A DNA stretch of 64,000 bases. It comes from Balanoglossus misakiensis. Its lineage: Eukaryota; Animalia; Hemichordata. The position numbers and the translations under genes were made by a program. Shown piece after piece: positions 1-64,000 of the stretch (position 1 is the first letter of the stretch; each line of letters starts with the position of its first letter). The notes below the pieces were generated by a model. It ran no database searches and had not been told where the DNA came from. It saw only the letters and a program-made list of their open reading frames with translations. The stretch is taken from assembly GCA_040954595.2 (NCBI GenBank), contig CM082583.2, positions 2,283,209 through 2,347,208 on the forward strand, in the 5' to 3' direction.

Positions 1-288
1 AACAGCTCAGAGAGGCAATGATGGCAGTATTTATTCGGAGTTGCCAAACTGCCGCAGAATCTAAAGATTCATCAAAATCCTCAAAAAAAGTACGCAAAAA
101 CAAGAAATCTTCGAACTCAGTCGCCATATTTGTTTACATGGGTTGCTACGCTAGTATCGTTCGTTTGAAATCTCCCGGGTTACGCTTATGCGCATGCGAA
201 CTAGAATGGGATGACGTCAGCGGCAGCTACTCGGGTCGCTACTCGGGTCACAATCGAACTTGGTGATGGGTGATAGGCCTTCTTCGCC

Positions 289-730
289 TCTCATCACCTC
301 CTCCCAACATCACCTCCACTGCCTCCTCTGCCTCCTCCCAACATCACCTCCACTTCCTCCTCTTCCTCCTCAGCTCCTCCTCCTCCTCCTCCTCCTCCCA
401 ACATCATGCTTTGCAGAAAGTCCACCAATCAAAGCACGTTCCATATATACTTAACCATATCTCAATTTTCCACCAACTTAGGGGACCATGTCTGCCTCCT
501 CCTCCTCCTCCTCCTCAGCTCCTCCTCCTCCTCAGCTCCTCCTCCTCAGCTCCTCCTCCTCAGCTCCTCCTCCTCAGCTCCTCCTCCTCAGCTCCTCCTC
601 TTCAGCTCCTCCTCAGCTCCTCCGCCTCCTCCTCAGCTCCTCCTCCTCAGCTCCTCCGCCTCCTCCTCAGCTCCTCCTCCTCAGCTCCTCCTCAGCTCCT
701 CCTCAGCTCCTCCTCAGCTCCTCCTCCCCA
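289..730. repeat. Compound (CCT)n / (CCTCCTCAG-like) microsatellite
   Basis: Direct run of ctcctcctcagct units, interrupted at ~400-490; explains the poly-S/P/L ORFs. Confidence 0.95.
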
Positions 731-763
731 AATGAGAGTGCTACGGCTCCAACCTATACTACT

Positions 764-3700
764 ACTGTCTCGTTATTTGCATATTACGTTGTGATGCGAG
801 AACACACTTGCCTGGGCGAATAAGAAAGTTTTCCGGTAGACTCTGTAGATCGACTGTTTGTTCTCAAATATCCATGGATGCTTCCAAACACTGTCTCGTT
901 ATTTGCATATTACGTTGTGATGCGTAGAACACACAGGCCTGAGCGAATAAGAAAGTTTTCCGGTAGACTCTGTAGATCGACGGTTTGTTCTCAAATATCC
1001 ATGGATGCTTCCAAACACTGTCTCGTTATTTGCATATTACGTTGTGATGCGTAGAACACACAGGCCTGAGCGAATAAGAAAGTTTTCCAGTAGACTCTGT
1101 AGATCGACTGTTTGTTCTCAAATATCCATGGATGCTTCCAAACACTGTCTCGTTATATGCATATTACGTTGTGATGCGAGAACACACTTGCCTGGGCGAA
1201 TAAGAAAGTTTTCCGGTAGACTCTGTAGATCGACTGTTTGTTCTCAAATATCCATGGATGCTTCCAAACACTGTCTCGTTATTTGCATATTACGTTGTGA
1301 TGCGAGAACACACAGGCCTGAGCGAATAAGAAAGTTTTCCGGTAGACTCTGTAGATCGACTGTTTGTTCTCAAATATCCATGGATGCTTCCAAACACTGT
1401 CTCGTTATTTGCATATTCCGTTGTGATGCGAGAACACACAGGCCTGAGCGAATAAGAAAGTTTTCCAGTAGACTCTGTAGATCGACTGTTAGTTCTCAAA
1501 TATCCATGGATGCTTCCAAACACTGTCTCGTTATTTGCATATTACGTTGTGATGCGAGAACACACTTGCCTGGGCGAATAAGAAAGTTTTCCGGTAGACT
1601 CTGTAGATCGACTGTTTGTTCTCAAATATCCATGGATGCTTCCAAACACTGTCTCGTTATTTGCATATTACGTTGTGATGCGTAGAACACACAGGCCTGA
1701 GCGAATAAGAAAGTTTTCCAGTAGACTCTGTAGATCGACTGTTTGTTCTCAAATATCCATGGATGCTTCCAAACACTGTCTCGTTATTTGCATATTACGT
1801 TGTGATGCGAGAACACACTTGCCTGGGCGAATAAGAAAGTTTTCCGGTAGACTCTGTAGATCGACTGTTTGTTCTCAAATATCCATGGATGCTTCCAAAC
1901 ACTGTCTCGTTATTTGCATATTCCGTTGTGATGCGTAGAACACACTTGCCTGGGCGAATAAGAAAGTTTTCCGGTAGACTCTGTAGATCGACGGTTTGTT
2001 CTCAAATATCCATGGATGCTTCCAAACGCCGTCTCGTTATTTGCATATTACGTTGTGATGCGTAGAACACACAGGCCTGAGCGAATAAGAAAGTTTTCCG
2101 GTAGACTCTGTAGATCGACGGTTTGTTCTCAAATATCCATGGATGCTTCCAAACACCGTCTCGTTATTTGCATATTCCGTTGTGATGCGAGAACACACAG
2201 GCCTGAGCGAATAAGAAAGTTTTCCGGTAGACTCTGTAGATCGACTGTTTGTTCTCAAATATCCATGGATGCTTCCAAACACCGTCTCGTTATTTGCATT
2301 TTCCGTTGTGATGCGTAGAACACACAGGCCTGAGCGAATAAGAAAGTTTTCCGGTAGACTCTGTAGATCGACTGTTTGTTCTAAAATATCCATGGATGCT
2401 TCCAAACACCGTCTCGTTATTTGCATTTTCCGTTGTGATGCGTAGAACACACAGGCCTGAGCGAATAAGAAAGTTTTCCGGTAGACTCTGTAGATCGACT
2501 GTTTGTTCTAAAATATCCATGGATGCTTCCAAACGCCGTCTCGTTATTTGCATTTTCCGTTGTGATGCGAGAACACACAGGCCTGGGCGAATAAGAAAGT
2601 TTTCCGGTAGACTCTGTAGATCGACGGTTTGTTCTCAAATATCCATGGATGCTTCCAAACGCCGTCTCGTTATTTGCATATTACGTTGTGATGCGTAGAA
2701 CACACAGGCCTGAGCGAATAAGAAAGTTTTCCGGTAGACTCTGTAGATCGACTGTTTGTTCTCAAATATCCATGGATGCTTCCAAACACTGTCTCGTTAT
2801 TTGCATATTCCGTTGTGATGCGTAGAACACACAGGCCTGAGCGAATAAGAAAGTTTTCCGGTAGACTCTGTAGATCGACTGTTTGTTCTAAAATATCCAT
2901 GGATGCTTCCAAACACCGTCTCGTTATTTGCATTTTCCGTTGTGATGCGTAGAACACACAGGCCTGAGCGAATAAGAAAGTTTTCCGGTAGACTCTGTAG
3001 ATCGACTGTTTGTTCTAAAATATCCATGGATGCTTCCAAACGCCGTCTCGTTATTTGCATTTTCCGTTGTGATGCGAGAACACACAGGCCTGGGCGAATA
3101 AGAAAGTTTTCCGGTAGACTCTGTAGATCGACGGTTTGTTCTCAAATATCCATGGATGCTTCCAAACGCCGTCTCGTTATTTGCATATTACGTTGTGATG
3201 CGTAGAACACACAGGCCTGAGCGAATAAGAAAGTTTTCCGGTAGACTCTGTAGATCGACTGTTTGTTCTAAAATATCCATGGATGCTTCCAAACGCCGTC
3301 TCGTTATTTGCATATTACGTTGTGATGCGTAGAACACACTTGCCTGGGCGAATAAGAAAGTTTTCCGGTAGACTCTGTAGATCGACTGTTTGTTCTAAAA
3401 TATCCATGGATGCTTCCAAACACTGTCTCGTTATTTGCATATTCCGTTGTGATGCGAGAACACACAGGCCTGAGCGAATAAGAAAGTTTTCCGGTAGACT
3501 CTGTAGATCGACTGTTTGTTCTCAAATATCCATGGATGCTTCCAAACACTGTCTCGTTATTTGCATATTCCGTTGTGATGCGAGAACACACAGGCCTGAG
3601 CGAATAAGAAAGTTTTCCGGTAGACTCTGTAGATCGACTGTTTGTTCTCAAATATCCATGGATGCTTCCAAACACCGTCTCGTTATTTGCATATTACGTT

Positions 3701-6700
3701 GTGATGCGTAGAACACACAGGCCTGAGCGAATAAGAAAGTTTTCCGGTAGACTCTGTAGATCGACTGTTTGTTCTCAAATATCCATGGATGCTTCCAAAC
3801 ACTGTCTCGTTATTTGCATATTCCGTTGTGATGCGAGAACACACAGGCCTGAGCGAATAAGAAAGTTTTCCGGTAGACTCTGTAGATCGACTGTTTGTTC
3901 TCAAATATCTATGGATGCTTCCAAACACCGTCTCGTTATTTGCATATTCCGTTGTGATGCGAGAACACACAGGCCTGAGCGAATAAGAAAGTTTTCCGGT
4001 AGACTCTGTAGATCGACTGTTTGTTCTCAAATATCCATGGATGCTTCCAAACACTGTCTCGTTATTTGCATATTCCGTTGTGATGCGAGAACACACAGGC
4101 CTGAGCGAATAAGAAAGTTTTCCGGTAGACTCTGTAGATCGACGGTTTGTTCTCAAATATCCATGGATGCTTCCAAACGCCGTCTCGTTATTTGCATATT
4201 ACGTTGTGATGCGTAGAACACACAGGCCTGAGCGAATAAGAAAGTTTTCCGGTAGACTCTGTAGATCGACTGTTTGTTCTCAAATATCCATGGATGCTTC
4301 CAAACACCGTCTCGTTATTTGCATATTCCGTTGTGATGCGAGAACACACTTGCCTGGGCGAATAAGAAAGTTTTCCGGTAGACTCTGTAGATCGACTGTT
4401 TGTTCTCAAATATCCATGGATGCTTCCAAACACCGTCTCGTTATTTGCATATTCCGTTGTGATGCGTAGAACACACAGGCCTGAGCGAATAAGAAAGTTT
4501 TCCGGTAGACTCTGTAGATCGACTGTTTGTTCTAAAATATCCATGGATGCTTCCAAACACTGTCTCGTTATTTGCATATTCCGTTGTGATGCGTAGAACA
4601 CACAGGCCTGAGCGAATAAGAAAGTTTTCCGGTAGACTCTGTAGATCGACTGTTTGTTCTAAAATATCCATGGATGCTTCCAAACACCGTCTCGTTATTT
4701 GCATTTTCCGTTGTGATGCGTAGAACACACAGGCCTGAGCGAATAAGAAAGTTTTCCGGTAGACTCTGTAGATCGACTGTTTGTTCTAAAATATCCATGG
4801 ATGCTTCCAAACGCCGTCTCGTTATTTGCATTTTCCGTTGTGATGCGAGAACACACAGGCCTGGGCGAATAAGAAAGTTTTCCGGTAGACTCTGTAGATC
4901 GACGGTTTGTTCTCAAATATCCATGGATGCTTCCAAACGCCGTCTCGTTATTTGCATATTACGTTGTGATGCGTAGAACACACAGGCCTGAGCGAATAAG
5001 AAAGTTTTCCGGTAGACTCTGTAGATCGACTGTTTGTTCTAAAATATCCATGGATGCTTCCAAACGCCGTCTCGTTATTTGCATATTACGTTGTGATGCG
5101 TAGAACACACTTGCCTGGGCGAATAAGAAAGTTTTCCGGTAGACTCTGTAGATCGACTGTTTGTTCTAAAATATCCATGGATGCTTCCAAACACTGTCTC
5201 GTTATTTGCATATTCCGTTGTGATGCGAGAACACACAGGCCTGAGCGAATAAGAAAGTTTTCCGGTAGACTCTGTAGATCGACTGTTTGTTCTCAAATAT
5301 CCATGGATGCTTCCAAACACTGTCTCGTTATTTGCATATTCCGTTGTGATGCGAGAACACACAGGCCTGAGCGAATAAGAAAGTTTTCCGGTAGACTCTG
5401 TAGATCGACTGTTTGTTCTCAAATATCCATGGATGCTTCCAAACACCGTCTCGTTATTTGCATATTACGTTGTGATGCGTAGAACACACAGGCCTGAGCG
5501 AATAAGAAAGTTTTCCGGTAGACTCTGTAGATCGACTGTTTGTTCTCAAATATCCATGGATGCTTCCAAACACCGTCTCGTTATTTGCATATTCCGTTGT
5601 GATGCGAGAACACACAGGCCTGAGCGAATAAGAAAGTTTTCCGGTAGACTCTGTAGATCGACTGTTTGTTCTAAAATATCCATGGATGCTTCCAAACACT
5701 GTCTCGTTATTTGCATATTCCGTTGTGATGCGAGAACACACAGGCCTGAGCGAATAAGAAAGTTTTCCGGTAGACTCTGTAGATCGACTGTTTGTTCTCA
5801 AATATCCATGGATGCTTCCAAACACTGTCTCGTTATTTGCATATTCCGTTGTGATGCGAGAACACACAGGCCTGAGCGAATAAGAAAGTTTTCCGGTAGA
5901 CTCTGTAGATCGACTGTTTGTTCTCAAATATCCATGGATGCTTCCAAACACCGTCTCGTTATTTGCATATTACGTTGTGATGCGTAGAACACACAGGCCT
6001 GAGCGAATAAGAAAGTTTTCCGGTAGACTCTGTAGATCGACTGTTTGTTCTCAAATATCCATGGATGCTTCCAAACACTGTCTCGTTATTTGCATATTCC
6101 GTTGTGATGCGAGAACACACAGGCCTGAGCGAATAAGAAAGTTTTCCGGTAGACTCTGTAGATCGACTGTTTGTTCTCAAATATCCATGGATGCTTCCAA
6201 ACACCGTCTCGTTATTTGCATATTCCGTTGTGATGCGAGAACACACAGGCCTGAGCGAATAAGAAAGTTTTCCGGTAGACTCTGTAGATCGACTGTTTGT
6301 TCTCAAATATCCATGGATGCTTCCAAACACTGTCTCGTTATTTGCATATTCCGTTGTGATGCGAGAACACACAGGCCTGAGCGAATAAGAAAGTTTTCCG
6401 GTAGACTCTGTAGATCGACTGTTTGTTCTAAAATATCCATGGATGCTTCCAAACACCGTCTCGTTATTTGCATATTCCGTTGTGATGCGAGAACACACAG
6501 GCCTGAGCGAATAAGAAAGTTTTCCGGTAGACTCTGTAGATCGACGGTTTGTTCTCAAATATCCATGGATGCTTCCAAACACTGTCTCGTTATTTGCATA
6601 TTCCGTTGTGATGCGAGAACACACAGGCCTGAGCGAATAAGAAAGTTTTCCGGTAGACTCTGTAGATCGACGGTTTGTTCTCAAATATCCATGGATGCTT

Positions 6701-9700
6701 CCAAACACTGTCTCGTTATTTGCATATTCCGTTGTGATGCGAGAACACACAGGCCTGAGCGAATAAGAAAGTTTTCCGGTAGACTCTGTAGATCGACTGT
6801 TTGTTCTCAAATATCCATGGATGCTTCCAAACACTGTCTCGTTATTTGCATATTCCGTTGTGATGCGAGAACACACAGGCCTGAGCGAATAAGAAAGTTT
6901 TCCGGTAGACTCTGTAGATCGACTGTTTGTTCTCAAATATCCATGGATGCTTCCAAACACTGTCTCGTTATTTGCATATTCCGTTGTGATGCGAGAACAC
7001 ACAGGCCTGAGCGAATAAGAAAGTTTTCCGGTAGACTCTGTAGATCGACTGTTTGTTCTCAAATATCCATGGATGCTTCCAAACACTGTCTCGTTATTTG
7101 CATATTCCGTTGTGATGCGAGAACACACAGGCCTGAGCGAATAAGAAAGTTTTCCGGTAGACTCTGTAGATCGACTGTTTGTTCTCAAATATCCATGGAT
7201 GCTTCCAAACACTGTCTCGTTATTTGCATATTCCGTTGTGATGCGAGAACACACAGGCCTGAGCGAATAAGAAAGTTTTCCGGTAGACTCTGTAGATCGA
7301 CTGTTTGTTCTCAAATATCCATGGATGCTTCCAAACACTGTCTCGTTATTTGCATATTCCGTTGTGATGCGAGAACACACAGGCCTGAGCGAATAAGAAA
7401 GTTTTCCGGTAGACTCTGTAGATCGACTGTTTGTTCTCAAATATCCATGGATGCTTCCAAACACCGTCTCGTTATTTGCATATTCCGTTGTGATGCGAGA
7501 ACACACAGGCCTGAGCGAATAAGAAAGTTTTCCGGTAGACTCTGTAGATCGACTGTTTGTTCTCAAATATCCATGGATGCTTCCAAACACCGTCTCGTTA
7601 TTTGCATATTCCGTTGTGATGCGAGAACACACAGGCCTGAGCGAATAAGAAAGTTTTCCGGTAGACTCTGTAGATCGACTGTTTGTTCTCAAATATCCAT
7701 GGATGCTTCCAAACACTGTCTCGTTATTTGCATATTCCGTTGTGATGCGAGAACACACAGGCCTGAGCGAATAAGAAAGTTTTCTGGTAGACTCTGTAGA
7801 TCGACTGTTTGTTCTCAAATATCCATGGATGCTTCCAAACACTGTCTCGTTATTTACATATTCCGTTGTGATGCGAGAACACACAGGCCTGAGCGAATAA
7901 GAAAGTTTTCCGGTAGACTCTGTAGATCGACTGTTTGTTCTCAAATATCCATGGATGCTTCCAAACACCGTCTCGTTATTTGCATATTCCGTTGTGATGC
8001 GAGAACACACAGGCCTGAGCGAATAAGAAAGTTTTCCGGTAGACTCTGTAGATCGACTGTTTGTTCTCAAATATCCATGGATGCTTCCAAACACCGTCTC
8101 GTTATTTACATATTCCGTTGTGATGCGAGAACACACAGGCCTGAGCGAATAAGAAAGTTTTCCGGTAGACTCTGTAGATCGACTGTTTGTTCTCAAATAT
8201 CCATGGATGCTTCCAAACACCGTCTCGTTATTTGCATATTCCGTTGTGATGCGAGAACACACAGGCCTGAGCGAATAAGAAAGTTTTCCGGTAGACTCTG
8301 TAGATCGACTGTTTGTTCTCAAATATCCATGGATGCTTCCAAACACCGTCTCGTTATTTGCATATTCCGTTGTGATGCGAGAACACACAGGCCTGAGCGA
8401 ATAAGAAAGTTTTCCGGTAGACTCTGTAGATCGACTGTTTGTTCTCAAATATCCATGGATGCTTCCAAACACTGTCTCGTTATTTGCATATTCCGTTGTG
8501 ATGCGAGAACACACAGGCCTGAGCGAATAAGAAAGTTTTCCGGTAGACTCTGTAGATCGACTGTTTGTTCTCAAATATCCATGGATGCTTCCAAACACTG
8601 TCTCGTTATTTACATATTCCGTTGTGATGCGAGAACACACAGGCCTGAGCGAATAAGAAAGTTTTCCGGTAGACTCTGTAGATCGACTGTTTGTTCTCAA
8701 ATATCCATGGATGCTTCCAAACACTGTCTCGTTATTTGCATATTCCGTTGTGATGCGAGAACACACAGGCCTGAGCGAATAAGAAAGTTTTCCGGTAGAC
8801 TCTGTAGATCGACTGTTTGTTCTCAAATATCCATGGATGCTTCCAAACACCGTCTCGTTATTTGCATATTCCGTTGTGATGCGAGAACACACAGGCCTGA
8901 GCGAATAAGAAAGTTTTCCGGTAGACTCTGTAGATCGACTGTTTGTTCTAAAATATCCATGGATGCTTCCAAACACCGTCTCGTTATTTGCATATTCCGT
9001 TGTGATGCGAGAACACACAGGCCTGAGCGAATAAGAAAGTTTTCCGGTAGACTCTGTAGATCGACTGTTTGTTCTAAAATATCCATGGATGCTTCCAAAC
9101 ACCGTCTCGTTATTTGCATATTCCGTTGTGATGCGAGAACACACAGGCCGGAGCGAATAAGAAAGTTTTCCGGTAGACTCTGTAGATCGACTGTTTGTTC
9201 TCAAATATCCATGGATGCTTCCAAACACCGTCTCGTTATTTGCATATTCCGTTGTGATGCGAGAACACACAGGCCTGAGCGAATAAGAAAGTTTTCCGGT
9301 AGACTCTGTAGATCGACTGTTTGTTCTAAAATATCCATGGATGCTTCCAAACACCGTCTCGTTATTTGCATATTCCGTTGTGATGCGAGAACACACAGGC
9401 CTGAGCGAATAAGAAAGTTTTCCGGTAGACTCTGTAGATCGACTGTTTGTTCTCAAATATCCATGGATGCTTCCAAACACCGTCTCGTTATTTGCATATT
9501 CCGTTGTGATGCGAGAACACACAGGCCTGAGCGAATAAGAAAGTTTTCCGGTAGACTCTGTAGATCGACTGTTTGTTCTCAAATATCCATGGATGCTTCC
9601 AAACACCGTCTCGTTATTTGCATATTCCGTTGTGATGCGAGAACACACAGGCCTGAGCGAATAAGAAAGTTTTCCGGTAGACTCTGTAGATCGACTGTTT

Positions 9701-12700
9701 GTTCTCAAATATCCATGGATGCTTCCAAACACTGTCTCGTTATTTGCATATTCCGTTGTGATGCGAGAACACACAGGCCTGAGCGAATAAGAAAAGTTTT
9801 CCGGTAGACTCTGTAGATCGACTGTTTGTTCTCAAATATCCATGGATGCTTCCAAACACCGTCTCGTTATTTGCATATTCCGTTGTGATGCGAGAACACA
9901 CAGGCCTGAGCGAATAAGAAAGTTTTCCGGTAGACTCTGTAGATCGACGGTTTGTTCTCAAATATCCATGGATGCTTCCAAACGCCGTCTCGTTATTTGC
10001 ATATTATGTTGTGATGCGTAGAACACACAGGCCTGAGCGAATAAGAAAGTTTTCCGGTAGACTCTGTAGATCGACTGTTTGTTCTCAAATATCCATGGAT
10101 GCTTCCAAACGCCGTCTCGTTATTTGCATATTACGTTGTGATGCGTAGAACACACAGGCCTGAGCGAATAAGAAAGTTTTCCGGTAGACTCTGTATATCG
10201 ACTGTTTGTTCTCAAATATCCATGGATGCTTCCAAACACCGTCTCGTTATTTGCATATTCCGTTGTGATGCGAGAACACACAGGCCTGAGCGAATAAGAA
10301 AGTTTTCCGGTAGACTCTGTAGATCGACTGTTTGTTCTAAAATATCCATGGATGCTTCCAAACACCGTCTCGTTATTTGCATTTTCCGTTGTGATGCGTA
10401 GAACACACAGGCCTGAGCGAATACGAAAGTTTTCCGGTAGACTCTGTAGATCGACTGTTTGTTCTCAAATATCCATGGATGCTTCCAAACACCGTCTCGT
10501 TATTTGCATATTCCGTTGTGATGCGAGAACACACAGGCCTGAGCGAATAAGAAAGTTTTCCGGTAGACTCTGTAGATCGACTGTTTGTTCTAAAATATCC
10601 ATGGATGCTTCCAAACACCGTCTCGTTATTTGCATATTCCGTTGTGATGCGAGAACACACAGGCCTGAGCGAATAAGAAAGTTTTCCGGTAGACTCTGTA
10701 GATCGACTGTTTGTTCTAAAATATCCATGGATGCTTCCAAACACCGTCTCGTTATTTGCATATTCCGTTGTGATGCGAGAACACACAGGCCTGAGCGAAT
10801 AAGAAAGTTTTCCGGTAGACTCTGTAGATCGACTGTTTGTTCTCAAATATCCATGGATGCTTCCAAACACCGTCTCGTTATTTGCATATTCCGTTGTGAT
10901 GCGAGAACACACAGGCCTGAGCGAATAAGAAAGTTTTCCGGTAGACTCTGTAGATCGACTGTTTGTTCTAAAATATCCATGGATGCTTCCAAACACTGTC
11001 TCGTTATTTGCATATTCCGTTGTGATGCGAGAACACACTGGCCTGAGCGAATAAGAAAGTTTTCCGGTAGACTCTGTAGATCGACTGTTTGTTCTAAAAT
11101 ATCCATGGATGCTTCCAAACACCGTCTCGTTTATTTACGGACTTCCGTTCTGATGCGTGGAACACATAGGCTGAGCGCATAAGAAAGTTTTCTGCAAGAC
11201 TCTGTAGATCGTCGGCTTGTTCTAAAATATCCATGGGTGCTTCCAAACACCGTCTCGTTATTTGCATATTCCGTTGTGATGTGTAGAACACACAGGCCTG
11301 AGCGAATAAGAAAGTTTTCCAGTAGACTCTGTAGATCGACTGTTTGTTCTCAAATATCCATGGATGCTTCCAAACACCGTCTCGTTATTTGCATTTTCCG
11401 TTGTGATGCGTAGAACACACAGGCCTGAGCGAATACGAAAGTTTTCCGGTAGACTCTGTAGATCGACTGTTTGTTCTCAAATATCCATGGATGCTTCCAA
11501 ACACCGTCTCGTTATTTGCATATTCCGTTGTGATGCGAGAACACATAGGCCTGAGCGAATAAGAAAGTTTTCCGGTAGACTCTGTAGATCGACTGTTTGT
11601 TCTAAAATATCCATGGATGCTTCCAAACACCGTCTCGTTATTTGCATATTCCGTTGTGATGCGAGAACACACAGGCCTGAGCGAATAAGAAAGTTTTCCG
11701 GTAGACTCTGTAGATCGACTGTTTGTTCTAAAATATCCATGGATGCTTCCAAACACCGTCTCGTTATTTGCATATTCCGTTGTGATGCGAGAACACACAG
11801 GCCTGAGCGAATAAGAAAGTTTTCCGGTAGACTCTGTAGATCGACTGTTTGTTCTCAAATATCCATGGATGCTTCCAAACACCGTCTCGTTATTTGCATA
11901 TTCCGTTGTGATGCGAGAACACACAGGCCTGAGCGAATAAGAAAGTTTTCCGGTAGACTCTGTAGATCGACTGTTTGTTCTAAAATATCCATGGATGCTT
12001 CCAAACACCGTCTCGTTATTTGCATATTCCGTTGTGATGCGAGAACACACAGGCCTGAGCGAATAAGAAAGTTTTCCGGTAGACTCTGTAGATCGACTGT
12101 TTGTTCTGAAATATCCATGGATGCTTCCAAACACCGTCTCGTTATTTGCATATTCCGTTGTGATGCGAGAACACACAGGCCTGAGCGAATAAGAAAGTTT
12201 TCCGGTAGACTCTGTAGATCGACTGTTTGTTCTAAAATATCCATGGATGCTTCCAAACACCGTCTCGTTATTTGCATATTCCGTTGTGATGCGAGAACAC
12301 ACAGGCCTGAGCGAATAAGAAAGTTTTCCGGTAGACTCTGTAGATCGACTGTTTGTTCTAAAATATCCATGGATGCTTCCAAACACCGTCTCGTTATTTG
12401 CATATTCCGTTGTGATGCGAGAACACACAGGCCTGAGCGAATAAGAAAGTTTTCCGGTAGACTCTGTAGATCGACTGTTTGTTCTCAAATATCCATGGAT
12501 GCTTCCAAACACCGTCTCGTTATTTGCATATTCCGTTGTGATGCGAGAACACACAGGCCTGAGCGAATAAGAAAGTTTTCCGGTAGACTCTGTAGATCGA
12601 CTGTTTGTTCTAAAATATCCATGGATGCTTCCAAACACCGTCTCGTTATTTGCATATTCCGTTGTGATGTGTAGAACACACAGGCCTGAGCGAATAAGAA

Positions 12701-15700
12701 AGTTTTCCAGTAGACTCTGTAGATCGACTGTTTGTTCTAAAATATCCATGGATGCTTCCAAACACCGTCTCGTTATTTGCATATTCCGTTGTGATGCGAG
12801 AACACACAGGCCTGAGCGAATAAGAAAGTTTTCCGGTAGACTCTGTAGATCGACTGTTTGTTCTAAAATATCCATGGATGCTTCCAAACACCGTCTCGTT
12901 ATTTGCATATTCCGTTGTGATGCGAGAACACACAGGCCTGAGCGAATACGAAAGTTTTCCGGTAGACTCTGTAGATCGACTCTTTGTTCTCAAATATCCA
13001 TGGATGCTTCCAAACACCGTCTCGTTATTTGCATATTCCGTTGTGATGCGAGAACACACAGGCCTGAGCGAATAAGAAAGTTTTCCGGTAGACTCTGTAG
13101 ATCGACTGTTTGTTCTAAAATATCCATGGATGCTTCCAAACACCGTCTCGTTATTTGCATATTCCGTTGTGATGTGTAGAACACACAGGCCTGAGCGAAT
13201 AAGAAAGTTTTCCAGTAGACTCTGTAGATCGACTGTTTGTTCTAAAATATCCATGGATGCTTCCAAACACCGTCTCGTTATTTGCATATTCCGTTGTGAT
13301 GCGAGAACACACAGGCCTGAGCGAATAAGAAAGTTTTCCGGTAGACTCTGTAGATCGACTGTTTGTTCTAAAATATCCATGGTTGCTTCCAAACGCCGTC
13401 TCGTTATTTGCATATTCCGTTGTGATGCGAGAACACACAGGCCTGAGCGAATAAGAAAGTTTTCCGGTAGACTCTGTAGATCGACTGTTTGTTCTAAAAT
13501 ATCCATGGATGCTTCCAAACGCCGTCTCGTTATTTGCATTTTCCGTTGTGATGCGAGAACACACAGGCCTGGGCGAATAAGAAAGTTTTCCGGTAGACTC
13601 TGTAGATCGACGGTTTGTTCTCAAATATCCATGGATGCTTCCAAACGCCGTCTCGTTATTTGCATATTACGTTGTGATGCGTAGAACACACAGGCCTGAG
13701 CGAATAAGAAAGTTTTCCGGTAGACTCTGTAGATCGACTGTTTGTTCTAAAATATCCATGGATGCTTCCAAACGCCGTCTCGTTATTTGCATATTACGTT
13801 GTGATGCGTAGAACACACTTGCCTGGGCGAATAAGAAAGTTTTCCGGTAGACTCTGTAGATCGACTGTTTGTTCTAAAATATCCATGGATGCTTCCAAAC
13901 ACTGTCTCGTTATTTGCATATTCCGTTGTGATGCGAGAACACACAGGCCTGAGCGAATAAGAAAGTTTTCCGGTAGACTCTGTAGATCGACTGTTTGTTC
14001 TCAAATATCCATGGATGCTTCCAAACACTGTCTCGTTATTTGCATATTCCGTTGTGATGCGAGAACACACAGGCCTGAGCGAATAAGAAAGTTTTCCGGT
14101 AGACTCTGTAGATCGACTGTTTGTTCTCAAATATCCATGGATGCTTCCAAACACCGTCTCGTTATTTGCATATTACGTTGTGATGCGTAGAACACACAGG
14201 CCTGAGCGAATAAGAAAGTTTTCCGGTAGACTCTGTAGATCGACTGTTTGTTCTCAAATATCCATGGATGCTTCCAAACACCGTCTCGTTATTTGCATAT
14301 TCCGTTGTGATGCGAGAACACACAGGCCTGAGCGAATAAGAAAGTTTTCCGGTAGACTCTGTAGATCGACTGTTTGTTCTAAAATATCCATGGATGCTTC
14401 CAAACACTGTCTCGTTATTTGCATATTCCGTTGTGATGCGAGAACACACAGGCCTGAGCGAATAAGAAAGTTTTCCGGTAGACTCTGTAGATCGACTGTT
14501 TGTTCTCAAATATCCATGGATGCTTCCAAACACTGTCTCGTTATTTGCATATTCCGTTGTGATGCGAGAACACACAGGCCTGAGCGAATAAGAAAGTTTT
14601 CCGGTAGACTCTGTAGATCGACTGTTTGTTCTCAAATATCCATGGATGCTTCCAAACACCGTCTCGTTATTTGCATATTACGTTGTGATGCGTAGAACAC
14701 ACAGGCCTGAGCGAATAAGAAAGTTTTCCGGTAGACTCTGTAGATCGACTGTTTGTTCTCAAATATCCATGGATGCTTCCAAACACTGTCTCGTTATTTG
14801 CATATTCCGTTGTGATGCGAGAACACACAGGCCTGAGCGAATAAGAAAGTTTTCCGGTAGACTCTGTAGATCGACTGTTTGTTCTCAAATATCCATGGAT
14901 GCTTCCAAACACCGTCTCGTTATTTGCATATTCCGTTGTGATGCGAGAACACACAGGCCTGAGCGAATAAGAAAGTTTTCCGGTAGACTCTGTAGATCGA
15001 CTGTTTGTTCTCAAATATCCATGGATGCTTCCAAACACTGTCTCGTTATTTGCATATTCCGTTGTGATGCGAGAACACACAGGCCTGAGCGAATAAGAAA
15101 GTTCTCCGGTAGACTCTGTAGATCGACTGTTTGTTCTCAAATATCCATGGATGCTTCCAAACACTGTCTCGTTATTTGCATATTCCGTTGTGATGCGAGA
15201 ACACACAGGCCTGAGCGAATAAGAAAGTTTTCCGGTAGACTCTGTAGATCGACTGTTTGTTCTAAAATATCCATGGATGCTTCCAAACACCGTCTCGTTA
15301 TTTGCATATTCCGTTGTGATGCGAGAACACACAGGCCTGAGCGAATAAGAAAGTTTTCCGGTAGACTCTGTAGATCGACGGTTTGTTCTCAAATATCCAT
15401 GGATGCTTCCAAACACTGTCTCGTTATTTGCATATTCCGTTGTGATGCGAGAACACACAGGCCTGAGCGAATAAGAAAGTTTTCCGGTAGACTCTGTAGA
15501 TCGACGGTTTGTTCTCAAATATCCATGGATGCTTCCAAACACTGTCTCGTTATTTGCATATTCCGTTGTGATGCGAGAACACACAGGCCTGAGCGAATAA
15601 GAAAGTTTTCCGGTAGACTCTGTAGATCGACTGTTTGTTCTCAAATATCCATGGATGCTTCCAAACACTGTCTCGTTATTTGCATATTCCGTTGTGATGC

Positions 15701-18700
15701 GAGAACACACAGGCCTGAGCGAATAAGAAAGTTTTCCGGTAGACTCTGTAGATCGACTGTTTGTTCTCAAATATCCATGGATGCTTCCAAACACTGTCTC
15801 GTTATTTGCATATTCCGTTGTGATGCGAGAACACACAGGCCTGAGCGAATAAGAAAGTTTTCCGGTAGACTCTGTAGATCGACTGTTTGTTCTCAAATAT
15901 CCATGGATGCTTCCAAACACTGTCTCGTTATTTGCATATTCCGTTGTGATGCGAGAACACACAGGCCTGAGCGAATAAGAAAGTTTTCCGGTAGACTCTG
16001 TAGATCGACTGTTTGTTCTCAAATATCCATGGATGCTTCCAAACACTGTCTCGTTATTTGCATATTCCGTTGTGATGCGAGAACACACAGGCCTGAGCGA
16101 ATAAGAAAGTTTTCCGGTAGACTCTGTAGATCGACTGTTTGTTCTCAAATATCCATGGATGCTTCCAAACACTGTCTCGTTATTTGCATATTCCGTTGTG
16201 ATGCGAGAACACACAGGCCTGAGCGAATAAGAAAGTTTTCCGGTAGACTCTGTAGATCGACTGTTTGTTCTCAAATATCCATGGATGCTTCCAAACACCG
16301 TCTCGTTATTTGCATATTCCGTTGTGATGCGAGAACACACAGGCCTGAGCGAATAAGAAAGTTTTCCGGTAGACTCTGTAGATCGACTGTTTGTTCTCAA
16401 ATATCCATGGATGCTTCCAAACACCGTCTCGTTATTTGCATATTCCGTTGTGATGCGAGAACACACAGGCCTGAGCGAATAAGAAAGTTTTCCGGTAGAC
16501 TCTGTAGATCGACTGTTTGTTCTCAAATATCCATGGATGCTTCCAAACACTGTCTCGTTATTTGCATATTCCGTTGTGATGCGAGAACACACAGGCCTGA
16601 GCGAATAAGAAAGTTTTCCGGTAGACTCTGTAGATCGACTGTTTGTTCTCAAATATCCATGGATGCTTCCAAACACTGTCTCGTTATTTACATATTCCGT
16701 TGTGATGCGAGAACACACAGGCCTGAGCGAATAAGAAAGTTTTCCGGTAGACTCTGTAGATCGACTGTTTGTTCTCAAATATCCATGGATGCTTCCAAAC
16801 ACCGTCTCGTTATTTGCATATTCCGTTGTGATGCGAGAACACACAGGCCTGAGCGAATAAGAAAGTTTTCCGGTAGACTCTGTAGATCGACTGTTTGTTC
16901 TCAAATATCCATGGATGCTTCCAAACACCGTCTCGTTATTTACATATTCCGTTGTGATGCGAGAACACACAGGCCTGAGCGAATAAGAAAGTTTTCCGGT
17001 AGACTCTGTAGATCGACTGTTTGTTCTCAAATATCCATGGATGCTTCCAAACACCGTCTCGTTATTTGCATATTCCGTTGTGATGCGAGAACACACAGGC
17101 CTGAGCGAATAAGAAAGTTTTCCGGTAGACTCTGTAGATCGACTGTTTGTTCTCAAATATCCATGGATGCTTCCAAACACCGTCTCGTTATTTACATATT
17201 CCGTTGTGATGCGAGAACACACAGGCCTGAGCGAATAAGAAAGTTTTCCGGTAGACTCTGTAGATCGACTGTTTGTTCTCAAATATCCATGGATGCTTCC
17301 AAACACCGTCTCGTTATTTGCATATTCCGTTGTGATGCGAGAACACACAGGCCTGAGCGAATAAGAAAGTTTTCCGGTAGACTCTGTAGATCGACTGTTT
17401 GTTCTCAAATATCCATGGATGCTTCCAAACACTGTCTCGTTATTTGCATATTCCGTTGTGATGCGAGAACACACAGGCCTGAGCGAATAAGAAAGTTTTC
17501 CGGTAGACTCTGTAGATCGACTGTTTGTTCTCAAATATCCATGGATGCTTCCAAACACTGTCTCGTTATTTGCATATTCCGTTGTGATGCGAGAACACAC
17601 AGGCCTGAGCGAATAAGAAAGTTTTCCGGTAGACTCTGTAGATCGACTGTTTGTTCTCAAATATCCATGGATGCTTCCAAACACCGTCTCGTTATTTGCA
17701 TATTCCGTTGTGATGCGAGAACACACAGGCCTGAGCGAATAAGAAAGTTTTCCGGTAGACTCTGTAGATCGACTGTTTGTTCTAAAATATCCATGGATGC
17801 TTCCAAACACCGTCTCGTTATTTGCATATTCCGTTGTGATGCGAGAACACACAGGCCTGAGCGAATAAGAAAGTTTTCCGGTAGACTCTGTAGATCGACT
17901 GTTTGTTCTAAAATATCCATGGATGCTTCCAAACACCGTCTCGTTATTTGCATATTCCGTTGTGATGCGAGAACACACAGGCCGGAGCGAATAAGAAAGT
18001 TTTCCGGTAGACTCTGTAGATCGACTGTTTGTTCTCAAATATCCATGGATGCTTCCAAACACCGTCTCGTTATTTGCATATTCCGTTGTGATGCGAGAAC
18101 ACACAGGCCTGAGCGAATAAGAAAGTTTTCCGGTAGACTCTGTAGATCGACTGTTTGTTCTAAAATATCCATGGATGCTTCCAAACACCGTCTCGTTATT
18201 TGCATATTCCGTTGTGATGCGAGAACACACAGGCCTGAGCGAATAAGAAAGTTTTCCGGTAGACTCTGTAGATCGACTGTTTGTTCTCAAATATCCATGG
18301 ATGCTTCCAAACACCGTCTCGTTATTTGCATATTCCGTTGTGATGCGAGAACACACAGGCCTGAGCGAATAAGAAAGTTTTCCGGTAGACTCTGTAGATC
18401 GACTGTTTGTTCTCAAATATCCATGGATGCTTCCAAACACCGTCTCGTTATTTGCATATTCCGTTGTGATGCGAGAACACACAGGCCTGAGCGAATAAGA
18501 AAGTTTTCCGGTAGACTCTGTAGATCGACTGTTTGTTCTCAAATATCCATGGATGCTTCCAAACACTGTCTCGTTATTTGCATATTCCGTTGTGATGCGA
18601 GAACACACAGGCCTGAGCGAATAAGAAAAGTTTTCCGGTAGACTCTGTAGATCGACTGTTTGTTCTCAAATATCCATGGATGCTTCCAAACACCGTCTCG

Positions 18701-21700
18701 TTATTTGCATATTCCGTTGTGATGCGAGAACACACAGGCCTGAGCGAATAAGAAAGTTTTCCGGTAGACTCTGTAGATCGACGGTTTGTTCTCAAATATC
18801 CATGGATGCTTCCAAACGCCGTCTCGTTATTTGCATATTATGTTGTGATGCGTAGAACACACAGGCCTGAGCGAATAAGAAAGTTTTCCGGTAGACTCTG
18901 TAGATCGACTGTTTGTTCTCAAATATCCATGGATGCTTCCAAACGCCGTCTCGTTATTTGCATATTACGTTGTGATGCGTAGAACACACAGGCCTGAGCG
19001 AATAAGAAAGTTTTCCGGTAGACTCTGTATATCGACTGTTTGTTCTCAAATATCCATGGATGCTTCCAAACACCGTCTCGTTATTTGCATATTCCGTTGT
19101 GATGCGAGAACACACAGGCCTGAGCGAATAAGAAAGTTTTCCGGTAGACTCTGTAGATCGACTGTTTGTTCTAAAATATCCATGGATGCTTCCAAACACC
19201 GTCTCGTTATTTGCATATTCCGTTGTGATGCGAGAACACACAGGCCTGAGCGAATAAGAAAGTTTTCCGGTAGACTCTGTAGATCGACTGTTTGTTCTCA
19301 AATATCCATGGATGCTTCCAAACACCGTCTCGTTATTTGCATATTCCGTTGTGATACGAGAACACACAGGCCTGAGCGAATAAGAAAGTTTTCCGGTAGA
19401 CTCTGTAGATCGACTGTTTGTTCTAAAATATCCATGGATGCTTCCAAACACTGTCTCGTTATTTGCATATTCCGTTGTGATGCGAGAACACACTGGCCTG
19501 AGCGAATAAGAAAGTTTTCCGGTAGACTCTGTAGATCGACTGTTTGTTCTAAAATATCCATGGATGCTTCCAAACACCGTCTCGTTTAATTACGGACTTC
19601 CGTTCTGATGCGTGGAACACATAGGCTGAGCGCATAAGAAAGTTTTCTGCAAGACTCTGTAGATCGTCGGCTTGTTCTAAAATATCCATGGGTGCTTCCA
19701 AACACCGTCTCGTTATTTGCATATTCCGTTGTGATGTGTAGAACACACAGGCCTGAGCGAATAAGAAAGTTTTCCAGTAGACTCTGTAGATCGACTGTTT
19801 GTTCTAAAATATCCATGGATGCTTCCAAACACCGTCTCGTTATTTGCATTTTCCGTTGTGATGCGTAGAACACACAGGCCTGAGCGAATACGAAAGTTTT
19901 CCGGTAGACTCTGTAGATCGACTGTTTGTTCTCAAATATCCATGGATGCTTCCAAACACCGTCTCGTTATTTGCATATTCCGTTGTGATGCGAGAACACA
20001 CAGGCCTGAGCGAATAAGAAAGTTTTCCGGTAGACTCTGTAGATCGACTGTTTGTTCTAAAATATCCATGGATGCTTCCAAACACCGTCTCGTTATTTGC
20101 ATATTCCGTTGTGATGCGAGAACACACAGGCCTGAGCGAATAAGAAAGTTTTCCGGTAGACTCTGTAGATCGACTGTTTGTTCTAAAATATCCATGGATG
20201 CTTCCAAACACCGTCTCGTTATTTGCATATTCCGTTGTGATGCGAGAACACACAGGCCTGAGCGAATAAGAAAGTTTTCCGGTAGACTCTGTAGATCGAC
20301 TGTTTGTTCTCAAATATCCATGGATGCTTCCAAACACCGTCTCGTTATTTGCATATTCCGTTGTGATGCGAGAACACACAGGCCTGAGCGAATAAGAAAG
20401 TTTTCCGGTAGACTCTGTAGATCGACTGTTTGTTCTAAAATATCCATGGATGCTTCCAAACACTGTCTCGTTATTTGCATATTCCGTTGTGATGCGAGAA
20501 CACACTGGCCTGAGCGAATAAGAAAGTTTTCCGGTAGACTCTGTAGATCGACTGTTTGTTCTAAAATATCCATGGATGCTTCCAAACACCGTCTCGTTTA
20601 TTTACGGACTTCCGTTCTGATGCGTGGAACACATAGGCTGAGCGCATAAGAAAGTTTTCTGCAAGACTCTGTAGATCGTCGGCTTGTTCTAAAATATCCA
20701 TGGGTGCTTCCAAACACCGTCTCGTTATTTGCATATTCCGTTGTGATGTGTAGAACACACAGGCCTGAGCGAATAAGAAAGTTTTCCAGTAGACTCTGTA
20801 GATCGACTGTTTGTTCTCAAATATCCATGGATGCTTCCAAACACCGTCTCGTTATTTGCATTTTCCGTTGTGATGCGTAGAACACACAGGCCTGAGCGAA
20901 TACGAAAGTTTTCCGGTAGACTCTGTAGATCGACTGTTTGTTCTCAAATATCCATGGATGCTTCCAAACACCGTCTCGTTATTTGCATATTCCGTTGTGA
21001 TGCGAGAACACATAGGCCTGAGCGAATAAGAAAGTTTTCCGGTAGACTCTGTAGATCGACTGTTTGTTCTAAAATATCCATGGATGCTTCCAAACACCGT
21101 CTCGTTATTTGCATATTCCGTTGTGATGCGAGAACACACAGGCCTGAGCGAATAAGAAAGTTTTCCGGTAGACTCTGTAGATCGACTGTTTGTTCTAAAA
21201 TATCCATGGATGCTTCCAAACACTGTCTCGTTATTTGCATATTCCGTTGTGATGCGAGAACACACTGGCCTGAGCGAATAAGAAAGTTTTCCGGTAGACT
21301 CTGTAGATCGACTGTTTGTTCTAAAATATCCATGGATGCTTCCAAACACCGTCTCGTTATTTGCATATTCCGTTGTGATGCGAGAACACACAGGCCTGAG
21401 CGAATAAGAAAGTTTTCCGGTAGACTCTGTAGATCGACTGTTTGTTCTAAAATATCCATGGATGCTTCCAAACACCGTCTCGTTATTTGCATATTCCGTT
21501 GTGATGCGAGAACACACAGGCCTGAGCGAATAAGAAAGTTTTCCGGTAGACTCTGTAGATCGACTGTTTGTTCTCAAATATCCATGGATGCTTCCAAACA
21601 CCGTCTCGTTATTTGCATATTCCGTTGTGATGCGAGAACACACAGGCCTGAGCGAATAAGAAAGTTTTCCGGTAGACTCTGTAGATCGACTGTTTGTTCT

Positions 21701-24360
21701 AAAATATCCATGGATGCTTCCAAACACTGTCTCGTTATTTGCATATTCCGTTGTGATGCGAGAACACACTGGCCTGAGCGAATAAGAAAGTTTTCCGGTA
21801 GACTCTGTAGATCGACTGTTTGTTCTAAAATATCCATGGATGCTTCCAAACACCGTCTCGTTTATTTACGGACTTCCGTTCTGATGCGTGGAACACATAG
21901 GCTGAGCGCATAAGAAAGTTTTCTGCAAGACTCTGTAGATCGTCGGCTTGTTCTAAAATATCCATGGGTGCTTCCAAACACCGTCTCGTTATTTGCATAT
22001 TCCGTTGTGATGTGTAGAACACACAGGCCTGAGCGAATAAGAAAGTTTTCCAGTAGACTCTGTAGATCGACTGTTTGTTCTCAAATATCCATGGATGCTT
22101 CCAAACACCGTCTCGTTATTTGCATTTTCCGTTGTGATGCGTAGAACACACAGGCCTGAGCGAATACGAAAGTTTTCCGGTAGACTCTGTAGATCGACTG
22201 TTTGTTCTCAAATATCCATGGATGCTTCCAAACACCGTCTCGTTATTTGCATATTCCGTTGTGATGCGAGAACACATAGGCCTGAGCGAATAAGAAAGTT
22301 TTCCGGTAGACTCTGTAGATCGACTGTTTGTTCTAAAATATCCATGGATGCTTCCAAACACCGTCTCGTTATTTGCATATTCCGTTGTGATGCGAGAACA
22401 CACAGGCCTGAGCGAATAAGAAAGTTTTCCGGTAGACTCTGTAGATCGACTGTTTGTTCTAAAATATCCATGGATGCTTCCAAACACCGTCTCGTTATTT
22501 GCATATTCCGTTGTGATGCGAGAACACACAGGCCTGAGCGAATAAGAAAGTTTTCCGGTAGACTCTGTAGATCGACTGTTTGTTCTCAAATATCCATGGA
22601 TGCTTCCAAACACCGTCTCGTTATTTGCATATTCCGTTGTGATGCGAGAACACACAGGCCTGAGCGAATAAGAAAGTTTTCCGGTAGACTCTGTAGATCG
22701 ACTGTTTGTTCTAAAATATCCATGGATGCTTCCAAACACCGTCTCGTTATTTGCATATTCCGTTGTGATGCGAGAACACACAGGCCTGAGCGAATAAGAA
22801 AGTTTTCCGGTAGACTCTGTAGATCGACTGTTTGTTCTGAAATATCCATGGATGCTTCCAAACACCGTCTCGTTATTTGCATATTCCGTTGTGATGCGAG
22901 AACACACAGGCCTGAGCGAATAAGAAAGTTTTCCGGTAGACTCTGTAGATCGACTGTTTGTTCTAAAATATCCATGGATGCTTCCAAACACCGTCTCGTT
23001 ATTTGCATATTCCGTTGTGATGCGAGAACACACAGGCCTGAGCGAATAAGAAAGTTTTCCGGTAGACTCTGTAGATCGACTGTTTGTTCTAAAATATCCA
23101 TGGATGCTTCCAAACACCGTCTCGTTATTTGCATATTCCGTTGTGATGCGAGAACACACAGGCCTGAGCGAATAAGAAAGTTTTCCGGTAGACTCTGTAG
23201 ATCGACTGTTTGTTCTCAAATATCCATGGATGCTTCCAAACACCGTCTCGTTATTTGCATATTCCGTTGTGATGCGAGAACACACAGGCCTGAGCGAATA
23301 AGAAAGTTTTCCGGTAGACTCTGTAGATCGACTGTTTGTTCTAAAATATCCATGGATGCTTCCAAACACCGTCTCGTTATTTGCATATTCCGTTGTGATG
23401 TGTAGAACACACAGGCCTGAGCGAATAAGAAAGTTTTCCAGTAGACTCTGTAGATCGACTGTTTGTTCTAAAATATCCATGGATGCTTCCAAACACCGTC
23501 TCGTTATTTGCATATTCCGTTGTGATGCGAGAACACACAGGCCTGAGCGAATAAGAAAGTTTTCCGGTAGACTCTGTAGATCGACTGTTTGTTCTAAAAT
23601 ATCCATGGATGCTTCCAAACACCGTCTCGTTATTTGCATATTCCGTTGTGATGCGAGAACACACAGGCCTGAGCGAATACGAAAGTTTTCCGGTAGACTC
23701 TGTAGATCGACTCTTTGTTCTCAAATATCCATGGATGCTTCCAAACACCGTCTCGTTATTTGCATATTCCGTTGTGATGCGAGAACACACAGGCCTGAGC
23801 GAATAAGAAAGTTTTCCGGTAGACTCTGTAGATCGACTGTTTGTTCTAAAATATCCATGGATGCTTCCAAACACCGTCTCGTTATTTGCATATTCCGTTG
23901 TGATGTGTAGAACACACAGGCCTGAGCGAATAAGAAAGTTTTCCAGTAGACTCTGTAGATCGACTGTTTGTTCTAAAATATCCATGGATGCTTCCAAACA
24001 CCGTCTCGTTATTTGCATATTCCGTTGTGATGCGAGAACACACAGGCCTGAGCGAATAAGAAAGTTTTCCGGTAGACTCTGTAGATCGACTGTTTGTTCT
24101 AAAATATCCATGGTTGCTTCCAAACGCCGTCTCGTTATTTGCATATTCCGTTGTGATGCGAGAACACACAGGCCTGAGCGAATAAGAAAGTTTTCCGGTA
24201 GACTCTGTAGATCGACTGTTTGTTCTCAAATATCCATGGATGCTTCCAAACACCGTCTCGTTATTTGCATATTCCGTTGTGATGCGAGAACACACAGGCC
24301 TGAGCGAATAAGAAAGTTTTCCGGTAGACTCTGTAGATCGACTGTATGTTCTAAAATATC
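764..24360. repeat. Tandem satellite DNA array, 126/127-bp monomer, ~187 copies
   Basis: Monomer actgtctcgttatttgcatattccgttgtgatgcg(t)agaacacacaggcctgagcgaataagaaagttttccggtagactctgtagatcgactgtttgttctcaaatatccatggatgcttccaaac repeated head-to-tail; 42-aa periodic translations on both strands. Confidence 0.99.
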
Positions 24361-24400
24361 CGAGTTGCCTGCCGAGTTGCCTCGTGTAACTCGGCCTTTA

Positions 24401-25498
24401 GGGACCGTTCAGTTTTTACGGCCGGGGGGGGGGGCGGCAAAATCCAGGGGGGGGGGTCACTTAAATTTTGAAGTCCACAAGGGGGGGGGCATCTGGTTTT
24501 TTTAAACGTTTAGGGGGGTCACATACTTTTGCCACCGAACTTTTGCTTTTGAGTCTACAAAATTGCAGTTTCGCACCCTTTATTTTACAAAATTTTCTAA
24601 TGTGGGAGGGGGACACCCCGTCCCACGCCCACCCCCTTCATTCTCCGCCACATTGCATTTTTGCTGGTTTGTCTAGTGTACCAGGGCAGAGTGCTTGCCA
24701 CCCCAACCCCACCGATGATAATATTTAACAAAGTGAATACATAATGGAGAATTATACTAGAAGTTTTATAAATAATGTCATGACGAAGATGGCGCCAAAT
24801 CTTCTAACTTTGAGTGGAGTGGCAAACAATAAAATTTGTCCTCCCAAACATTGAGATAATTTGCTTTTGAGTTCATTAAAATGCAACTTTGCGCTACATT
24901 TTTTACAAAATTTTCTTATGTGGGAGGGGGACACCCCCTCTAACACCCACCCCCTCCATTCTTCGCCACATTGCATTTATTCACTGGTTTGTCTAGTGTA
25001 CCAGGGCAGACTTCTTCCCACCCCACCCCCGATGCTTACTTTGAGTAGAGTGGCAAAATTAAAATTTGTCCTCCGTAACATTGAGTTAATTTGCTTTTGA
25101 GTTCATTAAATTGCAACTTTGAGCACCGTATTTTACACCCACCTCCCTCCACTTTTCTTGTTTTACCGATGCTAGCAACTATTGTATTGACTTGTCATTT
25201 TAATTTGTTCATAGATTTCTTTATTGCAACGATATACTATTATATACTTCAATAATACTTTAAGAAATTTATAATTGAGGTGTGAGGTGCCTCATTCCCT
25301 TTATTGCATACAGTGTACATAGGATCAGGACGGCGAATGTTTTCGGCGTGGGGGGGGGGGTCATCATATTTTTGGGTCTGTCAAAGGGTGGTCATCATTT
25401 TTTGGTCCTGGGTGAAGGGGGGGTCGGCCTGATTTTGAGAACCGATGACACAAACTTGCCGCCCCCCCCCCCCCCTGCCGTAAAAACTGAACGGTCCC
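24401..25498. mobile_element. Non-autonomous DNA transposon (PIF/Harbinger-like MITE)
   Basis: TIRs GGGACCGTTCAGTTTTTACGGC... / ...GCCGTAAAAACTGAACGGTCCC, flanked on both sides by TTA (24398-24400, 25499-25501); internal imperfect direct repeats near 24541, 24859 and 25090; no transposase. Confidence 0.85.
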
Positions 25499-25710
25499 TT
25501 AACTTAACCTCTCTGTTATTAAGCCGTCGTTAGTCGACACAGAACCGTGTGCTGCCGTCTGGTTTCTTAACCAAGACAATCGGCGCTGCCCAAGGACTGT
25601 TATAGACGGTTCGATTATGTCACGTTTATGCATTTCCTGTAATAAGTTTGATCGTCTCTGCTCGTGACCAAGGTGACTGTCTACGGGGTTGTTGTCTCAA
25701 TGGTGGGTGG

Positions 25711-25868
25711 TGTAGTGTATCGACCTGAGGTCACATCAGGTCACCTCATTATATATGCAGAACACAATAAAGTTCTTGGGCCATGATGGCGGCCGTGTAT
25801 AGATGTTAAATCATGTGTCTGTGTTTAATCCGATTCATCTAGACTAAATATCTAGTTGGAACAGTTCA
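25711..25868 (+). repeat. 5' LTR of Mag-like Gypsy
   Basis: TGTAGT...GTTCA; TATA-like ttatatat and AATAAA; matches 30127-30284. Confidence 0.95.
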
Positions 25869-25940
25869 ATTGGCGACGAGGATAAACCGGAAAAAACTCG
25901 AGAATACCGTTAACTAGTTTGAGTTGACCTACGACGTACG

Positions 25941-28900
25941 ATGGCAGTAAATATCGAAATAGCTGGTATACAAGCGTTCGACTGTAAGAGCGACCCGTCT
26001 ACAGTGGCGAAAGGCATTTGAGTTCTACGTCGATGGGAAGGGAGTAAGAGACGACCATCAGAAGAAATCGCTTCTGTTACACTCTGCTGGGACGGAAGTT
26101 CAGGACATTTTTGATGATCTGGCAGATCCCGGACCTGGAAATTTGGCGGATGGTGCCGTAGACACAGCAGGTGAATATGAAATAGCCATGCGCACATTAG
26201 AGGCTAATTTCACCCCTCAAGTTAACATTCCATATGAACGACACCTCTTCCGTCAATTGAAACAAGAAGAATCTGAAAGTATCGATCAGTTCCTCGCGAG
26301 ACTTAGAAGTCAGGCTAAGAATTGCGACTTTCGGGACACTGATGAACAAATACGTGATCAGATCATAGACAAATGCAGATCGTCTGCCTTACGTCGGAAA
26401 TTACTGGAAAAGGGTGGCGCCCTCACATTGAAAAGAGTGCAAGAGATAGCGAGATGGATGGAAGCTGTCGATGTACAAATAAAGAAAATGGAGGGTGATA
26501 CAAAACAGGAGGTCAACCAAGTCCAGCAGGCCAGATCGAAAGGAAAACAGGCGTCCGGTAAACAGGGTAAGAAGATTAAAAGATGTTATCGCTGTGGGCG
26601 TCAGGGACATTTCCAGCGAGATAAAGATTGCCCTGCTAGAGCAGCTACCTGTAATAAATGTCACACAGTGGGACATTTTGCAGCTGTTTGTAAGACGAAA
26701 CAAGACAGTGGTACCAAACCAGAAAAAGATAGTGGACAGTACAAGACTATCAAAGACAGGCTGAACTGGGTTGAGGAAATCAGTGAATACGTTTTTACAG
26801 TTTGGCCAGGGAAAAACTCGAATAACAGCGGTGTAGTAGATGCCAACATCGGTGGAGTTGCTGTCCGAGACATGTTGATTGACTCCGGAGCAACATGCAA
26901 TGTGTTAAGTGAAGTCACGTGGACTGACTTGAAACGGAAACACATTCGATGCCAGTCTGAGAAAACCAGACAGAAACTGTATGCATACGGATCATCGAAG
27001 CCGCTAGAAATTTTGGGCAAATTTCAGGCAGATGTTGAAATTGCTGGAAAGGCAACAACAGCCGACTTTGTTGTTGTGAAAGGCGATGGAAAATCCCTTT
27101 TAGGGCGATCTACAGCTGAGAAGCTGGGAGTACTGAAGCTTGGTTTGCAGGTGAATGCAATAGATACGGAGGAAATATTCAGCAGATTTCCTGGCTGTTT
27201 TCAAGGACTGGGAAAACTGAAGAAATACCAGGCGAAGCTCCACATTGACCCGACTGTACCCCCCGTTGCCCAGAAACCAAGGCGAGTACCTTTTAGTTTG
27301 AGGGAGAAGTTGGAGTCGAAGATAGATGAATTGTTAAAGCTAGACATCATAGAGAGAGTTGATGGACCCACCCCATGGGTCAGCCCAGTTGTTATCATTC
27401 CGAAACCATCAGGAGACATACGACTTTGCGTGGACATGCGGTGTGCAAATAAAGCTGTGATTAGGGAGAGACACCCCATACCTACCATTGACGAAGTTTT
27501 GGAGAATGTGAATAAGAGCACAGTATTCACAAAACTAGATCTCAAGTGGGGATTCCACCAGATCGAGTTGGATGAAGAATCCAGAAATATCACTACCTTT
27601 GTAACACACAAGGGACTTTTCCGATACAAACGTTTGATGTTTGGTATTAGTTCAGCGCCAGAACTATATCAACACATCATACAGCAGGTGTTAGCTGAAT
27701 GTGAAGGTGCTTACAACATATCCGATGATGTAATCATACTTGGGGATGATGGTAACCATGACGACCGACTGATTAAAGTCATGGAATGCTTCGAGCGGAA
27801 TGGTCTCACATTGAACAGGGAGAAATGTATACTCCGGATGTCTCAGCTTGAGTTCATGGGACACTTGTTGTCGAAACAAGGTATCGGTCCGACAACAACG
27901 AAAGTGCAAGCATTGGTGAATGCGAGAAGACCAGAAAGTGCGACTGAAGTCAGAAGTTTTCTTGGTTTGGTGAACTTCTCTGCCCGGTACTTACTGGATT
28001 TTGCAACGATTGCAGAACCCCTACGGAGATTGACCAGGCAAGGAACGAAGTTTGAATGGGGAACCGAACAGGAAGTAGCTTTCAATCGTCTTAAGGATGC
28101 TTTGGCAAATGCAGAGACACTTGCATACTTTGATAGAAATGCAGAAACCAAAGTGATAGCCGATGCCAGCCCGGTTGGATTGGGTGCTGTATTGATACAG
28201 GAACAACGTGGCGAAAACAGAGTGGTATGTTATGCCAGCCGTAGTTTGACAGACGTCGAAAGAAGATATTCGCAGACGGAGAAGGAGGCTCTAGCCTTAG
28301 TGTGGGCCTGTGAGAGGTTTCATGTGTATCTATACGGAGTGAAATTTAAACTGTTGACAGATCACAAGCCACTACAAGTGATATACTCAGAGAAGTCAAA
28401 ACCGTCAGCGAGAATTGAGCGCTGGGTACTCCGTTTGCAGCCCTACGATTTCACGGTGGTGTATATACCCGGTCGGCAGAACATTGCTGATGCATTGTCA
28501 CGTCTCATCAGTAGCACAGAGAAACCAATGCAACCCTTGAGAAATGATGCCGAAGAGTACATTAGATATGTAGCAGTGAATGCAGCCCCGCATGCTCTAC
28601 CCATCCAAGAGATTGAGCGAGAAGCCGCCAAGGATGAGGAATTGCGGATACTCAGGAAATGTATTTTCCTTGGTGACTGGAGCCATTGTCCCACGGAATA
28701 CAAATCGGTGAGAAATGAACTCACTGTATTGGGCCAACTGGTGTTGAGAGACACTCGTTTGGTTATTCCCAGAAGTCTGAGGAAACATGTGATCAGCTTA
28801 GCACATGAGGGACACCAGGGAATAGTTAAAACCAAGCAACGTTTGCGTACAAAAGTATGGTGGCCTGGAATAGACCGTGAAGCAGAAAACAAGTGTAGAA

Positions 28901-29885
28901 CGTGCCATGAGTGCCAGCTTGTTGGTCAGCCATCAGTTAAAGAGCCAGTTGTGCCAACCGAGATGCCTACAGGTCCGTGGCAGGATGTTGCAGTGGATTT
29001 GCTGGGCCCAATTCCTTCAGGGGAATACATCCTGGTTACAGTCGACTACTTCAGCAGATACTTTGAAGTGGATATCATGAAGTCTGTAACCTCCGACAAA
29101 GTCATAGCCCGTCTGGATAGCAGATTCACAACACATGGTTACCCGGTTACCATGAAGACGGACAACGGTCCGCAGTTTACGTCGTCAGAGTTTGAAAGTT
29201 ACCTGAAAGACTGTAACATAAAACATAGACACACAACTCCGTTATGGCCTCAAGCGAACGGAGAGGTGGAAAGACTCTTCTTCTGAAAACTCTGAAGATT
29301 GCTCAAGTCCAGAAGCGGGATATTCAGAGAGAGCTGAACAAGTTTCTGTTAGCGTACAGAACGACACCACACTCCACCACTGGAGTAGCACCAGCCGAGT
29401 TGATGTTCAAGAGAAAGATCAGAAGCAAGCTGCCCGATGTCATTGAACAAAGCAGCAGAGACGAGTATAGAAACGTGTATGATAGAGACTTGGAGATGAA
29501 ACAGAAGTCCAAAGACTACATAGATGACTACAGAGGTGCCCGAAGGAGCAGTATCCAGTTAGGCGACAAAGTTCTTCTGCAGCAGACTCCGAAGAACAAG
29601 TTGTCTACACGCTTTGAGGAAACTCCTTATGAAGTTGTGGATAAATGTGGCAGTCAGGTCACTATACAGTCGCCGGTTGGTGTCAGATACAGACGGAATA
29701 CATCTCATGTGAAGAAGTACCTGGAAACGACAGATGAGGATGATGTTCCAGACTCCATTGTTGAAAAGGAGGATTGTGCAGCGCCAACTGAGGAAAGCAG
29801 TGTGACCGCCCAGGATAAACTGTCCGATAGGCCACAGCGTGCTATTCGAGCTCCAAAGTATTTAGAGGACTATGAAAGATATTGA
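25941..29885 (+). pseudogene. Gag-Pol polyprotein (two CCHC knuckles, protease, RT, RNase H, integrase), broken by two frameshifts
   Basis: CYRCGRQGH..C and CNKCHTVGH..C knuckles, LIDSGA protease, RT with ISDD, RNase H ADASP/TDHKPL/ADALSR, integrase HEGH..CRTC, TDNGPQF, NGEVER. Frameshifts near 26004 (ATG 25941 is out of frame with WRKAFEFYV) and near 29272 (integrase continues in ORF 29244-29885). Confidence 0.92.
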
Positions 29886-30126
29886 ACGATCATGTGTGAT
29901 CACGTTTACTGTACTTTTGGTGTACAGACCGAACCCATGTTTGCACATTTGCATGCTTGTTTGAATTTTGCCTCGTTTGTTTGTTGAATTTCGAAAACGT
30001 TAGAAAACCGGCCACGAGATGAACACTGCATCTTAAAATTTGCATATTGTTGACTGTTAGTCTGTTAAAACGGAAAGTTTTGGAAAACTTGTTATATGAG
30101 ACTCAACATTTGGAGAAAAGGAGGGA

Positions 30127-30284
30127 TGTAGTGTATCGACCTGAGGTCACATCAGGTCACCTCATTATATATGCAGAACACAATAAAGTTCTTGGGCCAT
30201 GATGGCGGCTGTGTATAGATGTTAAATCATGTGTCTGTGTTTAATCCGATTCATCTAGACTAAATATCTAGTTGGAACAGTTCA
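30127..30284 (+). repeat. 3' LTR of Mag-like Gypsy
   Basis: Follows PPT ggagaaaaggaggga; followed by TSD GGTGG. Confidence 0.95.
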
Positions 30285-31553
30285 GGTGGTCGCCTGTCGA
30301 AATACGGTGTTTCGTGATGGTTGTTCGGCCAACGTCGTCCTTCGTTTTAGAGAATATATCTCCCCACTCACAAAGAAAACTGGCGACTTTGTCCGCGTTT
30401 TCTGGTCCAACTACTTTTATGCTATCTTCATATATAGTCGTCAGGTACGTGTGTTGGCACAGGAGAAGTTGGGTTGTCGCCCTCACCGTCGGTGTGGCTG
30501 ACTGCTGAAATCAAGGGCCGTTGAATGTCAGCTATGTCGGTGATGGTGGCTTTGGCATGTCGGATGACATGGTCTCTTTCACTTACGTTCAGCAATCGTA
30601 CTGGTACTCTTCGATTAACAGAATTTACTAAAATCTGGCCAACAATCACGCCATGTTCTGTTATCAAATCATTCTTTGTTGCCTCTATAACTCCCCATTT
30701 GATGGGTCGGGACAAAAGGGCAGTCGTCACTACTTCGTGACCAGCGGGTATTAACGGTGTCACTAATTATACACACCCGGGCGCTTAAGTGTCCTCCCCA
30801 TCTATCTAACAAGGGGACGTTTTCGCTGATGTCGGCAACGAAGACATGCATTTCTGTTGAATTATTTCCGACGGAGATAAGAAAATCCGTCTCTCCGTAC
30901 AGTGGAAGGTTGGTCGTTCCGTCTGCCATAGATGGTCGAACGGTGGATGGGATGAGTGGAGGGCGTCGAGGGTCGGGAATCATGTCGTAGGCTTGTTTCG
31001 AAATTATCGTAATTTCCGACCCACTTAAAAAGAGTGCGGTAACCATACAGTTTTATTTGACTTACAAATTCATTTTTATTTGACTGAGCTTGAAAATGAC
31101 AATATTAAAAGTGAGTTTTCTAGCAATTATCAATGTAATCCTATTGAAGGAGACATATGTGCATTAATTTGCACAGTTTATAGGTTTATGTTCTGACTGT
31201 ACATGATAGAGGTCATGCTGGAAAGAAATCAGTTCAGACTCTGGGCATGTAAAAGATCACCAGGCAGCCACAGTTATTTGTCCTATGATAAACAACTGAT
31301 CATTGAGCACATTTCTTGAATAAGTCTGATTTCTTGAAACATACCCTATGAATACATGGTGATAGTCTAGGCATGAAAGGAATACAAGCAGATCAGGTGG
31401 TGGCCATATTGCATCTTGAAACATATCAACAAGCACATGAACCATTGAAAACAAAATGGCTGCTTGCCACTCACATTGGTTTGTGATGCAATGAAAACTG
31501 ATGCATCTCATTTCATGGTAAAATTGTCAAGTTGGACTGAGACCCCTTCTTAA

Positions 31554-32332
31554 GATGGGGCACCCGTATCTTTTTGCCCGTTGCTATGGGCCTTTATAGG
31601 ACAGTACACTCAATTTTGATCGAAACCGCTATGAACGTCCAACGAGGGGCTAGTAATTACTTGATACCCACGATTGTGTGCACACCGCTTATCCAAGTAT
31701 GGTTACGGCAGCTACTGCCCGGCCATAGGCGGCCATGCTGGTACGGCAAAGCAGCGGTCAGTGATAGCGTGTGCGTCCTTTAACCACAGTAACTGGATCG
31801 AATGTTACAAATCCAATGATTTTGTACACTGGATTTTGCATCATAAACTAAAAAGTCTTTTTTTACAGGCCACGTACGCCAGTCAAATTTGACCTGTTGA
31901 CAGGGAACACACTTACACATAGCATGACGGATCGTTTCAACGGTTATCGTCGTGCTAAAGAAACGATTATGGAAGTGTATGTCCAAAAACACCCGAAATC
32001 AATGATTTTTTCAGGGGTGGAACAGGTATGATGAATTCCACAGATACAACGACCATATTGGAAAACAAAATCCTTCACAATATTCTCTGGTTCGTGCAAC
32101 TAACAAATATGTATCAAAGTCGTTTTTGAGGTTATCCAGCCTGAAAAGCCTTAGACTTTTGAAATTTAACCTATCTAATTTGCATATCAATGGCATCAGG
32201 GGGCGTGCGCTCACGAATTTTGTGCAGATTTTCAACTTGTCACAAGTCCTTTGTTAGACTCTTAGTCCAAAGCAGGGTTTAGTGTCCTAAAACAGCCCAT
32301 AGCAATGGGTTAAAACATACAGGTGCCCCATC
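31554..32332. mobile_element. Non-autonomous TIR transposon with TTAA TSD (Kolobok-like MITE)
   Basis: TIR GATGGGGCACCCGTAT / ATACAGGTGCCCCATC, TTAA on both sides, subterminal inverted ttgctatgggc/gcccatagcaa. Superfamily assignment is inferred from TTAA plus purine-purine termini. Confidence 0.75.
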
Positions 32333-32780
32333 TTAAAAAAGCTGACTGTGATACTGGCTAGTATTATTTAAGAAACAAATTAACATATATACAATAAGTA
32401 CACTGATCATCTCCAAACTATCAATGAAAATTCAAAACAATGTAAGGTATGCCCTGAAAGTGAAAAAATGGGTCTCCTCCAAAGATAACCTATGACTGTA
32501 AACAAAGGTTGGATTTTACTTACAAACCAATTTGACAATGCATCTTTAAACCTAAATTAAAACAACTAAGTTAACTCTTGCACTAACCAATAATCACATC
32601 TCGAGGAATAATTTAACAAAACAATTAAATAAAAGGACCTGAGGCACTGAATAGAATACTACTAAATCAAAAGTTAATGGCTGTTTGCAATAATTGCATT
32701 AAAAAAATAATGAGTTGATTTGGAGCAGAATGTTACAAGAATCTTTTCAAATTTGTTGTGCATTGTATTTACAGATAAAG

Positions 32781-34810
32781 AATTAAAGCTGCAAGCAGCA
32801 TTGAAGGGGCCCAAGCATAGAGTTAATAACCATTAGACTCCATTCAGGGTTGTACCATTCAAATGCGTAGGCTGTATTTGATCTGGATATAGAGATATGG
32901 GGAAGTAGGCAACCACCCGAAATGGATGTCTTACAAGTACAAACACAACAACCAAGGTGAACTTCTACGTTGTAAGTACTTCAGTAAGTATACTTCAAAG
33001 GTCAGCTGAGGGTACCCAAAAATTGGGCCAAAAATTAGGATTCTTATTTGGTTCATATTCAAGACAACGGAAAATCCTCGCTGTTTGGGTTTGTCAAATT
33101 AGATATGGCCATAATAATGAGTTACGCGAGTAACCCCAGGAATTTAGCATTTCATGACGCAGAGGGTCCTACCCTACCCCTCCAAACACCTGGCTATATA
33201 TGATGTGCGTGCTAACATATGGAAAGCAGGTCAATGGACACCTGAGGTCACCCAAAAATTTGACAAAAAATTTTCATTCCTGTTTATGTCATGTGGAACA
33301 AATCCTACATTTGCAGCCCTTTCACTTTGCCTACCATTAGGTATGCACGTAATACATGAATCAAGCAGGTGTCGCAGGTATCCCCCTGTATTTGACATTT
33401 CATGATAGTTTCATCCCTCCAAATACCAAAGCTGCACCTGTACAACGGGCTGAGATATGGCACTGTACGACAGAGGTCATCCAAATCAACTTATACATTT
33501 GGGCAAAAACAAACTGACACTTACATTCGTCCCTGTGGAACAAAAACCACACATATTGCCCTGTTGGTTAGTGTCCAATTAAATGTACAAAATCAATGAC
33601 TTAGGCAGGTGCAACAGGGGACCCCGCCTTTGGTATATCATTATGGTCTCATCCGTATATGCCCCCCCCCCCACCCCCAAACGCCAAAGCTGCATGCATC
33701 TGCTGTGGATGCTCACTAAGCAAAAGTAGGTGAAATGACACATAAGGTCGCCCATAACTTGACAGGAAAATCGGACTTCAAATTGATCCATGTGCAACAA
33801 ATACCACGCTAGCATCCCTTTCATTGACTCCACAATTACGCATGCACATAATTGAGTTACACAGGTGTCACAGGTGACCCCCGAATCGGGTTTATTACTA
33901 GTATTTTGGTCCCATACAGCTGCAAGAAGCTGCGTGCCATTACGAGCGCCCTGATAACCCCCAAGGCCACCTGTGGGCCGACCCCCATACTGATCGTCCA
34001 GTTGCAACGTCACGACTGAAGTAGGAACTTTTGAACGGCAACGAAGCCTGATCTCTGATTATTGCTGGTACCATACTCCCTACGTGCAAGAAAATCACTG
34101 GTCTGCTGACGTATTTCGGCCACATTAGCGACTGAGGGTCAAAGTCCGCCGCCGCATTACATTGAATGTTAACCAGGGTAGCCGGGTCTGGATAGAAACA
34201 TTTGAACGGCATTAGCTAACAAACTCAGCGTAATTCAATAAAACGCCCTAACACATCCTAAACTCCGATAATGTGTTGTCCCAAAATTCATTCCGTGGAA
34301 AATAATCACTGGTCAGTTTACGTATTTCAGCCGATTTTCCAAGGACTACTTCAACCCGCCAGAAGTGAGTAGCCTGCTAATGAGATCTCCACAACATTAC
34401 GTAATGACGGTCAAAGTCCGATGCCCCAGTGTCCGTCCTCAGCCCACCAAAAAAATGCGAAAAATATTACAAATATCTTCTTCTCAAAATCGACGTGGCC
34501 TAGGACCTTGAAATTTGGCACAGGGGATTTTGGCCACATGGTCTACAAAAATCGCGAAAAGAATGTACATGCCCCCATTAACGTGCAAATTAGGTCAATT
34601 TGAAAATTTCGCTCGATTATAGCCACCAAGTCACGTGACTAATTACAAATTCAAAGGGCAGGTGCACCAGTACTCATGGGCCCCAACCATCGTGCCAAAT
34701 TTCAAGGTCCTAGGACACGTCGATTTTGAGAAAAACGGGAGCAAAAAAACGACTCAAGAAGAAAGAAGAAAAACTCCAGCAATAACAGAAGGGCGCTTGG
34801 TCCCCTAATA
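32781..34810 (-). mobile_element. Non-autonomous Helentron-type (HINE-like) element
   Basis: Subterminal inverted repeats GGGGCCCAAGC (32806) / GCTTGGTCCCC (34795), terminal hairpin GCTGC-AA-GCAGC (32788), short (GAA)-rich tract near the other end, internal inverted repeat ~34482-34521 / ~34692-34731. Confidence 0.6.
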
Positions 34811-34899
34811 AGTTTTTATAGTACTGTTCATGTATGGTTTCATGCCAATTTTAATTTGATATTTAAGTGGCACTCCCACAATATGAGTACATGTACATG

Positions 34900-37800
34900 C
34901 TAAAAATCCAGTGGTTCACTTGAGAGAGATTCTTCATCTTCCAATTTAACAGGTCTGTAGGGAGGCTGCCGACTGGACTCTAATGTGACTCTCTCATACA
35001 CCTCTCCTTGTATTTCTTTGATGAGGGCTTGTATATTGGGACATGCCAGATAGAGATCATAGGCTGTTCCTTGCAGCAAAGGTTCCAGAAGTTTGTTGAT
35101 TTCATCCAACACGGGTATGGTCTGCATGAATAATAAATCATAAATGTTGGTTACTTGATTACTGTAAAACATTTTATTCTCGCGAGCAATAAATTTTCGC
35201 GAAATACGCGAGAGCCAAAGTAACGTGAAAATAAAAAGTCGCGTAATTGTTTTTTGAAGATAACGATGCAGTGAATGAAATAAGAGAACGCGAAAATTAA
35301 TACTCGCGAAACAGTGGCCTCTCTCGATATCGCGAAAATTTCAACTCACAAAAATAAAGTGTTTTACAGTATCGTTAAGTTCACCAAAACATTCCCTAAG
35401 GTAGAGTTTTTCCTGTGTACTTTCTGGGATAACAGAAACTGTTTTTTTTAGCTTTGGAGTGGAAAGAAATTTTTCATTTGTGATTGATGCAAAATAACAT
35501 GCTTGGAAGAATGGTTGGACATTCTAATACCACAGTGATGCTGTAGTTGTGTAGAGAGTTCAGTGAAACATGCCAATAATTCTTGCCCACAACATCAGTG
35601 TAATTTGTAGTACCGTAGTTGCCCGGGTAAGAACCCCTGCTCGGACAAACGCCCCCCCCCCCCTGGTTTTAGGGCCCATTTGTAGATCGAGGCCATATCC
35701 GGTCTAAAGCAACCCCCCCCCCCCCCCCCCCCGGCCGAATATCCATTAAATTCTTGGAAATTTAATAAAGTGCAATGCAAAAAAGGCGGATTTTCATCCC
35801 CCAAGTCACTAAAAGTGAAAAAAAAAATGTATGATGATTTACTTTCGCGCTGATTATCGTACCCACCGCGGCCGACTGGCCACGCTGAGTTATATATACA
35901 CGCTCTACTTGTTCTGGACCCGGACCGCCTGCACGCACTCAACTAGGTGAGTATGCGTTATGGGCATTGACTAGGGAAACCTTTCCGTGGCGTTGAAGTT
36001 GGGGAAAACGCTACATTGGCGCTGCGAGCAGGTGACCGGGCATATGGGTTGACACCAGGCATGCTTACTGGAACATCTTCAAGACAGAATGTTCATTCCG
36101 AAAATACCCTTCCAAGAGTCCATGCACCAAGACATCAGGGGGCAGACGCTATCCAACCCCGGCATTTCCCCAAAAATCTGTATTTTAATGGGGAGGGAAG
36201 TTGGAAATCCTTTGTCATGAGATTTTCCAAATATGCAACTTCCCAGGGTTGGTCAGCCGATGTACGACGTGAACAACTGTGCTGGTGTCTGGATGGAGAA
36301 GCTGGGGACTGTTACACCATCATTCTGGAGAACGAACCGAATATTCGTTACATGGATCTGTTGCTCAAACTGGAGCAACGCTTTGGTTATAAAGAACTGC
36401 CAGAGACAGCCCATTTGGATTTCCTGCAACAGAAACAGGAACCCAACGAGCCTCTGAACAAATGGGCTGATAGGATCCTAACTGTAGCTACCAACGCATA
36501 CAGCAGAGTATCCGATTCGTTTATGATGGAACAGGCTGTTTTACGTTTTTGTCAGGGGTGTATTGACAAGCACGCTGGGCAGTATGCCGCCAATAACTAC
36601 CCTCGGTCGATGGAACAGGCTATCAACCTAATAAAATGGCATCAATTCAATCGCCGAGCCATTTTTGACCGACCACCACCACCTCGGGTTCGGTATGTAA
36701 GCCAGGATTCTCCTCAGACCGGGGAGGAAGCTATTGAGGTAAAAGCCGTGTCTACCACCCCTCCAGGGACGTCAAAGCAGGCCTCCCCCATTGGTGAACT
36801 GGAGCGACGGATGTCACGAATGGAGCGCCACCTAGCGGACCTTACATCTACCTTAAATAAGATGGCTCTTCAACTTGAGGGTTTGGTTAGTGCACGATCA
36901 AGATCTCCTTCTCCCAGTAGGTCCAACTGCTACCGCTGCGGAAAACCTGGACATTTTCAACGGGACTGCACTGCCTCACCTTCACGTCGCTTCACCTCCC
37001 CAGAGCGTAGGGTATCCTTTTCGGAACCCCCAAACGGGAAGGGGTCCACCGATTAGGCCTGGAGGTGACCCCTAGATCGACAGGCCATCACCATCATAGT
37101 GATGTTATCCCTTCATCCATCCAAAAGAGCGGGGTGTTTCCTCCAGAGGTAACTCGGAAGGAGCGCCACGTTTTGAGGGTGGTAGGAGACGGTAACATTG
37201 CGTTGTCTTCCGTAGATGGGGTTAACGATTCACATGAATTGTTAACTATTTGTCAATTGCGTTCCGGTAAAATGTACCGCGTTCCACTTCGGATACAAGG
37301 ACATGATACCCAAGCGATAATTGATACCGCTTCGGAAGTAACTATCATTTCTGATAAGTTCTTTGACCAGTTAGATGTTAAACCGCCCATTATTAACCAA
37401 GTGACCTTCCAAACTGCCGGAAGGGAGCTGAAGATGAAGGGGTTTTTGGTGGGTCCGGTTGACATCCGATTGGGAAAAGGTCTATACTCGGAGCGAGTCT
37501 ATGTGGCTCCCATTGAGGACGAAATGCTCCTAGGCATCGACTTTGTTAGGTCTCATGGGATCCATCTAGATTTACTCAACAACATTCTTCGGATTGAGGA
37601 TGAAATAATACCCTTGCAGTTTGGTACAGTAATAGGGGAACCCAAGATCGCAAAAGTCGCTCTCTTGCATAGGGTAAGGATCCCACCAAATACTGTAATT
37701 AGACTGCCATGTGCTATGCGTGACTCCATGTCTGAGTATGTGGTTGAATCAACAGAAGATCTACTGGTAATGATACCACGTACACTCCATTCAGGAGGAC

Positions 37801-40800
37801 AGACACCTAAAGTTTGCATAGTCAACCCTACTGATGAGTTTGTGACCCTTCGAAGAGGCAAGGTCATCGCTCATGCGGTAGAGGTAGGGGCTGTTTCACT
37901 TCAACCTGTCGAATCCAAGGAAAGGAACGGAGAAACAGAGAAGGACGAAATCCCTGTACATCTTTATGATCTCTTGGAGAGGTCTGGCATCCATCTACAA
38001 GATGAAGAAAAAGCTCGAGTGCAAGATCTACTTATCGAGTATGAAGATGTGTTTGCCAAAACCGAATTTGATCTGGGGAACTTCACCACCATTCAACATC
38101 ATATCGACACCGGTGATTCCAAGCCAGTCAAACAGCGGATGCGCCGGACACCCATGTGTTTTGCGCAGGAAGAAGAGGCACATCTTCAAAAGATGCTAGA
38201 TGCAGGGGTTATCCAACCTTCTATTTCCGAGTGGGCTTCTGCTCCAGCACTAGTGAGAAAACGTGATGGGGGAGTTCGTTGGTGTGTCGATTATCGTGCA
38301 TTAAATGATCACACGACCAAAGATGTCTACCCTCTACCTCTGATTGAAGAATGTCTGGATACATTGGCAGGACAAACGTGGTTTTCAAAATTGGACGCAA
38401 ACTCAGCATATTGGCAGATTAGAATCAAGGAAGAAGACCAGAAGGAAACTGCCTTCACCACCAAATATGGTTTGTTTGAATTCAATAGAATGCCCTTTGG
38501 TCTCTGCAATGCTCCAGCCACATTCTCCAGAGTCATCAATCTAGTACTCAGAGGTCTTACTTGGGATATCGTGTTAGCCTTCATTGATGACATTCTCGTG
38601 CTTGGGACTTCATTCGACAACCATCTGACCTACTTGCGGAAAGTTTTTGGTCGACTGCGTCACTTCCAACTAAAACTGAAACCCAAGAAGTGCGATCTCT
38701 TTCAAAGAGAAGTCGTCTTCTTGGGGCGCATCATCAGGAACGGCAATGTGGAGTTGGATAAAAGTTCCATTCGAGCAGTCAAGGATTGGCCCGTACCTAA
38801 GAACACCAAAGATGTTGAGAAGTTTTTGGGATTGGCCAATTACCATCGAGCATTCATCAAAGATTTCGCTAATACGGCTGTTCCTCTCTATGGTGTTACC
38901 GGGAAAAAAGCTTTCATTTGGGGTCAGGAACAACAGCAGGCTTTTGACACATTGAAAGAGGCTTTGTTGTCTGCCCCTGTGCTCGCTTTGCCCAGCAACA
39001 CCGATCCTTTCATTTTAGATACAGATGCATCGGACTTCACCATTGGAGCTGAATTATTGCAATTGCAGAATGGGGAGGAGAAAGTAATTTCTTATGGAAG
39101 TTATGCCCTTACCCCTGAGCAACGACGCTATTGTACTACCAGGAAGGAGCTGCTAGCAGTGGTACGGTTTACTCGCCAGTACCGTCATTTTCTGTTGGGG
39201 AACCAATTTACTATCAGAACCGACCATAGCAGTCTTGTCTGGCTCCTACGGTTCAAGGACCCCCAAGGACAACTGGCAAGGTGGCTGGAAGAACTTAGCC
39301 AATACAACATGACCGTACAACACCGACCTGGGAAGAAGCACAGTAACGCCGATGCTTTATCACGCCAGCCCAATGGTGAAGTTTGCGGCGATTTTTCCAT
39401 CGAAGTTAGACCAGGAAATCTACCCTGTGGGGGATGTTACTACTGTACTCGTGCACATGACAATTGGGCTCGTTTTACCAGTGATGTGGATGATGTAGTA
39501 CCACTAGTCTCATTTCCTTATCAGGGCAAGGACACCGAATCGACCCTCAAGGTTGCTCAACTGCAAGTCACCAACCAGTTTTCAAAATGGCCATGGGAAT
39601 CGGATTTCATCTGCTGGGATCCTTTATCTCCTGAGGATGGTACTATTAGTGACCTGGATACTATGTACCCCTCAGTTGAGATAATTAAAACCGTATCCTC
39701 CCCAAAATGTTGGGTTGTTACACGGTTTCACCAAGACACCCAAGGCAGCACCTTTTTGGGGTATACGACCAAAGAAATCGGTCAGGCCCAGCAACAGGAT
39801 GCAGATCTGATTTTTCTGTGGTCATGGCTTACATCGAAAGTGGAACCAAGCAGTAATGAGATATTCTTGTCTTCTCCGGCAGCCAAGTATTATTGGATTA
39901 ACAGGGATATCTTCTTTATTGAAAAGGGGACCATATGGAGGGAACTGGATGACAGTGTGACCCTGGTTGTGCCCAGATCGCTGCAGTTGGAGGTCATGGA
40001 GTTAAATCACAACATTCCTGCTGCAGGACATCAGGGGATTACCAGGACTCAAGCCAAACTCAGGGAGAAATATTTCTGGTATGGTATGTCTCGAGATATC
40101 AACCGGTTTATTACTTCTTGTAGTGTCTGTGCAACTAGCAAGAAACCTGTGCGTCGATCCCGATTCCAGTTAACCAAGTTCCATGCTGGCGCCCCTATGG
40201 AGCGTGTCCATCTGGATTTCCTGGGCCCACTACCTCAAACAGCACGAGGGAATGAGTGTGTTCTTGTAATGGTTGACCAGTTCACGAAATGGGTGGAGTG
40301 CATACCACTTCCATCCCAAACCGCGGAAATAACAGCACATGCAGCCGTGGAAAACTTCTTTTCGCGATTTGGTTATCCATTTGAGATCTGCACTGACCAG
40401 GGAGCTAACTTCGAGAGTAAACTGTTCTCCGCAATTTGTGACGTGCTACACATTCACAAGACCCGGACTACACCCTACCGGCCCTCCGCAAATGGACAAG
40501 TGGAGCGGGCCAACAGAAGTATAATGGATGCAGTTCGATGTTTTGTGGACAAAACTCAGCGAAACTGGGATGTGTATCTATCACAAATTGCTGGAGCTCT
40601 CCGGTCCTGTATTAATAGACATACAGGATTCACCCCCAATAAGCTAATGCTTGGTCGTGAAGTCAATCAACCTTCCGACCTCGTATTTGGCTTATCATCA
40701 GTCAAAGGTAAGGATCCGCAGGACCATGTCTGTGAGCTTGAGTCCGCTATCAAGCTTGCGCATGAGATAGCAAGGACCAAACTTCAATCTACCCAAGAAG

Positions 40801-43800
40801 TAATGAAGAGGAATTATGATTTAAGGGTAAACCTTTATTCTTACGAGGTAGGGAATTGCGTTTACATGCTTGAATCTGCAGTAGAAAAAGGGAAAAGCCG
40901 GAAATTAAGTCATCCGTGGAAAGGACCTTGGATTATAATCAACAAGTTAACACCATACTTGTATAAGGTAAAATTCCAGCGGGCCATAGTAACTGCCCAC
41001 CATGATCGGCTTAAGCTATGTCGGAGCCGAGACCTGCCCCAATGGGTCATGAGGTATCAAGAAAATCTCAAACGGAATAGTACAGGTAAGGCAGAGATCG
41101 CCGATGTATCATCGACACTATATTGTGTTTGTCGGAAGCCCTATCGTGGTGAGTTCATGATCCAGTGTGATGCTTGCTCGGAGTGGTACCATGGACACTG
41201 CGTTGGGGTGACGACCAGGGATGCGCGGAGGATTTCTGTTTATACTTGTCCGGCATGTTCTTAATCTATTGTCTTTTTCTTCATTGTCCACAGACATGGC
41301 TTCTTCGTCTCCACCTGATTCACCCAAGCGCCAATGGAAGGAGGTCGCTCCGACTGATCCAAGTGCCGCTCGCCAGCGTCTTAGCCAGGAGATATCCGAT
41401 GCTACCACCAATGACTTCCTTTGGCAAGTTCGAGAGCTCGTCAATGGCATCGGTGTTATCTCCATGGGACCTGACCGGTCTGTGGCACAGGGCCAGGAGC
41501 TCCTGATCGGTCAATACACCATAGCGGCCCGGAGGAAGCGATGGGGATGGATCAGAGCCCTGCGCAAAGACGTCGATCTTTGCCTTGGTTTTGATCGCGC
41601 TTGGATTGATGAACATCTTCCTCATCCAAATCCAAGAGAAAACACTTGGTCTGCTCCCCAAAGGTCCAAGAAGTCGGCTTCGTATGAAGTTCCACCTGAT
41701 GGTATGTACCGGGACTTCCGTCTTCAGGACCCTGAGCAAGTGGAAAAATGGCAGCGGGAGTCTGTGCACTCAGGTATCCCAGACGTCCAACGCGCTCGGG
41801 GGCCGGGGGCGGGGGAACTGGTATGTCCACCGGTTGGATCCATACCGGAGGTGCAACCGGTGTTGGTTTCTGCCCCGGTGGAGGCAGCGCCGGGAGTACT
41901 TCCTGCGCCTATGGAAACGGCTAGCCCGCAACGAGGACCAGCGGTGAGGAAGGCTGTGGTGGCAACTGGCCGGGGTAAGAAGAAGTCCAGTAGAGGTTAG
42001 AAGGGGAAGGGGGTTCTGAATCAGCCTCCTGTTGGCTCCGCAGGGAGTCAGCGGGTGCAACGATCCAGCCCTCTTTCTCTGGTCGGACCCTTTAGTGAGG
42101 CTTTTCTCCCGGTTGGTTTAGGGCAACCCCCTCTCGTTCCTCTTCCCCCAGGCTACCTTGGAATACCGCCGGCAGATCATGTTCGTTGTCCCTTGCCAGA
42201 GTGCACGGAGGTAACTGTGGACCTCAGGGCTCATGTCTTGGGTAAGCATGTTCCTCCGGTACTCCGGGGTGATCATCCTTTCGAGGCTTGGAGAGTGTTC
42301 CATGCTTTGGGCATTCTTCATTCCTGGATTGTTGGGGGATCACCAGGTTCACCGGCCATGAGCTTGTTGGTTTATTTCGTGCGGTTTGGCCATGTCTTTC
42401 TTCCGCCGGTTTCATCGGTAGAGGAAGAGTATTTTCCTTTGATGCATCAGCTATGTAGGGATTTGGGGCTCCACCCGCCAAATTCTCCCGCTGTACTCGT
42501 TTACTGGAGAGTGCTCTTGGTTTTGTTGGGTTTTCTTTCTCCTTTGCAGAGAGCGGAGTTTGCAGGCCTCTTCAGCGGGGATCGGCAGATTCTGCAGGCC
42601 AAGAAAACCAAGCAGAGCCATCCTCTGCCCAGGAAGTCGTGCACTGTGTCCCGATCACAGGAAGCGCAAGATTTGATTGCCTCGGCAACTGCTTCTGCTT
42701 CAGGGAGCCAGAGTTTGGATGTAGGTCCTCGCCCGACTAAGTCTAAGGGTAAGGTGAAATGTGTTGGCAGTGCGGCTTCGCCACTGGGAGCCTTTGATTC
42801 GCATTTTCATTTGGATCGATTGACTTCTTCGTGGCGGGGTACTGTCACCCGCGTGACATCGGACGTAGTGGTCTCCTCCCCTTCCATGCTGAAACAAAAA
42901 ATTTTCTATTTTCGTTTCTGTTAGTAAATACTTACCTTTGATCCAACCTATAGCCTAATATATCTCGCCCTCTAACGACCGCTGAGATAAAAAACTTTCC
43001 CCTGATTACGTCATACTCACCGAGTATATATACCACCTGTCCAGCCGTGAATATTCAGTATTGCTCAGCACGAGAATAACTGCTCAGGCCGAAACTATGC
43101 TGCCCACGCACTGAGGACCCATCCAAAATTTATGAATAATGGAAAAACAGTCACAGGTCAAGTGTGGGGAGGCGGGTGGGTATCTGGTTGGATCAAAGGT
43201 AAGTATTTACTAACAGAAACGAAAATAGAAAATTTTTTGTTTCTATGGCATAAATACCATACCTTTGATCCAACCTATAGCCTACAGAGTCCCAAGGAAC
43301 AACTGGCGGTGGGACTTGAACCGAAAAAACAAAATTCCAACAGAAAGAACCAGGCTATTACTTACTGTGAGCTACCCTTTGAGCTACACAGATAGGACCC
43401 AAAGAAAATAAGCCATCTGCTTCCGCTGCCATATCTCGCAGATAAGCAGAGGAAAAAGTAGTCTGTGATCTCCACTGGACTGCAGACAATAAATCAGCCA
43501 TGGAAGTCCCTGAAAAAAGTGACCATGAAGCAGCAAGAGCTCTGACTTCATGAGCTGACACCTTAGCCCAGCTAATTGCTTCTTCTGAAGGGCTAGAATA
43601 AGCAAACTTAATAGTCTCGACGATCCATCTGGAAATAGTCGACTGTGAAATAGACATACTGGGTGTAACCCTAATGGAGATAAACAGCCTTGTCTGCTCT
43701 CCCCTCCTGTCTTTTGTTCTCTGCAAATAATACTTTAGTGCTCTGACAGGACAGAGCAACCTATCCTCTGAACGCTGACCGACTAACTTCGTCAGTTTCG

Positions 43801-46800
43801 GAATAACCAGAGGCGATTGTGGCAGATCCGCAATCCGATTCTTTGCCAAGAAAGCTGGGTCAGTAAGCAAAGTGACACTGTCTGCTGACCAACGAATATG
43901 AGCTGAAGCCATAGACAGGGCATGAAGCTCACTACGGCGACCTGCCGTAGCTAATGCCAAAAGAAAAACAGTCTTGTACGTCAAGAACTTCATCTCTGCT
44001 GTTTGCAAAGGTTCAAATGGAGCTCCTAATAAAGCATGTAGAACCAAAGATAAACTCCACTGGGGAACCAGTGACTTTACAACTGGTCGCGCCAAAGAGA
44101 AATTATTTATCAAAGCAGAAATAGACTCGTCCAGGGTAGTAACTTCCTCACCCAACAATCGAAGTGTGTTACCTATAGCTGAACGGTACGCCTTAATAGT
44201 GCTCACTGCTGTCTTTTTCTCCTTAAACAAATAGAGGAAAAAATCTGCTAGCTGAGGAGGCGTGGGTCTGAGAAAATCAATCGACCTTTTCTCACACCAA
44301 TGACGAAAGGAACACCACTTTGAATCATATGCTGCCGTGGTGGATGCTCGTCGGTGTTGTGCGATGCGCGAGGCAGCTTCTGCAGAAAAGCCTCTTGCCT
44401 GCAAACTGAGCTTGATAGTCTCCAAGCGTGGAGGTGAAGGTGTTGTGCTACCGGAGGCAGCCGAACAGTCTCCTCGATGTAATTGTGTGGTAATGTCAGT
44501 GGACAGTCCACCAGTAACTGGAGTAGTCTTGGAAACCAAGGACGTGTTGGCCACAGTGGTGCAACTAGAATTACTTCGCATTCTTCGTGTGCTACCTTGG
44601 AAATTACCCTGGAGATCAACGGTAGTGGGGGAAATGCATATGCCAACATTCCCTTCCAGCTGATTGACAGAGCGTCGCATGCTAGTGCTTGTGGTTCCGA
44701 CCTTAGTGACGCGTAAATCGGGAACTTGCGATTCTTGGCTGTCGCAAATAGGTCTACGTGGGGCCTGTCCCAAATCAGACAAATCTGCTCTACTAGCGGT
44801 TGCCGTAGAGCGCACTCTAGTGGATAGAACTTGTCCCGTGATAGAGCATCTGCCAGAATGTTGCTTGTGCCCTGAACGTGGAGTGCTTTCAGCGTGATGC
44901 TGTTCGCCTGGCACCAATTCAGCATGTCCCATACCAGATAACACAGGCTGGGTGATCTGGTGCCGCCCTGGTGATTTATAAATGCGACTACTGTGGTGTT
45001 GTCTGACCTGATCAGAATCACCTTGCCGCAAATGTCTTGGTGAAAGTGGAGAAGTGCCAACTGTACTGCCTTCATTTCCAACCAATTTATGTGCCGCACT
45101 GACTGGTCGACTGACCATATCCCTGAGATTGTCCTGTCTCCCAAGTGTGCACCCCATCCTTGGAGAGATGCGTCCACAAACAGTGACACCGTCGCCAACG
45201 GGGATACTAGGGGATTTCCCTCGAGAGTATTCCCCCTGTCTAGCCACCATTGCAGGTGTGAAACTAGAGGTGGCTTTACCTGAATAAGGTCCGTCAACTG
45301 TCCGGATACCGGCCTCCAATGGGCCAACAGAAACAGTTGAATTGGCCTCATATGTAGTCTGCCTAAAGGTATTGCCTCGGCTAGAAAGTTCATGCGACCC
45401 AGGATGCTGAGCAATGTGCGTGCTTGGACCATGGACTCTGAACTGATCCAATGCACTTGCTGTTCTAATTTCAACAGGTTTTCCTCCGTAGGGAAAACTA
45501 AACCCTTGGACAGGTCCATGACCATGCCAATGAACTGGATCCTCTGTGAGGGGATTAGACAAGACTTGTCTGTGCTCGGAATGAACCCCACACGAATGGT
45601 CTCCCGTAGTGTGGTTTGTGTGTCTGCCAGTGTCAACTGGAAACTGGAATTGTGTAGCAACCAGTCGTCCAGGTATGGATTGGCTTGTACTGCTCGGGAA
45701 TGAAGGAAAGCCATCAACGCCCCTACTACCCGTGTAAAAATAGCCGGGGCAGTGGCCAAACCGAACGGAAGAGCCACAAACTGGAACAGCTTGCTCCCTA
45801 TCGCAAAGCGAAAGTACCTCTGGAAGTGAGCATGGATAGGAATGTGGAAATAAGCATCCTGCAAGTCTATCGTCGTTGCCCAATCTCCCGAGGAGAGAGC
45901 CTGATGAATAGTTCGAGTGGTCTCCATACGGAAAGACTCGATTATAATGTACTGATTGAGCACGCTCAGGTCAAAAATGGGTCTCCATCCCTGTGACTTC
46001 TTTGGAATAAGGAAAACACGACTGAAAAAACCCGTATCCTGAACTGGTAAAGGGACCTTTTGAATGGCCCCTTTTTCCAACAGCCCCTGTATGGCCCTCC
46101 ACATAGGAGGGGAAGGGTGCGATACCAAATGACTTGGAGGATACAATGAAAGGGGTGGAGACGTCCTGAAGAACAGACGAACCCCTTCCGAAACTAAAGA
46201 GAGGACTGTTTGGTCGTCTGTAATCTTCTGCCATTCCTGGGCAAAATGTTTCAGACGACCCCCAACTGCTACTTGTGGCAATGGTGTCTGGGGCATAGTC
46301 ACAGATTGTGACCACCCTTTGTCCTGACTTGTGTAGTCACTTGTGCTGGCTGCTAGCCCCTTTGGGGGGCTTAGCCTGCTGACGAAAGGGCTGACCCTTC
46401 CTTTGCTTATTAAATGGTCTCTTCCTAGCAAACTTCCGTTTGCTGGTGACCTTTGACACAGAAACAGAAGACTGAGCTTGTGCTACTGCTAACTGTTCTA
46501 CCGCCAACTTCTGTTTAAGCAACTCCTCATTTGTTCTAAGAACAGCATCAAATTGCCCATTAAAAACCAATGGACCTGACCATGGGAGAAGACGGGCAGT
46601 ACGAGCTGCCTCCCTTTCCAAAGGAAGATGACTGATGAGATGGTCACGTGTCATCAACACTTGAGACGCTGCCATACGGGAATTCAATTCTGCTTGATAA
46701 ACCACAGTCTTAGCGGCTTCAGTTAACAACAGTCTGGCATGCTGCCAATTTTCTGCTAACTGAGGAGTAGATTCACCCTCCTGCATGGGTTTAAGCTCTC

Positions 46801-49800
46801 TGCTTAAAGCTGAGAGTAACAGAAAAGTGCAATTAGAGATCCTTGCGGAAAGACGAGTAGTTGCCTCTAAGCGGGCAAAATCCTCAGCCCTAATCACATA
46901 ATTCCTCAAAACCTCTTTATTTCTTACCAACTGCTTTGCGGATTCATCAACCGCTGGTGCAGAGTGGTAGAATGGTCCACGTGTAAGATCAAACACGCGA
47001 CTACCCTGAGGTCTAGACACCAATGGGAAACCATGACTTGGCATCCCTTGAGGGTAACAACGAGGTTTCTTGTTAGCAGTGTAACTAAAGTCCCTGGTGC
47101 CTTTAATCTCGGCATGTACCGTGTCTATCAGAGACGACAGACGAGGAATAAAAGGTAGCTTTCGGTGTACCGGATCAGCTGCCTTACCCAACACATGCTC
47201 AAAAGAAGCCGTCAGCTGTTCTGCCGACACTTCAGCAGTGGGTGGGGGACATTCCTCAGGGGGTACAGTATTATACACTAGCATAACCGCGTCAGCCCAT
47301 TGACTGGCGCGACTAGTTTCCTCTTGATCGGACAAATTGTCTTCATCCTCATCCTGCCCCTCTGACTCCGATTGTGAAACATCGAAGGAGGAAATAGGAG
47401 GGGCAGGGACAGTGTGACCACTGTGCACAGGATTTTGGCCCGACACAGAGACCCGATTAGCTTGAGCAGGCATACCCCAGCTTGTGGACTGAAGTGGTGC
47501 CGCTAAATTAGAGGGAGGACAAGTCCATGGGAAACCCCACGACTGTTGGAAGCCAGGAGGGGGAAAATTCCCACCAGCCTGAGCGACTCCCGAAGCTAAT
47601 TGGTCTGGTACACACATAGGGGGTGGGCCGTGAAGCCCTCCCCACACACTACCGGCACTACCTATGGCCGTCGAAGGCACTGGATTAGCCAAGACGGAGG
47701 TAGGAACCGTATGAAAATACCTAGAAGACATACCTGCATAATTCGGCCAAACACCTGACTGAACAGTTTGCGCCGATGAAACACCTCCCAAATGAGATGG
47801 ACCAGGAACTGCTGCATCCAAAAGGGAAGAAACCGGCAAAACAGGAGTTTCTGCAACCGTCCTAGTAGCTGATGAATCCAACTTGGATCGCTTCGAAACG
47901 AGCGAAGCCCTAGCAGAAGCATGGCCGCCATCTTGGGACGACCCCCTAGCTAACTCAGAAAAAACATCAGGCTCTTCAGAGTGCGCTGAATGGAATTCTT
48001 GACCCGGAATAGGCAGTTGAGAGTCTTCTATTTCCGAAGGAGTTCGAGAAGACGACCGCGACGCGGTGTCAGAAACTCTCTCCGTCATGGTTCCAGTGAA
48101 AACACGAAAAAATGCACGGGCAAAAATGGCTTCTGAAGGCTATATGAAAAGACAATACCGCAGAAGCCCTACACACTGACCCGTACACGTGTGGGAAAAA
48201 TCCGAAAAACAAACTTTGCAAGTGCCAAAATAACACTAGCAAGCAGTTTAGAAAATAAGTCGTTACTTATCTACTTCCCCAATCGAAAAACCTCAGGCGA
48301 AAAGCAGCAATGGTCGAAGGGCTGAGCACTTCTTGACAAAAATCCAACACCTCAAGAGAGAAGATGTCCGCTGTCTCGTGCTGAGATAATAATACTGAAT
48401 ATTCACGGCTGGACAGGTGGTATATATACTCGGTGAGTATGACGTAATCAGGGGAAAGTTTTTTATCTCAGCGGTCGTTAGAGGGCGAGATATATTAGGC
48501 TATAGGTTGGATCAAAGGTATGGTATTTATGCCATAGAAATCACTGACGGGGATTCCCGTATTGGGTGGGGTGGAGGTTTACTGTGACCCTACGACTTTT
48601 CCCACCAATCTTTCCCGGAGTAAGCGTTGGAAAATTGCTGTGGGAATACATCCCAAACAGGCGGCAACACTGACTGGAAGTCGACTGGAGAAGTTCAAGG
48701 AATTAATCCAATCCCCTCAGGTGGCAGCAATTGGGGAGGTTGGGTTAGATTTCTCTGTTGAGACAGACAAATGGCCCCTCCAGGAGACCGTGTTCAGGTT
48801 GGCCCTTTCCCAGTGTGATCCACGGAAGCTCCTGGTTCTGCACATCAGAGGAGCTGCTGGAGATGTGTGTATTGCTGCTGTCGGGCGTAGGGCTCTTGAA
48901 ATCGTTCGTGAGTACTGCGCCAGTGAGCAGTTGATCCACTTCCATGGCTTCACTGGAGATCGTTTTGTGGTCGAGTGCTGGATCAGGGATTATCCGTACT
49001 GTTACTTCAGCTTTAATGCTGGTGTTAACACTTTTTCTACCCCTCAGCTTGAAGCACTCAGGGCGGTGCCAGAGGATCGTCTTCTCTTGGAGACGGACTC
49101 CCCGTACTTCCCTGTGGCCAATGGTGCCAAGCCCAACACTCCAGCCTTTATCGGAGATGTTGCTGTCCTGGTTGCGGCGCGGCGGGGGATACCTCTGAAC
49201 CAGCTACTGGAAGCTGCTGCCAACAACACCAGGCGCTTGTACGGCTTCGACTGAACGGGTAATCTTTGGGGGGGTCCTATTGGCGTTAGACTGTGAAATC
49301 CATATTACATCCGGAGCTGCCTTCCATGGGTCTTTCACTTTTATCTGGGCCCACGCCACTGGGGATATTTTTGCTTGTTGGTTTTTGTTACTTCCGGTCC
49401 CTCCCCAGTGGCAGTAAAATTGTGTTTGCCACCATCGTGTAAGAATCGATCTCGACGGTATGGCTCTAAAAAGTCCCCAAAAGAAAAAAAAAAACGTGCC
49501 ATATCCCGGATTGATTCGAATCGGCTGTTCCGTCCATAATCATCTAACCATCTATGAAAGGAATCTCCCAGTTTCCAGAGATCCACACGGAACCCATCGC
49601 TTCAGAAGAAAACAGGGGAGAGTGTGGTATTTCTGGAGAATACCTCACCTGGAGTATACCAGTGCCTGGAGATTCCTGTGGAAATGCTGATTGGGTGGTG
49701 ACCCTTATGTGACCTGTCACGTGACCCCGTGAAGGTTATATATATCACCGTGGGACCGGAAGCCGGGGTTCTCTCTCGTCTCGTCCATGGTCTGGTGCTA

Positions 49801-52800
49801 CACGCTCTACTTGTTCTGGACCCGGACCGCCTGCACGCACTCAACTAGGTGAGTATGCGTTACGGGCATTGACTAGGGAAACCTTTCCGTGGCGTTGAAG
49901 TTGGGGAAAACGCTACAGCCGCTCTAGAAAACATGACCTCAGACAGGTCCCTCGGGACCGTGCCTCGAATTCAACGATCACGTAGATGGACGCGCTGCCG
50001 CGTGTGAGGTCACCGGGGAGCTTTCCAAAGCGGCCGCGTGGAGCTGCTTCAGTCCGTCCTGGACGCGAAACACCCAACATTGGAAGATCCCGACTTGGAC
50101 TCGGAAAATGAACCACTCAAAAATTTGCATAAAAGTCGAGGTGGTCATCCCTCATTTGCATAAATCTCGAGGCCATATCCGGGCTAAAGCCCCCCCCCCC
50201 CCCCCCCCCCCCCCACTGTTTTTTCGCTAATCTGTTGGCCCAGCACCCGGGGCTCTTACCCGGGCAACTACGGTAAATATGCCACAACACATTCTATTTC
50301 TAGTGATGCATTCCAGTACAGCTAAAGTAAAAGAAATTTGCTATTGCAACTTGATAACTTTGACCACCAACAATGGCAACTATCAACACTGATGCCTTAA
50401 TGACTTGGTGTGAATTATCTCCATTGTATAGCGTGTTGAAACGTTCCAGGTATCAACTTTCTATGGTTCTTTGACAGTTACCTTCGCACTACGTTCGCCA
50501 CAGTTGCAAATTGCGAAGAAAAGTCTGTGGTGGCAGAAAAAATAATACAATGTATTCGCAACGTGTGGCGAACGGCAATTTCTCCAGCTGATGAAGCATT
50601 TAGTTCTTTTTATTTTGATGATACGCATGACAGTAAAGACGATCACCGATTTTAATTTTGCAGTTGTAGTTTGATAAAAAAAGAACAATAAAGGTGAGCA
50701 ACTACGGTAACAAAGTGCATACAGTGTATCAAAGGTCGATGAAACCCACGTCTGAAAATGACGAGAAATCCGGGAACAGTGCGCGTTCTCCGGATCGTTC
50801 CATTACGAAGTCCGATGAAGCCATATGTGACGTGTACGCGCACATGCCCTACAAGTTATAAATACTCTTGGATTGAGATGATCGGAAGCTTATACTCATA
50901 TATTCCTTGTAGAAAATATGATTTTACATTTGATAGCCTAAAACTGGTCAAAAGGGTAAGTTACCCATTGTACAATTTCCACATTGATGTAGTTACCCTC
51001 CTGCTACTACTTTGCATAGTGTTGCTTTTGGATATCAGTAAACATGCAGGATTTACATCTATCTCTATTGCTGGGTTCACATCTAGGACCATGGCCGGGC
51101 AAAACTTATCCCAATGATTGTGACAAGATAACCTAATCTTTAGTCCCCGTTCACATTGAGTTTGGCACAGTCCTGGCCAACGTCGTCTCGCCAACCTTTG
51201 ACCTTTGAAATGTGCCATGGGTGAATACGGTCGATCAGAGAGAATGGAAAATGCTTAAAAGACAATTGATTTCTTCCGTACCCCTGTCGACTCCTCAACT
51301 CACCATTGTCAAATGATAAACTACACTGTTATGTCAACTGTAAAGGACCAGAGTCGGACAAAACTTGTCCACACACACCAGGCCGTGATGAGAATTGGCC
51401 ACAGATCACCCCTTTCGACTGGGACACAAAATTGTCCGGACAATGGCCGGCCAGACCCGTTCACACCTGTTTTTTTGCTCAGCCATGTACCTGGCCAGGA
51501 CAAGGGCCTAGCCTTTTTTGAGCAATGTGAACAGCCTCTATACTGCTTGAAATCACATAACTTTAAAATCACAAAAGAAATCTGCATCAAACAAGAGGCA
51601 TACTGCAGACTACTTACAGAATAATCCACTGAAAGGAACATCTGAAATGTTTCTTGATCTCGATCTGTCACTGATTTCAGTTTATTTTGGACGTACAGTG
51701 GAAGACTTCTTGGTGCAAAGCTGCATCCAGACTTCAAGACATTGTCAAGTTTCTCTCTGTAAGCAGTAGCCATTTTCCCAAGTACGCTGAGTTTCAATGC
51801 ACCCTAAAATATGAAATCAACAGAAACAAAATACAATAAAACAGACACATCTTGAAGATTCCATCTCAAAGCATGACCCTACAGACAGTGGTTTTTGTCT
51901 TTTTACATAATTTTTGGAAATATTTGTTCAGTATGACAAGGTTCTGAACAAGAATATACAGATACACTCTTACACATCTTAGAGACATGCATATGGCATA
52001 CATTTTTGTGATATATTTATGGAAAGCACAAGAGGGCACGGCAGACAGTTGTTCATTCAACTGCAGGAGAGCTGTAGTATGTTTATTACTTCCATACACA
52101 TGCACACTCTACAAAATCATGAATACTTAGGGGTTATTACACGAATATTGGTCGATAACGAGTCGTATTCGAGTGATGTCCGTATTTTGACGAGTTGCAA
52201 AAGAAACGAGTCAAAAGACAGACTCGCGCTATCGCCTCGTGCTATTGACCAAAATTCGTGTAATAACCCCTTTATCATACATGCCTACCTATAAAACAGT
52301 ACGATTTGCGAAAATGTGCCGAGAAAAACAATTTCACGGCTAGAAATTTGAACCGGGCGCCCTGGGATCACAGTAGCAGCCCATACCCAAGTGAGACAGG
52401 GTGATACGATCAGGTGATCAACGTGTAGGCCGTAGTATTATTCTAAGGGGGTTGGCAGCTTTCATTACGATGGGCACATCCGCATTCTAAATAAAATTGT
52501 CTACGTTTTCTTTCAAAATATCATGTGAACAATTATTTCGCATTGAGAATTCCGAAGAAGTAAAAATGATACATTCAACATGACAAAACCGCCAGCTTTG
52601 AAAACTTTATTACAGCTTCTAATAACCGAATTTTACAACACCCCTCTCCACTAGAGCCCTATGCCCCGTGTGTCGCTCGCGCGCGCAGCGAACTGTCGTG
52701 CCGATGACACTGAGTCAACGCAGTGTGATGATTTCAGCGCGTTCTCAAAAATAGTTCGAGACGCGGACGCGGTATTTCACCTAGTGAAATACTGTATAAT

Positions 52801-55800
52801 ATCTTCAGTGCGAGAACAATAGAAAGTGCCAAATACAGGCATTGCATTGTATGATAAATGCATATATTACACAGTTTCCTGTAAATCTGCTTTATTACTA
52901 TTTTTATTACAGCATTTTCCAAGTTAATGCATGGAATACACTGGTCTCATTCCAATGTAGCTTGTGTGTTATATAAGATGACGTGCCTTCATTTTGAACC
53001 ATCACACAGTTTCATCCAATATAAAGCCTGACCATGGCGTGAATCAATATATAGCTGCTGTTTCATTATTTATCTTGACAATGTGAAAAAGTACTTACTT
53101 GTTCCTCTGGAGGCAAAACTTCTGGTTGTTGTTCTGCTTTCTTTTTCTTGGGATCGACAGGGGGTGGAGGAGGAGGATTTCTTTTCAACTGTAAAGCTGC
53201 TGCCAATACACTGTCCGATTCTAAATCATAGATGATAAGGTCTTGCATGGTTTTATTCAGGCCAATGAGATACTCAATCTGGTATGCTGTACTGTGTAGC
53301 ATCCTATAGCAGTCCGGGATGTACTGGTGTTGCTGTTAGAGGTAAAGCAATACATGATAAGAAATGACTATCAAGTGCCAAGAATATGATAGACATACTG
53401 TAAAACACTTTATTTTCGCGAGTTAAAATTTTCCGCGATATCGAGAGAGGCCACTGTTTCGCGAGTATTAATTTTCGCGTTCTATTTCATTCACTGCATC
53501 GTTATCTTCAAAAGAAATTTACACGACTTCTTATTTTCACGCTATTTTGGCTCTCGCATATTTCGCAAAAATTTATTGCTCGCGAAAATAAAGTGTTTTA
53601 CAGTATTTCATCGGGGCCAAGCCATTGTCAAAAATAGTCACTGCTGGATAAGAAAACATTGGACAAATGCGTAAAAAGAAAGTGGCTCTGAAAATGTTCA
53701 TAACAAAGTATACTGGCTGGGTATTACATTGAAGCATATGATAAAACAATCACGCCAAATACTTGGCATGCACATGTACCAGTATATTCTGTAAGTGCAG
53801 TCTCTTACTTTCTCTTTTTGCCATGCTATAGAAAATCGCTGTTTCAATTACCTTGTATATCAGTGATCTAGTAAGTATCCATTTGAAAACAGTGACGTAA
53901 TCCTGATTGTCCGTGGCTTCTTGAATCTTGGATTTGATGAAGACATTGGTGGTTTTCAGATTGCTCACACTGTATGGATTGTGCCTGTCTTCTGGACCAC
54001 CTTGTTGAAAATGGAATGCGGCCTGTAATGATCATAAGATGTCAAAATTGACCCGAGTGTAGTCTAACATGTTTCTGGGGAGACTTTGAGTCAACTCTAA
54101 GTGTGTCAGTCCTGTATCTTCACACTGAACTGGAGGTGGCACTAACTGTCGTTCTTGCAAGCTCCAACAATTTTTAAGTCCCATTTAGAGTGTATATATA
54201 CCATGGGACCTTATGGAAACAGTTGCGTCTGTATGTATGGATGGATAGATGTATGTCTGTTTATCCGTTCACATCAAATACTTAAAAAAGCTGTGGAAGA
54301 TAAATATATGGGACGAAATCAGTCGATGGAACCAGATCAAATCCGAAAATGGTCTGACATCAAATGTCAAAGGGCACGTTTGCTGATCAACATGTACAAC
54401 ATTTCCGTTGTAAACAAACCCGCGCATCATTTCAAGTGTTGCGGGCAATATTTACAGCTTGCATGTAGCTACAGTTGCCCAAACCTTTCTTCTATCTTCA
54501 TTAGGTAGCATTCCATGATGAATGTACGGAAAAAACGGGCAATTTTCGATGATGAAAAATGGATAAACATGAGAAATACTGGGGCTTTAACATTTACATG
54601 ACACTCCAAAACTCAGTGATTTACAATGAAATAACCAGTATAAACAGTAGCAAAGTTGGCCATTTTCATCATGTTTATATGGTGCACTCACCTTTTCGTG
54701 ACTGAAAAATGCATTCTGATACAAATTAGCTAGGTTGTAAGGAAAGAATGTGCGGTAACTGTAACAAGAAAAAAATTCATTCTTGGATGACGTGTCAAAC
54801 ATACGGTAACACTCTTGATTAGTCAGACACATTGTAATTGTGCTCTCCCTGAGGCTTTGAAAACTCATCTCAGTATGGTTGTATCACTGCTATTACAATC
54901 TACAAAATGTCTTCTTAAAATAGGATCTTTGGCAGAAATTTTGAGACATTCCTGCAAGAATACTTCTGATTGCCATACATACACATGGCTTATAGCAGCT
55001 AAAAATCCAATTTCTTATCTAAGCTGCTTTTGGCAATTTCCATGAAATAGAAAAGACATATTTTGAATGTACATGTATATATACTTACTCATCTTCAGTG
55101 TTCTCGACATAATGCAACAAGAGATGCTTGACAATTTTGAGGTATCTCCAGCCAATAGCTCTGTACACCTAAAAATAAATACAAGCATGAAATTTGTTAT
55201 ACAGCTCTTACTGGAAAAAGTGATACAAAACACAATTGACAGGGCCACAGGTCGTTGATGTTCAAATATGCCCTATTGTCATTTGTTGGAAAATTCATCC
55301 AATCGGATGTACCCTGATAGTCAATATGAGAATATCCAATCATTAACGATTCAAATTAACATTAATTATGCAAGCCACACCCACCAAAAACAAATCAGCT
55401 CTTCCCTTTCAAAACATTTGACTCCTGATATGTCTACCAGTACCTTTAGGGGGGGGGGGGGGGTAGGGGGGTAGGGGGTGTCATCTGAAACTCTTTTCTG
55501 TTTATTAACACACCATCAGTATTGTTACCACTGTTCAGGGAGACTGTCAACCGATACTATAATTATCAAAGTCACTCGGGAATGTGAAAAAAAGTAATGA
55601 TGCATTGTTTGCCATGGTCTGCATACAGTGAAATACCCTGCAATAGCAACCATATTGTTTTCAAGGAATGACATACATTGCAGTAGCTACACTTTCTGCC
55701 TACTCTGCTTTGCTAGCAACTATGCCGTAAGACCCATACTTGAAGCCACAAATCAGTTGACCCATCTGCTCGCTGGTAAATACAACTGTCATATGTTGTA

Positions 55801-56851
55801 ACCTACCCTCAAGTAAAGTGGTTGCTTTGTTTCCACTGCCTTGGAGACTTCCAGTTCAAACGCATTTGCTTTCTTTCTTATGTCATCCAAGCTCCATCTT
55901 GCTACATCTCCAACATACAGTCCCATCACGACAACAGAGTGGTCTTGGCTCAACTTCAGCACATAATTGCGAACTGTGGTCCAAGCATTAACGTAATCAT
56001 TAGGCTGTTGTATAATATCTTTGGAAGAAATAATTCTACAAAGAAGTGGACAACCTTGCAATGCCACAGATCCTACTGAATGCCATTGAAGCACTGCCAC
56101 ATCAATTAAAGAACCATGATCGAGCAGCCAAATTTCACATATATTTTTTTCCTAAATAAAAAAAACTTCGAATCTTCTCCCTATCCTTTAAAATCCTCAG
56201 CATTAAGCCACTGTACTTGTATTTGCATCAGTTTGTCATCTCTTGGTGACATATTCAACAATAGTTTTGTACTTTTTACATGGTGGCCGAATAAGGCTTG
56301 AGTTGCAAATGCATGAGTTGCGACTGGATAATTAGAAACATTAATAAGCTTTAAAAAATGATTTTAATTCTGTGTATTAAACGTACCAGGCATTAATTTA
56401 CGTGGCACTGCTGAATATTGTTCAATGCGTCACGTTTTATTATTAGCTGCAGCAAAATTTCTCAAATTTAATTCAGCTAGTATTAAAGGTAAATCATACC
56501 AGGTTCACACAGGATAAATTTTGAGATGGTTCTAAAGCTTTTCAGATAAGATACCGTCTTAAAAAAACATGTGTGGACGGTGTATAGTGGTTCTGAAACG
56601 GCTTAGATTTGAGACGGCTTTGCCGGTCAGACCTGAGCCGGTGTACATGTAAGGTTTAACACCTCTCCGCAACCCATTGTCTATGGGGCTGAGTCTCAGC
56701 GCCTATACATAAACTTCGTGTGTGTGGACACAACGCGACTCAAAGGATTAATGCATACCGTAGTTGTCCGGGTAAGAACCCCTGCTCGGACAAACACCCC
56801 CCCCCTGGTTTTAGGGCCCATTTGTAGATCGAGGCCATATCCGGTCTAAAG

Positions 56852-56888
<37 letters not shown>

Positions 56889-57828
56889 CCGAATATCCAT
56901 TAAATTCTTGGAAATTTAATAAAGTGCAATGCAAAAAAGGCGGATTTTCATCCCCAAAGTCACTAAAAGTGAAAAAAAAAATGTATGATGATTTACTTTC
57001 GCGCTGATTATCGTACCCACCGCGGCCGACTGGCCACGCTGAGTTATATATAGCCGCTCTAGAAAACATGACCTCAGACAGGTCCCTCGGGACCGTGCCT
57101 CGAATTCAACGATCACGTAGATGGACGCGCTGCCGCGTGTGAGGTCACCGGGGAGCTTTCCAAAGCGGCCGCGTGGAGCTGCTTCAGTCCGTCCTCGACG
57201 CGAAACACCCAACATTGGAAGATCCCGACTTGGACTCGGAGAATGAACCACTCAAAAATTTGCATAAAAGTCGAGGTGGCCATCCCTCATTTGCATAAAT
57301 CTCGAGGCCATATCCGGGCTAAAGCCCCCCCCTGTTTTTTCGCTAATCTGTTGGCCCAGCACCCGGGGCTCTTACCCGGCAAACTACGGTAATAAATCTC
57401 CTATATTATTACGATTATTATTAATTTCAATAACTTACTTATGTCAAGATAGATAAGCACTGCTTCACCATGGCAACCCTGAGGTCCTTTAAAGTAACAA
57501 TGCTCATGCAATTCCAAATCATTCAGATATGGCATCATGGCACCATACATTGGGGACCAACCACTGACAGCAAATGCCATTGCAATCTGTAAGGAATAAT
57601 AATAAAATTGATTGGTTGGTTGGATGGATGGATGGATGGATGGATGTCTGGACTTGACTGAACGACCGACTGACTGGCCTTGGTGGGACTGACTGAAGGA
57701 ATGAATGATGGATGGATGGATGGATGTCTGACTGAATGAATGACCGACAGACTGGACTTGATTGGACTGGACTTGATTGGACTGACTGACTGACTGACTG
57801 ATGGAATGAATGAATGAATGAATGAATG

Positions 57829-57871
<43 letters not shown>

Positions 57872-60800
57872 GAATCAATCAATCAATCAATCAATCAATG
57901 AATGAGTCAATCAATGAATGAGTCAATGAATGAATGAATGAATGAATGAATGAATGAATGAATGAATGAATGAATGAATGAATGAAGGAACTCTTTAACT
58001 GGTAGTACCAGTAGGACACAAAATAATTTACCTTCTTATGTATATATCATGACTAGGAATACGAACAGACAGTGGCACATGTACATGTATGCAAAACCCT
58101 AAGCATAACCAGCAAGCAGAGAAATAGTAATATAGCTACAGGGTAGTACATGTAGTTCAAAGCAGACATTATGCTTTGTAGCACCATAGGAAATTTGAGC
58201 GAAGTCAATCCTTTGAATCTGATAAAAGGAATTGTAGAGGCAACTGTTACAAGATAATTTATTTTCACGTTCTCATATTTCACTGCATCGTTATCTCCCA
58301 AAAACATTTTTTGGCTCTTGCATAGTTCGTGAAAATTTATCGTTCGCAAAAATTTCCCGTTTTACAGTTTTTCTCAATATATTTACACAGATGCTTTTGT
58401 TTATACTATGGTCCATTGAAATTCTGTGTTTCACCTGTTGTAATGACAGGAACACACTACCTAAAATACAATTTGCTTTTAAACTTTGTGCAATGCCCAG
58501 ATAGTACCATGCCATTTCTTGTTACCTTGAATTGACCTTTCCTCTGGGGGAAATCCGTGGTCACATACTGCTTTGCAACAGTGACAACTTTCTGGAAGTT
58601 TGCCACATCAATAACCGAGAAAGCTGTCTGGTGACCATACACATCACAACCACCCAGATGATAGATGTAGTTCTCACCATCCACCAGTTTGCATTCATTA
58701 TGGACCAACCTTGAGTTCAGGCCATCATTGCTTTCGCTCCATAAATTCATCCTACAAAGGAAAACAGAGTTTCATTAAAGTGTCTTCCCTCATAACGGAT
58801 GCATCAGTTTATGTTATACATTCTGTAAAACATGTTATTTTCGCGAGCGATAAACTTTCGCAAAATACGCGAGAGCCAAAATCGCATGAAAATAAAAAGT
58901 CGCGTAATTTTTTTTGAAGATAACGATGCAGTAAATGAAATAAGAGAACGTGAAAATTAATACTCGCGAAACAGTGGCCTCCCTCGATATTGCGAAATTT
59001 CAACTCGTGAAAATAAAGTGTTTTTATACAGTATGTAATACATATAACTCATGTACACTAAATACATGCAAAATTAACAAAGGAAAACCACACAAAGAAA
59101 TGGTCCACTAAGTCATTCTGGTAGAAAATTGCCAAAGCATGGCAAACACCCTGTTCTATAAAGCTATACTGTACAAAACATTATTTGCCTACTACTGAAT
59201 CTATGAAACTCTACTGTACAATGTCTGTACACACAAACCACAGCAAAGACACACTTTGTAAATCACACTAAATATATCATATGTCTGATTGAAGGAAAAA
59301 TCACACTTGTAAACGAGAAAATCCGTTTCATTAAAGGAGGTAACTGCCTCAAAAATCAAAGTCGTAAACTTTTCCTCTGATTTGCTCTTGAGGCTAAATT
59401 TAGGACAAAAAGTGGGGGGCCAGTGTGCAAAATATTCAATGAGAGAGCAAAACTCTCAAATTTTAAATTCCAAATTACCGCAATCTCTATGGAGAAACTT
59501 CAAATCTCAGTGATTTTTATACAAACATGACTGTGAACATCCTGTTTTCTACTTTGTTTTCAAAGAGGCTACTCAGGCACTGTAAATCAACAAAAATTGA
59601 AAGGTTCACAGGACTATCATTTTTCTGAAAATCTTTCCTCGAGGTGCTCTACTGGTAACTGCAAATGTGACTCATCATACTCACTTCATTCCGCTTTGTC
59701 TGAAGAGTGAAATCAATCTGGGATATGGATTTGGTGGCAGATGTTGTTCTGATAGAATACTGGACAGGAAGTTTTCATACATCAGATCAACTTTGGTATC
59801 CATCAAATACTGAAATATATAACACAATTGTTTGAATTTAAATACAGGGAAAATTAATCCAGTGTCCGGTTTGCTTTCCTTGGGTTGACAACTATATTTC
59901 CCCCATACAAGTAGAACATTGTAGCAATGTTTATCAGAAACTTGTATACATCTCTTCACGGCACAAAAAATGCGTACACAATTGAAAGCCAGTAATAGAA
60001 CACCACCCTAAATTGTTTTACCTGTCATGTTGCCTAAGTGAAAATTGCAACATTTCCGTGTGTAAATGTTGCAAAGTTATGTGCATGTCCATCGACTGTG
60101 TTTTTAACTTGTAAGCCTTGTTCAATACAATTTGCATATCTCTAGTGGCTAAAGTCAATGTATACTTGATTTACGGGTCTCTCAATTTTTATCTTGTATA
60201 ATTATGGTCAGAAATGCGTGAAATACCACTGAGTATAAAGTCTGACTGAAATTGATATAGGAGAGTCAGACTAATGGCTGCAGAATGGTGGATGCATATC
60301 TCTGAGGACTAAAAATAACAAGCTCAAAATCTGTGAAGACTAAAAACAACAAACTCCTCATAATCCAAAAGACTCGCCTGCATCAAGACTGCTTCTGTGG
60401 CCATAATTCCTGGTTTGTCACCAATATCAATACAATTCTGTACATTTATGACTGTAGAAGAGATAAAATATCAATAAGACAGGGAAGCACACCCTATCAA
60501 AATAAATAATATTGCCACCCTATATGTATAGTGTCATCTACTCTCAATTATAAGTTATTGAGTAGTATAAGAAAAGGTTTCTGACGTGTTACTAGTATTT
60601 ATCACTTGATACTTTGTATCAGATAATCATTAATAAAATTGTTTCTCACAGAATTTGTAAGCAAAACCTACTTTTACAAGCATTTCACCAAGATGAAACA
60701 GTGAATCTGAGATGCGGTACTAGGAGTGGTATGAGAATAAGTTGTGACTTACATTGCCTGTCATGTTGAATAATGGTCATGTCTTCCACACCATGTGCAA

Positions 60801-61552
60801 CATCTTCAGGTGGAATGGGTTGTGGAGCCGGGAATCCTTCCTGCTCAAAGTTAAAGGGATCAGAATTGTATATGGAGAAAACACTTTATTTTCGCGAGTT
60901 GAAATTTTCGCGATATCGAGAGAGGCCACTGTTTCGTTATCTTCAACAACAACAAAAATTACGCAACTTTTTATTTTCACGCTATTCTGGCTCTCGCGTA
61001 TCTAGCGAAAATTTATTGCTCGTGAAAATAAAGTGTTTAATATACAGAAGTAGATGATGATGTCTGCTTTTTCCCATTTACAGCCACTTTACCTGGTCCA
61101 ACAACATGCATGTACATTGTATTTCTGACTCAGTATTTCTCCAGGAAACTGAATTGTCACATTCTTCCTAGAATTTTGAAATGTCTCATGAGCTCAGTGT
61201 TTTTTTCAGTGAGCATATTCCAGTGATCACTGCTTCATAACTATGTTGATGCCATCCTGGATGAAAAACTGCATTTCACACATCACTGTCACTGGGATGT
61301 TATTAGTCCTGTTGCATACCATGACTTTGTACAGGGATGTAGCAGTACTCTTTTTCAGTGTAAAATTAGCACTAGACAGTAACCATTGTACCAGTCCTGG
61401 GATTTACATTGACCTGTACACGCTCTCCTAAGTATTTGTTTGGCTGTATGTACCGTAGATGTACGTACCTGGCGTGGTGGAATTGGTAGTGGCCTGGTTT
61501 GTGGTCTTTCCACTTCTTCGGGAAAAGTCTGGATGAATGAATCTATCAAACC
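34900..61552 (-). CDS. Multi-exon host gene, uncharacterised protein (5' end tentative, may extend to ~62674)
   Basis: Candidate exons on the minus strand: 61552-61469, 60840-60753, 60451-60378, 59809-59685, 58751-58526, 57586-57439, ~56072-55807, 55168-55089, 54022-53852, 53332-53099, 51803-51618, and 35121-34900 (stop). Splice signals are consensus-like and phases are consistent for 60840-57439 and 54022-34900; the middle junctions are unresolved. Confidence 0.7.
35162..35369. mobile_element. ~208-bp MITE, TA TSD (Tc1/mariner-type), family A
   Basis: TA|CTGTAAAACA...TGTTTTACAG|TA, with internal cgcgaa repeats; further copies in this window. Confidence 0.9.
36061..37056 (+). CDS. gag: Gag (capsid-like region + CCHC zinc knuckle)
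   Basis: FNGEGSWKSF..F..YA...W retrotransposon gag pattern; CYRCGKPGHFQRDC knuckle; first ATG at 36061. Confidence 0.9.
   Translation: MLTGTSSRQNVHSENTLPRVHAPRHQGADAIQPRHFPKNLYFNGEGSWKSFVMRFSKYATSQGWSADVRREQLCWCLDGEAGDCYTIILENEPNIRYMDLLLKLEQRFGYKELPETAHLDFLQQKQEPNEPLNKWADRILTVATNAYSRVSDSFMMEQAVLRFCQGCIDKHAGQYAANNYPRSMEQAINLIKWHQFNRRAIFDRPPPPRVRYVSQDSPQTGEEAIEVKAVSTTPPGTSKQASPIGELERRMSRMERHLADLTSTLNKMALQLEGLVSARSRSPSPSRSNCYRCGKPGHFQRDCTASPSRRFTSPERRVSFSEPPNGKGSTD
37029..37072 (+). promoter_or_regulatory. Putative -1 ribosomal frameshift signal (gag/pol)
   Basis: Slippery heptamer C CCA AAC in the gag frame (37029-37035), followed by stem GGGGTCCACC...GGTGACCCC; pol is in the -1 frame and open across this site. 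Confidence 0.7.
37065..41264 (+). CDS. pol: Pol polyprotein: protease, RT, RNase H, integrase, C-terminal PHD finger
   Basis: IIDTAS protease; WCVDYR, MPFGL, FIDD RT; DTDAS/TDHSSL/ADALSR RNase H; H..GH..C..C, LDFLGP, TDQG, NGQVER integrase; YCVC..MIQCDACSEWYHGHCV..CPAC PHD. Uninterrupted 1399 aa. Confidence 0.97.
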   Translation: MTPRSTGHHHHSDVIPSSIQKSGVFPPEVTRKERHVLRVVGDGNIALSSVDGVNDSHELLTICQLRSGKMYRVPLRIQGHDTQAIIDTASEVTIISDKFFDQLDVKPPIINQVTFQTAGRELKMKGFLVGPVDIRLGKGLYSERVYVAPIEDEMLLGIDFVRSHGIHLDLLNNILRIEDEIIPLQFGTVIGEPKIAKVALLHRVRIPPNTVIRLPCAMRDSMSEYVVESTEDLLVMIPRTLHSGGQTPKVCIVNPTDEFVTLRRGKVIAHAVEVGAVSLQPVESKERNGETEKDEIPVHLYDLLERSGIHLQDEEKARVQDLLIEYEDVFAKTEFDLGNFTTIQHHIDTGDSKPVKQRMRRTPMCFAQEEEAHLQKMLDAGVIQPSISEWASAPALVRKRDGGVRWCVDYRALNDHTTKDVYPLPLIEECLDTLAGQTWFSKLDANSAYWQIRIKEEDQKETAFTTKYGLFEFNRMPFGLCNAPATFSRVINLVLRGLTWDIVLAFIDDILVLGTSFDNHLTYLRKVFGRLRHFQLKLKPKKCDLFQREVVFLGRIIRNGNVELDKSSIRAVKDWPVPKNTKDVEKFLGLANYHRAFIKDFANTAVPLYGVTGKKAFIWGQEQQQAFDTLKEALLSAPVLALPSNTDPFILDTDASDFTIGAELLQLQNGEEKVISYGSYALTPEQRRYCTTRKELLAVVRFTRQYRHFLLGNQFTIRTDHSSLVWLLRFKDPQGQLARWLEELSQYNMTVQHRPGKKHSNADALSRQPNGEVCGDFSIEVRPGNLPCGGCYYCTRAHDNWARFTSDVDDVVPLVSFPYQGKDTESTLKVAQLQVTNQFSKWPWESDFICWDPLSPEDGTISDLDTMYPSVEIIKTVSSPKCWVVTRFHQDTQGSTFLGYTTKEIGQAQQQDADLIFLWSWLTSKVEPSSNEIFLSSPAAKYYWINRDIFFIEKGTIWRELDDSVTLVVPRSLQLEVMELNHNIPAAGHQGITRTQAKLREKYFWYGMSRDINRFITSCSVCATSKKPVRRSRFQLTKFHAGAPMERVHLDFLGPLPQTARGNECVLVMVDQFTKWVECIPLPSQTAEITAHAAVENFFSRFGYPFEICTDQGANFESKLFSAICDVLHIHKTRTTPYRPSANGQVERANRSIMDAVRCFVDKTQRNWDVYLSQIAGALRSCINRHTGFTPNKLMLGREVNQPSDLVFGLSSVKGKDPQDHVCELESAIKLAHEIARTKLQSTQEVMKRNYDLRVNLYSYEVGNCVYMLESAVEKGKSRKLSHPWKGPWIIINKLTPYLYKVKFQRAIVTAHHDRLKLCRSRDLPQWVMRYQENLKRNSTGKAEIADVSSTLYCVCRKPYRGEFMIQCDACSEWYHGHCVGVTTRDARRISVYTCPACS
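41296..42894 (+). CDS. Third ORF, 5' part: unknown N-terminal domain, in-frame TAG at 41998, C2H2-like finger, start of TatD domain
   Basis: Track ORFs 41221-42000 and 42055-42924 share a frame and are separated only by one TAG; CPLPEC-x9-H-x4-H at ~42187; FDSHFHLD TatD motif at ~42793; cut by DIRS after MLK. Confidence 0.8.
43186..43284. other. DIRS internal complementary region (ICR)
   Basis: Reverse complement of the left end (gaaacaaaaaattttctattttcgtttctgttag...) fused to the reverse complement of the right end (...ggtatttatgccatagaaa). Confidence 0.92.
43358..45883 (-). CDS. DIRS tyrosine recombinase (ORF3, overlapping ORF2)
   Basis: GRRSELHAL, LCPVRAL, HEVRALAASW, W..TF..AYL catalytic R-H-R-W-Y pattern; true start uncertain. 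Confidence 0.92.
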   Translation of the reverse strand: MGNDDRLAGCLFPHSYPCSLPEVLSLCDREQAVPVCGSSVRFGHCPGYFYTGSRGVDGFPSFPSSTSQSIPGRLVATQFQFPVDTGRHTNHTTGDHSCGVHSEHRQVLSNPLTEDPVHWHGHGPVQGFSFPYGGKPVEIRTASALDQFRVHGPSTHIAQHPGSHELSSRGNTFRQTTYEANSTVSVGPLEAGIRTVDGPYSGKATSSFTPAMVARQGEYSRGKSPSIPVGDGVTVCGRISPRMGCTLGRQDNLRDMVSRPVSAAHKLVGNEGSTVGTSPLSPRHLRQGDSDQVRQHHSSRIYKSPGRHQITQPVLSGMGHAELVPGEQHHAESTPRSGHKQHSGRCSITGQVLSTRVRSTATASRADLSDLGQAPRRPICDSQESQVPDLRVTKVGTTSTSMRRSVNQLEGNVGICISPTTVDLQGNFQGSTRRMRSNSSCTTVANTSLVSKTTPVTGGLSTDITTQLHRGDCSAASGSTTPSPPRLETIKLSLQARGFSAEAASRIAQHRRASTTAAYDSKWCSFRHWCEKRSIDFLRPTPPQLADFFLYLFKEKKTAVSTIKAYRSAIGNTLRLLGEEVTTLDESISALINNFSLARPVVKSLVPQWSLSLVLHALLGAPFEPLQTAEMKFLTYKTVFLLALATAGRRSELHALSMASAHIRWSADSVTLLTDPAFLAKNRIADLPQSPLVIPKLTKLVGQRSEDRLLCPVRALKYYLQRTKDRRGEQTRLFISIRVTPSMSISQSTISRWIVETIKFAYSSPSEEAISWAKVSAHEVRALAASWSLFSGTSMADLLSAVQWRSQTTFSSAYLRDMAAEADGLFSLGPICVAQRVAHSK
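44248..46431 (-). CDS. DIRS ORF2: RT, RNase H, DNA adenine-methyltransferase-like domain
   Basis: WRPIFDL, DLQDAYFH, LPFGL, YLDD; VDAS..GWG, HINWLE, SDNTT, ADALSR; DLFAT and YAFPP methyltransferase-like motifs. Confidence 0.95.
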   Translation of the reverse strand: MLGRDHLISKGRVSPFVSRLSPPKGLAASTSDYTSQDKGWSQSVTMPQTPLPQVAVGGRLKHFAQEWQKITDDQTVLSLVSEGVRLFFRTSPPLSLYPPSHLVSHPSPPMWRAIQGLLEKGAIQKVPLPVQDTGFFSRVFLIPKKSQGWRPIFDLSVLNQYIIIESFRMETTRTIHQALSSGDWATTIDLQDAYFHIPIHAHFQRYFRFAIGSKLFQFVALPFGLATAPAIFTRVVGALMAFLHSRAVQANPYLDDWLLHNSSFQLTLADTQTTLRETIRVGFIPSTDKSCLIPSQRIQFIGMVMDLSKGLVFPTEENLLKLEQQVHWISSESMVQARTLLSILGRMNFLAEAIPLGRLHMRPIQLFLLAHWRPVSGQLTDLIQVKPPLVSHLQWWLDRGNTLEGNPLVSPLATVSLFVDASLQGWGAHLGDRTISGIWSVDQSVRHINWLEMKAVQLALLHFHQDICGKVILIRSDNTTVVAFINHQGGTRSPSLCYLVWDMLNWCQANSITLKALHVQGTSNILADALSRDKFYPLECALRQPLVEQICLIWDRPHVDLFATAKNRKFPIYASLRSEPQALACDALSISWKGMLAYAFPPLPLISRVISKVAHEECEVILVAPLWPTRPWFPRLLQLLVDCPLTLPHNYIEETVRLPPVAQHLHLHAWRLSSSVCRQEAFLQKLPRASHNTDEHPPRQHMIQSGVPFVIGVRKGRLIFSDPRLLS
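46337..48088 (-). CDS. DIRS ORF1 (Gag-like)
   Basis: 583-aa ORF at the 5' end of the element; S/P-rich N-terminus, helical C-terminal half, basic tail; call is positional. Confidence 0.75.
   Translation of the reverse strand: MTERVSDTASRSSSRTPSEIEDSQLPIPGQEFHSAHSEEPDVFSELARGSSQDGGHASARASLVSKRSKLDSSATRTVAETPVLPVSSLLDAAVPGPSHLGGVSSAQTVQSGVWPNYAGMSSRYFHTVPTSVLANPVPSTAIGSAGSVWGGLHGPPPMCVPDQLASGVAQAGGNFPPPGFQQSWGFPWTCPPSNLAAPLQSTSWGMPAQANRVSVSGQNPVHSGHTVPAPPISSFDVSQSESEGQDEDEDNLSDQEETSRASQWADAVMLVYNTVPPEECPPPTAEVSAEQLTASFEHVLGKAADPVHRKLPFIPRLSSLIDTVHAEIKGTRDFSYTANKKPRCYPQGMPSHGFPLVSRPQGSRVFDLTRGPFYHSAPAVDESAKQLVRNKEVLRNYVIRAEDFARLEATTRLSARISNCTFLLLSALSRELKPMQEGESTPQLAENWQHARLLLTEAAKTVVYQAELNSRMAASQVLMTRDHLISHLPLEREAARTARLLPWSGPLVFNGQFDAVLRTNEELLKQKLAVEQLAVAQAQSSVSVSKVTSKRKFARKRPFNKQRKGQPFRQQAKPPKGASSQHK
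48541..49254 (+). CDS. Third ORF, 3' part: TatD-family (TATDN2-like) nuclease domain
   Basis: YCDP, GIHP, AIGEVGLDFS, LVLHIR, IHFHGFTG, LLLETDSPY, NTRRLY; in frame with 41296-42894 after removing the DIRS element. Confidence 0.93.
   Translation, partial: SLTGIPVLGGVEVYCDPTTFPTNLSRSKRWKIAVGIHPKQAATLTGSRLEKFKELIQSPQVAAIGEVGLDFSVETDKWPLQETVFRLALSQCDPRKLLVLHIRGAAGDVCIAAVGRRALEIVREYCASEQLIHFHGFTGDRFVVECWIRDYPYCYFSFNAGVNTFSTPQLEALRAVPEDRLLLETDSPYFPVANGAKPNTPAFIGDVAVLVAARRGIPLNQLLEAAANNTRRLYGFD
49623..49917 (+). repeat. Complete 3' LTR (295 bp) of the PHD/TatD Gypsy
   Basis: Starts TGT right after the purine tract, ends CTACA; ATTGG, GTCACGTGAC palindrome, TATA-like ttatatatat, AG|GTGAGT donor. 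Confidence 0.9.
51143..51538. mobile_element. Possible degenerate MITE
   Basis: Imperfect inverted ends gttcacattg / caatgtgaac flanked by TA. Confidence 0.4.
52127..52859. mobile_element. Non-autonomous DNA element with two pairs of inverted repeats (family uncertain)
   Basis: GGGGTTATTACACGAAT (52130) / ATTCGTGTAATAACCCC (ends 52270), then TTTATCATAC (52271) / GTATGATAAA (52849). Confidence 0.55.
53398..53603. mobile_element. MITE family A copy (opposite orientation)
   Basis: TA|CTGTAAAACAC...GTGTTTTACAG|TA; near-identical to the reverse complement of 35162-35369. Confidence 0.9.
56758..57389. mobile_element. MITE family B, uninterrupted copy
   Basis: TA|CCGTAGTTG...ACTACGG|TA; colinear with 35613-35898 + 49918-50273. 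Confidence 0.92.
57611..57986. repeat. Compound tetranucleotide microsatellite (GGAT, GACT, GAAT, CAAT)
   Basis: Directly visible runs inside a host intron. Confidence 0.95.
58255..58367. mobile_element. MITE family A, truncated copy
   Basis: attttcacgttctcatatttcactgcatcgttatct...ttttacag matches family A. Confidence 0.6.
58823..59031. mobile_element. MITE family A copy
   Basis: CTGTAAAACATG...ATACAG, colinear with 35162-35369. Confidence 0.85.
60877..61046. mobile_element. MITE family A copy with internal deletion
   Basis: aaaacactttattttcgcgagtt...aaaataaagtgttt matches 53398-53603. Confidence 0.75.
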
Positions 61553-64000
61553 CTGAGTGAAGAAATTAGAATTTTGAGAAAATTACACAATTTTGATAAA
61601 GACTTGGTGTCTGTAACAAACAGAACAGAGTAATATACATGTACAGTACAACTACATACATCATTTTGTACATGCAATGCACACATAACTGTGGTCAGGT
61701 GATTCGTACTTCTTTTGGTTGATTGCAAAGACATACCCTCTTTGGAGGTTATTGAAAAAAAAACCACTTCTACATTTTTGACTCTGGTCTCAAACCAATC
61801 AAATGTCGGACAGGCTTTGTGTATGTCAACTGCCAGGGTTAAGGCTTCACTGGAAATGTACATCCAACTGATGCCTGTACAGCTGAGCTAGCATTTAATT
61901 ACGCTTTCTTACTCATAATGTTACAATTTGGATCAGCAATAATCTTTACAGAGTGTGTGTTATGACAACTACTGATCAAATGTATGCTACTGACACATGT
62001 CCTAAATTACACACCACAGGTAAATTAGTAAAATAACAAAATATACAGGGTATGGTGTAACTGTTTTTTTTTCACAAAAATTACTGCAACTTACATCAAC
62101 TTTAGGACACACAGTAAGTGAATCTTCCACTACATGAAGCAGGACAGATTGGCAATAGAAATTCACCGATCTCAGCTTGATCATTGTCTGTACAAAAATA
62201 TAAACAAAGTGTATGTAACAACCATACTATGGCAGAGGGACTCTAAACAGTACTGTAACTTTTGACTATTTGTCATTATGATTATATTGAAATTTGTATC
62301 AATTATAAGGTCTTGCACGAGACCTGCATGCTAATTACAGGATGTTCTGCTTACTAATAAATCCTGCATATGATTTGTAACAACTAATGTTTTTTTGGCA
62401 AATTAATTTAGGTCTTCATGTAATTCAATTTTAACAATGGAACGCACACTATCATAGTGATAGTACATGTATATACTGGCACACTAGTAATGGGATGTAC
62501 CCCAGGTACTGACAGCCTAGTTACAGAGAGATGGGATTTGCCAATTGCCAAGAAAAGTTTGAATGAGGCCACCCTTCTACCTGCAAGGCATGATATATAT
62601 ACATGTATATACCGGTATGTGTTAAAAGCAGCTGTGTCACCAGCATTACTCAAAATGGTTGTCAGTTCAACCATGGACGTAAAAAGAGAAGGACTTCGGA
62701 CTGTCCTTTGAGCTATTGTTCAGGTGATGGTTGCCGCCGCTCCGTTATCTCCTAATACTCCGTAATACTTTAATCGGATTACTTCCGTAATTTATTCAAG
62801 AGTGGGTTCGCGTACTATATTTGGTACTGTTCGGGTGTTTCCGTCTGTTTATAAACATCAGGCTGCATGGAAAGCGCATGTGCGTGACCTTTGACTAAAA
62901 CCATCGAGGAGATTTGGCCCGTATGCACCAAATCTACGCTGAAAAAAACATGAATTGCGTCTTTGGCCAAGCTGGTAGCTCTTGTCATCTAGTCCACAAA
63001 TTACAACATACATATGAGGTTTTATGTCGATCAAACAGATATTGTAGGCACCGTTTGGTTTACCGGCAATTCCACTCGAAGTCGACGATTGTGGACGCGA
63101 TCATTTAACGTGTAATCCTATGGCCATAGAGTAACCGCGCTTCGCGAAAATTGGCAAAACCCGAACGTGGATAGCGAAAATGGCCATGTGCTCCTGCATA
63201 TAAGACGCACATTTTCTGAAAGTTTATTGCTTCGTCTCCACTTTACTGCAAAAATTAGACGTAGGACCCTTGTACTTTTAACGCGAGAGTGATTTTAAAA
63301 TGTCTTGTTTTTTTAGCATGCTTATAAAGATCGGTTCGCCATTTGGTCAAATATGCGTTGATTTTTTCTGTTTTCACTTCTTTATTTCCGTTACATCGAG
63401 ACAAAAAAATGGTGATAATTTTACAGTAATTTACCACTTCTGTGTGATTCAAACAGCAAGTTTTCGTGAGTACTGCTGAGAGCACCCGAGGGGGTGTGTC
63501 ACTGTGTACGTTGACTTCGGCAACGGTCACCTGACGTCAAAAGACAGCGTAGACAAAGCGAACACAATAGGTGTGAATGGGCTTAAGAGGCAGTCCTAAG
63601 TCCTTCTCTTTTTACGTCCATGGTTCAACCATCACCTACCTCAACAGTAGTTGGAAGAATCAAAACTCCTGTCTCTGTTCTTTCCAGCATTTCGTTCAAC
63701 ATGCGTTTCAGAGCTTCGTGCACAATTTGAAAATCAGAGGAACATTCTTGTCTGTGGGGAAATAATTTAGAAATTGTCTTCTTTGATTTGAATGCCATTG
63801 ATTGGCGGAAAAAAACATAAACTTCTGTGTTTGCTAACGGCAAATAGTGACTGTCTCTAGTGTGTGCTATTTAAACACCATGGATTAAAGCAACAGGAAT
63901 GTGACATGAAAACAATGATGACTGTTTGTAGAAGATACTTGTGCAATTTCTTGGTTTGTGTGCATGATATAATAAATCATCATATTTAAAAGGAGGAAAC

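What the first reader, a model, noticed from the sequence alone, without database searches (positions are those of the whole stretch)
41296..49254. LTR retrotransposon carrying a TATDN2-like TatD nuclease in the env position
Seen: between pol and the PPT/3' LTR lies a third ORF. Removing the DIRS element (42895-48540) rejoins it in frame (...SPSMLK|SLTGIPVLGGVEVYCDP...). The result is ~770 codons: an unknown N-terminal region, a C2H2-like finger, and a full TatD domain with every expected metal ligand (DSHFH, GEVGLD, LHIR, HFH, ETDSP). Known: TatD proteins are metal-dependent 3'-5' exonucleases/AP endonucleases. The (Y/F)CDP, HxHxFTG and NTxRLY motifs resemble the metazoan TATDN2 subfamily, which has been linked to RNA/R-loop degradation. 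Inference: this lineage captured a host nuclease and may use it for cDNA or RNA:DNA hybrid processing, repair at integration, or evading nucleic-acid sensing. I do not know TatD as a described Ty3/Gypsy accessory gene, but could not check the literature.
Basis: partly seen in the sequence, partly recalled or inferred. Interest (0 to 1): 0.9.

Follow-up and report, generated by a model that had tools for sequence, protein, structure and literature searches.

The report
Gypsy retrotransposons carrying a TatD nuclease
A widespread family of jumping genes in marine invertebrates carries, where a retrovirus keeps its envelope gene, a conserved gene for a TatD-type nuclease that likely removes RNA from RNA:DNA hybrids for the element; the copy in this window is broken.

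Summary
Real. A young Ty3/Gypsy element (gag, pol ending in a PHD finger, PPT, 3' LTR) holds a third ORF with a TatD domain (Pfam E 8.6e-38), split by a DIRS element. Contigs of public runs lack both the DIRS and the stop, and one runs from integrase into TatD. The layout is a lineage trait: sea-urchin and brachiopod gene models join a close pol to the same ORF3; zebra mussel, hard clam and scallop hold dispersed near-identical copies, often named host 'TATDN2'. 77 of 81 long relatives share an unnamed zinc-finger/helical domain; 68 of 77 keep all six metal ligands. A likely splice acceptor precedes the start codon. Function is untested; best guess, a nuclear TATDN2-like RNase for R-loops or hybrids. 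No description found in 9 literature searches naming TatD or TATDN2; Repbase, Dfam and GyDB not searchable. Closest precedent: rotifer DEDDy ORF3 (PMC5408684). This scan noted the same layout earlier in a sea urchin (e1-7881919).

The parts
35611..35898 (.). Left half of a small terminal-inverted-repeat element (MITE) into which the retrotransposon inserted
   Evidence: Matches the uninterrupted copy at 56756-57392
35897..36015 (+). 5' LTR remnant (last 119 nt only; promoter part lost); holds a consensus splice donor at 35947
   Evidence: 118 of 119 identical to 49799-49917; donor 8 of 9 consensus positions, tied top among 492 GT sites
36017..36032 (+). Primer-binding site, directly behind the LTR; tRNA type recalled as Ser, not tested
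   Evidence: Sequence begins TGG one base after the LTR's CA end
35971..37056 (+). gag, 5' part missing in this copy; PNMA-type capsid and CCHC knuckle
   Evidence: Pfam PNMA E 5.8e-07, zf-CCHC E 5.1e-07; run contig has 1661 further nt before 36026
37011..41264 (+). pol: protease, RT, RNase H, integrase, C-terminal PHD finger (41124-41258)
   Evidence: Pfam hits in that order
41270..41293 (+). Likely splice acceptor (pyrimidine tract and CAG) two bases before the ORF3 start codon
   Evidence: Rank 2 of 518 AG sites; gene models of two other species join to the first Met of ORF3; no RNA test
41296..42000 (+). ORF3, N-terminal part: conserved unnamed N domain (about first 130 aa), low-complexity linker; ends in a copy-specific in-frame stop at 41998-42000
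   Evidence: N domain in 24 of 81 long relatives; stop, absent from run contigs
42001..42894 (+). ORF3, middle part: C2H2-like finger (42187-42249), unnamed helical domain (to about 42576), linker, and the HxH motif of TatD (42796-42810)
   Evidence: Invariant C, C, H, H and D-x-H-x-H columns; domain in 77 of 81 long relatives; model pLDDT about 60-90 over residues 51-190
42891..48540 (-). DIRS-type tyrosine-recombinase retrotransposon inserted inside the TatD domain; three open ORFs, inverted terminal repeats, internal complementary region 43186-43284
   Evidence: skipped by contigs of three runs
48541..49254 (+). ORF3, C-terminal part: rest of the TatD nuclease barrel with E66, H101, H135, E184, D186
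   Evidence: Pfam E 8.6e-38; model pLDDT 90.4; top Foldseek hits all TatD
49604..49622 (+). Polypurine tract
   Evidence: Purine run abutting the TG of the 3' LTR
49623..49917 (+). 3' LTR, TG...CA, 295 nt, TATA-like box at 49737
49918..50276 (.). Right half of the MITE
   Evidence: Matches 57049-57392

Best explanation
This is a decayed young copy of a Ty3/Gypsy lineage of marine invertebrates whose third gene encodes a zinc-finger/helical domain joined to a class II (HxH) TatD nuclease, likely made from its own spliced message and likely acting in the nucleus as a TATDN2-like 3' RNase on RNA held in R-loops or other hybrids of the element. Shown: position inside the LTR unit, linkage to the same pol type in three other lineages, multi-copy dispersal, conserved metal ligands and fold. 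Inferred: splicing from the LTR donor to the acceptor at the start codon; nuclear location; the upstream domains as the substrate-binding module; RNA-in-hybrid as substrate; benefit to the element (clearing R-loops at its transcribed copies or RNA left on cDNA and integration intermediates in germ cells). Odds: anatomy and lineage trait about 0.95; active nuclease in intact copies about 0.85; separate spliced message about 0.7; RNA-in-hybrid substrate about 0.45.
For: Element anatomy. Uninterrupted family form: joint 42890 to 48537 in runs X1, X2, X4 (two samples), and a 2263-nt X1 contig from the integrase end into TatD; X1 depth 217-297 on the element against 36-46 on six flank contigs (rough, not a copy number). 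Other species: P0355 (sea-urchin cluster) has gag-PR-RT-RH-IN, start of PHD, then ORF3 from its first Met, middle domain and TatD, pol 56% identical to the window; P0360 (Lingula cluster) has integrase (68%), N domain, middle domain, TatD; a PHD-ending pol (51%) shares a 90% cluster with a 777-aa ORF3. Dispersal: 15 of 15 listed members of one cluster are Dreissena polymorpha proteins on 9 chromosomes-sized contigs, 8 full-length and 7 truncated; 10 pairs among 5 of them are 96-99% identical. Selection: 178 clusters at 50% identity score E up to 1e-30, about 40% identical to the window, yet 68 of 77 keep all six ligands and 77 of 77 the E of the ETD motif. Substrate analogy: groups with animal TATDN2-like proteins against bacteria, 100/99; human TATDN2 degrades the RNA of R-loops and needs its N-terminal region to bind them (PMC10711561). 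Basic clusters in 18 of 52 long relatives against 6.0 in shuffles; no transmembrane-grade segment in 0 of 52.
Against: No expression or splice evidence: the one RNA run laid had 0 reads and is no test. Two integrase donors (40708, 41086) score as well as the LTR donor and would join pol to ORF3 in frame; an ATG at 49787 in the LTR could give an out-of-frame upstream ORF. The cross-species links are gene predictions and a cluster co-membership, not DNA I could read. Human TATDN2 had minimal activity on plain RNA:DNA duplexes, which speaks against an RNase H helper role; other TatDs are ssDNA exonucleases and AP endonucleases (PMC10085689), and the element proteins are a long way from host TATDN2-like ones. 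The window's two N-terminal pieces did not meet my basic-cluster rule, and its helical domain has one window at hydropathy 2.03. No dN/dS was computed.
Confidence: 0.5

Rival explanations
1. Counter-defence: the nuclease would destroy nucleic acid that alerts the host (nascent RNA used by piRNA-guided silencing, small-RNA precursors, or stray cDNA and hybrids seen by cGAS/STING-like sensors) instead of serving replication chemistry.
For: Separate accessory gene in the env slot, not part of the polyprotein; sequence-divergent zinc-finger/helical module that could give family specificity; a joint at depth 41 suggests a copy that lost gag-pol but kept ORF3. TATDN2 is germ-cell expressed (PMC12709183). 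The sensor and piRNA analogy is from my own knowledge.
Against: No direct evidence; the same anatomy fits the best explanation. The gag-pol-less joint has only 30 letters on one side.
Confidence: 0.2
2. DNA-end or repair enzyme: it would work like TATDN1/3 or bacterial YcfH (ssDNA 3' exonuclease, AP endonuclease) on cDNA ends or integration gaps, possibly carried as an in-frame integrase-ORF3 splice fusion that replaces the PHD finger.
For: These activities are the conserved TatD default (PMC10085689); best solved relatives are YcfH-type; integrase donors at 40708 and 41086 are in the right phase for a fusion.
Against: The two fused gene models use different donors (inside PHD, inside the integrase core) but the same acceptor at ORF3's own Met, as expected if the donor is a predictor's guess; ORF3 has its own start in a good context; nearest animal relatives are TATDN2-like, and human TATDN2 has little DNase activity.
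Confidence: 0.2
3. Direction reversed or repeated exchange: animal TATDN2-type host genes would derive from, or have swapped domains with, this retrotransposon gene.
For: A protein with the element's middle domain (P0378, cluster with truncated members) groups with tick-type host-like genes at 98/91, so domain-bearing TatDs fall on both sides.
Against: One clade of all domain-bearing rows is not rejected (AU p 0.07); P0378 has no shown link to pol; the TATDN2 clade is reported across most organisms and prokaryotes (PMC10085689); no vertebrate TATDN2 in the tree.
Confidence: 0.07
4. Passenger: a host TatD transduced into this one family, without function.
For: This copy is broken in four places.
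Against: Family contigs are open; same position in sea urchin and brachiopod elements; ligands kept at about 40% identity.
Confidence: 0.03

Closest known systems
Juno and Vesta LTR retrotransposons of bdelloid rotifers with a DEDDy 3'-5' exonuclease ORF3 (PMC5408684)
   Same: An enzymatic, nuclease-type ORF3 in the env position with intact catalytic residues and no shown function; the paper says ORF3s are typically expressed from spliced messages.
   Different: Unrelated nuclease fold (TatD barrel against DEDD); added zinc-finger/helical and N domains; spread over bivalves, gastropods, brachiopods, echinoderms and hemichordates instead of one class; pol ends in a PHD finger.
Human and fish TATDN2 (PMC10711561, PMC12709183)
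   Same: Class II HxH TatD at the C-terminus of a 700-900 aa protein with a long upstream region; same metal ligands; grouped with animal TATDN2-like proteins against bacteria.
   Different: Single host gene against multi-copy element gene; the tick-type host-like proteins lack the middle domain; only about 30% identity; orthology to vertebrate TATDN2 not tested.
env-bearing errantiviruses and other metazoan Ty3/gypsy elements (PMC13524379)
   Same: Third ORF between integrase and PPT, likely spliced from the leader.
   Different: No envelope features; 0 of 52 long relatives have a transmembrane-grade segment; the paper's main text has no TatD, DNase, nuclease or PHD.
Bacterial YcfH/TatD and phage-defence QatD
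   Same: Fold and ligands.
   Different: Far below the curated cut-offs (113 against 206 bits for TIGR00010; 75 against 230 for QatD); separate clade.

Membership tests
Ty3/Gypsy LTR retrotransposon | pol order PR-RT-RH-IN after gag | tested here: met
   Pfam order
Ty3/Gypsy LTR retrotransposon | Direct LTRs (TG...CA), primer site, polypurine tract | tested here: met
   3' LTR whole, 5' LTR truncated to 119 nt, PBS and PPT present
Ty3/Gypsy LTR retrotransposon | Target-site duplication | tested here: inconclusive
   None visible; the left junction lost the LTR start, so a duplication would have gone with it
Ty3/Gypsy LTR retrotransposon | Named clade by RT phylogeny | not testable with these tools
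   No reference clade set; pol is 51-56% identical to the other TatD-linked pols, which are 32-35% identical to the neighbouring TatD-less Gypsy pol
TatD nuclease, class II (HxH) | TatD domain above Pfam cut-off and TatD fold | tested here: met
   130.6 bits against 27; pLDDT 90.4, Foldseek E 5.6e-13 to S. aureus YcfH
TatD nuclease, class II (HxH) | HxH motif plus E, H, H, D metal ligands | tested here: met
   Present in the window's two pieces; all six in 68 of 77 relatives; class definition from PMC10085689
TatD nuclease, class II (HxH) | Metal-dependent nuclease activity | not testable with these tools
   Needs a bench assay
TATDN2 clade | Groups with verified TATDN2 orthologues to the exclusion of TATDN1/3 | tested here: inconclusive
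   Groups with tick-type host-like proteins against bacteria, but no vertebrate TATDN1/2/3 was in the tree and the host-like label is my reading
TATDN2 clade | R-loop RNase activity | not testable with these tools
   Shown only for the human enzyme
Retroviral-type env | Membrane anchor and env homology | tested here: not met
   No env Pfam hit; 0 of 52 long relatives above hydropathy 1.9; the window's one 2.03 window lies in a predicted helix of the helical domain
Rotifer DEDDy ORF3 | DEDD exonuclease domain | tested here: not met
   The nuclease is a TatD barrel
DIRS retrotransposon (the insert) | RT and tyrosine recombinase ORFs, inverted terminal repeats, internal complementary region | tested here: met
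   RVT_1 E 1.4e-19; integrase SAM domain E 8e-4, catalytic domain weak at E 0.027; 130-nt perfect inverted repeat and internal matches to both ends

The most novel reading that the evidence does not exclude
An old Gypsy lineage, present on both sides of the protostome-deuterostome split, encodes its own targeted R-loop eraser: a zinc-finger-guided TATDN2-like RNase that strips nascent RNA from the element's own copies and so blunts RNA-guided silencing in the germ line, paired with a PHD-bearing integrase; hundreds of 'TATDN2' genes in invertebrate annotations are in fact these elements.
Probability: 0.2. Interest if true: 0.88.

Novelty: new variant of a known kind. Interest (0 to 1): 0.68.

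Why it matters
It adds a new class of accessory enzyme to LTR retrotransposons and, unlike the rotifer case, one that is old, widespread and conserved, so the open question of what non-env ORF3s do becomes testable with a protein whose host counterpart has defined biochemistry. It links retroelement replication to R-loop metabolism in germ cells. It defines two unnamed protein domains. In practice it shows that many 'putative deoxyribonuclease TATDN2' genes in mollusc and other invertebrate annotations (8 of 10 members of one Mercenaria cluster), and some TatD genes in symbiont metagenome bins, are probably retrotransposon genes.

Tried and rejected
No whole genome is held for this window, so sister copies were seen only through run contigs. 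Viral-contig scans with the TatD alignment, a long relative and pol gave only weak 26-33% TatD hits or nothing; the single metagenome scan was swamped by 29-36% hits, read as bacterial TatD from their identity and not examined further. A homologue search with the middle piece found nothing; the domain was recovered through TatD hits. No RNA holder was listed and RNA run X7 had 0 reads: no evidence either way. The middle domain has no Pfam or NCBIfam hit, no Foldseek match at E up to 0.001 (a C2H2 finger aligns over 29 columns at E 3.8), best Z 3.9 and no Atlas hit: this does not show a new fold. None of the first 172 relatives was fused to pol; the fusions appeared among cluster members. Look-ups of earlier findings by sequence and place were empty. 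The search was too loose to be of use. Rejected: TatD belonging to the DIRS (it is split by it); TatD outside the LTRs; an intact 770-codon ORF in this copy; env. dN/dS was not computed, for want of relatives' DNA. No complex prediction was sent.
Full report
What is in the window. Between two halves of a small inverted-repeat element (empty copy at 56756-57392) lies a Ty3/Gypsy retrotransposon: a 119-nt 5' LTR remnant (35897-36015, 118 of 119 identical to the end of the 3' LTR), a primer site, gag with PNMA and CCHC hits, and a 1417-aa pol with protease, RT, RNase H, integrase and a final PHD finger. Thirty-one bases after pol a third frame starts at ATG 41296. A complete DIRS element (minus strand, 42891-48540) interrupts it; the frame resumes at 48541 and ends at 49254, followed by a polypurine tract (49604-49622) and a 295-nt 3' LTR. 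The last piece scores E 8.6e-38 on TatD_DNase, folds at pLDDT 90.4 and matches only TatD structures at the top. The HxH motif lies just before the DIRS, so the insert cut the nuclease itself.

The two halves are in one frame, but this copy has an in-frame stop at 41998-42000. Contigs of public runs show that the family is open there, lacks the DIRS (joint 42890 to 48537 in 3 of the 3 contig runs laid, two samples), has two short in-frame stretches that this copy lost, and has 1661 more bases before 36026. One 2263-nt contig of run X1 goes from the end of integrase through ORF3 into TatD; two more cover the rest of TatD and the way into the 3' LTR; none spans the whole element. X1 depth is 217-297 on the element against 36-46 on six flank contigs, which suggests a handful of copies, though the tool warns that depth is no copy number. 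So this is a dead copy of a young, small family. The host is not known; the closest named TatD is from the hemichordate Ptychodera flava (62% over about 150 aa).

It is a lineage trait. The TatD piece finds 178 clusters (50% identity level) at E up to 1e-30, mostly about 40% identical. Of 163 family proteins examined, 81 have 220 or more residues before the match; 77 of these carry the window's C2H2-like finger plus helical domain and 24 its N domain, while 0 of 9 bacterial TatD fusions carry the middle domain (profiles were grown from the window's pieces on this same set). Named members come from Haliotis, Ruditapes, Dreissena, Pecten, Argopecten, Mya, Mercenaria, Pinctada, Lingula, Lytechinus, Strongylocentrotus and Ptychodera. 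Three links to pol were found. P0355, an unnamed gene model clustered with the S. purpuratus protein, reads gag, PR, RT, RH, IN, the start of a PHD, then ORF3 from its first Met, the middle domain and part of TatD, then host exons; its pol is 56% identical to the window's. P0360, clustered with the Lingula protein, reads integrase core (68%), then ORF3 from its first Met to the end of TatD. A 182-member cluster mixes a 777-aa ORF3 (7 of 15 listed) with pieces of a PHD-ending pol (8 of 15 listed, 51% to the window); no bridging member was among those listed, so that link is indirect. These are predictions, not DNA that I read. Dispersal fits a mobile gene: 15 of 15 listed members of one cluster are Dreissena proteins on 9 different large contigs, 8 full-length and 7 truncated, 96-99% identical in the 10 pairs tested; 10 of 10 members of another are Mercenaria, 8 of them named 'putative deoxyribonuclease TATDN2'.

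Selection. No dN/dS was possible. At about 40% identity, 68 of 77 relatives keep all six metal ligands, 77 of 77 the glutamate of the ETD motif, and 65, 66 and 75 of 77 the C, D and P of the CDP motif. That pattern needs long purifying selection on an active site.

Origin. In a 70-row tree (30 family rows drawn at random; 6 rows dropped for lacking the motif pair; LG+G4; bootstrap not fully settled) the window and all pol-linked proteins form one clade of 45 at 99/95, and all animal rows stand apart from 13 bacterial rows at 100/99. Four host-like proteins without the middle domain, one clustering with a Dermacentor gene, group at 98/91 with P0015/P0378, which has the middle domain. A single clade of all domain-bearing rows is not rejected (AU p 0.07). 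I call the host-like rows TATDN2-like from recalled motifs; no vertebrate TATDN1/2/3 was available. Capture from a TATDN2-type gene is the simplest reading, but its direction is not shown.

Expression. A pyrimidine tract and CAG end two bases before the ATG (rank 2 of 518 AG sites); a donor in the LTR ties for first among 492 GT sites with its 3' LTR twin and two integrase sites. Both foreign gene models join exactly to ORF3's first Met from different donors, which points to a conserved acceptor and an env-like subgenomic message. Against: the integrase donors are in phase for a pol-ORF3 fusion, an LTR ATG could open an out-of-frame upstream ORF, and there is no RNA test. I saw these sites before reading scan note e1-9984778, which reaches the same view for a sea-urchin element.

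Mechanism. The protein is not an envelope (0 of 52 long relatives with a transmembrane-grade segment) and basic clusters are enriched (18 of 52 against 6.0 shuffled; the window's own pieces did not pass). Human TATDN2 degrades the RNA of R-loops, barely touches plain hybrids or DNA, and needs its upstream region to bind (PMC10711561); fish tatdn2 protects germ cells from R-loop damage (PMC12709183). I therefore favour a nuclear RNase that clears RNA from R-loops or related hybrids of the element, aimed by the zinc-finger/helical module (0.5 overall). Rivals: counter-defence (0.2), DNA-end or abasic-site processing, perhaps as an integrase fusion (0.2), reversed origin (0.07), passenger (0.03). 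All functional steps are inferred.

What is known. Searches naming TatD or TATDN2 with gypsy, LTR retrotransposon, retrotransposon stems, transposable element and related terms and one on PHD, integrase and additional ORFs listed no paper whose title or abstract describes a TatD-carrying retrotransposon; I judged most from listings only. Read: PMC5408684 (first part of the text and passages), PMC10085689 (passages), PMC10711561 (abstract and one results section), PMC12709183 (passages), PMC6962438 (one passage); term look-ups in PMC13524379, PMC6238403 and PMC12440569 found no TatD or DNase and no PHD. No supplements were opened, and Repbase, Dfam, GyDB and subscription journals are outside the library, so an earlier record may exist. 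The precedent is the DEDDy exonuclease ORF3 of rotifer Juno and Vesta elements. This scan noted the same layout in a sea urchin (e1-7881919) and a degenerate J-domain/TatD form in a flatworm (e1-8580967); these are unchecked notes and are not counted as support.

Verdict. The feature is real, conserved and apparently undescribed in the searched literature: a new variant of a known kind (an enzymatic ORF3), interest 0.68.

Noticed in passing
window 41124-41258: The integrase ends in a PHD finger (Pfam E 1.4e-09), as do the related pols P0289 and P0355; it may read histone marks for target choice, as chromodomains do in chromoviruses (inference).
   Followed up: partly
window 36032 to 40881: Run X1 has a joint skipping gag-pol at depth 41, and ORF3 depth (273) exceeds gag-pol depth (217): possibly a non-autonomous copy that keeps only the nuclease gene. 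One side has only 30 letters.
   Followed up: partly
window 42891-48540: Young, complete DIRS element with three open ORFs and 100% identical inverted repeats; X1 depth about 900 against about 40 on flanks; a loose end at 48541 shows another insertion site.
   Followed up: partly
window 25711-30289: A second, distant Gypsy element (about 160-nt LTRs, 98-99% identical, gag-pol with one break near 29250) with no third ORF of this kind.
   Followed up: partly
window 767-24361: Satellite array, 126-nt unit, about 187 copies, 97% matches.
   Followed up: no
window 56756-57392, 35160-35372, 53393-53606, 58820-59036: Two MITE families with terminal inverted repeats; the first is the empty form of the element the retrotransposon entered.
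   Followed up: partly
window 30268-31052 (minus strand): Decayed fragment of a further retroelement protease region.
   Followed up: no
proteins P0179, P0180, P0062: Family members labelled as Candidatus Thiodiazotropha and Sedimenticola metagenome bins fall inside the animal clade (for P0179 and P0062); likely host DNA in symbiont bins.
   Followed up: partly
PMC6962438, figure legend: A 'TATDN2' ORF is drawn inside the giant squid Hox cluster next to a pogo-derived gene; it may be a remnant of such an element.
   Followed up: no

Follow-up and report, generated by a model that had tools for sequence, protein, structure and literature searches.

Among the closest described systems, the chromoviruses (e.g. 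MAGGY) share with the element reported here the Gypsy order of Pol domains, a histone reader at the integrase C-terminus and a proposed tethering function (PMC6673714), but their reader is a chromodomain for H3K9me, whereas the present element ends in a PHD finger, predicted to recognise H3K4me2/3, and has an extra ORF for a TatD protein. The chromodomains direct chromoviruses to heterochromatin (PMC6673714, bioRxiv 2021.11.30.470311), and a survey argues that targeting of active chromatin should harm the host (bioRxiv 2021.11.30.470311), a point against the targeting proposed here. A second relevant system, Gypsy-7a_cRei of Chlamydomonas, also has a PHD finger in Gag-Pol, for which a role in target choice was suggested (PMC9940879). 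It differs in coming from a green alga and in having its PHD listed before the integrase, so that it is probably not C-terminal; the available portion of that paper mentions no TatD and gives no reader class for the PHD, and it reports Gypsy-7a insertions to be 2.6-fold more intergenic than expected (PMC9940879). Capture of a PHD by transposons, including a Chlamydomonas Gypsy element, has therefore already been published, and the PHD-integrase lineage described below is a variant of the known theme of reader-tipped integrases.

The window, a stretch of 64,000 nucleotides from the hemichordate Balanoglossus misakiensis, contains a Ty3/Gypsy LTR retrotransposon in which gag is followed by pol in the order PR-RT-RH-IN, an order that excludes the Gmr1 type. 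The coordinates of its features are collected in Table 1.

Table 1. Features of the Gypsy element and of its insertion site (positions within the window)
Feature	Position	Strand	Remarks
Host MITE with terminal inverted repeats around the Gypsy element	35611..50276	.	halves 35611-35896 and 49918-50276
5' LTR remnant, 3' 119 nt	35897..36015	+	1 difference/119 vs 49799-49917
gag frame: PNMA-like capsid region, CCHC knuckle	35971..37056	+	N-terminus shortened in window copy
Primer binding site (TGGCGCTGCGAGCA...)	36017..36032	+	similar primer binding site in L002
pol: protease, RT, RNase H, integrase, linker, PHD	37011..41264	+	frame open, 1417 codons
Predicted -1 frameshift site C CCA AAC, gag/pol overlap	37029..37035	+	
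PHD finger, C4HC3	41121..41258	+	Pfam match, PDB sequence alignment
Predicted splice acceptor, pyrimidine tract + CAG	41276..41293	+	just ahead of ORF3 ATG
ORF3 first part, up to start of TatD	41296..42890	+	ATG at 41296
DIRS-type retrotransposon in TatD domain	42891..48540	-	gag, RT/RH, tyrosine recombinase
ORF3 second part, remaining TatD barrel	48541..49254	+	GEVGLD, LHIR, HFH, ETDSP motifs
Polypurine tract	49604..49622	+	junction GGGGGAGAG/TGTGGT same in L081
3' LTR, complete, 295 nt, TG...CA, TATA box and splice donor	49623..49917	+	

LTRs with TG...CA ends, a primer binding site and a polypurine tract are all present, the 5' LTR being truncated in the window copy; the LTR ends were fixed by contig ends. 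The primer binding site is presumably of the tRNA-Ser type. Missing from the 5' LTR are its first 176 nt together with the left copy of the target site and, with this left junction deleted, no intact target-site duplication was seen on comparison with the empty MITE. An empty copy of the MITE lies at 56756-57392, and contigs show the empty-site joint of 35897 to 49917. An internal deletion begins at the primer binding site; in a contig of the family, 36026 is preceded by 1661 additional letters. The gag frames of relatives are 474-771 codons long and some open with a helix-hairpin-helix (HhH) motif; those of L081 (7693-9618) and L086 (374-2416) open with the PF12836 form, in the part that is missing from the window copy. 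A -1 frameshift between gag and pol is likely, as the overlap contains C CCA AAC and four of nine relatives (L002, L081, L084, L086) have TTTAAAC at the equivalent place.

The window copy is a damaged member of a young family: contigs from two runs of one sample span the element with neither the stop in ORF3 nor the DIRS insertion, and over 36026-40929 they differ from the window copy at 25 positions. Nineteen of these differences change an amino acid and six are silent, a proportion in keeping with neutral decay, and the PHD is free of all 14 differences listed for 40881-42890. Contigs of the two runs join across the DIRS insertion, where four letters fit either side. The DIRS element itself (5.65 kb, antisense) has perfect inverted terminal repeats and three long open frames, of 600, 744 and 870 codons. 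One contig joins the primer binding site (36032) to 40881, an arrangement that would keep the C-terminal domain, the PHD and ORF3; the joint is weak, its short side being 30 letters.

Elsewhere in the window there is a satellite array (767-24361) of about 187 copies of a 126-nt unit with 97% matches. The unit contains ATTTGCAT, which we take to be an octamer-like motif and which also occurs twice in the MITE (50123, 50154). Older, degenerate Gypsy remnants occupy 25711-31052, with pol-like pieces (27097-29271, 32-35% identity), direct repeats of about 160 nt at 25711 and 30127, and minus-strand frames that resemble a protease (30428-31052). A second short palindromic MITE-like family is found at 35160-35372, 53393-53606, 58823-59034 and 60878-61038. 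No Rfam match was obtained in 24000-64000 of the window.

The integrase of the window pol has an H2C2 motif, the catalytic residues D1069/D1129/E1165, a GPY/F-type motif and an SH3-like C-terminal domain. Beyond these and a linker, Pol ends with L1370 (41118), then YCVCRKPYRGEFMIQCDACSEWYHGHCVGV...YTCPAC and a stop at 41262-41264. The original prediction had given this end, its coordinates and its place at the end of the integrase; re-reading of the frame showed the sequence and coordinates to be exact, and the PHD does lie beyond the integrase C-terminal domain. It had also called the end a C4HC3 PHD finger and proposed a Pfam search. In that search PF00628 matched the 54-residue Pol end over all 47 profile positions with E 1.1e-11 and 45.1 bits, where the Pfam cut-off is 24 bits, and still gave E 1.4e-9 within the whole Pol. 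All eight zinc ligands are present (C1372, C1374, C1386, C1389, H1394, C1397, C1413 and C1416; 41124-41258). The pattern of cage plus C4HC3 occurs once in the six frames of the window and in none of 100 shuffled windows, which rules out a chance match. A host PHD exon adjoining the retroelement is ruled out by the continuous frame and by the presence of the fusion in 115 of the 120 matches listed.

An AlphaFold model of the integrase had a mean pLDDT of 86.6, with 85-96 for the PHD and 57 for the linker before it; the PHD structure was taken from this alignment-based model, a single-sequence fold having given a pLDDT of 61. Foldseek showed that the model resembles foamy virus and Ty3 integrases, and only integrases were among the matches listed; as the query was the whole integrase model, this result is uninformative on the PHD.

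The best PDB sequence matches of the PHD were PHF2 (1e-16), BPTF (6e-15), DIDO1, PHF8 and CXXC1, so that its assignment to the H3K4me3-reader type, for which PHF2/PHF8, BPTF and DIDO had been named, holds at the level of sequence. The cage of PHF2 for H3K4me3 consists of Y7, Y14, M20 and W29 (PMC9898751), and Y1371 (41121), Y1378 (41142), M1383 (41157) and W1392 (41184) of the window Pol align with these residues one-to-one and unambiguously, with the acidic D1387 and E1391 alongside. In H3K4me3 readers the cage includes an invariant Trp and adjoins an Arg2 pocket that is often acidic, and H3K4me0 readers are without a cage (PMC3241642). The window PHD has the invariant Trp, the back-wall Met and the aromatic residue before the first zinc-binding Cys, and D1387/E1391 are presumed, from PMC3241642, to form the pocket for H3 Arg2.

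Among the 120 homologues listed, M1383 is kept in 115, W1392 in 114 and Tyr or Phe at position 1371 in 113; positions 1387 and 1391 are each acidic (Asp or Glu) in 108, PHF2 having Asp at both. The fourth cage position is Tyr in the window copy and varies in the family (D 58, W 23, Y 17, C 8 of the 120). The predicted Y..Y..M..W pattern thus stands for the window copy, where it aligns with the PHF2 cage, but not for the family as a whole, in which the fourth position is most often Asp (58/120). This variation is compatible with reading of H3K4me3, since TAF3 with Asp and DIDO1 with His at the variable position both bind H3K4me3, at 1-2 uM (PMC8246079). Counted against the reader assignment were acidic residues that precede the first Cys in many family members; residues of this kind are also used by H3K4me0 readers (PMC3241642).

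Mean column conservation in the same 120 homologues is 0.64 for the PHD vs 0.26 for the linker, and in the PHD codons of nine elements third positions vary at about twice the rate (0.60) of the other two (0.32 and 0.29). By homology, the PHD very probably binds H3K4me2/3.

A query with the integrase end gave 356 matches, and PF00628 was found in 115 of the best 120. The named PHD carriers among the matches listed were Pinctada, Ostrea, Haliotis, Nucella, Batillaria, Lytechinus and Diadema, and the named relatives of the element are molluscs, echinoderms and a brachiopod. As this query favours PHD carriers, a second search used the RT-RNase H region alone. Of the 120 matches listed, 104 were at least 60% identical; 40 of these in-clade Pols end before the integrase C-terminal domain is complete and were set aside. 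Among the 64 that extend through this domain, 62 carry the PHD, and the two exceptions end 20 and 33 residues past the domain. No PHD was found in the 16 distant matches of the RT-RNase H search. Absence of the PHD from other copies, which the original prediction had named as grounds for rejecting it, was thus not what was found, and the possibility that the PHD is unique to the window copy is ruled out by the same 62 of 64. Nearly all homologues listed have the PHD at, or close to, the Pol terminus, and the ESM Atlas contains mollusc-dominated clusters of the same PHD-integrase kind.

Fast trees were made of the RT (94 rows, leaving out 18 of 88 loci with short or broken frames) and the integrase (61 rows), with no named chromovirus reference in either. 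In both, the PHD elements grouped at 99% support, and the PHD-less rows inside the group are truncated. One PHD-bearing Pol from Batillaria (P0113) fell outside this group in both trees, among the PHD-less sisters. A single gain of the PHD in the lineage is plausible, although neither tree recovers it cleanly. Two Pols of the lineage (P0035, P0226) carry PF01885, annotated by the source as RNA:NAD 2'-phosphotransferase (Tpt1/KptA). Several entries (L081-L088, P0004, P0037, P0039, P0137) come from genomes labelled Sedimenticola, Ca. Thiodiazotropha and SUP05; the elements there are most probably host DNA misassigned to bacterial assemblies during binning. No related loci were found in viral contigs.

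The PHD had been proposed to stand at the Pol end instead of a chromodomain. No chromodomain was matched in the window Pol by the Pfam search, the PHD being there instead, and the position is, by analogy, the same as that of the chromodomain in chromoviruses. In the nearest PHD-less relatives (L006 and L009), however, an acidic linker followed by an Arg-rich tail, not a chromodomain, forms the end of the integrase. The PHD therefore occupies the position of the Arg-rich tail, and not demonstrably that of a former chromodomain. Tails of this RxxR..P..L.DY type were matched in 13 of 50 tails, including those of more distant Gypsy loci. Arg-rich tails of this type presumably dock on nucleosomes.

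Within the LTR bounds, pol is followed by a separate third ORF, which rules out that the TatD is part of Pol or is a host gene. The first part of ORF3 comprises an N-terminal domain, an in-frame stop (41998-42000), a C2H2-type zinc finger (42187), a conserved PNSPA core (42478) and the TatD HxH motif (42796); the stop and the DIRS insertion interrupt it in the window copy. PF01026 matched the TatD domain with E 8.7e-38. The HxH motif, which marks group II TatD proteins (PMC10085689), is present in the ORF3s of 11 of 11 relatives, and the two pieces in the window together hold this motif and the Glu, His, His and Asp metal ligands, as in group II. The human enzymes TATDN1 and TATDN3 act as 3'-exonucleases and AP endonucleases (PMC10085689), and the TatD of the lineage is predicted to be an active enzyme of the same kind. 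ORF3 is likely to be made from a spliced RNA, judging from the putative acceptor ahead of its ATG and a consensus donor in the LTR (49849 in the 3' LTR); under a strict rule an acceptor precedes ORF3 in five of 14 elements.

The association of ORF3 with the PHD was examined in 88 loci. Twelve have the PHD, and an ORF3 profile matched in 11 of them; in the twelfth (L086) the contig ends 170 nt past the PHD, and the TatD of another (L053) is cut by the contig end. Only two of the 76 PHD-less loci matched the profile: L009, with core and TatD, and L006, with no TatD. The ORF3 of L006 (3514-4680) has a GDSL esterase ahead of the same zinc-finger core. A query with the core alone, which belongs to no Pfam family, found 31 proteins; 15 of the 30 scanned had a TatD match, one of these below the cut-off. 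ORF3 resembles a conserved core that can carry different enzymes, and it either predates the PHD or is independent of it. PHD and TatD are separable, since L009 has TatD and no PHD. An architecture of two accessories, PHD and TatD, had been predicted; it was seen in 11 of 12 PHD loci, but the TatD is in a separate ORF and occurs also with a PHD-less Pol. In L082 (1-10769) a 7761-nt unit with integrase-PHD and ORF3, and with no gag or RT match, is repeated in tandem.

For the directly observed combination of fusion, full cage, retention in the lineage, variable linker and co-occurrence of PHD and ORF3, it seems somewhat probable that the PHD acts as an H3K4me2/3 reader tethering the intasome to chromatin that bears this mark. 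The PHD fused to the integrase would bind H3K4me2/3 and anchor the integration complex on chromatin of the promoter type, so that new insertions would likely be biased towards it; the TatD of ORF3 might assist in processing of the cDNA or of integration gaps, which is the weakest step. We infer the binding by homology and the targeting role by analogy with chromoviruses and with engineered tethers, such as a fusion of the ING2 PHD to an integrase tether, with which retroviral integration shifted to start sites (PMC8149907). Chlamydomonas Gypsy-7a, with its PHD and non-random insertions, is a further precedent (PMC9940879). The sole full insertion context, that of the window copy, is a high-copy MITE that lies 11 kb from the 23.6-kb satellite array, with remnants of other elements around it. 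This setting gives no support for promoter targeting and is confounded by post-insertion selection; the other insertion flanks are two or three and short. The repeat-rich context is also what would be expected if the PHD read H3K4 methylation for general docking on chromatin or nuclear retention of the pre-integration complex, with little effect on the site. Such docking would raise efficiency, e.g. in germ cells, and the Arg-rich tails at the integrase ends of L006, L009 and many distant Gypsy loci point the same way. It is nevertheless unlikely, as the elements of molluscs and echinoderms alike retain a mark-specific cage and, in experiments, PHD tethers do change where integration occurs (PMC8149907). 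A function with no histone reading at all, as a passenger or structural zinc finger, is barely credible: the function of the PHD is a prediction from sequence, but its surface cage residues are kept nearly like the zinc ligands (114-115 of 120) while their neighbours vary, and 62 of 64 in-clade Pols retain it.

A role apart from integration would require the PHD to be released by the protease or to bind a non-histone methyl-lysine, as a decoy or anti-silencing factor and possibly with ORF3. The linker is short, variable and of low confidence, so that protease cleavage within it is possible, and the PHD of PHF2 binds, besides H3, the K4me3 mimic in VRK1, a non-histone methyl-lysine (PMC9898751). 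In 11 of 12 loci with the PHD, ORF3 is present too, but it is also found with no PHD in L006 and L009; moreover, the linker has no conserved motif among the 120 homologues listed that could mark a cleavage site, and the PHD keeps its place at or close to the Pol end in nearly all of them, which leaves this explanation quite improbable. Less probable still is steering to a narrow H3K4-methylated niche serving as a safe haven, such as the promoters of repeats, of multicopy genes or of the element's own LTRs. The window insertion (35890-35898) abuts a TATATATA run in the MITE, and in one other flank a TATA-like motif lies some 12 nt away from the end of the LTR, but these are two sites only and words resembling TATA are frequent. 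L081, L082, L083 and L085 show tandem or circularly permuted units, but assembly collapse or LTR recombination would also yield such contigs. Tethering by an H3K4me2/3 reader is therefore preferred. Its fullest form is a tentative and rather doubtful one, in which the lineage would be the active-chromatin mirror of the chromoviruses, its own H3K4me3 reader docking on promoters with no host cofactor and a zinc-finger ORF3 with a swappable enzyme, here a predicted AP-endonuclease/exonuclease of the TatD family, finishing or protecting integration.

If targeting by the PHD is true, it matters for several reasons. Known reader-tipped integrases aim at silent chromatin, and a reader of an active-promoter mark would represent the opposite strategy, retained in both molluscs and echinoderms although it should be costly to the host. 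The PHD-integrase would also be a compact natural targeting module, and oysters and sea urchins allow PHD-bearing and PHD-less sister families to be compared within one genome. The TatD of ORF3 represents a nuclease family for which no report in retrotransposons was found in the literature searched. The searches likewise found no description of the PHD-integrase lineage; such elements may already be listed in sources outside their scope, namely Repbase, Dfam, subscription journals or the supplements to bioRxiv 2021.11.30.470311. The term PHD is absent from the main text, as available, of the mollusc survey that defines the MolGy clades of mollusc Gypsy elements (PMC6238403), of annelid surveys, of an errantivirus paper and of PMC5890265.

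The cellular readers PHF2/PHF8/KDM7A, BPTF, DIDO1 and CXXC1/Spp1 share with the element the C4HC3 fold, the Y-x-M-W cage and the acidic residues, but in the element the PHD is fused to an integrase and the fourth cage residue is variable (D, W, Y, C). PHD fingers occur in other mobile elements. The ORF1 of CR1 is reportedly a PHD-bearing transposon protein. Ginger1-9_HM has Ulp1 and a PHD, the latter C-terminal to a Gypsy-like integrase, but belongs to a different element class (PMC2836005); the PHD-bearing Chlamys PLEs (PMC8557442) and the cnidarian retrotransposon-PYGO PHD fusions (bioRxiv 2021.11.30.470311), also a case of PHD capture, differ in class or position. In the available portions of these sources, none of the four cases is presented as a Gypsy integrase-PHD that is shared by a whole lineage and accompanied by TatD. 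CopiaMBD of arthropods is likewise a captured host reader in an animal LTR lineage with a proposed insertion bias, but it is a Copia element that reads methyl-CpG, and its binding has been shown where that of the window element is predicted (PMC6673714). The bdelloid elements Juno and Vesta share a non-env, enzymatic ORF3, typically made from spliced RNA (PMC5408684). Their ORF3 cargo is a DEDDy exonuclease or a GDSL esterase (PMC5408684), the latter as in L006, whereas the nuclease of the window element is a TatD (group II, HxH) on a conserved zinc-finger core.
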